A DNA stretch of 64,000 nucleotides from Eledone cirrhosa (taxonomy: Eukaryota): the NCBI GenBank assembly GCA_964016885.1, contig OZ024743.1, positions 181,846,001 to 181,910,000 on the forward strand, in the 5' to 3' direction. The notes beneath the pieces were generated by a model. It searched no databases. It saw only the letters and a program-made list of their open reading frames with translations, and had not been told where the DNA came from. Position 1 is the stretch's first letter; each line of letters begins with the position of its first letter. Both the position numbers and the translations under genes were made by a program. This document shows, one piece after another, positions 1 to 64,000 of the stretch.

Positions 1-367
1 TGTGTTGAAAGATGATTCTATTAGTAGAAATGGGGGAGGGAGTTGTTGTGTGTGTGTGTGTGTGTGTATGGGTGTTATGTGTGTGTGTGTATGGGTGTTA
101 TATGTGTGGGAGTATGGTTAGCATGTTAAGATGAAGAGAATATATATATATTGTGTGTGTGTGTGTAGGAAAATGATTCCTTTAGTAGGAATATTTTGAA
201 TGAACATATTTTCCTTACTTATTCGTATTTGTTCTGTTGTATTGTCAGCGCAAACGTATGTTAAGGTTTATTTAGTTCGGGGTTTTATTTTCTAAAGTAG
301 CAGGTGTTATGTGTGTGTGTATGTGTCTGTTTGGATGGTTAACATGTTATGGTGTTGACAATGTATA

Positions 368-1098
368 TTAAACCATATTTAATGCTGGTCTATATTTTTG
401 AATAAACATATTTTCCTTATTTATTCGTATTTTTCTGTTGTATTGTTAGCGCAAAGGTAAAATGGGAAGACTTGGAATTTGGGTGTCTTATTACTTGCGC
501 ATATGTCTAGATGTGCGCTTAGTGGTATCTGTCTCGTGGTTGGATCTCGTAATTGTTGGCGATGAACTGTCATTTTGTTTCTGAGTGTGAGTTTAGTTTG
601 TCCTATATAATCTTCATTGCATCCTTTACATTTAATGGCATAAAGTAGATTTTTTGATGAGCAAGTGAAGTGATGTTTTACAGCAAAATTTTGACCTGAT
701 TTAAATGTATACGTGTTGCCTTCAATGAGGTGAGTGCAGTTTCCACAATTAAAGCGACCACATTTTTTGACAGTTGGTTGTGGGTTTGTGGTAGGTAATT
801 TGGCATTGGTGAGTAATGTTTTTAGTGATTTTGGTTGTCTTTTGCTTTTGATTATTTTGTGTGTTTCAAGGGCTTTTTTCATTCTTGGGTTTTGTTTTAG
901 TAGTGAGATGTTCTTGTGAATAGTGTTGTAAGCTTCCGCATTTCTTGTGTTGTGTGTTGAGATATATGATAGAATATCGGACGTACCTTGAATTTGTTTC
1001 TGTTTTCGTAATTCATCAATGCCTATTGCTTTAGCCCTTTCTATTCCATTTTTTATTAGTAATGGAGGGTACTCTCTTAATTGGAGACAATTGTGCAA
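368..1098 (-). pseudogene. Penelope linker Zn-finger plus GIY-YIG endonuclease
   Basis: CGRFNCGNC linker, then CSSKNLLYAIKCKGCNEDYIGQT. The true C-terminus (ENMFIQKYRPALN) is in a shifted frame at about 368-415. Frameshift relative to the RT at about 1090. Confidence 0.88.
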
Positions 1099-2318
1099 AT
1101 TCTTCTTGCTAGGTTAAAAGGAATGTTCGTCTTCGTGTGCTTTGGATGGTTGGAGGTGAATAGCAGGTATTGTTTGGAATCTGTTGGTTTGTAGTGTATG
1201 TCAGTTTCAATATTTGTGTCTTTTTTTAAGATTAAGATGTCCAGAAATGGGAGTTGATCTTGGCTGTATTCCATTGTGAATTGGATGTCGTTATTGATGC
1301 CGTTAATTAAGTTTTTGAAATCCTTCAGTTGGTCGAGTGTGTGGGACCAAAGAATGAGACAATCATCCAAGTAGCGTTTCCAATTCTCTGATAAATATTT
1401 GTGGAAGTTCAATCCGTATTTTGATTTGGACTGTTCATATATCTGGACTTCTAAGTATGCCATGACTAAGTTGGCATAAGTTGGAGCGGCTTTTGTACCC
1501 ATCGCAGTCCCCGATATTTGCTTGTAAGTACTGCCACCGAAATAAAATAAGTTGTTCTGTAAGATGAATTTTAATCCCTCGGTGATGAAGCTTTTTTCTA
1601 TTCTGCCAGGTATCTCATTGGGATATTTCTCTAGCCAGAATCCTATTGTTTCTAGTCCGTATTGGTGTGGGATCGTTGTGTAGAGATTCACTACATCGAA
1701 AGACACAATAATAGTGTCGTTGTTGACATGTTTGGGGAGGTGGTTTAAGAGGTCTAGATCGTCTCTTACAAGGCTTGGTATGTATTTGAGAATTGGTTTT
1801 AGTAGTATGTCTATAAAGTTACTCAGTCTGTGTGTTTTACATTGTGGGCCCGCTACAATTGGTCTTAATTTAAGGTCTGTAGGGTATTGTGTGTTCACGC
1901 AGGCTGAGGTGGATTGTTTACAGGCATCGTTAATTATTTTACACTTGTGGATCTTCAGAAGTCCTTAAAGGTTGCTGGTTTTGTATTCAAAATGTGTTAA
2001 ATAATCGCGTTCCTTTTTAGTTAGGTCTTCCTGGTATCGATAAATCAGTGTGTTTAATCTGGTCATTATTTTTGATTGCTGGTAGTTTTTTACTCTTTCA
2101 TAGTAATTAGTATTTTATAAGAGAGAGAACATAGAATTTTTATATTTTTCAGCCTCCATAATGACAACAGTACTTCCCTTGTCCGCTTCCTTAATTATAA
2201 TGTCGGTATTGTTTATTAGTTCATGGATAATCTCCCATTCCCTTCGACTCGTGTTGGGTTTGGGTTTAGGTTGCGGTAGTTCATGGTATGGGAAAGTAGC
2301 TATGTGGTCACAAAATTT
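1077..2318 (-). pseudogene. Penelope-type reverse transcriptase (broken frame)
   Basis: IIIKEADKGSTVVIM (DKG motif, about 2160-2205), LRPIVAG, SFDVVNLYTTI, QISGTAMG, RYLDD, PFLD, HYKPT; stops and frameshifts upstream of 1898. Confidence 0.9.
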
Positions 2319-2340
2319 GTATATATATATATATATATAT

Positions 2341-2534
<194 letters not shown>

Positions 2535-2543
2535 ATATATATA

Positions 2544-4228
2544 TGGAGGCGGCCCCCTATTAATTAATATGAGAGCAGATTTTTTTCAGCAATTGCCAAC
2601 ATAGAACCTCGAAAACCTTCCGCAGGATTTTTGGAAAGTAACCTACCACTAACTGCCTCTCTACTTTAGCCATAGAATTCTCTCAATAAACAGACAGTCA
2701 TACACTCAGGTAGTTAGACGGCTAAGATTGTTATCACACTTACAAACGGTACCTGACTTGTTTCCACAGAGTTCTCACGGCTGAGTGCACTTTTAGAATA
2801 CCTAGCTAGTAAATAGTTAGAATTGATTACACACTCAGTATACCTAGTTAGTAATTGATTACACACTCAGGCAAAACCGATTACGCGCATCTACCTTTAC
2901 TTGAATATGCCCTAACCATTGAGTTCTCTCGGTTGGGATATAGCTAATCGTATTGCACACTCATTTAGGACCGATTACACTCTCTATACATAACTCTACA
3001 CACAGTACCTGTTTTCTTTAGACATTGAGTTCCCACAGTTGCGACTGGTCACGTTCCTACCGATTGAACACTACACTAGGTTTTGATCCGTGACCATCTA
3101 ACCATAGAGTGCTCACGGTTACGGATTGAACAATAATACTTACACACCATTAATGGGCCTACACACATCCTCTGGGTTTTGCTATCCTTTGCTATTTACT
3201 TTACCTTTTGTGTTGGATAACACACCTCCACCACTCAAACACCTATCTTAAAAGCCCAAGGGCCCATTTGACCGGAAATCGCACTTACTGACACATTAAT
3301 CCAAATACCCAGCCCTACACGGAGCCCCTTGCTGGCCTACATTGCGGTTGCTTGCACGCACGGTTTTGGGGACTCAGGCTCTCAATGGGACAGCGGTACA
3401 TACTGAGTTCGATATGAGCTGATTGCTTGCTCTTCACATGGATGTTTATATACCTGACATACACTTTTTCGGACGATACGGATGTGTATATACCATAACT
3501 TACACTTGAAGATACGGATGTTACAATTCAATCTATACATGTATAACAGAACACTGAACTGAACTTACTTGCTTGTGTGTGTGTATGTGTATGGGGCTGT
3601 GGTTAACCCAATATTTCCAATTTACATCGTCAAATTAAGATTTGACCAATGTAGCATATGTTGTTTTGTAAACAAACTTTCGGTGAATGCTCTGTTGGTA
3701 TATTCTTATTCTTATATTTGTTGTTTTTTTCTATGACATCGCTTCGGTGTGTGTGGGAGTGTGTGTACCCACTCACACTAATTGTGACCTTCTATAGTTC
3801 TACAGGTTTGATGCTGTGTTGATATGTGTATATATATTTTTTTTTTCTTTGACCTCGAACCGGTGAGTCAACCTGTGTGTTGAGTGTGTGTACCCACTCA
3901 CATTAACTGTGACCGACTGTATTTCTACAAATCTAATTAATGTCCAGCGTCCTTTGCAGCTATGGAGATTTGACAGTTTTATAACCCTAACTGAAGCTGA
4001 TAGCAGTCGCTGTATTTCTGACTACTGAATCTTCATATGAGGGAATAAACTCTGTGAGTGAACATTGCTATTTTTCTCCCTCATATCAAGAATTTGAAGA
4101 CAATTCATTTTCACCTGATGAGATCAGTGATAATTGATCATGGCTTTACGATCGATCTATCTCTTATTGAAACATGTGTCGTGATTAAAATGATTGGAAT
4201 TTTACCTTGCCTTCAGATTTTCATTTTG
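2544..4228 (+). mobile_element. 3' end / pLTR of a second Penelope-like family between (TA)n tracts
   Basis: Starts with [10 protein letters not shown](fs)SNCQHRTSKTF, similar to PLE C-termini of the LLNKRxExxSxCRH type. Long non-coding tail with a terminal hammerhead motif. Confidence 0.6.
4101..4196 (+). ncRNA. Minimal type I hammerhead ribozyme candidate
   Basis: TCAC-CTGATGA (4115-4121) ... GAAA (4169-4172)-CATGT-GTC-GTGA; palindromic ACATGT at helix III; helix I can be extended. Confidence 0.65.
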
Positions 4229-4880
4229 ATATATATATATATAAATACAATATCGGAGAAAGCTTTTTAGCGATACTCCGGCAAAATTCCAACTCACTCA
4301 ACAAACATTAGGAAATAAGTGATTATATTCCCAATTATGCGTTCGGGGTGCTAACTAAAAGTATTGCGTGGAAAATTGGCTGTATTATTTCATATGAGAC
4401 ATATCTAATATATCTCTTCCCAGACGGACGTCTCGTTTCATTATAGGATTCCTACAATTTGAGTGAAATTATACCAATTTATGTAGGAGCTTGTATACCA
4501 TCAATAGATATATATTCAAGTGGGCTCCTATAATTAATTAGTGGGTGCCCCAATAATACTAATATTGATAATCTAACCAACATCAGTATTTAGCGATAAT
4601 CATCATCCTCTGTGCCTGAGGTATCTGTCAGGTTGTCAGTCCAGCAGTTCTAAAGAAGTGCTCAAACTGATTTAAAAAATGAGGAAGTAAATTACCGCCA
4701 AAAAAACAATACATGCGCATGACAATGAATTCTGAAAGGAATTCAAGCCACGTGCTAAGAACTCAATTGGAAATTGAAAAAATATCTATGTGTGTACAAC
4801 ATTTGATGACACACACAGATATTTTTTCGGGCAAAATAACAGAATGAGATATAAGGAACAATCAATATTCATATATAAAA

Positions 4881-6908
<2,028 letters not shown>

Positions 6909-6913
6909 AAATA

Positions 6914-7091
6914 CAGTACAAAAATACGAATATTTCCGTGAAAATAGGAGCAAAATTATGTAGATAAATCTACCAAGAGTTTACGGTAGTGTCCAATCCG
7001 TATACGGATTGGACACTACCGTAAACTCTTGGTAGATTTATCTACATAATTTTGCTCCTATTTTCACGGAAATATTCGTATTTTTGTACTG
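6914..7091. repeat. Perfect 178 bp spacerless palindrome
   Basis: 89 bp arms centred at 7002/7003; followed by a direct re-copy of 7002-7047 at 7092-7138. Confidence 0.95.
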
Positions 7092-7132
7092 ATACGGATT
7101 GGACACTACCGTAAACTCTTGGTAGATTTATC

Positions 7133-7181
<49 letters not shown>

Positions 7182-7389
7182 CCATATCATCTGTGTCCGG
7201 TGTCATCAACTCACAGGTCATATCCTGAAAGGCAACGAACTTACTACAACACTTTTACTATGGGAGCACATTAATGTGACCTCGGCGGGATTTAAACTAA
7301 AAGAGACTGTGAAAGAGAGAGAGAGGGGGTGAGAGGGAGTGTGAATAAGTGAGAGAGAGAATGGCAGTGAGATAGATATATTGAAGAAG

Positions 7390-7545
7390 AATCGACCCAA
7401 GACTAGACTGATACTTTTTGTATTGACCTCCAATGGATGAAAAGCAAAGTTGAGTTGGACGAGGCTTGAACTCAGAGAGCAGAGAGCCAAAACCAAAACC
7501 ACAAAACATTCTGACATTCTAACACCTCTACTAATTCGCCACCTT
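7390..7545 (-). mobile_element. Degenerate copy of tRNA-derived SINE family 1
   Basis: Similar to the copies at 36077 and 49588 (GGATGAAA.GCAAAGT...TTGAACTCAG). Confidence 0.6.
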
Positions 7546-8084
7546 TTTACGTAATATATGCTCCGTTTTATTCTAGTTTTTATATTTCCATATGGCTGAT
7601 TGAGTCAAATAACCACGGTACATTAAAATATACATTTGAGTCGCTCTAATTAAATCTAAAAAAAGAGTTTTCAACACTTTAAGATTTCAATATTTCACAG
7701 GCTTCATTGTTGAACCGTTATTGTCGCTAGTGTGTGTTGTTTTCTATTTCTGAATGTAGGATGACAATGCAAAACAGATATTTATACAATATATTTGTGG
7801 GACTTTCTATATATAGATATGTGTGTGAGTATGCTTGTGTGTATGTATGTTTGTACGTTTTATGTATGTCTGCGTGTATCTAGAAAGCGGTCGACTTAAG
7901 AAGCATTCTGAAAATTTGAAATTTGAAATGTGTGAGTCCCAACACAAATGATTATAATAATAATCGATCACTATAAATAATAGTTAAGAAAATCAGTGGC
8001 GTAAAATGTGGACAGATACATACATACATATACATACATACTCATACATACATACATACATACATACATACATACATACATACA

Positions 8085-8183
8085 TGATGGCTGCCCCCCT
8101 CGTTATCGAGTATGGCCATTGCACGAGGAGAAAAAAAAAATTATAAATAAATAAAAAATAAAATAAAAATAAAAAATAAAAAA

Positions 8184-8230
<47 letters not shown>

Positions 8231-8237
8231 CACACAT

Positions 8238-8283
<46 letters not shown>

Positions 8284-8296
8284 ATACATTAATAAC

Positions 8297-8334
<38 letters not shown>

Positions 8335-10975
8335 CAATAATAATAACGACAACAACAATAATAATATACATATACATATATATATACACACACACGCACA
8401 CACATAAGCATATCTATACACACACACACGATAGCAACTAACAGCGTTGCGATCGAATGTGGCTTTTTAGCCCAGCCAATGATCTAAAATGTCTTGCACA
8501 GAGTCGGCAACCAAAACATTCACTGGGAATAGTCGGTTGTGGTTGGAGTTCGTGTACTTTTGCATGTCGCTTGAGCCCTCCTGCTGATTTACATTCTCTA
8601 CCACATGTTTGGCAAGCATGATGAGTAGCATCTCCAACAGCAGCCTGGTAGTCAATCACTGGTCTTACTTTATGACTGCGAAGATGACTTTCGAGTCCAG
8701 CTTTGCTTAGGCAGAGTCTCGCACATACGCTGCATGTCAGCACCATAGGAGGACTCTCACCGTCTGGAAGTGCAACAGCAATGCCCTTCCTCACATCCCG
8801 CTTTACTTTCTCGTATGCGATTCGAGATGCCTCAAAGGTAACTTTTCCCTCATATACAGTCTTTCTCCATTTATTACGATAAGCAGCAATATTTTCCCAT
8901 GTATCAGCAGATATGTTAGCGTCTTTCAGAAAGGCTTTCAAGGAATCCTTATACCTCTTTTTTTGTTTATGTGGCGGTCGTTTTCCTTTAACCAACTCTC
9001 CATAAAAGAGTTGTTTTGGTATTCTAGAATCCTTCATCCTGGCAAGGTGACCACACTCCAACGGAGTCGTTGCTTAAGCACAAGAGCTTCTATACTGTCA
9101 CGCATAGAGCTTTCCAAAATCTCGACATCACTGATGTGGTCCCTCCAGTGAACGCCATGGATCCGTCTGAGACACATCTGATGGAAACGCTCCAATTGCT
9201 TAAGGTGGTGGCGATATGTGACCCAGGTCTCGCAGGCATAAAGAAGACAAGAGAGCACACATGCCCTGTACAACTTTACCTTTGTCCTCCTGCATATGTC
9301 TCGCCGACCCCAGAGTCGCCTTTCTAGCTTTCCGAAAGCATCACTTGCTTTCCTAATCCTAAGTGAGATTTCACTGTCAAGGTTGCTGTATCGATTGACA
9401 GTGCTTCCCAGGTAGACAAACTGATCAACCACTCCAAGTCGTTTTCCATACACATAGATGTTTGGTTCAGTGTACTGCTTACCAGGGGCAGGTTGGTACA
9501 TGACCACGGTTTTCTTGAGACTGACAGTCAATCCTAGGGCAGTGCAAGCGTCAGAAAATGCATTCAAAATGTGCTGCATATCACTCTCTGTGTGCACTAC
9601 AAGATCGCAATCATCTGCATACAAGAGGTCTCTTATGATTGATGTAAATACTTTTGTCTTCGCAGCAAAGCGCCTGATGTTAAATATGCTGCCTGAGGTT
9701 CGATATCGGATGTAAACACCATGCTCGCAATTCCTGAATGCAATACAGAAAACCATTGCAAAGTATATGGCAAACAGGGTCGGTGCTGGAGTATCCCCCT
9801 GTTTCACTCCATTTTTTACTGAGATAGACTCCGACATGTTATCTCCGACATTAACCCAAGCCTTCATGTCGTCATGGAAAGACCTAACTAAAGCAAGGAA
9901 CTTATCAGGGCAACCAAGTTTCTGGAGAACCTTCCATAATGCATCTCTGTTAACAGTATCGAAAGCTTTTGTCAGATCGACAAAAACCTGATCAAGATCC
10001 AAGCCTTGTTCCATGCACTTCTCCTGGAGCTGTCTATCTGAGAAGATCATATCAGTAGTGCTGCGTCCAGCACGAAAACCAGATTGACTTTCAGGAAGAA
10101 CACAATCTGCAATGTGTGTCAGCAGACGGTCCAGAAGCACCCTACATAAAACTTTCCCTACGACAGAAAGCAATGATATACCTCTGTAGTTCCCACAATC
10201 ATTCCTGTTACCCTTTCCCTTGTACAAGACCACCATTACTGCATCTCTCCAGTCCTCAGGTACGGATTAATTAGCCCATATCCTGCCAAACAAAGAGTGA
10301 AGATGTTACAGGAGTCTCTCACCACCATATTGTAGGAGCTCAGTATGTATGCCATCCATACCTGGAGATCTTCCACTGTTCAGCTTCGAAATAGCCACTG
10401 CAACCTCCACAAGCGTCGGAGGTTCTGCGAGAGCTACTTTCACAGGACTTTCTGGAATGAGATTGAGGAAATCTTCACTGACGACAGACGGCTGATTCAA
10501 AAGATCATCAAAGTGCTCTCGCCACCTTCGTAGAATTCCTTGTGAGTCACGAAGAAGTTCTTTGCCATCCTTGCTGCGAAGCGGTGTCACCAGAGAAGAA
10601 GACGGTCCATAAACCTCACGCAAGAGACTGTACAACAGCTTTGTGTTATTGGAATCTGACGCAGTTTGTATCTCACCAGCCTTCTCACTCCACCACTGAT
10701 CCTTCATCTGAGAAAGACTCCGCCTAACACGTGATTTTACATCCCTGCAACGTATTCCTCTCCTGTGGTTTTGCCGTCAAGTAGCGTGACAGAGCACGCC
10801 TCTTATCAGCCAACAAGTCTTCTATATGTACATCATTCTCATTAAACCAGTCCTGGTGTTTTCTCTGCACCAATCCCAGAACACGCCTGCCTACATCATA
10901 AACCGATTTTTTAAGGGTCGGCCAATCCTCACCAAGATCTGCAGCCTGCATCTCTTCTTCCAATGTCCTCTTCAC
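8085..10975 (-). mobile_element. RTE-clade non-LTR retrotransposon, 5'-truncated (no endonuclease), frameshifted
   Basis: RKHQDWFNEND, GNYRGISLL, ESQSGFR, DLTKAFDTV, GVKQG, LLYADD, GHLARM..SRIPKQLFYGEL; C-terminal C2H2 fingers; 3'-terminal motif at 8085-8130 followed by (GTAT)n. Confidence 0.92.
8438..10970 (-). pseudogene. RTE reverse transcriptase ORF in four fragments, with three C2H2-type zinc fingers
   Basis: ORF pieces 10724-10970, 10306-10707, 9034-10236 and 8438-9061 are collinear. Confidence 0.9.
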
Positions 10976-11325
10976 CTCGTTTTCGAGTACGGCCACTACT
11001 TTATATCCATGTAGGAGAACCCCTACCGATGCGCTGAACGAATGTGACTTTTTAGTCCAGCCAGCGACTTGAAAACTCTGGTACAAAGACTACACTTGTG
11101 ACCATTATTGACACATAGTGCAGGGCCCATGGTACCATGTGATGACAAGTGCAGAGAGATCTCCAGATATAAAGCAATGCCTGTGCCGTGAAGCTTTTAT
11201 AGTGAGCAAAGGCACTGCACAAAGCCAGTCCCACTCTCTTAACCAAGATGATATTTACCAAAAAGAAGAACAAGTCAACATCATTGGATACCATCAGGAT
11301 TGCAGGTGTTATATCAGAGTTTACA
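10975..11325 (-). mobile_element. 3' fragment of a related RTE, head-to-tail with the main copy
   Basis: 11026-11094 encodes CSLCTRVFKSLAGLKSHIRSAHR then a stop; GGCCGTACTCGAAAACGAG matches the terminal motif GGCCATACTCGATAACGAG at about 8098-8116. Confidence 0.7.
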
Positions 11326-11376
11326 TAGATACATAGATACATACATACATACATACATACACTCATACATACATAC

Positions 11377-11414
<38 letters not shown>

Positions 11415-12147
11415 ATATATACATACATATATATATATTAGAGACTAATTAACCTTTAATATATATATATATTATATATATTTAGAAACACACAGATACA
11501 TGCGGACACACACATATATACATGAATGCATCCGCACCCAACTGTGAGTTAAGGGTGCCAACCTTCACCGATGTTGCTCAATGAATGACTGGGACAGACC
11601 AATTCAGTTTGAACTAGACTGAACCAGTATCAGAGTTAAAAATACATTATGAAGAGAGAAGAAACATTTAGATATAATTAGTAATAAAATGTATCATACC
11701 TAAACTGTTCCTAAATTCCTCGACTACGTAGTTTCGTGGCATAAACAAAAACAATATATCAAAGATATAGAGTCCCTGCGAGGTCTGCCGACTTATCAAG
11801 AGGATACCTCATTTTACTAGTCTCAAGAACGCGTCTACACGACGTGAGAAAGAATCCCAAAAGGCGGAGGGGGAGATAGTCACGCGATATAACGGTCGAG
11901 AAACAGAGCTAAGCCTCTTATAACCACGAAGAAAATACCACGGAGGCGGAGGGGGTATTCATATCGAGGCCGTAGAAGAGGTAGTGAAGAAGGCGAGAAG
12001 TATGAGTAATGGAAGCTTTCCAGTTGTCCCCACACTTCAAAGATTGCTCGACCAGAGGGAGTTATTAATATATTTAGAAACACACAGATACATGCGGACA
12101 CACACATATATATTATATATATATATATATTAATATATATATATATA

Positions 12148-12256
<109 letters not shown>

Positions 12257-12509
12257 CGCGATAAATTAACGGAGCCATAGACTCGTTATTACCTGTCAAT
12301 AATGTGCTTAAAGGAAAAGGAATCCTGAGCTCTTTAAAATACAATATGTTGAGAAGGTAACACACTAGAGAGAGATAGTACGCCATCAATAAAACAGGGA
12401 AAACCACCAGTGTATGGAATCTATAATCTATGGAAGGCAGGGTAGACACACAATAATTAAAAATAAATATAAATTAAAATGTATATACATACCTCTATAA
12501 CTATATAAC

Positions 12510-12592
12510 ACACGCGTACAAGTCCAAAGAGATCTGTTTCGCCAGGAAGTTGTTGACTGAAATGGAATAGCCTATGGGTCATCAGCGCGTGC
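12510..12592 (-). ncRNA. Inverted copy of the same hammerhead candidate
   Basis: Reverse complement of 13815-13897; first helix II pair is C-C. Confidence 0.65.
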
Positions 12593-12831
12593 ATATATAT
12601 ATAAGAGACTAATTAACCTTTGATATATATATATATACTAAAGGTCAATTAGTCTCTAATGCCCAAACATCTCAATGAAAGAGATCTCTCAGAGAAGCAA
12701 TATTATATATTAACATTAAATTAGAAAAAACTCTAATTCTGAGAGTGTAAACAAGATAGACAAAAAAACTTTTTTGTCTAACTTCCCCATACGAAACCAC
12801 GAGGTCCTGAATCTTTTCATATATATATACA

Positions 12832-12927
<96 letters not shown>

Positions 12928-13814
12928 ATGTCAGATTGTGTTAGTTTAACACCAACACTTCAATATGCAGGGTAGAGCACTCAACGAAGTCCACAAGAGG
13001 GTCTGTTAACTCCGGAGTAAATCTATAAACAAGCGGTATAAGTGAACATTTCATAATTTACTTCTTTCATTACCGCTATATATATTTCGGTGATAGCCAT
13101 AATTCAACAGCTATGACAGTTAGAAGTAACACATATAAAACATAAAAAAACAAAGTTTTTCTTGGAGAAAAGATATCAGTGAAAAGTAAAGTTTTTATCG
13201 GTTATTTTTAATTTTTGATACTGTCAGTTGTTGATGTTGTTACATATATATACAGTTAGCTTGATAACATCTGTCTTCCCGATTGGATGGTTAATGAGGT
13301 CCGGTTGAGTAAGCCGTGTCTAGAAAATGTGTGGTCCACGTAGATTTGGCGGATTTGGAGTGTGAGAACTGATTGTTTGGCAAAAGTCATGGGTACAGGC
13401 TAGAGTTCAGTTTAGGGTATTTGTTGAAGATGTGTGTGACTAGACTAGTTGGAGCAATAACGGTTTCATATATATATTGATGGCACACTCTCTCTCTAGT
13501 GTGTTCCTTTTCAACATACTGTATTTTAAAGAGCTCAGGATTCCTTTTCCTTTGAGCACATTATTGACAGGGAATAACGATAGTCTATGGCTCCGTTAAT
13601 TTATCGTGATATTTCGCTCCTTATAACAGTCTTTCCTCTCTCTCTCTATGTTTGGTTGAGCACACTTCGAGTGGTTTTGGGGTTGCCCTTTCTAGCAGCT
13701 CGTTCCTCAGATACAACTGGTTCACTGCCCTAAACACGCTGTGACATCTCTCTGCCGCGTGTAGCTGGACGGTCGCTTTAGATTTTCTTAGAGTTGTCTG
13801 GAATGTATAGTCTT

Positions 13815-13897
13815 GCACGCGCTGATGAACCATGGGTTATTCCATTTCAGTCAACAACTTCCTGGCGAAACAGATCTCTTTGGACTTGTACGCGTGT
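13815..13897 (+). ncRNA. Type I hammerhead ribozyme candidate
   Basis: Helix I GCACGCG/CGCGTGT, CTGATGA (13822-13828), CCA/TGG helix II, GAAA (13867-13870), extended helix III, GTA cleavage triplet. The first helix II pair is A-C. Confidence 0.75.
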
Positions 13898-14322
13898 GTT
13901 ATATAGTTATAGAGGTATGTATATACATTTTAATTTATATTTTTAATTATTGTGTGTCTACCCTGCCTTCCATAGATTATAGATTCCATACACTGGTGGT
14001 TTTCCCTGTTTTATTGATGGCACACTATCTCTCTCTAGTGTGTTACCTTCTCAACATATTGTATTTTAAAGAGCTCAGGATTCCTTTTCCTTTGAGCACA
14101 TTATTGACAGGGAATAAAGAGAGTCTATGGCTCCGTTAATTTATCGTGATATATATATATATAAAGAGAAAACATTCTTTCAGTAGAAAATGTTAAAGAG
14201 ATTTCTTTCAGTGAGATATCAAAACATTAATTTATTTACAATACCGGTTTCAGCATTACATGCATTGTCAATTGCGGATATGCAGAGTATTGTTAAGTTG
14301 CATATTTGTACAAATAGTGATG

Positions 14323-14393
<71 letters not shown>
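14323..14393. repeat. (AAT)n tract at the left boundary of the retrotransposon array
   Basis: Seen directly in the sequence. Confidence 0.95.
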
Positions 14394-14394
<1 letters not shown>

Positions 14395-14603
14395 GGCGCA
14401 CTGGGGACTATCTCCAAAGGTTTCCAGGGATGGTTAAAGAAAATCGGCCCCGTCACGCTTTTTGGAACGCTTCAAAAGGCATGCTTGCTTGGAACAGCAA
14501 GAACCCTCCGATACGTCCTGAATATCTGAGGCTGCAGGTAGTGGCTTGATATTCATTCCAACGGACTTTCCAGTTAACCAACATCAATGACTGAGATTCA
14601 AGG
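14392..14603 (+). mobile_element. R4/Dong-like family A, short 3' fragment (A0)
   Basis: IGALGTISK...LQKACLLGTARTLRYVLNI plus the family A 3' UTR; (AAT)n on both sides. Confidence 0.92.
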
Positions 14604-14615
14604 AATAACAACAAC

Positions 14616-14698
<83 letters not shown>

Positions 14699-14701
<3 letters not shown>

Positions 14702-17700
14702 GCAGACAATGATCTGAATACTGAGATAAATAATACCTGGAACAGAGATACGGCCACTGAGGAGATGAATGCTGACGGGCTAGGACAAGATTCGGTTGAC
14801 ATCCTAAATTTAGTGGTAGATGAATTGAACAATGATAGTGGGAGACCTATGAACCTAAGATTTGTAGACAGGAAAAAGTTAAAAGAAACAACAGCTAAGG
14901 TAAACAAAGTCATCCCATACCTTGAGGCGAGGAGCCTTCACCAGTGCAACAATATCCTCAAAGCAACAGCAAATACGGTGAGGAAACTACTTGGTATAAA
15001 AGCGAGAGGAAACAACAGACAAGAAAGAGCAGAGCCGTGGTGGAAGAAGCGACTGAGTGGGCAAATCGGGGAAATGAGAAATGACATAGGAAAGCTTGAG
15101 TCACTACTGAATGGGACACTAAAAAACATAGGCACTAAAAATAGACTGGAAATAAAATACAAAACTAGGAGTAAAAAGCTAAATATTATCATAGAGGAAT
15201 TGAAGCAACGCATTGTAGCAAAGAGTGCAAAAATCAGGCGATACGAGAACAGAGTCAGTCAGTATAAACAGAACCGCATGTTCGACAACAACCAGAAGAT
15301 GCTGTTTGGACAGCTTGAGGGGAAAGAAAGAGGCAACGACTTGATCCCTGGGGCGGAACAAACTAAAACATTCTGGAGAGGAATATGGGAGCAGGATGTT
15401 AGACACAATGCCCAGGCAGGGTGGATTGAGACAGTACAGAGGGAGATCGGTGAGCAGACACAACAACAGACTGATTTGAGTATCACAGTTGAAACTCTTA
15501 AGGGGCAAGCCAAAAAACTAACCAACTGGAAATCACCAGGCCCAGATGGTGTGCAGGGGTATTGGATTAAACATTTAACATCCCTCCACCCGAAGCTGAC
15601 GGCCATGTTCAATGACTGCTTGGTGTCGGGTGAGGTGCCAGAGTGGTTGACAAAAGGTACCACAGTTCTGATAATGAAAGACCGAATCAAGGGTAATGAT
15701 GTTACCAACTATAGACCTATCACATGTCTGCCCGTAATGTGGAAACTGTTGACGAGCATTGTGTCTGAGGAAATCTACCATCACCTCCGCACAAACAACT
15801 TGTTACCGGACGAACAGAAAGGATGCCGAAAGAAGTCACGTGGTACAAAGGACCAGTTGCTTATTGATAAGATGGTAATGGGGAATTGCAGGAGGAGACA
15901 CACTGATCTTGCCATGGGATGGATAGACTACAGAAAGGCATTTGACATGGTGCCTCATTCCTGGATCACCAAAAGCCTGGAGATCTTCAGGGTGGCAGAT
16001 AACATCAGACAGTTGCTAGGCAGGAGTATGGGGTCCTGGGAGACAGAGTTGACATCAACTGGAGTATCCTTGGGAAGCGTGAAGATCAAGAGAGGTATCT
16101 TCCAGGGAGATAGCCTGTCCCCTCTGTTGTTTGTCCTTGCCCTGATGCCCTTGACCATTATGCTGCGAAAAGTGAGAGCAGGATACAAGTTGGGAAGGGG
16201 AGAGCTTACCATCAATCACCTCCTCTTCATGGACGATCTTAAGCTCTTCGGGAAAAGTGAGAAGGAGTTGGATGTGCTTGTTGACACTGTCCGTATTTTC
16301 AGCAGTGATATATGTATGCAGTTTGGTATTGGTAAATGTGGAGTCATTGTGATGAAGAGGGGTAGGTTGAGCAGAAGTAACGGGATCCCGATACCAACAG
16401 GTGAGATGATAAAGGAAATTGACTCTGAGGAAGGATACAAGTATTTGGGCGTTCTGGAGGCTGATGGCATAAAGAACAAAAAAATGAAGGAATTGTTAAG
16501 AACTGAATACATTCGGAGAGTAAGGAGCGTATTGAAGTCACATCTGAACAGCAGAAATGCCATAAGCGCAGTAAATTCCCGAGCTGCGTCTATTATTAGG
16601 TACAGTGCGGGAATTCTGAGATGGAATGTTGCTGAACAAAAAGAAATGGATAGGAAGACTAGGAAGCTATTGACTATCTACAACATGTTCCACAAGAGGA
16701 GTGATGTCGATAGACTCTACCTAAGGAGATCTGAGGGTGGAAGAGGTCTTATCAGCATAGAGGACTGTGTTCAATGGAGAAAAACAACCTATACAAATAC
16801 GTGACCTATAGTAAGGAGCCAATGCTCAGAACTGTACTGAAGGAGGGGACAGTAGGCCAGGGGATGTCCAAGGAGGAAATAACATCAAGGAGGAAGAGCA
16901 GCCTTAAGGGAAAATCCCTTCATAGTACCTTCTTTGAGAAAACTGAATTTAGAGATCCACAGACATGGAACTGGTTGAGAAGAGGAGACCTCAAAAAGGC
17001 TACAGAAGGAATGCTAATGGCTGCGCAGGAGCAGGCCCTCAAAACGAAGTGGTTGAAGCACCATATCTACAAGGAGGAGGCTAGCCCACTGTGCAGGATC
17101 TGTGGAGAGAGAGAGGAGACTGTGGCTCACATTGTGTCCGAGTGTAAACACCTAGCCCAGACCCACTATAAGGGCTGGAGACACGATGTGATGGGCAGGG
17201 TAATCCACTGGCACCTGTGCAAAGTAAACAATCTACCACATTCTGAGAAATGGTATGAGCATAGGCCAGAGGCGGTGATGGAGGAGAACAATCAGGTGAA
17301 GGTGCTGTGGGATTTTAGGATACAGACGGACAAAAAACTGGAACACAATAGACCTGACCTGGTGGTTGTGGACAAAGAAAAAAGATCGTGCCTGATTGTG
17401 GATGTGGCCTGCCCGTTCGACACGAGAGTGCAAGAGAAGGAGAGGGAGAAAATTAACCGATACCAGGACCTAAAGTGGGAGGTGAAAAGGATTTGGAACT
17501 GCCATGAAGTCAAAGTGATCCCGATTGTCATAGGCGCACTGGGGACTATCTCCAAAAGTTTCCAGGGATGGTTAAAGAAAATCGGCCCCTTCACGCTTTT
17601 TAGAACGCTTCAAAAGGCATGCTTGCTTGGAACAGCAAGAACCCTCCGATACGTCCTGAATATCTGAGGCTGCAGGTAGTGGCTTGATATTCAATCCAAC

Positions 17701-17741
17701 GGACTTTCCAGTTAACCAACATCAATGACTGAGATTCAAGG
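14699..17741 (+). mobile_element. R4/Dong-like RLE non-LTR retrotransposon family A, 5'-truncated (A1)
   Basis: Single RT-CCHC-RLE ORF; (AAT)n on both sides. Confidence 0.93.
14765..17667 (+). pseudogene. RT + zinc knuckle + restriction-like endonuclease, one frameshift at about 16775
   Basis: [42 protein letters not shown]; CRICGEREETVAHIVSEC, RHD, RPDL..IVDVACP..EKINRY. Confidence 0.93.
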
Positions 17742-17753
17742 AATAACAATAAC

Positions 17754-17787
<34 letters not shown>

Positions 17788-17788
<1 letters not shown>

Positions 17789-18142
17789 GTGCCTGATTGT
17801 GGATGTGGCCTGCCCGTTCGACACGAGAGTGCAGGAGAAGGAGAGGGAGAAAATTAACCGATACCAGGACCTAAAGTGGGAGGTGAAAAGGATTTGGAAC
17901 TGCCATGAAGTCAAAGTGATCCCGATTGTCATAGGCGCACTGGGGACTATCTCCAAAAGTTTCCAGGGATGGTTAAAGAAAATCGGCCCCTTCACGCTTT
18001 TTGGAACGCTTCAAAAGGCATGCTTGCTTGGAACGGCAAGAACCCTCCGATACGTCCTGAATATCTGAGGCTGCAGGTAGTGGCTTGATATTCATTCCAA
18101 CGGACTTTCCAGTTAACCAACATCAATGACTGAGATTCAAGG
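17788..18142 (+). mobile_element. R4/Dong-like family A, 3' fragment (A2)
   Basis: Near-identical to 17387-17741; (AAT)n on both sides. Confidence 0.93.
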
Positions 18143-18154
18143 AATAACAATAAC

Positions 18155-18195
<41 letters not shown>

Positions 18196-18469
18196 TTTCA
18201 TTTATTAGCCACAAGGGCCGACATGTAGGGGACAATACAAAGACAGGGACAGTGGGGGTTTACAATAAGGTCGAGTAAAAGTGCACAATGGCAAGACTAA
18301 TTTAACAATGAAAATATAAAATATAAAATAAACTATGCAAAATATAACAAAATAAATTCCCCGATAGGGGGTGGACGAGCCTTGGGTGATTCGGGTACCC
18401 CACCAATCCTGAACCACCCTGCGCTTCTAGGGCACCCAGGAGAGCACCCCTCTCCTCAAGTTAGCTAGC

Positions 18470-21400
18470 CTATAGGCGCATGGTCAGAGTAGGCCCATTC
18501 ACACGAGCCATTCTTGCCACATTCATCCACCTTTTAGCAAATGTACTGGCGGGGCAGCACTTCTCTCTCCACCCTCACCTTCCTTTCCAGGTGAAACTTG
18601 AAGAAGTTGATGAGGGATTGGCCGAAGAGAAAAGTGTCTGTCTTCAGTCCTTTCAACCTGGTCCACCATATAATCTCTTTCGCAACTGCCACCAGACAGA
18701 GGAAAATGTCCTGCTCTTCCTGACCTAAGGAAGGTGGCGGCTCGATCTTCACTATGGACTCGGCCGATAACTGGATTCGTTCCACACGCGACAGTAGCTG
18801 TTCGACATAACTCCACAAGTCAGTAATGCACGGACATTGGACAAGTGCGTGCAGAACGGTTTCGTCGTTCTGTGCGCATCTTGGGCAGGTCCGTCTGACA
18901 GCACTTCCGTGCCTGTAGAGTTTATCCCGAACCGGCAGTGCCCCCCGGTAGCACTGCCAAGCGAGGGATTTCTGGAAATTGTCCATCGTCCCCGGCTCAA
19001 AAGTCCTCCGGTACAGACTGGTCAGTTCGACTTCGTCGAGGCCCAAAGCTTCTCCGAGTGCGTCATCGCACTTGCCCACCACTAATCCTCTATAAAACTC
19101 GAGAGTGGAAGTTCCACTGATCGCATTGCCCGCTTGGTAGAGGGCAGTGAGTGCCTGGCAACATTCCAGGTGCCAGTCACCCAGTCTCGGTCTCTTCTTG
19201 ACCCAGGACTGCAGCTCAGTCAAAGAAATGAGCTGCGGAAAGGCCCGTCTGATAAACGGCGACCACACCTGTTCACCATTGAGGCAGAATATCTGGAGAT
19301 GTCGCAGCCTCAACGCATGTCTGCGCATCATTAGCCACGGCATGCCCAGCCCTCCGTGTAGAGGGTGCTGGCAGCAGATGGACCGCCTCACCAACGGAAC
19401 TTGTCCCCTCCACAAGAATTTGAAGAGGAGCCGTTCCAACTTGACGAGGCGCGGACGGGGGCAAGGTACGACGGTTAGGCGGTAATAGATGACGGACGCG
19501 ATGTACGCATTCGCCACCTCCGCGCGACCTTTCAGTGATAGCTTCCTCCCAGCCCATTTTTGGGTGAGACTGGCTACTCTGCTCGTTACCTCGTCCCAAT
19601 TCTTTTCCACCTGGAGGTCTGGTCCGAACCAAACCCCGAGCAACTTTACTGGTCCGTCCGTCCAGCGCCCCACGACGCTGTTGGACGGCATGGGCTTGCC
19701 TCTCCAGGTTCCGAGCTGCAAGCCCACCGACTTTTCCGGGTTAAGTTTGGCTCCTGTCAACCTTTCATATTTTTTCAATAAGGTGCCGACCACCTCGATT
19801 TCTGAGGTGTTCGACACCATCACGGTGATGTCGTCCGCATAAGCCGACACCGCCTTTCCACGTCCCGGTTCGAGCGGGATGCCCTGCAACAGCTCCAGCT
19901 TCCGCAGTAAAGGCTCGAGAGTCAATACGTACAGAAGGGAAGAGAGAGGGCACCCTTGACGAACCGATCGGGAGAGCCGAAATGGTTCCGAGAGGTGGCC
20001 ATTAACTTTGACCATCGAGCGTGTGCCGCTGTGCATTGCAACGATCCAGCTTCTAAAGACAGGGCCGAAGCCAGCTGCTTTGAGGACAAACTCCAGATAC
20101 CGATGGTCGACCCTATCGAATGCTTTCGATTGATCTAAATTGATCAGTGCCCCCACCGAAGCCAGGTTTACACCCTACCCTCTCTATGATGTATCACGTG
20201 AGGTGGAGATTGTCGTGTATGGACCTGGCTGGGATTGCGCAAGTTTGCGTCTCCCCAACCAAATCCTCGACGACAAGCGCCAATCTCTTTGCTAACACCT
20301 TGGCCAAAATCTTAAACTCTGTGTTGAGCAGAGTTATGGGCCTGAAGTTGTCTAATGTATCCCTCTTGTTCTCGTCTTTCCTTATCAGCGTCACCACTCC
20401 CCTGCTCACAGAACTGGGAATACTCCCATTCTGCTGCCAGTTACAGTAGAGTGCTTCAAGGAGTTCGGAGAACAAGTCTGGCATATTTACGTAAAGCTCG
20501 TAGGGCAGGCCATCCAAGCCTGGTAACTTGCGCCTCATGCAGCCGACAAGGGCGTCCTGAATTTCGGCTGAAGTAATCGGCCTTTCGCAGCGCTCGGCGT
20601 CGACCGTCGAGATGCGCGGCAAGCCGTCAAGGTAGGGACTGAAATCCGCTACTCTCTCTGACCCGCCACTCTCCCCGAACAACCGAGCAAAGTGCTGGCG
20701 AAAGGCCTCACACATCTGCTTGGAATCGCTTATCTCGTGTCCGTCTCGGTCCGCCAAAGACCGAATTGTGGTTTTATTACCATGCTGCGCCTCCGCCACG
20801 CGGGCCCATCGAACAGCTTTAGTTCCCTCGTTTCTCAGCGCACGCGCCTTAGCTCTGACAATGCAACCTTCGTGTTTGGCATTGAAGAAATGGTCTAATG
20901 CCATTCTCGCCGCTAGCACGTCAGTTGCGATGCCACTACAAATAGCCTCGTCTAACTTATCTACCAGCTCCCCCTCCTTTCTATTTTTCTCTAACGCTAG
21001 TTCTTTGCTGAACTCTATCGAAGTTACTCTAATCTCTCTTTTGAGAGCCCCCCACCATCTGTTGTTGATGATCCCCCCTGTCAACTTTTGCTTAACTAAC
21101 TTATTGACTCGGTCCCTGTAAGCCTTACGTGCCGGAAATGACATGTTCAGCTTCCAGTAACCCGGTCCTAACCTACGCGTTTTATTTAGGTCGACCGTAC
21201 AGATCACAAATTTGTGATCTGAATAGGCGACCGTTTTAAAAAGTGGACAGCCCACACTATTTCTATTTATTTTCCTAATGAAGATTCTGTCTATATACGA
21301 TCTAGATGACCCCATTCGGTTGGTCCATGTCCATACTGGCACATTGGGGAAATCTAGTCGATACCTGTCAGACAGTTGGAACTGGCTGAGTAGGTGCTTG

Positions 21401-21894
21401 AGGCTTTTGCACCCCCCGCTCCTATCGGCTACTCCCACACAATCCCAGCGTGCGTCTAAGATGCCATTCCAGTCCCCCGCTAACAGTAAAGGGCGAGACG
21501 TACCCAGAAAGGTCTCCAGGCGCCTAAAGAAGTCAGGTCGTCCGGCCCCTGTAGGGGCGTAGGCGGCCAGCAGTCTAAAGGCACCACCTTCGTTACTGCT
21601 CACATCCAAGACCACCAACTTACCGTCCGGGTCCCGGAAGATCGACCTTACCTCGAGATCCAGTCCTTTCCTAAACAGCACTGCCACCCCACCCCCCATT
21701 CCCGGCCTGCTAACAGATGCGAAGATCTGATAGTCGTCGAAAATGGGGGCTAGTGCACGCGTGTCGGAAATTCTGGTCTCGCTTACGGCAATCACATCCA
21801 TTTCCAGCGACCGGAGGTCGTTGAGCAGGCGACCCTGCTTCCAGGGTGACCCCAGGCCGCGAACATTTAAACTTTCTACTCTTAATATGGCCAT
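18470..21894 (-). pseudogene. Tx1-A ORF2 (APE endonuclease + RT + CCHC), frameshifted near 20180 and 18540
   Basis: SLNVRGL, VSETRI, AGDWN, SYIDR, YSDH, GPGYWKLN, NFRPITLLN, LDQSKAFDRV, RQGCPLS, AYADD, CPRC..HALVQC. Confidence 0.92.
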
Positions 21895-21903
21895 ATTGGT
21901 AAG

Positions 21904-23830
21904 CTAAGAGAGAGAGGGGGAAGGTTTACTTACCTCCCGGGTCTTGTGAAGGTAGGGTGGTTCGACCTCCATGGTTGGTGGGGTTTCTTTTGGGAACCCC
22001 TTTAAAAGTCTTGATGTGGGTTTCACATTCGGGTTTCCCACGTCTTGAGGAAAGCTCTCTCGAATTTCTTTGAAAGAATTGAGTGACATTCGGACCAGAA
22101 GCAAATCTTCTGGCACGCAAAATGTGCTCATTTCAAAAATCTCCCCCTCTGTTTGAATGTCCTCGCTTCGCGCTAAGAGGGCCATCAGTTTATCGTTGGC
22201 CCTTCTGACAAGCACGAAGTTTTTAACATTTTGTTGGTGTGGTTTTATTTGTTTTCGTTTTGGTGAAGGTGGTGGCGATGGTTTTGGTGGTGTTGTTTCG
22301 GGTATGTCTATGTTTGTTGTAGGTGTGGTGTCTGCAATTTCAGGTATTTGTGTGTTTATTTGTACTTGTGTTTGTTTAGGTTGTTTGCGTTTCGGGGATT
22401 GTGGAGGTGGTGTCGATGTTGCTGATGGTGCTGATGTTATTGGGGAAGTGTCTGCGTTAGTGGTGTCTGTATTTTTTGTTGTGTGTGTTTTTGTGTTTTG
22501 TAGGGGCTTTTTTTTTGTGTGAGTTTTCTCTGTTTTTTTGCACTTTGGGGTTTTCCTTCATCTTCGCTGCTGGAAGACAAAGGGTCTGTGTCTGTGAGTG
22601 TCTCTGTGTCTGTGTGTGCGTTTATTTTTTTTTGTCTATGTATATAGTTGGGGGGGTAGGGGGAGTGGGAGAGCTTTCCTCGTTTTCTCCTTGGATTGGT
22701 TTTGGTGTTGGTGGTGATCCGGCTGCTTTTGATGTTGGTGTCCGTGTTTTTGTTGATGTTGTTTTTGGTGGTGGTGGTGGTGGTGCAGCTTTCCGTGCTG
22801 ACACTGGCGTTGGCAACAAAGGAGGTTTGCGACTCCCTGCATGTTTGCGCTGAGGGCAGAAGGCTTGAAGATGCGTGGCTTCCCCGCAGACGAAGCAGCG
22901 TGGCCTTCTTCCGTCAATCATTAGTTGGATTGTTGTCCCGTCCTGCAGGCGGGCAAAATCTGGGATGTTATTTATATCCTCCGGTTTCATTTGGAGAAGA
23001 ATCTCCAAATCCATTCCGGACCAGTCTTCTCTCTCTGTCCTTTTGATGTCCAGGAGGGTGGTGTCTGTCCCCTCCTCGATTACGCATCCCAGCAGCCACC
23101 ATATGTTCATTCCTGGTGGGATGCTGGGAATGCGTACCTTCACTGTCCTTTTACCCATATAGGACGGATGCATGATAATGCGTTCCGTTCTGCAGGGGAT
23201 CACCGAGTGCTTAATAGCGAGGGCCTCGGATTTGAACAGTACCGAGATGGTACCGAACTGTTTGCCTCTTGCTTTGTACTCTATGTTACTTCCGATGTAC
23301 TCCAACGCAGCCTCTACCTCTGCTTGGCTCGCAAGTTCCACTTTTCGTGTCTGCACCGAAATACATCGAAAGAGCACCGCTATTGCCTCGTCCGGGATGG
23401 TCAGGTTTGCCCAGGACTTCTCCCGTTTAATTAGCCTCCACGCTTTGGCTAACTGTTCGTCTTTATCGCTAATATCAATATCGATATTCAATAAGCGCTT
23501 TGTTTTTGCTGCTGCTGCTGCTGCAGCAAATGTGGTGTTTCTGATGCTCTTATTGTTGTTGTTGTCATTCTTGCTGTTGCCACCGCCATCCTTGTTTACA
23601 TTGAAGCTGTCGGTGTTTTTGTCGTTATTGCTCTGAGTTGTTGTTGTTGTGGTGGTGGTGGTGGTGGTGGCGGTGGTGGTGATGTCGTTTTCAGATGATA
23701 CTGCTGCTATGCCAGAAGATTGTGATGGTAGCTTTTTAGTTTTGCCTTCACATTCAGTAGAGTGGATGACAGGCATGACTGTAGCCGTCGTAGTCGTGGT
23801 GAAATCTGCAGTGGCTGCCTTTAAACTTTT
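21904..23830 (-). pseudogene. Tx1-A ORF1 (gag-like, zinc knuckle), frameshifted
   Basis: GRRPRCFVCGEATHLQAFC; T/N-rich N-terminus and P/T/K-rich C-terminal half; frame breaks near 22620; start codon uncertain. Confidence 0.8.
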
Positions 23831-24707
23831 GACCTGAACGTTGTTTACCGTTTCAAGGTCGAAAATTTCCTTAATTTTCTTTTGGTGGGGAAGCGATTTT
23901 TTTTTTTCGAAGATTTTAAAAATAAATCTGAATATTCGGGCTTAAAGCCCGAATATTGAGAGGTATCCCTCTCTTTAAATCAAGATGTGTACCTTAAGTT
24001 TCGTTAATGACAAGAAAATACAAAAAAAGACACTTTAAAACAGCTTAAAGCTACGAACCGTTTCCCCCGCAGACTTGTCTGTCTTCACACATGTGCGGCC
24101 AATAATAATAATAATAATAATGAGGAAAATGACAAAATGACTAAATAACTAAAGATAATTTCACCACCAACACCACCACCACTACCACGATAAAAACTCT
24201 GGTCAAGTCGACTCGACCGCTATTTCTACTCCAACTTCAACACCATCACTACAGTAATGCGAACACATCACCACCACCACTGCCTCATTATCGTTACCGC
24301 CGCTATTCTCTCCCACTACCTCCTGCTAGTTGCTGCTAGCACAGAACCGCCACCACCACCACCACCACTGCCTCATTATCACTACCGCCGCTATTCTCAC
24401 CCGTTGCCCCTGCTACATCGTAGAATCCACACTAAAAGAGGAAGGCATCAAAATATATAAATAGACTGAATTGATGACCCGGTCAAAATCAAAAAAACAA
24501 AAATCAAAATCAAAGCAGCACAGCAACAACGAAAAACGTAAAGAAAATAAGAATGAAGAGAAAAACAAACAGACGGACAGAGAAGGGAAGGGAAAAACTA
24601 AGTCAGACATTCAAACACTACATTACAATGAAACTTATGCTTATTCATTTTTGGGGGGTTTTTTGGCTGTTTGTTTGTTTATTTATGTTCGTCTACAGCG
24701 TGATAAT

Positions 24708-27700
24708 GCCACACAAAAATCACGTGGAGTGACGAAACCACCGGAGATGATAAATTCACCGGTGGTTATGTAACCATACATTCGCCAATCCTCGATAAGA
24801 GTGTTTAAATGTCGAACCTAAACAGTTCGAATAACGGTGAAATGGAGACTAGATTGTCATGTGACAGACTCTCACCCAACAGGTGCTCCCTGGCTCAGCA
24901 GCAGGGACCTGGCTGTCAACTGCTGGTATCGGAGGAAGAAGAAGGAAAGGGACCAGAACCAACTGGACGAAAGAATTGAATAGAACTGTTATGCAATGTT
25001 ACCTGAAGAGTAACCCCAAGGAGAAAGGCTATAGGAAACGGATGCATAACATCTGGAACGAGATTGGTCTATTTAAATTAGATGAACAAAAATTGGCCGG
25101 GCAGGCTCGGGTAATAAGAACTAATGGGTGGATAAGCGAGCTGGAACTGGAGGAACTGAGCAGAGAGATTAGCTTGGAGATGGAGAGTGAAGTATGCCAG
25201 GCAAACGAGCCAGTGAGAAATGAAGGTGAAGAGGTCGAGAGAACGGAGGAACCACCCCAAGCAGACAATGATCTGAATGCTGAGATAAATAATACCTGGA
25301 ACAGAGATACGGCCACTGAGGAGATGAATGCTGATGGGCTAGGACAAGATTTGGTTGATATCCTAAACTTAGTGGTAGATGAATTGAACAATGATAGTGG
25401 GAGACCTATGAACCTAAGATTTGTAGACAGGAAAAAGTTAAAAGAAACAACAGCTAAGGTAAACAAAGTCATCCCATACCTTGAGGCGAGGAGCCTTCAA
25501 CAGTGCAACAATATCCTCAAAGCAACAGCAAATACGGTGAGGAAACTACTTGGTATAAAAGCGAGAGGAAACAACAGACAAGAAGAAACGACTGAGTGGT
25601 CAAATCAGGGAGATGAGAAATGACATTGGAAAGCTTGTGTCCCTACTGAATGGGACACTAAAAAACATAGACACTAAAAATAGACTGGAAATAAAGTACA
25701 AAACTAGGAGGAAAAAGCTAAATATTATCATAGAGGAACTGAAGCAACGCATTGTAGCATAGAGTGCAAAGATTAGGCGATACGAGAACAGAGTCAGCCA
25801 GTATAGACAGAACCGCATGTTCGACAACAACCAGAAGATGCTGTTTGGACAGCTTGAAGGGAATGAAAGAGGCAACGACTTGATCCCTGAGGCGGAACAA
25901 ACTAAAACATTCTGGAGAGGAATATGGGAGCAGGATGTTAAACATAATGACCAGGCAGTGTGGATTGAGACAGTACAGTAGGAGATTAGTGAACAGGCAC
26001 ACCAACAAACTGATTTGAGTATCACAGTTGAAACTCTTAAGGGGCAGGCCAAAAAACTAACCAACTGGAAATCACCAGGCCCAGATGGTGTACAGGGGTA
26101 TTGGATTAAAAATATAACATCCCTCCACCCGAAATTGACAACCATGTTCAATGACTGCTTGATGTCAGGTGAGGTACCAGAGTGGTTGACAAAAGGTACC
26201 ACAGTTCTGATAATGAAAGACCGAATCAAGGGTAATGATGTTACCAACTATAGACCTATCACATGTCTGTCCGTAATGTGGAAACTGTGACAAGCATTAT
26301 GTCTGAGGAAATCTACCATCACCTCCACACAAACAACTTGTTACCGGACGAACAGAAAGGATGCCGAAAGAAGTCACGTGATACAAAGGACCAGTTACTT
26401 ATTGATAAGATGGTAATGAGGAATTGCAAGAGGAGACACACTGGTCTTGCCATGGGATGGATAGACTACAAAAAGGCATTTGACATGGTGCCTCATTCTT
26501 GGATCACCAAAAGCCTGGAGATCTTCAAGGTGGCAGATAACATCAGACAGTTGTTGGGCAAAAGTATGAAGTCCTGGGAAACAGAGTTAACATCAACTGG
26601 AGAATCCTTGGGAAGCGTGAAGATCAAGAGAGGTATCTTCCAGGGAGATAGTCTGTCCCCTCTGTTGTTTGTCCTTGCCCTGATGCCCCTGACCAGTGTA
26701 CTGCGAAAAGTGAGAGCAGGATACAGGTTGGGAAAGGGAGGGCTTACCATCTATCACCTCCTCTTCGTGAACGATCTTAAGCTCTTCGGGAAGAGAGAGA
26801 AGGAGTTGGATGTGCTTGTTGACACTGTCCGTATTTTCACCAATGATATATGTATGCAATTTGGTATTAGTAAGTGTGGAGTCATTGTGATGAAGAGGGG
26901 TAAGTTGAGCAGAAGTAACGGAATCCAGGTACAAACGGGTGAGATGATAAAGGAAATTGACTCTGAAGAAGGATACAAGTATTTGGTCGTTCTGGAGGCT
27001 GATGACATCAAGAACAAAAAAATGAATGAATTGATAAGAACTGAATACATTCGGAGAGTAAGGAGCGTATTAAAGTCACATCTGAACTGCAGGAATGCCA
27101 CAAGTGCAGTAAATTCCCGAGCTGTGTCTATTATTAGGTACAGTGCGGGAATTCTGAGATGGAATGTTGCTGAACAGAAAGAAATGGATAGGAAGACTAG
27201 GAAGCTATTGACTATCTACAACATGTTCCACAAGAGGAGTGATGTCAATAGACTCTACTTAAGGAGATCTGAGGGTGGAAGAGGTCTTATCAGCATAGAG
27301 GACTGTGTTCAGATGGAGAAAAACAACCTACACAAATACGTGACTGATAGTAAGGAGCCAATGCTCAGAACTGTATTGAAGGAGGGGACAATAGGCCAGG
27401 GGATGTCCAAGGAGGAAATAACATCAAGGAGAAAGAGCAGCCTTCAGGAAAAATCCCTTCATAGTACCTTCTTTGAGAAAACTGAATTTAGAGATCCACA
27501 GAATGGAACTGGTTGAAAAGAGGAGACCTTAAAAAGGCTACAGAAGGAATGTTAATGGCTGCGCAGGAGCAGGCCCTCAAAACGAAGTGGTTGAAACACC
27601 ATATTTACAAGGAGGAGGCTAGCCCACTGTGCAGGATCTGTGGAGAGAGAGAGGAGACTGTGGCTCACATTGTATCCGAGTGTAAACACCTAGCCCAGAC

Positions 27701-28278
27701 TCACTATAAGGGCTGGAGACATGATGTGATGGGCAGGGTGATCGACTGGCACCTATGAAAAGTAAACAATTTACCACATTCTGAGAAGTGGTATGAGCAT
27801 AAACCAGAGGCGGTGATAGAAAACGATTCGGTGAAGGTGCTGTGGGATTTTAGGATACAGACGGACAAGAAACTGGAACACAATAGACCTGACCTGGTGG
27901 TTGTGGACAAAGAAAAAAGATCGTGCCTGATTGTGGATGTGGCCTGCCCATTCGACACGAGAGTGCAAGAGAAGGAGAGGGAGAAAATTAACCGATACCA
28001 GGACTTAAAGAGGGAGGTAAAAAGGATTTGGAACTGCCATGAAGTCAAAGTGTACCCGATTGTCATAGGCGCACTAGGGACTATCTCAAAAAGTTTCCAG
28101 GGATGGTTAAAGAAAATTGGCCCCTTCATGCTTTTTGGAAGGCTTCAAAAGGCATGCTTGCTGGGAACAGCAAGAAACCTCCGATACGTCCTGAATATCT
28201 GAGGCTGCAGGTAGTGGCTTGATATTCATTTCAACAAACTTTCCAGTTAACTAACATCAATGACTGAGACTCAAAGAG
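24708..28278 (+). mobile_element. R4/Dong-like family A, near full length but decayed (A3); 5' boundary uncertain
   Basis: Collinear with A1, plus an N-terminal RTNWTKELNRTVMQCY motif; several stops and frameshifts; FMDD changed to FVND; (AAT)n tail. Confidence 0.9.
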
Positions 28279-28309
28279 TAATAACAACAATAATAATAAT
28301 AATAATAAT

Positions 28310-31300
28310 GATTTCTTTATTAACCACAAGGGTTTACATAAAGTAGACATTAAGGACAGTGCAGGACAATGCAGGACGGTACAAATGGGCATTTCTGCGT
28401 GTAAAAAACAAAAACAGAGGATGTAACAAAAAATAACAATGAAAAATTCCCCAATAGGGGGGAGACTTCGGAGGGACATTTGTGGAGAAAGCCCAGTAAA
28501 AAGCCACAATGACCCTGACCACCAAGGCAAGTGCCCTCTCCCAGTTTTCCACCTTTAATTTACAGATATATACTCAGAGTAGGCCCATTCACTCGGGCCA
28601 TTCTTGCTTCTCTCACCCATCTTTCAACAAAATGCTGGGAAGAGAGCACTTCCCTCTCTACTCTGATTTTCCTTTTCAAATGAAATTTGAAAAAGTCAAT
28701 CAGGGCATCACCGAAGAGGTAAGTGCTCGTCTTCAGCCCTTTCAAATGTGTCCACCATACTATCTCTTTCGCCATGGCCACCAGACAGATAAAAACTGCC
28801 TGCCCTTCCCGGCTAAAGGAGGAGGGCGGGGCAATCCTCACGATGGACTCAGATGATAGCCGGATCCGTCCTAAACGCGACAGCAGGTGTTCGACATAAA
28901 CCCACAAGTCAGCAATTTTCGGACACTGGACGAGTGCGTGCAGGACGGTTTCGTCGCCCTGCGCGCATCTCGGACATGCCCGGCTGACGGCACCTCCATG
29001 CCTGTAGAGTTTATCCCGAACTGGCAAGGCTCCTCGGTAGCACTGCCAGGCCAGAGATTTCTGGAAGTTGTCCATAGGCCCTGGCCCGAAAGTTCTTCCG
29101 AAGAGATTGGCTAGTTGATTTTCGTCGACGCCTAGAGTTTCCCCAAGTACGTCGTCGCTCTTCCCCTCCACTAATCCTCTATAGAACGCCGAGGTGGAGT
29201 TTCCACCGATCACATTGCCCGATTGGTCGAGGGCTGTGAGCGCCTGAAGACATTCCAGTCTCCAGGCGCTCCCTCTCGGTCTTCGCTTGACCCAGGACTG
29301 CAGCTCCGTCAAGGAAACGAGCTGGGGAAATACGTGTCTAGCAAACGGCGACCACACCTGATCACCGTCGAGGAAGAGGTGGAGATGTCATAGCCTGAGC
29401 GTGTGCCTGCGCATCATCAGCCACGGCATACCCAGCCCTCCACGTAGCGGGTGTTGACAACAGATGGACCGCCTGACCATCGGAGCACGTCCCTTCCACA
29501 AAAAGCGAAAGAGCAAACGCTCCAGCGCAGTCAGGCGAGGCTTAGGACAAGGTACGACGGTCAGGCGGTAGCAGATGACAGACGCGATGTACGCGTTAGC
29601 CACCTCCGCTCGACCTTTCAGGGATAGCTTCCTCTCCGCCCATTTCTGGGTGAGAGAAGCCACCCTGCTCGTCACCTCGTCCCAGTTTTTGTCCGTCTGG
29701 AGGTCTGGACCGAACCAGACCCCTAGCAATTTAACCGGTCCATCCATCCAGCGTCCGACGACGCTGTTGGACGGCATGGACCTGCCTCTCCAGGTGCCGA
29801 GCTGCAGGCCCACTGACTTTTCCTGGTTGATCATTGCTCCTGTCACCGCTTCGTATTATCTTAGTGTAGTGCCGATCGCCTCGATGTGTTTGGCGTTCGA
29901 CACCACTACGGTGACATCGTCTGCATATGCTGACACGGATCTTCCGCATCCTAGTTCGCGCGGGACCCCCCCTCAACGTCTCCAGTCTGTGCAGTAATGG
30001 CTCGAGAGTCAATACGTACAAGAGGGACGAGAGGGGACATCCTTGGCTGACCGAGCGCATGATGTTGAACGGTTCCGACAGGTGACCGTTCACTCTCACC
30101 ACAGAGCAGATGTCGCTGTGCATGGCAGCGATCCAGCCTCTGAAGACGGGCCCAAAGCCAGCCGCCCTCAGGACTGCCGCTAGGTAACGATGGTCGACCC
30201 TATCGAAAGCTTTCGACTGATCTAAATTGATCAAGGACCCACCCGTGCCAGGTTCCTTAGCTACCCTCTCTATGATGTATCGCATGAGGTGGAGGTTGTC
30301 GTGGATGGATCTATCGGGAATGGCGCATGTCTGCGCCTCTCCCACCAGACCACCAACGACAAGCGCCAACCTCTTTGCTAGCACCTTGGCCAAAATCTTG
30401 AACTCTGTGTTTAGCAGAGTTATGGGCCTAAAATTATCTATGTTATCCCCCTTGTTCGGATCCTTTCTCAGCAGTGCCACCGCTCCTCGGCTCACAGAAC
30501 TGGGAATTCTCCCGTTCTGTTGCCAGTTGCAGTAGACGTCCGCCAAGAGGCCTCCGAACAAGTCTGGCATCTGTACGTAAAGTTCATAGGGCAGACCATC
30601 CAAACCAGGCGATTTACCCCTTGTTCAGCCAGTCATTGCCTCCCTTACTTCAGCGGCTGTTATCGGCTTTTCGCAACACCTCGCCTCAGTGGCCGAGAGC
30701 CGCGGCAGTCCGTCGAGGTAGACACTAAAGTCCATCCCTCTACCCGGCCCACCGCTGCCCCCGAACAGCTGAGCGAAGTGTCGCTGAAAAGCTTCACACA
30801 TTTGCCCGGGATCGAGTAGCATGCGCCCGTCGTGGTCCACCAAAGACCGGATCGTGGCTTTGTTTCCACGACGCGCCTCCGCCACTCGGGCCCATTGAAC
30901 GGCTTTCGTCCCCTCGTGTCTGAGAGCACGCACCCTTGCTCTGACAACGCAGCCTTCGTGCTTTGCATTGAAGAATTGGTCAAGGGCCAATTTCGCCGCA
31001 AGCACGTCGGTCGCAATGCCTTTGCTAAGCGCCTCGTCTAATTTTCTAACTAGTTCTCCCTCTGCTCTATTTTTCTCTATTGCTAAAGCCTTACTAAACC
31101 TAATCGATTCTATTCTAATCGCTCTTTTCAGAGCAAACCACCACTTGTTGTTGACGATGGCCCCCGTCAACGCCCGCTTAACTAGTTCGCTAATCCGGTC
31201 TCTGTAGGCCTTGCGCGCTGGTAAGGACGCGTTTAGCTTCCAGTAGCCGGGTCCTCGTCTATGAAGCCTATCTAAGTCAAGCACACAGATCACGAATTTG

Positions 31301-34300
31301 TGGTCCGTGTAGCTGACTATCTTGAATTGTGGACAGCCTATGCTAGACCTATCTATTTCCCTACAAAATACTCTATCTAGATATGATCTGGATGACCCTA
31401 TGCGATTTGTCCAAGTCCACACTGGCACATTCGGGAAATCCAATCGGTACCTGTCAGACAGTTCAAAACGCCTGAGCAGGTTGGTGAGGCTCTTGCACCC
31501 TCCACCCCTATCCGCTAATCCCACACAGTCCCAGCGTGCATCTAAGATCCCGTTCCAGTCGCCCACTAACACTAAAGAGCGGGACGTTCCAAGAAAGGTC
31601 TCCAGACCCCGGAAGAAATCAGGCCGCCCTGCTCCTGTCGGGGCATAGACGGCCACTAGCCTGAAAGCTTGCCCTTCTCCGCTGGTCACGTCCAGCACCA
31701 CCAGCTTACCCTCTGGGTCCAGGAAGATGGCCCGTATGGCGAGATCCAAACCTCTCCGAAAAAGCACAGCAACTCCTCCACCCGATCCAGGACGGCTGGG
31801 AGATGCGTACAGATCGTAGCCGCCGAAGATCGGTGCGAAGGCCCGTGCTTCGGAGATTCTGGTCTCGCTGATGGCCACTACATCTATGTTTAGTGACCTG
31901 AGGTGGTTGAGCAGGTGACCCTGCTTCCATGACGACCCCAAGCCACGCGCATTTATGCTGCCTATTCTGAGTGAGGTCATGTTTAAAATAGAGTGGAAAC
32001 GATGGAAAAGACCACTTACCGTACTTTTGGTAGAGGAGGGATGGTTTTTACATCCCTTTTCACTTGTTCGTCTGGTGAAGGGACCGTTGAATCGTCCCTT
32101 CGGCTGGTCGTCGGCTCTTCTAAGAGAATGTCTGAATATACTCTTCGATTGATGGTTCCTCCTAGGTCCCTGAAATCACCAACTGCGTTGGGGAATTTCG
32201 TTTTAATGTTTGTGTATTGTTTCTGTGCTATTTTTAGCAGTCTTATGTTAGTTGGCGTTTTGATTGGTGCTGGTATTATGTAGTCGTGTTGTGAAATGTC
32301 TGTGTGTTCAATTATGTAAGTCATTAGTTTCTTGTTGTGTGTATTTATTGCCGTGCATTTGTTTTTCTGGGGGTGGGGTGTGGTTCTGCTATTTTCTTGT
32401 CGTTGTTGCTGGGTGTGTGTGTTTTGTTGTGTTTGCGATGTTGGTGCTTGTGGTGGTGGTGTTGAAGGTGTTGTTGGCGGTGGGGTTGTCGCCGGTGGTG
32501 ATGGTGGTGCTAGTGTGGGTGGTGATGGTGTTGGTGGTGTTGCTGCTGTGGGTCTCTTTGCAGTAGACTTTACCCTTTTCTCATTTCTTTCCTCCCTTTT
32601 CAAAGGCGACATTGCGCTGCTTTTGCGTTTGTGTCTTCTTACGACCTTTTGCCATCTCTCTCCCACCTCACACTCCATGTCTGATTCTGTGAGGTCGGGG
32701 AGGGATACCAGCTCCACTCTTTCACTTGTTGTTGTTGGTGATGTTTGCACTGGAGTCTCTGTTGCAGCTGTATTTGGTATTGCTGTTGTTGTTGTTAATA
32801 TTTCCACTGCTGCTGCTGTTTTTGATTTCCGTGGCGTGGGTATGGGTGCCACGGACCTATCGTTCCTGGTTGCCGCTTGTCCTGTTGCTGGTAGCCGTGG
32901 AGCCGGTTTCGGAAGGAGGGGGGTTTCTCCTTTCTCAGGGTCTTCTCGTTGCAGAAGGCCCTGAGGTGAGTCTTCGATCCACAGCGAAAGCATTTCGGGC
33001 GTTTTCCCTCAACACTTATGGGCAGTTGAGTGCCGTTATCGAAGTCTATCACATCCGGGATAGCTTCGATGCACTCCTGGTTGGTTTGGATTAGCATCTC
33101 AATGGAGGTGCCGACCCAATCTTCTCTTACTTTTTTCTGTACTTGCAGTACAGTTGTTTTGTCCTCGATTCCGACGAGGACAGACGCGGCCAGCCAAGAA
33201 GGGGCCATTCCGGGGGGGACGTGGGTCAGTTTGACCCTCACAATTTTTTGCCCGCAGTAGGAGGGCACCAACACCATTTCCTCGCTCCTTAGGGTCACTA
33301 CGGATTGGGCCTTTGCCTCCTGGGGTGTGGCAAAAAGTACGTCTACGGTGGCATATTTTTTGCCTCGGGTGATGTGCGTTTTCCGCTGCCACACAGACCC
33401 CAAGGCTTTTTGTATTTGAGCCTCTGTGGCTCTTTCCACCCTACGGGATTTTGTACTTACTGTACGGTACGTGACCGTACAGTGCTGTTGGGTTTCGAAA
33501 AATTTTTCCGCTGCCTTGCAGATTGCTCGGTGTCCATTCTTTGTCACCATCTTCTTCGCTTCCTCTAATTCCTCATTTGTTATGAGGATTGTTTCCAAGT
33601 TTTTCGCAATACCTGCAAATGAGATTGGTTTTTCTCTGCTGCTGTTGTTGTTGTTGTCGTCAGAGCTGCTGGTACTTTTGTTGTTGCTGCAGGTACTACG
33701 ATTACTGCCTCCGCCGCTGTTGCTGTGGTTGTTGTTGGTGTTGCTGCTGCTAATGCTGTTGTTGTTTATGCTGCTGGTGATGCTGTTGCGGCTGCTACTG
33801 TTGTTTTCATTGTCACTGTTGCTGTTTTTATTACGGCTGCTACTGCTATTATTCCTGACGTCAGACGAATGAACTGGGTTTTCGTATTTCCCGCACACCT
33901 GTTTCGTCGCTGTCGTCGTCGTCGTGGAGAAACCTTGCACGCTTTGCACGAGACTTTTATTTTCTTTCGTCGCTTGCGAAAGAGAAGGGAGGGAGAGAGA
34001 TACATTTAAAGAAGGGAGGGAGAGAGACAATCTTCTCTCTGCTGTAGTGACGATTGAGGAAAAAGAAGACGGAATGAGTGGGAGTGACCTATGAAAATTC
34101 TTTTTCGTAGCCATGTTGTTTTTTTGTTAAAAATAAATATTGGGTACAAAACCCCAATAAGCAGTTATTTAACCCCGAAGGGCCAAATAACGGGCAGAAA
34201 GACCCCTCTCACGAGGAGGAAGGTGTTTTTGTCTACAAGTTGGTCTAAGTTTTAAACAATTTACAATTGTTAAAGCGTTCAAAATTTACAGTACCTTACA

Positions 34301-34329
34301 GAGCCGAGCCTCCGTCAACCATAGCATTC
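28310..34329 (-). mobile_element. Tx1 family B copy 1, full length, inactivated
   Basis: Collinear with 37108-43104; ORF1 frameshift near 32930; ORF2 stops at 30625, about 29857 and 29388, and a frameshift near 29970; (AAT)n at both ends. Confidence 0.93.
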
Positions 34330-34367
<38 letters not shown>

Positions 34368-34368
<1 letters not shown>

Positions 34369-36055
34369 TCGATAGTTTGCCACACAGTTGGATTGAAAAA
34401 TGTTTAGAGATTTTCAAAATATCCCCCGTTGTCAGGAGGTTTTTGTCATTCAGTATGAAGACATGGAAAACGACACTCCTTTTGAATAGTGAAACAAAAT
34501 CACTGGAGCTGGAGAAGTTAATATTAATTGTGGAATTTTTCAGGGTGACTCTTTATCACCGCTTTTATTCTGCATCGCGCTTATACCATTAAGTAAAATG
34601 CTCAATGAAACAAAACATGGATATAAAGTCTATGACAAAACCATTAATCACCTGTTCTACATGGATGACCTGAAACTATTTGCAAAAAATGATGAACAAT
34701 TGCAAGGGCTATTATCCACTGTGAAGCAGTTCAGTGATGACATTAAAATGGAGTTTGGACTAGATAAATGCGCCAAAGCAACGTTCACCAGAGGAAAGCT
34801 GCTAAAGAGTTCAGACATTAATCTTGATCGGGGGAACGTGATAAGAGAACTTGATCAAGAAAAAACTTACAAATATCCAGGTGTTTGTGAAGGAGACGGA
34901 ATCAAGCACTCGACAATGAGGGAAAGGATAAGGAAGGAATGTTACCGCAGAGTAAGAGCAATCTTAAGAACGGAATTGAATGCAAGGAATAGGATCGATG
35001 CCATAAACACGCTTGCCATACCAGTAGTAACCTACAGTTACAATGTCATCAACTGGTCAAGCACAGAGATCCGTAGGCTCGATACAAAAATTCGAAAATT
35101 CTTAACCATGCACAGAATGCATCACCCTAAGGCAGATATAGATAGAATATATCTCCCTAGGAAAGAAGGAGGACGTGGGTTAATCCAGTTAGACATTGCG
35201 TTGAAAACTGCAACAATTGGATTATCTACATATCTAAGGGAATCACATGATTGGATGATCAAACTCGTTTTGAAACACGAAAGCATCAAAAGATCATATT
35301 CCATTACAAAAGATGCACAAAGATACAGTAATGGACTACAAATTTCAGAAGTCCCATTTACTGCTGAAATGGAAAACACAGAAAAAGCAAAGCAGGTAAA
35401 AGTAACTGCAAAGAAAGAACTGCTACAGAAACTGGCTAAGAAATGGCAAGAAAAGCCTCTGTATGGAAAATACCCAGAGCGAGCTAACAATCCTGATGTT
35501 GACAAAACTTTAACCCATCAGTGGTTGGCATCCTCTGGACTGAAATCGGAGACTGAAGGACTGATTATATCAGCACAAGATCAGTGTCTGCCAACAAAAA
35601 ATTACCAAGCCAACATAATAAAAAATAGGTGCAGCCCATTATGCCGTGTATGCAAAAAACAACCAGAGACCATTGACCATATAATTTCAATGTGCAGTCC
35701 TATAGCTCCAACCGAATACCTAAACAGGCATGACAGAGCTGCACAATACATACATTGGATAATGTGTAAGCATTTTGACCTGCCCCATCAAAACCTAAGG
35801 GGTCTAATGATTACTTATCGCAAATACCAGGAAACCCGCGTATAGGAGAAATACAAAAGATAGTACTAATGGGAACTGCCCATATACTAAGGAAGATTCT
35901 GTCAATATAAGTACATCACAAGTCTAAACACTAAAGATGCATGTGTGAATATGTATGTTCTTTCTTGAACATGGCGGACCTTGTTGTCTCTTGAGGTCAC
36001 TGGTTGTGACTTGGTGATAACTCGTATGAACATAAAGCAAGATAAATGCAACTGT
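34368..36055 (+). mobile_element. R4/Dong-like family B, 5'-truncated, with an internal deletion of the RLE core
   Basis: Starts at FDSLPHSW; LFYMDDLKLF, GGRGL, CRVC..HIISMC, RHD; about 300 bp missing at 35793 relative to 36516-36815. Confidence 0.9.
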
Positions 36056-36076
36056 AATAATAATAATAATAATAAT

Positions 36077-36262
36077 TGTTTCTACTTTTAGGCACAAGGC
36101 CAGCAATTACCCAGTTCATTACTGGTACTTTATTTTATCGACCCCGTAAGGATGAAAGGCAAAGTCAACCTCGGCGGGATTTGAACTCAGATCGTAAAGG
36201 GACGTAACTATGCTGGAAAGCATGGCGTCCGACCCTCTACCGTTACTGCCAATCCACCGCCC
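36077..36262 (-). mobile_element. tRNA-derived SINE family 1 with (ATT)n tail
   Basis: GGGCGGTGGATTGGCAG head, B-box GAGTTCAAATCC, central GCCTTTCATCCTTACGGGGTCGATAAAATAAAGTACC (Nin/Deu-domain-like), tail CCTTGTGCCTAAAAGTAGAAACA(ATT)n. Confidence 0.88.
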
Positions 36263-36263
36263 T

Positions 36264-37069
36264 CTGAAATCTGAGACTGAAGGACTGATTATATCAGCAC
36301 AAGATCAGTGTCTGCCAACAAAAAATTACCAAGCCAACATAATAAAAAATGGATGCAGCCCATTATGCCGTGTATGCAAAAAACAACCAGAGACCATTGA
36401 CCATATAATTTCAATGTGCAGTCCTATAGCTCCAACCGAATACCTAAACAGGCATGACAGAGCTTCACAATACATACATTGGATAATGTGTAAGCATTTT
36501 GACCTGCCCCATCAAAAGAATTGGTGGGAGCATCAACCACCTCCCATACTTGAAAAAGATCACATCTCAATCTTGTGGAACTTTAGCATCCAAACAGACC
36601 GAAAAATAGATGCAAATAGACCTGATATAATATTGAAGGACTTTAAAAAGAGGGTATGCCTGCTAATTGATATGTCTGTTCCAATAGACAAGAATGTATC
36701 TATAAAAACATTTGACAAATTGAGCAAGTATAAGGACCTGGAGATAGAAATTGGAAAAATGTGGAAATTGAGAACTAAAACAATACCAGTGGTTGTAGGC
36801 ACTCTGGGAATGATACCTAAGGGGTCTAATGATTACTTATCGCAAATCCCAGGAAACCCGCGTATAGGAGAAATACAAAAGATAGTACTAATGGGAACTG
36901 CCCATATACTAAGGAAGATTCTGTCAATATAAGTACATCACAAGTCTAAACACTAAAGATGCATGTGTGAGTATGTATGTTCTTTCTTGAACATGGCGGA
37001 CCTTGTTGTCTCTTGAGGTCACTGGTTGTGACTTGGTGATAACTCGTATGAACATAAAGCAAGATAAAT

Positions 37070-37070
<1 letters not shown>
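36264..37070 (+). mobile_element. R4/Dong-like family B 3' segment with intact RLE domain
   Basis: ETEGLIISAQDQ, CCHC, RHD, NRPDI..LIDMSVP..KLSKY; (AAT)n tail. Confidence 0.9.
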
Positions 37071-37109
<39 letters not shown>

Positions 37110-37370
37110 TTTCTTTATTAACCACAAGGGTTTACATAAAGTAGACATTAAGGACAGTGCAGGACAATGCAGGACGGTACAAATGGGCATTTCTGCGTGT
37201 AAAAAAAACAAAAACAGAGGAAGTAACAAAAATAACAATGAAAATAACAATGAAAAATTCCCCAATAGGGGGGAGACTTCGGAGGGACATTTGTGGAGAA
37301 AGCCCAGTAAAAAGCCACAATGACCCTGACCACCAAGGCAAGTGCCCTCTCCCAGTTTTCCACCTTTAGT

Positions 37371-40300
37371 TTACAGATATATACTCAGAGTCGGCCCATT
37401 CACTCGGGCCATTCTTGCTTCTCTCACCCATCTTTCAACAAAATGCTGGGAAGAGAGCACTTCCTTCTCTACTCTGATTTTCCTTTTCAAATGAAATTTG
37501 AAAAAGTCAATCAGAGCATCACCGAAGAGGTAAGTGCTCGTCTTCAGCCCTTTCAAACGTGTCCACCATACTATCTCTTTCGCCATGGCCACCAGACAGA
37601 TAAAAACTGCCTGCCCTTCCCGGCTAAAGGAGGAGGGCGGGGCAATCCTCACGATAGACTCAGATGATAGCTGGATCCGTCCCAAACGCGACAGCAGGTG
37701 TTCGACATAAACCCACAAGTCAGCAATTTTCGGACACTGGACGAGTGCGTGCAGGACGGTTTCGTCGCCCAGCGCGCATCTCGGACATGCCCGGCTGACG
37801 GCACCTCCATGCCTGTAGAGTTTATCCCGAACTGGCAAGGCTCCTCGGTAGCACTGCCAGGCCAGAGATTTCTGGAAGTTGTCCATAGGCCCTGGCCCGA
37901 AAGTTCTTCCGAAGAGATTGGCTAGTTGATTTTCGTCGACGCCTAGAGTTTCCCCAAGTACGTCGTCGCTCTTCTCCTCCACTAATCCTCTATAGAACGC
38001 CGAGGTGGAGTTTCCACCGATCACATTGCCCGATTGGTCGAGGGCTGTGAGCGCCTGAAGACATTCCAGTCTCCAGGCGCTCCCTCTCGGTCTTCGCTTG
38101 ACCCAGGACTGCAGCTCCGTCAAGGAAACGAGCTGGGGAAAAACGCGTCTAGCAAACGGCGACCACACCTGATCACCGTCGAGGAAGAGGTGGAGATGTC
38201 GTAGCCTGAGCGCGTGCCTGCGCATCATCAGCCACGGCATGCCCAGCCCTCCACGTAGCGGGTGTTGACAACAGATGGACCGCCTGACCATCGGAGCACG
38301 TCCCTTCCACAAAAAGCGAAAGAGCAAACGCTCCAGCGCAGTCAGGCGAGGCTTAGGACAAGGTACGACGGTTAGGCGGTAGCAGATGACAGACGCGATG
38401 TACGCGTTAGCCACCTCCGCTCGACCTTTCAGGGATAGCTTCCTCTCCGCCCATTTCTGGGTGAGAGAAGCCACCCTGCTCGTCACCTCGTCCCAGTTTT
38501 TGTCCGTCTGGAGGTCCGGACCGAACCAGACCCCTAGCAATTTAACCGGTCCGTCCGTCCAGCGCCCGACGACGCTGTTGGACGGCATGGACCTGCCTCT
38601 CCAGGTGCCGAGCTGCAGGCCCACTGACTTTTCCTGGTTGATCATTGCTCCTGTCACCGCTTCGTATTCTCTTAGTGTAGTGCCGATCGCCTCGATGTGT
38701 TTGGCGTTCGACACCACTACGGTGACATCGTCCGCATATGCTGACACGGATCTTCCGCATCCTAGTTCGCGCGGGACTCCCCTCAACGTCTCCAGTTTGT
38801 GCAGTAATGGCTCGAGCGTCAATACGTACAAGAGGGACGAGAGGGGACATCCTTGGCGGACCGAGCGCATGATGTTGAACGGTTCCGACAGGTGACCGTT
38901 CACTCTCACCACAGAGCAGATGTCGCTGTGCATGGCAGCGATCCAGCCTCTGAAGACGGGCCCAAAGCCAGCCGCCCTCAGGACTGCCGCTAGGTAACGA
39001 TGGTCGACCCTATCGAAAGCTTTCGACTGATCTAAATTGATCAAGGACCCACCCGTGCCAGGTTCCCTAGCTACCCTCTCTACGATGTATCGCATGAGGT
39101 GGAGGTTGTCGTGGATGGATCTGTCGGGAATGGCGCATGTCTGCGCCTCTCCCACCAGACCACCAACGACAAGCGCCAACCTCTTTGCTAGCACCTTGGC
39201 GAAAATCTTAAACTCTGTGTTTAGCAGAGTTATGGGCCGGAAATTGTCTATGTTATCCCCCTTGTTCGGATCCTTTCTCAGCAGTGCCACCGCTCCTCGG
39301 CTCACAGAACTGGGAATTCTCCCGTTCTGTTGCCAGTTGCAGTAGACGTCCGCCAAGAGGCCTCCGAACAAGTCTGGCATCTGTACGTAAAGTTCATAGG
39401 GCAGACCATCCAAACCAGGCGATTTACCCCTTGTGCAGCCAGTCATTGCCTCCCTTACTTCAGCGGCTGTTATCGGCTTTTCGCAACACTTCGCCTCAGT
39501 GGCCGAGAGCCGCGGCAGTCCGTCGAGGTAGACACTAAAGTCCATCCCTCTACCCGGCCCACCGCTGCCCCCGAACAGCTGAGCGAAGTGTCGCTGAAAA
39601 GCTTCACACATTTTCCCGGGATCGAGTAGCATGCGCCCGTCGTGGTCCACCAAAGACCGGATCGTGGCTTTGTTGCCACGACGCGCCTCCGCCACTCGGG
39701 CCCATTGCACGGCTTTCGTCCCCTCGTGTCTGAGAGCACGCACCCTTGCTCTGACAACGCAGCCTTCGTGCTTTGCATTGAAGAATTGGTCAAGGGCCAA
39801 TTTCGCCGCAAGCACGTCGGTCGCAATGCCTTTGCTAAGCGCCTCGTCTAATTTTCTAACTAGTTCTCCCTCTGCTCTATTTTTCTCTATTGCTAAAGCC
39901 TTACTAAACCTAATCGATTCTATTCTAATCGCTCTTTTCAGAGCAAACCACCACTTGTTGTTGACGATGGCCCCCGTCAACGCCCGCTTAACTAGTTCGC
40001 TAATCCGGTCTCTGTAGGCCTTGCGCGCTGGTAAGGACGCGTTTAGCTTCCAGTAGCCGGGTCCTCGTCTATGAAGCCTATCTAAGTCAAGCACACAGAT
40101 CACGAATTTGTGGTCCGTGTAGCTGACTATCTTGAATTGTGGACAGCCTATGCTAGACCTATCTATTTCCCTACAAAATACTCTATCTAGATATGATCTG
40201 GATGACCCTATGCGGTTTGTCCAAGTCCACATTGGCACATTCGGGAAATCCAATCGGTACCTGTCAGACAGTTCAAAACGCCTGAGCAGGTTGGTGAGGC

Positions 40301-40790
40301 TCTTGCACCCTCCACCCCTATCCGCTAATCCCACACAGTCCCAGCGTGCATCTAAGATCCCGTTCCAGTCGCCCACTAACACTAAAGAGCGGGACGTTCC
40401 AAGAAAGGTCTCCAGACGCTGGAAGAAATCAGGCCGCCCTGCTCCTGTCGGGGCATAGACGGCCACTAGCCTGAAAGCTTGCCCGTCTCCGCTGGTCACG
40501 TCCAGCACCACCAGCTTACCCTCTGGGTCCAGGAAGATGGCCCGTATGGCGAGATCCAAACCTCTCCGAAAAAGCACAGCAACTCCTCCACCGGATCCAG
40601 GACGGCTGGGAGATGCGTACACATCGAAGCCGCCGAAGATCGGTGCGAAGGCCCGTGCTTCGGAGATTCTGGTCTCGCTGATGGCCACTACATCTATGTT
40701 TAGTGACCTGAGGTCGTTGAGCAGGTGACCCTGCTTCCATGACGACCCCAAGCCACGCGCATTTATGCTGCCTATTCTGAGTGAGGTCAT
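37371..40790 (-). CDS. Tx1 ORF2p, 1139 aa: APE endonuclease, reverse transcriptase, C-terminal CCHC
   Basis: SINARGL, ISETRI, VGDWN, SYLDR, YTDH, KSPGLDG, DQSKAFDRV, RQGCPLS, YADD, CPRC...HALVQC. Confidence 0.95.
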   Translation of the reverse strand: MTSLRIGSINARGLGSSWKQGHLLNDLRSLNIDVVAISETRISEARAFAPIFGGFDVYASPSRPGSGGGVAVLFRRGLDLAIRAIFLDPEGKLVVLDVTSGDGQAFRLVAVYAPTGAGRPDFFQRLETFLGTSRSLVLVGDWNGILDARWDCVGLADRGGGCKSLTNLLRRFELSDRYRLDFPNVPMWTWTNRIGSSRSYLDRVFCREIDRSSIGCPQFKIVSYTDHKFVICVLDLDRLHRRGPGYWKLNASLPARKAYRDRISELVKRALTGAIVNNKWWFALKRAIRIESIRFSKALAIEKNRAEGELVRKLDEALSKGIATDVLAAKLALDQFFNAKHEGCVVRARVRALRHEGTKAVQWARVAEARRGNKATIRSLVDHDGRMLLDPGKMCEAFQRHFAQLFGGSGGPGRGMDFSVYLDGLPRLSATEAKCCEKPITAAEVREAMTGCTRGKSPGLDGLPYELYVQMPDLFGGLLADVYCNWQQNGRIPSSVSRGAVALLRKDPNKGDNIDNFRPITLLNTEFKIFAKVLAKRLALVVGGLVGEAQTCAIPDRSIHDNLHLMRYIVERVAREPGTGGSLINLDQSKAFDRVDHRYLAAVLRAAGFGPVFRGWIAAMHSDICSVVRVNGHLSEPFNIMRSVRQGCPLSSLLYVLTLEPLLHKLETLRGVPRELGCGRSVSAYADDVTVVVSNAKHIEAIGTTLREYEAVTGAMINQEKSVGLQLGTWRGRSMPSNSVVGRWTDGPVKLLGVWFGPDLQTDKNWDEVTSRVASLTQKWAERKLSLKGRAEVANAYIASVICYRLTVVPCPKPRLTALERLLFRFLWKGRAPMVRRSICCQHPLRGGLGMPWLMMRRHALRLRHLHLFLDGDQVWSPFARRVFPQLVSLTELQSWVKRRPRGSAWRLECLQALTALDQSGNVIGGNSTSAFYRGLVEEKSDDVLGETLGVDENQLANLFGRTFGPGPMDNFQKSLAWQCYRGALPVRDKLYRHGGAVSRACPRCALGDETVLHALVQCPKIADLWVYVEHLLSRLGRIQLSSESIVRIAPPSSFSREGQAVFICLVAMAKEIVWWTRLKGLKTSTYLFGDALIDFFKFHLKRKIRVEKEVLSSQHFVERWVREARMARVNGPTLSIYL

Positions 40791-40825
40791 GTTTAAAATA
40801 GAGTGGAAAAGATGGGAAAGACCAC

Positions 40826-42889
40826 TTACCGTACTTTTGGTAGAGGAGGGATGGTTTTTACATCCCTTTTCACTTGATCGTCTGGTGAAGGGACCGTTGA
40901 ATCGTCCCTTCGGCTGGTCGTCGGCTCTTCTAAGAGAATGTCTGAGTATACTCTTCGATTGATGGTTCCTCCTAGGTCCCTGAAATCACCAACTGCGTTG
41001 GGGAATTTCGTTTTAATATTTGTGTATTGTTTCTGTGCTATTTTTAGCAGTCTTATGTTAGTTGGCGTTTTGATTGGTGCTGGTATTATGTAGTCCTGTT
41101 GTGAAATGTCTGTGTGTTCAATTATGTAAGTCATTAGTTTCTTGTTGTGTGTATTTATTGCCGTGCATTTGTTTTTCTGGGGGTGGGGTGTGGTTCTGCT
41201 ATTTTCTTGTCGTTGTTGCTGGGTGTGTGTGTTTTGTTGTTGTGTTTGCGATGTTGGTGCTTGTGGTGGTGGTGTTGAAGGTGTTGTTGGCGGTGGGGTT
41301 GTCGCCGGTGGTGATGGTGGCGCTAGTGTGGGTGGTGATGGTGTTGGTGTTGTTGCTGCTGTGGGTCTCTTTGCAGTAGACTTTACCCTTTTCTCATTTC
41401 TTTCTTCCCTTTTCAAAGGCGACGATGCGCTGCTTCTGCGTTTGTGCCTTCTTGCGACCTTTTGCCATCCCTCTCCCACCTCACACTCCATGTCTGATTC
41501 TGTAAGGTCGGGGAGGGGTACCAGCTCCACTCTTTCACTTGTTGTTGTTGGTGATGTTTGCACTGGAGTCTCTGTTTCAGCTGCATTTTGTATTGCTGTT
41601 GTTGTTGTTAATATTTCCACTGCTGCTGCTGTCTTTGATTTCCGTGGAGTGGGTATGGGTGCCACGGACCTATCGTTCCTGGTTGCCGCTTGTCCTGTTG
41701 CTGGTAGCCGTGGAGCCGGATTCGGAAGGAGGGGGGTTTTCTCCTTTCTCAGGGTCTTCTCGTTGCAGAAGGCCCTGAGGTGAGTCTTCGATCCACAGCG
41801 AAAGCATTTCGGGCGTTTGCCCTCAACACTTATGGGCAGTTGAGTGCCGTTATCGAAGTCTATCACATCCGGGATAGCTTCGATGCACTCCTGGTTGGTT
41901 TGGATTAGCATCTCAATGGAGGAGCCGACCCAATCTTCTCTTACTTTTTTCTGTACTTGCAGTACAGTTGTTTTGTCCTCGATTCCGACGAGGACAGACG
42001 CGGCCAGCCAAGAAGGGGTCATTCCGGGGGGGACGTGGGTCAGTTTGACCCTCACAATTTTTTGCCCGCAGTAGGAGGGCACCAACACCATTTCCTCGCT
42101 CCTTAGGGTCACTACTGATTGGGCCTTTGCCTCCTGGGGTGTGGCAAAAAGTACGTCTACGGTGGCGTATTTTTTGCCTCGGGTGATGTGCGTTTTCCTC
42201 TGCCACACAGACCCCAAGGCTTTTTGTATTTGGGCCTCTGTGGCTCTTTCCACCCTACGGGATTTTGTACTTACTGTACGGTACGTGACCGTACAGTGCT
42301 CTTGGGTTTCGAAAAAATTTTTCGCTGCCTTGCAGATTGCTCGGTGTCCATTCTTTGTCACCATCTTCTTCGCTTCCTCTAATTCCTCATTTGTTATGAG
42401 GATTGTTTCCAAGTTTTTCGCAATACCTGCAAATGAGATTGGTTTTTCTCTGCTGTTGTTGTTGTCGTCAGAGCTGCTGGTACTTTTGTTGTTGCTGCAG
42501 GTACTACGACTACTGCCTCCGCCGCTGTTGCTGTGGTTGTTGTTGGTGTTGCTGCTGCTAATGCTGTTGTTGTTTATGCTGCTGGTGATGCTGTTGCGGC
42601 TGCTACTGTTGTTTTCATTGTCACTGTTGCTGTTGTTATTACGGCTGCTACTGCTATTATTCCTGACGTCAGACGAATGAACTGGGTTTTCGTATTTCCC
42701 GCACACCTGTTTCGTCGCTGTCGTCGTCGTCGTGGAGAAACTTTGCACGCTTTGCACGAGACTTTTCTTTTCTTTCGTCACTTGCGAAAGAGAAGGGAGG
42801 GAGAGAGACACATTTAAAGAAGGGAGGGAGAGAGACAATCTTCTCGGAATGAGTGGGAGTGACGTATGAAATTTCTTTTTCGTAGCCAT
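40826..42889 (-). CDS. Tx1 ORF1p, 687 aa: nucleic-acid-binding protein with CX2CX4HX4C knuckle
   Basis: GKRPKCFRCGSKTHLRAFC; ends 35 bp upstream of ORF2; N/S-rich and P/T-rich low-complexity regions. Confidence 0.88.
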   Translation of the reverse strand: MATKKKFHTSLPLIPRRLSLSLPSLNVSLSLPSLSQVTKEKKSLVQSVQSFSTTTTTATKQVCGKYENPVHSSDVRNNSSSSRNNNSNSDNENNSSSRNSITSSINNNSISSSNTNNNHSNSGGGSSRSTCSNNKSTSSSDDNNNSREKPISFAGIAKNLETILITNEELEEAKKMVTKNGHRAICKAAKNFFETQEHCTVTYRTVSTKSRRVERATEAQIQKALGSVWQRKTHITRGKKYATVDVLFATPQEAKAQSVVTLRSEEMVLVPSYCGQKIVRVKLTHVPPGMTPSWLAASVLVGIEDKTTVLQVQKKVREDWVGSSIEMLIQTNQECIEAIPDVIDFDNGTQLPISVEGKRPKCFRCGSKTHLRAFCNEKTLRKEKTPLLPNPAPRLPATGQAATRNDRSVAPIPTPRKSKTAAAVEILTTTTAIQNAAETETPVQTSPTTTSERVELVPLPDLTESDMECEVGEGWQKVARRHKRRSSASSPLKREERNEKRVKSTAKRPTAATTPTPSPPTLAPPSPPATTPPPTTPSTPPPQAPTSQTQQQNTHTQQQRQENSRTTPHPQKNKCTAINTHNKKLMTYIIEHTDISQQDYIIPAPIKTPTNIRLLKIAQKQYTNIKTKFPNAVGDFRDLGGTINRRVYSDILLEEPTTSRRDDSTVPSPDDQVKRDVKTIPPLPKVR

Positions 42890-43104
42890 GTTTTTTTTTG
42901 TTTAAAATGAAATTTTGGGTACAAAACCCCAATAACTGGTTATTTAACCCCGAAGGGCCAAATAACGGACAGAAAGACCCCTCTCACGAGGAGGAGGGTG
43001 TTTTTGTCTACAAGTTGGTCTAAGTTTTAAACAATTTACAATTGTTAAAGCGTTCAAAATTTACAGTACCTTACAGAGCCGAGCCTCCGTCAACCATAGC
43101 ATTC

Positions 43105-43142
<38 letters not shown>

Positions 43143-43143
<1 letters not shown>

Positions 43144-45844
43144 TCGATAGTTTGCCACACAGTTGGATTGAAAAATGTTTAGAGATTTTCAAAATATCCC
43201 CCGTTGTCAGGAGGTTTTTGTCATTCAATATGAAGACATGGAAAACGACACTCCTTTTGAATAGTGAAACAAAATCACTGGAGCTGGAGAAGTTAATATT
43301 AATTGTGGAATTTTTCAGGGTGACTCTTTATCACCGCTTTTATTCTGCATCGCGCTTATACCATTAAGTAAAATGCTCAATGAAACAAAACATGGATATA
43401 AAGTCTATGACAAAACCATTAATCACCTGTTCTACATGGATGACCTGAAACTATTTGCAAAAAATGATGAACAATTGCAAGGGCTATTATCCACTGTGAA
43501 GCAGTTCAGTGATGACATTAAAATGGAGTTTGGACTAGATAAATGCGCCAAAGCAACGTTCACCAGAGGAAAGCTGCTAAAGAGTTCAGACATTAATCTT
43601 GATCGGGGGAACGTGATAAGAGAACTTGATCAAGAAAAAACTTACAAATATCCAGGTGTTTGTGAAGGAGACGGAATCAAGCACTCGACAATGAGGGAAA
43701 GGATAAGGAAGGAATGTTACCGCAGAGTAAGAGCAATCTTAAGAACGGAATTGAATGCAAGGAATAGGATCGATGCCATAAACACGCTTGCCATACCAGT
43801 AGTAACCTACAGTTACAATGTCATCAACTGGTCAAGCACAGAGATCCGTAGGCTCGATACAAAAATTCGAAAATTCTTAACCATGCACAGAATGCATCAC
43901 CCTAAGGCAGATATAGATAGAATATATCTCCCTAGGAAAGAAGGAGGACGTGGGTTAATCCAGTTAGACATTGCGTTGAAAACTGCAACAATTGGATTAT
44001 CTACATATCTAAGGGAATCACATGATTGGATGATCAAACTCGTTTTGAAACACGAAAGCATCAAAAGATCATATTCCATTACAAAAGATGCACAAAGATA
44101 CAGTAATGGACTACAAATTTCAGAAGTCCCATTTACTGCTGAAATGGAAAACACAGAAAAAGCAAAGCAGGTAAAAGTAACTGCAAAGAAAGAACTGCTA
44201 CAGAAACTGGCTAAGAAATGGCAAGAAAAGCCTCTGTATGGAAAATACCCAGAGCGAGCTAACAATCCTGATGTTGACAAAACTTTAACCCATCAGTGGT
44301 TGGCATCCTCTGGACTGAAATCGGAGACTGAAGGACTGATTATATCAGCACAAGATCAGTGTCTGCCAACAAAAAATTACCAAGCCAACATAATAAAAAA
44401 TAGGTGCAGCCCATTATGCCGTGTATGCAAAAAACAACCAGAGACCATTGACCATATAATTTCAATGTGCAGTCCTATAGCTCCAACCGAATACCTAAAC
44501 AGGCATGACAGAGCTGCACAATACATACATTGGATAATGTGTAAGCATTTTGACCTGCCCCATCAAAACCTAAGGGGTCTAATGATTACTTATCGCAAAT
44601 ACCAGGAAACCCGCGTATAGGAGAAATACAAAAGATAGTACTAATGGGAACTGCCCATATACTAAGGAAGATTCTGTCAATATAAGTACATCACAAGTCT
44701 AAACACTAAAGATGCATGTGTGAATATGTATGTTCTTTCTTGAACATGGCGGACCTTGTTGTCTCTTGAGGTCACTGGTTGTGACTTGGTGATAACTCGT
44801 ATGAACATAAAGCAAGATAAATGCAACTGTAATAATAATAATAATAATAATTGTTTCTACTTTTAGGCACAAGGCCAGCAATTACCCAGTTCATTACTGG
44901 TACTTTATTTTATCGACCCCGTAAGGATGAAAGGCAAAGTCAACCTCGGCGGGATTTGAACTCAGATCGTAAAGGGACGTAACTATGCTGGAAAGCATGG
45001 CGTCCGACCCTCTACCGTTACTGCCAATCCACCGCCCTCTGAAATCTGAGACTGAAGGACTGATTATATCAGCACAAGATCAGTGTCTGCCAACAAAAAA
45101 TTACCAAGCCAACATAATAAAAAATGGATGCAGCCCATTATGCCGTGTATGCAAAAAACAACCAGAGACCATTGACCATATAATTTCAATGTGCAGTCCT
45201 ATAGCTCCAACCGAATACCTAAACAGGCATGACAGAGCTTCACAATACATACATTGGATAATGTGTAAGCATTTTGACCTGCCCCATCAAAAGAATTGGT
45301 GGGAGCATCAACCACCTCCCATACTTGAAAAAGATCACATCTCAATCTTGTGGAACTTTAGCATCCAAACAGACCGAAAAATAGATGCAAATAGACCTGA
45401 TATAATATTGAAGGACTTTAAAAAGAGGGTATGCCTGCTAATTGATATGTCTGTTCCAATAGACAAGAATGTATCTATAAAAACATTTGACAAATTGAGC
45501 AAGTATAAGGACCTGGAGATAGAAATTGGAAAAATGTGGAAATTGAGAACTAAAACAATACCAGTGGTTGTAGGCACTCTGGGAATGATACCTAAGGGGT
45601 CTAATGATTACTTATCGCAAATCCCAGGAAACCCGCGTATAGGAGAAATACAAAAGATAGTACTAATGGGAACTGCCCATATACTAAGGAAGATTCTGTC
45701 AATATAAGTACATCACAAGTCTAAACACTAAAGATGCATGTGTGAGTATGTATGTTCTTTCTTGAACATGGCGGACCTTGTTGTCTCTTGAGGTCACTGG
45801 TTGTGACTTGGTGATAACTCGTATGAACATAAAGCAAGATAAAT

Positions 45845-45845
<1 letters not shown>
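43143..45845 (+). repeat. Near-identical direct copy of block 34368-37070 (Dong-B + SINE at 44852-45037 + Dong-B 3' segment)
   Basis: Constant offset of 8775 bp; same truncation, deletion and SINE; I noticed only one substitution. Confidence 0.95.

Positions 45846-45903
<58 letters not shown>
45846..45903. repeat. (TAA)n tract at the right boundary of the array
   Basis: Seen directly in the sequence. Confidence 0.95.
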
Positions 45904-45905
<2 letters not shown>

Positions 45906-46284
45906 AGAAAAGGAAAGTAAAAAAGGGAAGAAAAATTAATTTTCACATACATGTTCATTCAGAGAAGAGAGGTCATTTCTCTGTCCATCTTACTCTGCTT
46001 CTGGCTTGGTTGTGTTTATTTGCTTTCATATATATCAACTCGCGTGTTACTTTTCTACATTCGATATATATATTACAAATGTAAATCTGAGTTTTTCGAA
46101 TATTATTTTTAAATATAGTCGATTCGTTTGCAATTATGCAAAAGCCTCTTAAGCTATCTCAGTAGAATGACCCCATCATTTTTGCTCTTGTGTTAGCATA
46201 TAAACAGAACGGCAAACACCAATGTTTCTGGATTATTACTGTACATCAATACCGTATACTGTTTACCTGCCAATTGTCAGAGCT

Positions 46285-46381
46285 AATGAAAATATATGAT
46301 ATACAATGACTGATCGGCCTGATTTGCATATTAGCAGACCCACTGTATATATATTTATAGACACACACACGCACGCACACA

Positions 46382-46447
<66 letters not shown>

Positions 46448-46573
46448 TATATATATGTATATATATATATATGTGTGTGTGTGCGTGTGTGTGTGTGTGT
46501 CTATAAATATATATACAGTGGGTCTGCTAATATGCAAATCAGGCCGATCAGTCATTGTATATCATATATTTTC

Positions 46574-46576
<3 letters not shown>
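46285..46576. repeat. Fold-back inverted repeat around (CA)n-(TA)n-(TG)n
   Basis: About 77 bp unique arms (46285-46361 / 46500-46576) are exact reverse complements. Confidence 0.92.
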
Positions 46577-46610
<34 letters not shown>

Positions 46611-47019
46611 TTCATGATTCCTATGTGTATGTATCTGTGTGTGGGAGGGTGTAGGGCTACCTGAGTGTGTTTGTGTGTGCACGTGTGTGCCTGTGTGTGT
46701 GTGCGTACAAGCATGTGCACTGGTAACATCTTTCCATTTAAAGCTAAGACCTTAAAAATGATGTCATATAGTAAGATTATGATTACTAAGCAAACTTCTT
46801 AACCTATCGCGGTTGGTAACACTTTAGTTACCAAACCGGCCCAAGTTATTGACCTCCTAGTGGTGAACATCCCAGTGGTGGGCCTCCTAGTGCTAGGCCC
46901 TGGAAACTGATCTCTGTGTCCGGCTGCTGTCATTTGCCTGTTGTAATTTCAAGAGGCTGGGCTGACTGTCCGTTTTTCCGTTGTCTTTTCCATTATCTTT
47001 GCCCTTTGCACCCCCCCCC

Positions 47020-47049
<30 letters not shown>

Positions 47050-47053
<4 letters not shown>

Positions 47054-47230
47054 CGAAGGACGTGTGGTAAGTAACCAGGTGGACCATAACGCACCAAAGT
47101 ACTCGATACTGGGTAGTAGAGTGAGTATTAGGAAAAGAGTCATGACCCCGACGGCTGAGCTCCGGCCGTTTCGACAGCTAAGTCCTTACTTATTGTTGTT
47201 ACGCCCGATTGAACCCGGGACTCATATATC
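47050..47230. repeat. (TA)n-flanked dispersed repeat; related pieces at about 62400-62432 and 63949-64000
   Basis: Shared TAACGAAGGA..TGTGGTAAG.AACCAGGTGGACCATAACGCACCAAAGTA; the minus strand has GAAACGGC-loop-GCCGTC, like a hammerhead helix III. Confidence 0.6.
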
Positions 47231-47407
47231 TATATATATATATTCACGTTGCCCCTTCTATCTGGAGTTGCGACCGATAGATAGTATTAGCAATTGGAAA
47301 GACCAATGGAAACATTGTTTCCTCGGTCCGATTTGACGAAAGTCGATCGCTCCTTAATATATATATATATATATATATATAGTATATATATATATATATA
47401 GTATATA

Positions 47408-47478
<71 letters not shown>

Positions 47479-47556
47479 TATTGAAGTTTCCGTTGAAAAT
47501 TGAAAAAGTCATAGGAATGAAGAGTGCTCTATGTAAGTACCAGAGCTAAATGTAAA

Positions 47557-47751
47557 GTATAATAAACAATACAATATAATTACCTCATTACCAGAGGTTT
47601 CCCGAATAAGACCAATACGAAAAACGTTCTCATTCGTTCATCGGACAAGGCAATTTGCCTTGTCCGATGAACGAATGAGGACGTTTTTCGTATTCGTCTT
47701 ATTCGGGAAACCTCTGGTAATGAGGTAATTATATTGTATTGTTTATTATAC
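47557..47751. repeat. 195 bp palindrome (97 bp arms, 2 mismatches) containing a hammerhead-like fold
   Basis: Centre at 47654; CCTTGT-CCGATGA...GAAACCTCTGGTA-ATGAGG at 47658-47725. Confidence 0.9.
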
Positions 47752-47774
47752 ATTATATATATATATATATATAT

Positions 47775-48922
47775 TGAAATAATTAATAATTATAGAAAGA
47801 GGAATATAGATTATGACCTGACCTGGAGTGTGCTCAAAAGGGCCACCCCTTATCAAAATAATAGATATGAATATAGATTATGTTCCCAGGAACTTTTTGA
47901 AATAATGAAATCTAAGGATATCCTATTAAACGACAGGAATTAATTATATCATGTAATCATAGACTAAGAAGAACTTTTAAATACTATAAACCTAATTAAT
48001 ATACACTTTAGAAATTATTATAATAACACTTTTTTTAAATTAGTTAACCTATAATTAATATTCTACTACTAATGAACTGCATAATTTTATTTCCCTTTTA
48101 CAGCTATCTTTTCCTAAAATCTATACCATTAAGTATACATATAAACTATTTTAATTTCAGGTTATGATTCTATGTTCCTTATAATCTATATAAATTTGTT
48201 ATTTCTCACTGATAAATTTACCCCCCCCCCCCCCCATAATAATTATTATTATTTTTTTATTTTCCCTTCGTTTTTAACAGCACTCTTCAATTACATCTAA
48301 CTCTTATTTATCATATCCATATGAATTAATATAAATTTATCAATATAAATATACCTATCAATTTAATTAGTTTCTTTTTATAGATGTAAACTCCCTATAT
48401 TTTAAATAAGATTGATATTTTTCACTAACACATTTATCGTAAAATTTTATTCTCCTTAGATATTTACATTGGCATTATTCTTTTATAACATCAATTTTTC
48501 GTGTACCTTTTACCGGCTTGACCTATTTTCATCCCTAAAATAATCTTTTCATTCATCATACTATTTCCATTCAAAACTGAAATCTGCCTTCCTCTACCCC
48601 TAAATTAAAGTTCTATTACTACTATTTTACCATCTTGACCATTTACTACCTTTCTATTGGTCAATTAAAACCTGTTCCCAAACAGACCTATTATATTAAA
48701 TCTTTGTTGGGTTTTTTCAATAAACAAATATCATTATTTCTGAAGACAGCATATATATGTGTAGGTATGTATATTTCCTCTGATAGTTTGTAAAAATTTT
48801 ACATAGATCTATATGATATACATACCAACACTAACATATATATCCTAGAAACGATCGTAAAATGATGAATTTTTTAATATAAGGAACTGTTTCTTTGTTT
48901 TTATTCATTATTTTTATTAATT
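47775..48922 (+). mobile_element. 3' remnant of a Penelope-like element between (TA)n tracts
   Basis: NIDYDLTWSVLKRATPY...RLCSQELFEIM...LLNDRN resembles a PLE GIY-YIG C-terminus; terminal hammerhead motif. Confidence 0.72.
48731..48866 (+). ncRNA. Minimal type I hammerhead candidate with long helix II
   Basis: CTGAAGA (48740-48746) ... GAAA (48848-48851)-CGATC-GTA; palindromic ACGATCGT; base of helix II poorly paired. Confidence 0.55.
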
Positions 48923-49587
48923 TATATATATATATATATATATATATTCACTCATTCATTCAGCCCTATCGCTCTTTGTGGAACATAGGCCAATGACCTC
49001 CCCAAAAACTGTTTCCCTTCTGCCTTTAGGCCATTGACCTCCCCAAAAAGTGTTGGCCTTCTGCCTATAACCCATTGACCTCTCCCAAAATTGTTGACCG
49101 TGTGCCTAAATCAGAAACTATTATAAAGCCCAAACTATGACTGAAGTAGAAAATGTGTCCAGAGCCGCTGGTATGAATATCATAGACCAGATGTGGCCCA
49201 TGGGGGAATTATTTAACATCATGAGCATAGGTAGACCTTTCATTATATGTTTAGTATCCTCTATGGACAGTATGTAGTGAACACAGATTGGCCAAATTGT
49301 TAAAAAAATTCACTTCGCAATCATTATATTCTGGGTTCGATCCTACTGGTTGCCATCTTGAGCAAGTGCCATTTACCATAGATGTGATGTGAGGTGACTA
49401 TTGCAGTGACTGTCCTTTCCATTCTCCACGGTAACGCCTTTGCTATTTTGTCCTCGTGGCACAGCTGAGGTACCGGCCAGAGTGGGGTGTAGTGCTTCTC
49501 CTCTCTCCCTTTCTTTCGTTGCTTGATTCTTTTTTCTTATTCTTTTCATTTCCCTTTTTTTCTTCTTTTTTTGTTCTCTTTAATAAT

Positions 49588-49775
49588 TGTTTCTATTTTT
49601 GGCACAAGGCCAACAATTATCCCAGTGCATTACTGGTACTGTATTTTATCGACCCCGTAAGGATGAAAGGCAAAGTTAACCTCGGCGGGATTTGAACTCA
49701 GACCATAAAGGGCCGTAACTCTTTGCTGCAAAGCATGGCGTCCGACCCTCTACCGATACTGCCAATCCACCGCCC
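49588..49775 (-). mobile_element. SINE family 1, full length, with 16 bp target-site duplication
   Basis: TGTTCTCTTTAATAAT at 49572-49587 and 49777-49792. Confidence 0.9.
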
Positions 49776-49792
49776 ATGTTCTCTTTAATAAT

Positions 49793-49955
49793 GGTTTCTG
49801 ATTTAGGCACAAGACCAAACATTTTAGGGAAGGGAAAGGCAATTAAATCGACCCGAGTGCATTACTGGTACTTTATTTTATCGACCTCGTAAGGATGAAA
49901 GACAAAGCTAACCTCAGAGGGGTTTAAACTCAGAACGTAAAGGGCTGTAACTCTA
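49793..49955 (-). mobile_element. SINE family 1, older partial copy
   Basis: Same central domain and tail. Confidence 0.8.
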
Positions 49956-50029
49956 TGTCGTTTGTTCCCTCTAACAGTGTGTTTTGTTTTTATAAGATAC
50001 TGCTCCATTATTTTTATATAATGTTATCC

Positions 50030-50152
50030 AAGGTTAACTTTGCCTTTCATCCATACGGGGTCGATAAAATAAAATACCAGTAACGTACTGGGGTCGATTT
50101 AATCGACTTTCCCCTCCCACCAAATTACTGGCCTTGTGCCAGAAATCATTAT
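50030..50152 (+). mobile_element. SINE family 1, 3' half
   Basis: GCCTTTCATCC...GGCCTTGTGCCAGAAATCATTATT. Confidence 0.8.
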
Positions 50153-51526
50153 TTTTATATAACGTCGATGTCTTTTCATGAATTGTCATTCTATATTGAA
50201 TATATTTGTTTTTCATTTCAGTTATTTTATAGTCTATCTGTATGATGTCACTTCATATTGACTATTAAAACGTATAAAAGCTTGTCTTCTGAGTATATGC
50301 CATGTTAGGAGTGTCAAGGGAAAGGAAGAATAAATAAAGACGATAGTCAAAAGAATGAACAGTGTCGGTAAAAGTCATGTGCTTACAATTTCCCGTTGAC
50401 TCGAAACATGACGTTCTTGTGATGTTCAGAGGAGGGTTGTAGTAGTGAAAAGCTTTACCCGTGTCGTCAATAACAGTAATAGCCGGTGAATGTATTTTAA
50501 AGTTTGAAGTTGAAGATTGGTGTGTCATATATGAAAGCGCATGGCTTAGTGCCTAGAGAGCTGTATTCGTCAATGTGAGGTTGCGAGTTCAATTTTCGGA
50601 CCGGTTGATGGGTTGTGTCCTTGAGTAAGACACTGTGAGATAAAACTACCCATGTTAAGGGTTCTTATTTAAATTAAAATGTTAAAATTAAATAAACATC
50701 GTGGTTATGTCACCGATCACCGAATGTTTTACGAAGCGCTGGGTGATAAAGCTATATAACGAGTGGAGTGGTCATGTGTGGAGATATTATAAAATAGCTT
50801 ATAAAATAGGTTGAAATCCCTAAAAGACGAAAAAGGAAGTTTACATTTAAAAGCTGTGATTCAGCTTTCTAATTTAAGGCAGTAAGAATTGTCATGGACC
50901 CTTGGCTTAATGGCTCAAAGCGGCTAGCCGGTATACAGGAGATACGGTGTTCGATTCCTCGAAGAGCCGATAACAACTTCTTTTTCCGTCTTTAAAGGGC
51001 TTTACCCTATTTTATAGCATCTCCGCGCTTGAGCACACCACTCTCTATATTAACGTAAAAATTAGATTTTTATGGGTTCCTATTTTAATTAAAATGTCGC
51101 GAGTTGTTAAAATGGCGGATAGAAATCTTTGTGGTAATAATCCCAGCTCTCTGTGTTATGAGTTCAAATCCTACAAAGTTTAACATTGCCATCCATTCTT
51201 TCAGGGTCGATAAAAAAGTACCAGTCCAGTACTGGGGTCGATTATCATCTATATCTCTTCTCACTTCTTCACTATAATTATTTCTCTCTCCTTCCCGTTA
51301 TAAGAAGAGATCGAGTGTTTCAGACCTCTATACCTATATCTATCTCTCCCATCTGTCTCTACATAACATAAATTGTAGCGCATATAGAAATAGGTGTGTG
51401 TTATGGTATTTGGAGGGAGAAAAATATAATTATTGGGGGGGTGCCCCCTCCTCATTCCACTGCCCCTGGATATACACTAAATTTTAATTAATTTATGAAG
51501 ATTATTCATTACTAAGATCGTATTTA

Positions 51527-51736
51527 GGGCAGTGGTTTGGCAGTAGAATCGGTAGAACGTCGGACAACATGCTTCGTGGAGTAGAGTTATGGCCCTTTAC
51601 GTTCTGAGGTTAGATTTGCCTTTCATCCTTTCGGGGTTGATAAAATAAAGTACCAGTGATGCACTGGGGTCGGCTTAATGGACTTTCACCTTCCCAAAAA
51701 TTGTTGACCTTGTGCCTAAATCGGAAACCATTATTA
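51527..51736 (+). mobile_element. SINE family 1, full length
   Basis: GGGCAGTGGTTTGGCAG head through CCTTGTGCCTAAATCGGAAACCATTATT. Confidence 0.85.
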
Positions 51737-51789
51737 ATAACATACATACATGCATACATACATTACATATATACATACGCACGCATAAT

Positions 51790-52443
51790 CTACCTAGTTG
51801 ATGTCTAAATTCCAACGAGAGGGTCTTGTATCTATGTTAGAAACTAATTCTCTCTCTATTGGTAAAAATTAATAAAATCATAAAACCAGAAGAACATACA
51901 TACATACAAAAGAAGGCATGCACAGTAGTGGAAGTTAGCTGCCCAGCAGGTGCCAATATAAAATCAAAGATTAGCGAAAAGGAGAATATTTATGCAGAAC
52001 TAATGAGAAATCTGCAGATACTCAACCCTGACTATACCTTCAGATTTATGCCTTTGATTATTGGGATACTGGGATATGTTAGTAACTGTCTCAATACAAA
52101 GCTTGAGAAGCTGGGCTTCACAGGAACAGAAAGAACACAACTAGTTAGGAAATTACAATTTTACAATCCATTAATGGAACAGTAAAAATATGCAAAACAT
52201 TCCAAACTAATAACTGCATATACACATGTACAGGTACAAAGCGTATGAACATGCACACATACAACTCAAAACATACACATCCACACATCAATACCTGCAC
52301 ACATATGCATGCATGCAGACATGACATGCAGATATATCTACCTAGTTGATGTTGTGTAAATTCCAATGAGAGAGTCTTGTGTCTATGTTAGAAACCGACT
52401 CTCTCTATTGGCAACAACTTGTGAAATTATAAAACCAGAAGAA
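51790..52443 (+). mobile_element. Two head-to-tail 3' fragments of an RLE non-LTR family (family C) with (CATA)n tails
   Basis: CTVVEVSCPAGANIKSKISEKENIY..PLIIGILG (RLE C-terminus); the 3' UTR ends AAAACCAGAAGAA(CATA)n at 51894 and 52443. Confidence 0.8.
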
Positions 52444-52689
52444 CATACATACATACATACATACATACATACATACATACATACATACATACATACATAC
52501 ATACATACATACATACATACATACATACATAATGTATAGTCACACACAAACATCCTCCATGACAGATACAGAGAATATAAGACCAACAAACAAAAGACGA
52601 TAGATAAGTTATTAGAAATAACGATGTTTCCAGCCTACTTCCGGTTAACTCATCACTCCTTTGATGACAGATAAATAACAAGTTAGTGA

Positions 52690-52693
<4 letters not shown>

Positions 52694-52733
<40 letters not shown>

Positions 52734-52786
52734 AGACGGAGAGAGAGAGAAACAGAGGGAGACAGGGAGAGACAGATTGACAGAAG

Positions 52787-52860
<74 letters not shown>

Positions 52861-52960
52861 GAGACAGAGAAAAACAGAGAGAAACAGAGAGAAACAGAAA
52901 GAAACAGGGATAGACAGAGATAGACAGAATTACAGAGAGACAGAGATAGAGAGATAGGGT
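52694..52960. repeat. (GA)n/(GACA)n compound microsatellite
   Basis: Seen directly in the sequence. Confidence 0.95.
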
Positions 52961-53301
52961 GAGACAAAACGGGGTAGAGACAGTGGAGAAGAGGGCAAGG
53001 TAGTTAAAAAATTCGACTATCCTCTAAAGTAAACGGATCAAGTGTCTATATATGTGGTGTCTTTTGCTCTCTTATAAGACATTGAATGAAATTAAAACGA
53101 TAAAGAAACGAAACAAAGTCACGGCTAAAGATGATGAGATGTCATTTCTTTGTTAGGGTTCTTATATTTCATTTGTGTCGGTATTTGAACTTATTTCATG
53201 ATTATTATCAAGGTAATAGTGGACCCGTGTCGTCAATAACAGTAATAGCCGGTGAATGTATTTTAAAGTTTGAAGTTGAAGATTGGTGTGTCATATATGA
53301 A

Positions 53302-53560
53302 AGCGCATGGCTTAGTGCCTAGAGAGCTGTGTTCGTCAATGTGAGGTTGCGAGTTCAATTTTCGGACCGGTTGATGTGTTGTGTCCTTGAGTAAGACACT
53401 TTATTTCACGTAGGTCCTTCTACCAGGAGTTGCGACCGGTAGATAGTATCAGCAATGGAAAGACCAATGGAAACATTGTTTCTTTGGACCGATTTGACGA
53501 GGTCCACCCCACTCGGCAAGCGAATGAGGTCTGGGATCTTATAGATCGATCAGAGCGATG
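53302..53560 (+). mobile_element. tRNA-derived SINE family 2; partial relatives at 50536-50634, 47245-47350 and 54855-54970
   Basis: A-box TGGCTTAGTG, B-box GAGTTCAATT, then TGTGTCCTTGAGTAAGACACTTTATTTCACGT. Confidence 0.65.
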
Positions 53561-54104
53561 TCATATATATATATATATATACCAGGATTACTGGACATGT
53601 GGACAATCATACAAAGCAGGAACTTTGGCTTTCAATAAATTCGTGGTTTGCATAAGAGAAACCCTATAATTTATGTTGATTACTGAGAAGTGGAAGTAAT
53701 TGAAGATAAAAATGAAATTTTAATGACTCGGGTCAAATGGAGACAGTTGCTTCTGACAGGACACGCTCTGGAAAGCGTGTTTGAGGACTCTGTCCTGTCC
53801 CAACGACTTCACAAGAAGAATAAAAAGAAGAAGAAGAACGCGGGTTGAGAACGTGACAGATTGGTGATTGGCGCGAATAAAACACCAAAACTGCAATATA
53901 GTGAGAAGTACGAAAAAGAACCATTCGCGCGAGTTAACAGTAAATGAGTGGGCGAAGAAGGTAGAGGGGCCTGTTCGAAAAATATATTGCAGTCTCTAGT
54001 TCATGCCATAAAAACTGGCGATGGGCCTGCGATATGTTCTGGGAGACATGGAATGAACGCACAAAGATTGCGAATCCCGAGAACCCAAAGAGAATTCGGA
54101 AGGG

Positions 54105-54665
54105 AGAAAACGATAACAATTGGAACATCACAACCCTTACAGGCAAGGGCATGAACTAGTAGAGGAGACTAGATTCTACCGGATAGATATAGTTAAGTTT
54201 TCCTCAACAAAGTTCCGTTGCTCTGATACTGTAGATTTGGATGGAGAATGGAAACTCCATTATTCAGGTGTGGCGCCAGACATGGCTGCACAGGCAGGAG
54301 TGGAGATACTCACAAGCCCCCGACTGTCAGAATGTTTCCCATTAGGAGGAAAGATTTGCCTTTTGAAGCTTAGGCTGAAAGTTAGGTCTCTATGGTGCAA
54401 GTTTAAACACCAAACAAGGAGTCCGTATACAGATCCTTTTTTGATGAAGCCACTGCAGCGTTCGATGTAGTTAAGACTGAGCCATGTGTCCTAATGTGTG
54501 ACTTCAATGCACATGTTGGTACTGATCACCTGGCATGTAAAAGAGTGATTGGAAGGAACGGTGGTCCCGAATGGAGAGGCCTTAAGAGACTTCTGTCCTT
54601 GCAATGGACTCTTTATAAATACCTTCTTTCAGCACAGAGATATCCATAAATATACATGGTATAAG
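54105..54665 (+). pseudogene. APE endonuclease remnant of an RTE (Expander-like) LINE
   Basis: WNITTLTGK-like start, ELVEE, WKLHYSGV..QAGVEILTSPRL, DFNAHVG, NTFFQHRDIHKYTW; several frameshifts. Confidence 0.8.
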
Positions 54666-55261
54666 GATCGTAACTTAATGCCTCGAGCATGGTTTTTCTG
54701 ATGCTCTACCGATTCTACTGCTAATCCAATGCCTTTATGCTATTCAAAATAATGAGATAGTGAACTTATCTCATGGATGACTTCAGCATCCAACACATAT
54801 AGTTACTCTGGACTAACAAGCTTAATGAGTTATTCAGTTTCGTGTTTCCTGTTCCGTGACTTAGTGGTTATAGTGTTTGGCTCATGATAGTAAGATTGTG
54901 AGTTCCATTCCCAGGCCGAGCGGATCATTGAGCTCTTGAGCAAGGCACTTTATTTAACGTTGCTCCAGTTAACCCATCAGGCAAAAATGAGTTCACCTGT
55001 AATGATAAAAAGCCCACTTTGTCACATTCTGTGTCTCTTTTCTGAGGAATGCTCAGCCACTTGAGACTTAACTTCACGTTGTTCTACGAACTGGAACACT
55101 AGTCGACGCAAGTGACTGGGGTCTCAGAAAAGCAGAAACCCCGTTCTCATTTCTAACCCTGTTAGATATCAATCAACATTTGAAGATAAAGAATTAGATG
55201 ACTTCCTTCTCTCTCTATCTTTAAATATACATTTTGTAAACAAGAGTTTTAATAGATGCTT

Positions 55262-55310
<49 letters not shown>

Positions 55311-55731
55311 TACATACATACATACATACATACATACATACATACATACATACATACATACATACATACATACATACATACATACATACATACATACATA
55401 CATACATACATACATACATACATACAGTGCAGTAAGTGAACTTTATATGTTAGAGAAGCATCTGTTGGCAATGGCGGGCATCTGAAGCTATTTGATCCTC
55501 ATTTCTCTATTTTGAACGTCCAAAAGGAAGTCAGATATCCACCTCTCCTAACCTATCCCAAATAATAAATGAAAAGCTGTCTAAACAGGAAATTCTTTTC
55601 CTTTCAATGACACTAGAAGCTCACAATCGTTCACAGATACGGAGTGTCTTTCGTGTGGTCAGACCCAGATTTACTACTGCAAAGGAGTGTTTCTGCTAAA
55701 AAAAGAAAACATATGTACAGTATATGTATAA

Positions 55732-55780
<49 letters not shown>

Positions 55781-56139
55781 TGCATATATGTATATGCGTG
55801 TATGTATACATACATATGTGTGTGTGTGTATCATCATATATAAATCATATATATATTTGTGTGTATATATAATATATATATATATATATATGCGTGTATA
55901 TATACATATATATATGTGTGTGTGTGTTTGTGTAAGAAACAGCTGTTGACATATATGCATTTAAGATTTGTTGGCTATTTTATTTTACGAAGCTGTTTAA
56001 ACAAAAACAAAACACACTGTTAAAGAGACCCAAAGAAAAAAATAAGACAAAAGAAAAGGAAAAATAATCAAGCTAAAAAGAGAGGGAGGAGCAACAGATA
56101 CCCCACCCCAGTCTGAGCGGGGCCACAGACACACCACAC

Positions 56140-56525
56140 GGACAAAATGGTAATGGTATTACCGCGGAGAATGGCCAGAGACTCTCGCTACAACAGCCAT
56201 CCCATCTCACGGGGCTCCCTTATCAAGCAGGCCACCGTCTTTATGATTTTACAGAGGAAATCAGCAGTACGGGAACCAAGGACACCAGAGGTCTCGACGG
56301 AGATGGGTACAGAGAGGAAGTGGTCGGTCAAACCCCGATATCTAACTCTCTTCCTCTCATCCGTGGGGACCAAGGATACCAGAGGTCTCGACGGAGACAG
56401 GTACAAAGAAGAAGCTCCATTATTTAACTATCTTCCTTTGCCCTGAATTGCGGGCAGCGGAGCCTACGTTTATGGCTGAAGTGACAAATCTGAATTTGCC
56501 TCCTTCAAAGGGTACGAGGGTTAAA
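56140..56525 (-). mobile_element. CRE-like RLE retrotransposon 3' remnant
   Basis: LTLVPFEGGK ... VPISVETSGVLG ... EPREMGWLL*RVSLAILRGN. Confidence 0.65.
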
Positions 56526-57067
56526 CGGTGAGAGGAATTTCCCAAAGAATCGGTGTGTGTTTCTTGAGTTCATGGCCATTCTCCTCCGGTAAAGAAGGGT
56601 ATCTACTAAAGGTAAAATAAAAATAATAAAAACATTTGCTAGACATAGCAGAACTACAAAATAAATGGACATTTAGTTGTTAGTCGTGTTGATGTCTGAA
56701 TATGTAAATATATGTTATTACATCTGACAGTTGGTGGTGGTGGTGGTGGTGCTGGTGGTGGTAGTGGTGGTGGTGGTGATGTTGGTGGCGTTGTTGTTGT
56801 TGTTGGTGGTAGTGGTGATACTAATCAAAGAAGGCCAGCATAGTCACACACTATCACGCTGAATCTTCCTGAGAATTACATTAACACTACACTTGTTTGT
56901 GGAATATTCAGCCATTCGCACGTTAATTTCACGGAAATGCTGTTCCGTTGATTGAACAACTGTAACTCTCATTGTAGAAACCGACGGTAATCCATTCAAT
57001 TCCTTTAATTGTTGTATGACGTAGTGTAGTGTAAAGAGATATAATGGCATGGCGCTGGTTGTGTATA

Positions 57068-58100
57068 CAGGGTGGCTAAAACAAAAACTGACCCGCGCAC
57101 ATTTTGTGTCACTGTATATTCATTTTCTAATCGAATAACCTTAAATTTCAGAACATGGCAGATACAACGTCTGAGAAGACAACAAGACCCCAATGGGAGC
57201 CCCAGGACTGGATTTTCTGTGTGAAACACTACTATAAGTGTGGCCTGTAAAAGCACGTTCAGGAGCAATTTTATGCATTTTTTTGAACGGATAAATCTAC
57301 CTTCAAAGCCAATATACAAAAGTAAGTGAAGTTTGAAACCTATGGGACAGTGGAGAAGCTCAACAGTATGTCTGCGGACAGTCATACCAACTCTGAATGA
57401 TTCTGAAGGTTATTGACATGGTCCGAGGATCTGTTGAACAAAGTCCCAAACGATCGCTGCGCAGAAGTCAATCCTTGGGTCTATCCACAAAAACTTGCAG
57501 AAGAGGATCTTAAGAAGAATTCCTACGGTATACAGACTAAACAAAGGCTTACTGCAGCTGATAGGACCAAAGGAAAGTCTATGGATGAAAAAATGCTGGA
57601 AAAGATGGAAAATAACCCAAATTTTCCGAATCTGCTGTAGACCTCTGATGAAGCCGACTTTCACTTCGAGGGAAAGATCAACTCTATGACCAATGTGTTC
57701 TGGGGACCAGAGAAACCCACTGAAGTGGCTGTGAAATCTCTCCACTCGGCTACATGTACTGCCTGGGCTGCGATTTCTGAGAGACGGTGGATTGGCCGAT
57801 TCTTCTTCGAAGAAAAGGGTATCACTGCTACAGTCATAATGGAAGGCTATGTGGAGGTCCTGGAAAACTTCACAAAAGAGTTATAGACCATGTACTCATC
57901 TCTAATGAATACGTTTTGGTTCCAGCAAAACGGAACAAGACCTCACTCCTCGCATGTGTCACGAGAATGGCCGAAATATGACTTTGGAAATGGTGTCATC
58001 AGTTTGAAGACTGATTTTGAGTGGGCCCCACACAGCCCTGATTTAAGTCCCCCATATTTCTTTTTGAGGGGATTTCTGAAGGGTAGTGTGTATATAAGTC
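57068..58100 (+). mobile_element. Decayed Tc1/mariner DNA transposon with DD41D-like spacing
   Basis: TA|CAGGGTG left end; SDEA, WAAIS, WFQQNGTRPH, WAPHSPDLSPPYFFLRGFLK; no right TIR found. Confidence 0.82.
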
Positions 58101-58225
58101 AACAAACCCAGAATCATCACTAATTCTGGGGTTTTTTAAATCAACGGAGACAACCTACAAAAATTACCGAATTTCAAACCCGCCCCGCTTATTATTTGGA
58201 ACCTGAGAGTATGTATGTATGTGTG

Positions 58226-59084
58226 TTCTTCTGGTTTTATAATTTCACAAATGTTTGCCAATAGAGAGAGAGTCGGTTTCTAACATAGACACAAGACTCT
58301 CTCATTGGAATTTACACAACATCAACTAGGTATATGTCTGCATGCATGTGTAGATATGGATGTTATTGTATGTGTGGATGTGGATGTTTTGAGTTGTATG
58401 TGTGCATGTGTATATGCTTTGTATCTGTACATGTGTATATACAGTTATTAGATGCAACATTTTGGGAATGTTTTACATATTTTTACTGTTCCATTAATGG
58501 ATTGTACTTGTAATTTCCTAACTAGTTGTGTTCTTTCTGTTCCTGTGAAGCCTATCTTCTCAAGATTTGTATTGAGGCAATTACTAACATACCCCAGTGC
58601 CCCAATAATCGCAGGCATAAATCTGAAGGTGTAATCAGGGTGGTGTATGTATGTATGTATGTATGTATGTATGTATGTATGTATGTATGTATGTATGTAT
58701 GTATGTGTGTATGTTCTGTTATAATTTCACAAATTTTTGCCAATAGAGAGAGTCGGTTTCTAACATAGACACAAGACTCTCTCATTGGAATTTACACAGC
58801 ATCAACTAGGTAGATATGTATGTATGTCTGCATGCATGCATGTGTAGATATGGATGTTATTGTATGTGTGGATGTGGATGTTTTGAGTTGTATGTGTGCA
58901 TGTATATATGCTTAGTATCTGTACATGTGTATATGCAATTATTAGATGCAAAATGTTTGGAATGTTTTACATATCTTTACTGTTCCATTAATGGATTGTA
59001 CTTGTAATTTCCTAACTAGCTGTGTTACTTCTGTTCCTGTGAAACCCAGCTTCCCACGATTTGTATTGAGGCAGTTACTAACAT
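58226..59084 (-). mobile_element. Two head-to-tail 3' fragments of RLE family C (58226-58640, 58714-59084) in (TATG)n
   Basis: Reverse complements of 52027-52443; (TATG)n at all three junctions. Confidence 0.85.
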
Positions 59085-59162
59085 ATGTATGTATGTATGT
59101 ATGCATGCATGTATGAACATCGATAGACTGATAGGTTAAGAAGTTTGCTTCGTAATCCTAAT

Positions 59163-59350
59163 CTTCTTCACCCACTTATTCCTATAAGGGTCGTGGAGGT
59201 AGAGTTCTCAAACACTTCTTCCAGCGAGTCCTGTCAGAAGCAACCGTCTCCAACTGATCTGGCTGGATTCCCGAGACCCGCCATGCTCATGGCTGTTATA
59301 CAACTATCTTGCTCCGGAGTTTACCCCTGGCTTTCCTGCCGGTTGGTTTT
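59163..59350 (-). mobile_element. RTE (Expander-like) 3' end fragment
   Basis: PTGRKARG ... GIQPDQLETVASDRTRWKKCLRTLPPRP. Confidence 0.6.
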
Positions 59351-60095
59351 TGCCATGTTATGCAAATATATAGAAATATATGACATGTTAGCAAGGGCTT
59401 TGTTTCAGGGGGTACCAGGGGACAAGTCCCCCCCCCCCCCCAAAAAAAAAAACTTTTTCAAACGTCTATATTTTATTTTTGGTTTATTTGATATAATAAA
59501 TTCTTTTTAAGCTTACTTTTTTTATATCTGAACTTCATTTGAATATATAAAATTTAATTAGCGTAAAATTTTACTTATGTGATAGGATCTGGGAAAGGCA
59601 CCATAAGTAATTTATGCACCTTTAAGAATCAACAAATGTTGGTATGTCCCCTTCACATTTTTAAGGCAAACGCGGCCCCTGCATTTTAGGCAAATATATA
59701 CAATATAACCGTAGACTTAGATCGAACGAAGCCTCAAGTGTGAAAATAAAGTTGGTCGTCGGAAACTGCGTAGGAAGCCGTCTTATCAGCTATACCTGTA
59801 ATTCAAAGAACAGCCGCGTAAAATTCTGCCTTGGGGATTACATTACGTGTACAAGTGACTGTGAAATACACACCTAGTTATACTATATAGATCTTTATTG
59901 ACACTGAACAGAACAGTTGTAGGAAAGCTAAGATGGCCAAATTAACTGAGTCATTAGGGCGTTGCTATAAAAACGCCTCTGCATTGGTTCCGCTTCACTG
60001 CTCTTTCAGTTTAAATACTGTCAAGGTCAACTTCACCTTTCATCCTTCTGAGGTTGATAAAGTACCAATTCAGTACACCGGGTTCTTTCTTTCAT

Positions 60096-60140
<45 letters not shown>

Positions 60141-60445
60141 AGAGTATTGAATTTTGCTTGAAGCATTGTGGAAAACAGCGGACAACAGAGGCCACGTACC
60201 GTTCCTCCCCGACAGATAACCTCCCCCCCCCCGGAAAAACCACCCAGTTGATGGATGCGAGGGACAATTAAATCTCTCCCAAGGTAACTCTATCTCGTGT
60301 TATTATTTTTATTTTTTACACTCTTTCCTACGTTCCTCTACACACTATACATCTCATTCTACATTCCCTTACATCTCTCTCTTCACCACCGGATTCTGTT
60401 ACCCGGAGATTTACCCATCTGCATTGTTGAGGCTTCCAAAACGAC

Positions 60446-60487
<42 letters not shown>

Positions 60488-60722
60488 GTGAGGTTTTTTT
60501 TACAAATTGAAAAATAACCGAGGTGTCCTACACGAGTGAGAGTATAAAGAAAAAGAGATGAAATCGAAAATGCAACTGGAGTCTTATTTTTTTTTTAAAT
60601 ATATATATTTATTTGGTTCCTTTACCGGTTTCGCAGTTCTTCTGCTTTTCAAAAGGTGAGTTGAGATGGAGGGTCTGTGGTTTTTCTCACATCTGTGGTT
60701 TTTCTCACATATATATATATAT

Positions 60723-61882
<1,160 letters not shown>

Positions 61883-61920
61883 TGAAGATCTAACACCTTG
61901 TCCTTTTTATTATTATTATT

Positions 61921-62127
61921 GGTAGTATCGGTAGAGAGTCGGACACCATGCTTTCCAGCATAGAGTTACAGCCCTTTACGGTCTGAGTTCAAATCCCGCC
62001 GAGGTGACTTTGCTTTCATCCCTTATGGGGTCGATAAAATAAAGCACCAGTAACGTACTGGGGTCGATTTCATCGACTCCCCCCCCCCCGCGCCAAAATT
62101 ACTGGTCTTGTACCTATACTAGAAATC
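61921..62127 (+). mobile_element. SINE family 1 flanked by (ATT)n on both sides; further partial copy at 62697-62805
   Basis: (ATT)4 at 61909-61920 and 62128-62140; ends AGAAATC-ATT. Confidence 0.85.
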
Positions 62128-62270
62128 ATTATTATTATTACACTGACCCCTGGCCTTGTGCCAAAAGTAGAAACAATTATTACACTCTACTTAGTACAAC
62201 ACCAATATCTACTGGAAACTACGCACCGAGAGCTCACTTTGGTGAACTTATAGTAACTGGACGTTACAAC

Positions 62271-62367
<97 letters not shown>

Positions 62368-62844
62368 GTTTGAAAACTGGTTAGACCATTACTCAATGGA
62401 GTACTCGATACTTGGGGTAGTAGAGTATGATTATATATAATTTCCTCCCGTTGTGTTGCTATAAAAAAAAAATGTTATATAAATACAAAGGGAGAAAATA
62501 CACCACTAATCACTGAAGATGTCACAGAAATGTGTGACGAAAGAACTTTGAGAAATTATATTTATGTTTTTAACTGGAGGTCAATCAATGAAAAACATTG
62601 ATTGCCAGCTAAATTGTTTATGGAAATATATAAAAATATACGGAAACTGAAGCGAAAACCAAACAGTGAGTGTGTTTTACTATTTTTTTGGCAATAATCC
62701 CGCCGAGGTTGACTTTGCCTTTCATCCTTACGGGGTCGATAAAATAAAAGTACCAGTAATGCACTGGATAATTGCTGGCCTTGTGCCTAAAGTAGAAACA
62801 AATATTAGGACAACATGACCCTCCCCAAATATAACAATTTAATA

Positions 62845-63050
62845 TTTTTCGGTTGTACCCCTGGCAGTGGAGACGTCTGGTGTCCTCGGCCCGAGGGCTA
62901 CCTCCTTACTCACCACCATAGGCGCTGAGCTCGCCAGCCGCAGATGTGAACCCCGCGAGTTGGAGTGTTGGAGTGGCTTTTCCAGCGCGTCTCCCTTGCC
63001 GTCCTCCGTTGGAACGCCTTGTTCATCCTGTCCGTCGGGGCTGGGTGGGG
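62845..63050 (+). mobile_element. CRE-like RLE retrotransposon 3' remnant
   Basis: VVPLAVETSGVLGPRA..EPRELE / WLFQRVSLAVLRWNA. Confidence 0.65.
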
Positions 63051-63889
63051 GGCATCGGGTAACATTCCACATTTAGGTATCTGTTACAACAAAGCTGTGT
63101 ATATCTCTAGTATCCTTGTATTTTACTTAACGTATTATAAAAAGGAAAAGTAATGTTTTACTGATAACCATCTCCTTATATATTTTAGTGACTGGTATAA
63201 GATAGTGATGTTCTACAGAAAGCAGCCCACCTAGAGAGCTGTATAGAGTCACATTGACTTAGATTGTCATGGCCAGTTTTATTGATCTAACAACAGAATA
63301 TTCATTGTCGAAACCGACGGAGGCCTCATGTTTTAATATTTATATGTAAAAATGGAAGTCGGTGGTAAAATAATGATAGTAGTGGTACATATACTAATAT
63401 GTATGTAAGCCTGTGTGCGTATATATATATTCATTTGTTAAGGCTAAATAGGGAGTCTTGTTACTCTGGATTATCGCCTGTTTATCAGTCATCAGACAAG
63501 AACTTTTATACACACTTATATACATACACATATACGCACTTATATACATACATACACATGTATATACATACTTATATACATACACACATACACACTTATA
63601 TACATACACAGTTATATACATACAAACTTATATACATAGAACTTATATACATACATACACATGTATATACATACTTATATACATACACACATATAGACTT
63701 ATATACATACATACATATATATTTACACAATTATATACATACACAATTATATACATACACAATTATATATGTGTGTGAATATAAGTGTGTATGTATATAA
63801 GTGTATGTATGTATATATACATACACACATATACACATACATACATACAGTATATATATATACACACTTATATACATACACACTTATAT

Positions 63890-63951
<62 letters not shown>

Positions 63952-64000
63952 ACGAAGGAAATGTGGTAAGGAACCAGGTGGACCATAACGCACCAAAGTA

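Follow-up and report, generated by a model that had tools for sequence, protein, structure and literature searches.

The 64,000-nt stretch of DNA analyzed here (the window) contains an intact copy of a young non-LTR retrotransposon, likely from the Tx1 clade and likely active, that is found almost exclusively at ATT repeats. This preference probably arises through a short nick motif, likely Y|ATTAT(T/A), in combination with likely pairing between the repeat and the element RNA. The observations support the flanking ATT repeat as the target of insertion rather than a tail of the element. The motif cut by the endonuclease is likely short, Y|RTTATW as read from target-site duplications, and it is chiefly full-length copies that show the strict preference for arrays. 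Near-identical copies with intact open reading frames (ORFs) suggest that the element is likely still active.

A target that is likely new, ATT, and a likely cephalopod host are added to the few APE retrotransposons known to be sequence-specific. The system also offers a natural comparison between an APE and a restriction-like endonuclease that use one repeat on opposite strands, with a SINE that reveals where the cut falls. The element makes up a sizeable share of a 3-Gb genome and accounts for long stacks of retroelements at AAT markers. Because intact copies exist, endonuclease and integration assays are directly feasible.

Structure and Coding Capacity of the Intact Copy

The copy of principal interest, c3, and its immediate flanks consist of the following features.

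37108..43104, minus strand: c3, a full-length family-A LINE of the L1/Tx1 type, 5997 bp, with a 5' UTR of 215 nt and a 3' UTR of 263 nt
40826..42889, minus strand: ORF1 of c3, open, 687 aa
37371..40790, minus strand: ORF2 of c3, open, 1139 aa
43105..43143, minus strand: (ATT)13 array forming the 5' flank of c3
37072..37107, minus strand: (ATT)12 array forming the 3' flank of c3 and doubling as the 3' boundary of a plus-strand Dong-like element

Both ORFs are open at the lengths given in an earlier sequence-only reading. ORF2 matches the Pfam families PF03372, PF00078, and PF13966, corresponding to APE, RT, and a C-terminal zf-RVT/CCHC domain. Alignment to the human L1 endonuclease identifies the APE motifs SINARG, ISETR, VYAP, GDWN, YLDR, and YTDH, and the RT motif YADD lies at aa 685. 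The best match among solved structures is human L1 ORF2p (E 2e-51), with R2 a weaker match (E 2e-22). ORF1 has a single zinc knuckle, CX2CX4HX4C, at aa 362, and a Pfam search gave no match above the cut-off and showed no RRM. It shares a conserved core with the ORF1 of family B (35% identity), and its N- and C-terminal parts are of low complexity. A fold of the ORF1 core predicted without an alignment was set aside at a pLDDT of 33. The 3' UTR ends in AATAAA-GAAATC, placing AATAAA 6 nt upstream of the element end. An Rfam scan of window positions 36000-46000 gave no match, and a protein atlas search with the element returned only generic APE-RT clusters.

An ORF2 with an N-terminal APE, an RT, and a C-terminal CCHC/zf domain places the element in the L1 group. 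From this architecture and the target specificity described below, we infer membership in the Tx1 clade. In a quick RT tree built without named Tx1 references, the families from this genome form one clade (SH-aLRT 100) beside relatives of ~40% identity. No named Tx1 element was among the homolog matches, where the sole homolog with a species name came from Argonauta hians (58% identity), which makes an octopod host likely. No ATT or AAT arrays were found at 72 loci of metagenome relatives; these are too remote to be informative here, the full-length ones having ~23-33% identity.

A Stack of Retroelements Separated by AAT Arrays

The intact copy sits within a long stack of retroelements that includes two other full-length copies of the Tx1 type.

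14325..45903, both strands: retroelement stack, 31.6 kb, with 12 (AAT)n arrays as separators
18194..24100, minus strand: c1, family B, 5907 bp, ORF2 split, ~75% DNA identity to c3 across ORF2
28310..34329, minus strand: c2, family A, 6020 bp, ORF2 frameshifted, 101 substitutions relative to c3
43144..45846, plus strand: fragments of a Dong/R4-like RT and restriction-like endonuclease (motif recognized by eye) with an inserted SINE, near-identical to 34369-37071
44852..45037, minus strand: SINE of ~186 nt, similar to the 3' end of the LINE in its final ~20 nt (CCTTGTG..TAA.A..AA), with a second copy at 36077-36262

Every Dong-like element in the stack lies on the plus strand and every Tx1-type element on the minus strand. 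The RT elements whose C terminus carries a restriction-like motif are ones that we take to be Dong-like (R4 clade). Two such families occur at 14697-17741, 24122-28278, and 34369-36054, all on the plus strand and bounded by (AAT)n. The window also holds a 401-bp tandem duplication at 17387-18188 and, at 8438-10236 on the minus strand, an unrelated RT element with C2H2-like fingers at its C terminus, which is presumably RTE-like and terminates close to a degenerate (TAA)n at 8290-8366.

The three Tx1-type copies fall into two families, as had been proposed from the sequence. At their 5' junctions, G is found immediately 3' of (ATT)7, (ATT)13, and (ATT)13 in c1, c2, and c3, respectively. At their 3' junctions, GAAATC is followed by (ATT)13, (ATT)7, and (ATT)12 in identical phase, and poly(A) is absent. 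The earlier description of these junctions is correct for all three copies, but those of c2 and c3 are not independent. An 8.8-kb direct repeat contains both copies, and its 2.8-kb non-Tx1 portion differs by one substitution and the length of an ATT run; with flanks this similar, the window offers only two independent 5' junctions. The same 2.8-kb sequence brackets c3 as a near-identical direct duplication (34330-37107 and 43105-45903). This duplication could be linked to retrotransposition, could result from unequal exchange via (AAT)n, or could be a haplotype mis-join.

Genome-Wide Junction Census

A genome-wide census of element ends bears out the proposal that the repeat on the 5' side reflects targeting. 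The family-A 5' end, used as an exact 26-mer, occurs 2369 times in the 3.0-Gb genome, and ATTATT lies directly upstream in 2320 of these. Family C, with 2568 matches, has in-phase ATT upstream in 100/100 of the matches listed. It shares a common ORF2 with family A (98% amino-acid identity in the RT) but has a different 5' UTR and ORF1. The family-B 5' end has 131 matches, and ATT-type repeats adjoin 98/100 of those listed. The earlier claim that G directly follows ATT therefore describes families A and C, whereas most joints in family B, counted by eye, read (ATT)nAT|GG, with ATT|GG in 14/100 of the matches listed. The 3' end of the A/C type has 9667 matches; by eye, among the 100 listed, ATT comes next in 98, ATTATT in 92, and four or more perfect ATT units in 81. 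Because the census patterns do not admit one of the letters at a single flank position, these counts are lower bounds, amounting to at least about 5000 5' ends and at least about 9700 3' ends.

Control DNA consisted of 20 evenly spaced 10-kb stretches (200 kb in all), in which 0.16% of positions have ATTATTATT in the 21 nt upstream of them. Among the first 60 3' ends in positional order, 34 belong to copies that extend to an A or C 5' end, and (ATT)n lies upstream of every one of these. Of 62 near-full-length copies examined, 11 have both ORFs intact, four of them from the positional sample. Nearest neighbors among these copies are up to 99.6% identical, and the nearest sampled copy to c3 has 99.42% identity. 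Among the matches listed in an RNA search, none was an RNA that carries the element.

Such a distribution might also be left by weakly specific insertion if selection purged the copies outside arrays, and stacks on a common target would indeed be harmless locations. The census makes this highly improbable. Arrays of (AT)n are far more common than those of (AAT)n (410 versus 17 in the control DNA) and yet stay unused, the insertions have a fixed orientation and phase, and the same pattern is found in young copies of 98-99% identity.

Compound microsatellites with (CTT)n on one side of the element and ATT on the other were seen at five loci (L070, L226, L229, L309, and L310).

The Repeat as Target Rather than Tail

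A repeat that flanks an element can also be one that the element brings along. If the RNA carried an (AUU)n tail at its 3' end and an (AUU)n leader at its 5' end, copying both into unspecific sites would let the element make the arrays in which it is found. The in-phase 5' joint agrees with such an origin in being near perfect in families A and C, although it is looser in family B and in truncated copies, and arrays on the 3' side run a little longer than those on the 5' side (median 13 versus 10 units). Three lines of evidence nevertheless leave this explanation quite unlikely.

First, copies truncated at the 5' end, in ORF2 or in the 3' UTR, cannot bear a 5' RNA repeat, and they still adjoin arrays. 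ATTATTATT adjoins 14/37 of them against a background of 0.2%, a ~180-fold enrichment; the 14 include one internal deletion and one ambiguous case. This part of the census favors targeting over a tail. In the other 23 of the 37, a perfect 5' array is replaced by (CTT)n, (ACT)n, a short stretch of ATT, or no repeat at all, and some of these array-less copies probably reflect later deletions or insertions.

Second, the target duplications that were inspected start without extra units at the ATT that immediately follows the 3' end, which identifies the ATT as target DNA; the opposite-strand nick would fall at T|R.

Third, a flank is often the ATT-bounded end of another element. Among the 120 flanks of 60 copies, 41 are Dong-like, all in the opposite orientation, and eight are SINE sequence. 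Another 22 match LINE references in the same orientation, and 20 of these are element ends. An insertion inside continuous Dong sequence, which would indicate RNA-borne repeats, was found in none of the 60 copies. An empty-site search in public contigs covered two loci, where the flanks are repetitive and a joint across the element was not among the matches listed.

A Probable Short Nick Motif and a Preference for Long Arrays

The SINE provides a view of the cut site. Its link to the LINE consists of ~20 nt of similarity and a common polarity. Of 128 SINE copies with a 3' end, 32 are in arrays and 96 outside. Duplications were found in 47 of those 96, compared with 5.5 under shuffled pairing, and have a median length of 16 bp (range 10-26). 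Their consensus is Y|RTTATW, with C or T at position -1 in 42/47 and G in none. Pairing by the A-ending RNA of the SINE cannot account for this pyrimidine.

Just two ATT units follow 362 of the LINE 3' ends, and 40 cases picked by hand among the first 100 of these serve as a sample of sites with little ATT. Seven of the 40 copies extend to an A or C 5' end. Among the remaining 33, eight have duplications of 13-22 nt starting at ATTATT, and two more duplications recognized by eye bring this to 8-10 of 33. In near-full-length copies, an informative duplication was found in 2/62, which is not clearly above shuffled pairing, since 13 of 200 shuffles also reached two.

A simple alternative, implied by the wording of the earlier sequence-only reading, is that the endonuclease alone recognizes long (ATT)n arrays and that RNA pairing and homology play no part. 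The ATT|G and C|ATT phases fit T|A cuts on both strands, and endonuclease specificity is named as the main determinant in PMC4494074. Even so, an endonuclease acting by itself is an unlikely explanation, given that isolated ATTAT sites serve as targets for truncated copies and for the SINE and that the second-strand ends of the SINE and of family B are not phase-locked. Furthermore, full-length copies account for 7/40 at the short sites, which were hand-picked, versus 34/60 in the positional sample (Fisher p = 1.5e-4). In the control DNA, 61/727 motif sites are located in such arrays, and the 81% array share of the LINE thus demands a further step beyond the motif. The original proposal of (ATT)n specificity stands, with the refinements that the nick motif looks short and that only 14/37 truncated copies adjoin an array.

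The preferred reading, a short nick motif combined with RNA-repeat pairing, would work as follows. A nick by the endonuclease at T|R on the (AAT) strand would release an end that primes reverse transcription at the ...GAAAUC(AUU) terminus of the RNA, such that no poly(A) would be copied. A second nick 10-25 nt downstream would give rise to the target duplication, which would be undetectable within a pure array. The duplication would leave ATT on both sides, presenting a new target for the next copy. In a more tentative step, base pairing at both ends may underlie the added preference for long arrays as well as the nearly invariant ATT|G joint of full-length copies, with AUU units co-transcribed from the flanking arrays doing the pairing. 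The position of AATAAA 6 nt before the element end means that RNA cleavage would occur within the array. Pairing between the RNA 3' end and the target has been reported for the I factor, R1Bm, and R2Ol (PMC6007223).

Relationship to Known Site-Specific Elements

Among APE LINEs, site-specific members are said to occur in the Tx1 and R1 clades alone (PMC6007223), and the junction census found target-site specificity here. The Tx1 clade is described with an ORF1 of the RRM/zf-CCHC type (PMC5203782). It includes the microsatellite-specific families Kibi at (TC)n, Koshi at (TTC)n, and crocodilian elements at (TTCC)n/(TTTC)n (PMC4494074, PMC3812793). These are likewise APE-type, L1-related LINEs with two ORFs. 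The present element differs in its ATT unit, in having no preference for pyrimidine-rich repeats, in its likely octopod host, and in its thousands of full-length copies. The targets (TC)n, (TTC)n, (TTCC)n, and (TTTC)n were not found as its sites; (CTT)n flanks few copies, and on one side. Microsatellite specificity has been defined as more than 20% of flanks lying in one repeat type (PMC4494074). In this case, the share is 98% of family-A 5' ends and, for 3' ends, 81-98/100 among the matches listed.

Dong elements provide a second comparison, with a common trinucleotide target and a precedent in molluscs. Dong, DongAg, and DongBg target TAA, and DongBg is from a snail (PMC3812793). In Octopus vulgaris, Dong-R4 and L1-Tx1 are both among the recently active groups (PMC13282606). 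Targets are not named in the portions available of two octopus papers, PMC13282606 and PMC9115989, the latter of which discusses Dong.

Dong elements of the R4 clade have a single ORF with a C-terminal restriction-like endonuclease. The Dong-like neighbors have this type of endonuclease and face the opposite way, whereas the two ORFs and N-terminal APE of c3 rule out a Dong identity for it.

Human L1 nicks at a pyrimidine-purine step and makes duplications of roughly 10-25 bp. It resembles the present element in the nick step and duplication size, as well as being the best structure match. The differences are that integrated copies here lack poly(A), the motif is ATTAT rather than TT|AAAA, ORF1 is of the CCHC type, and more than half of the copies sampled extend to the 5' end.

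In the R1 clade, Waldo, Mino, and SART1 show similar APE-driven insertion into short tandem repeats and require several units (PMC3812793, PMC7265360), although they belong to another clade. SART1Bm requires a poly(A) tail, unlike the element described here, whose integrated copies have none.

An ATT-specific Tx1 element was not found in the literature searched on Tx1 targets, a search with Repbase/Dfam and the PMC4494074 target list outside its scope. The lifestyle itself is already known from microsatellite-specific Tx1 and TAA-specific Dong elements, and ATT is likely a new target variant of it.

Tandem Arrays and a Possible Route to Completion of the 5' End

Two loci carry the element in head-to-tail arrays. 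One (G000:C1:441095001-441144000, L312-L318) has nine family-A 5' ends and the other (C2:188047001-188084000, L319-L323) has five. In both, an identical imperfect ATT spacer of 51 or 54 bp is repeated, with one spacer trimmed so that it begins at a second C|GTTATT site. Across the two arrays, 7/11 neighbor pairs, which are not independent of one another, are identical over the first 1.2-5.5 kb and divergent further 3'. The remaining four pairs differ from position 287-460 onward. The duplicated-spacer layout also occurs at L270 (59 bp), L301 (50 bp), L219 (34 bp), and in the window (2.8 kb). Between c3 and c2, identity is limited to the first 107 nt.

These patterns raise the possibility, which we put forward tentatively, that this LINE superfamily finishes its 5' end through homology rather than end joining. 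A cDNA primed at an ATT site would pair with the array, or would invade a neighbor and copy its 5' part and spacer. For L1, the cDNA has been described as pairing with homologous DNA close by (10.1101/2024.08.27.596794). Completion through homology would account for the high proportion of full-length copies and the 98% of exact ATT|G joints, for swaps of the 5' UTR and ORF1 among families on a common ORF2, and for identical imperfect spacers between neighbors that are alike at the 5' end and unlike at the 3' end. If so, the 2.8-kb duplication at c3 would be one such event. The array and spacer pattern could also come from unequal crossing-over plus conversion or, for the window, from a haplotype mis-join.

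Switches of the 5' UTR and ORF1 at or near the start of ORF2, in several families with a common ORF2 or 3' end, were seen at L071, L072, L074, L076, L078, L087, L085, L197, L204, and L209. Families besides A, B, and C exist among the copies with switched 5' UTR/ORF1. In the region L061:7600-8001 (element orientation), a tandem satellite has apparently formed from a short piece of the 3' region of the LINE ORF2.
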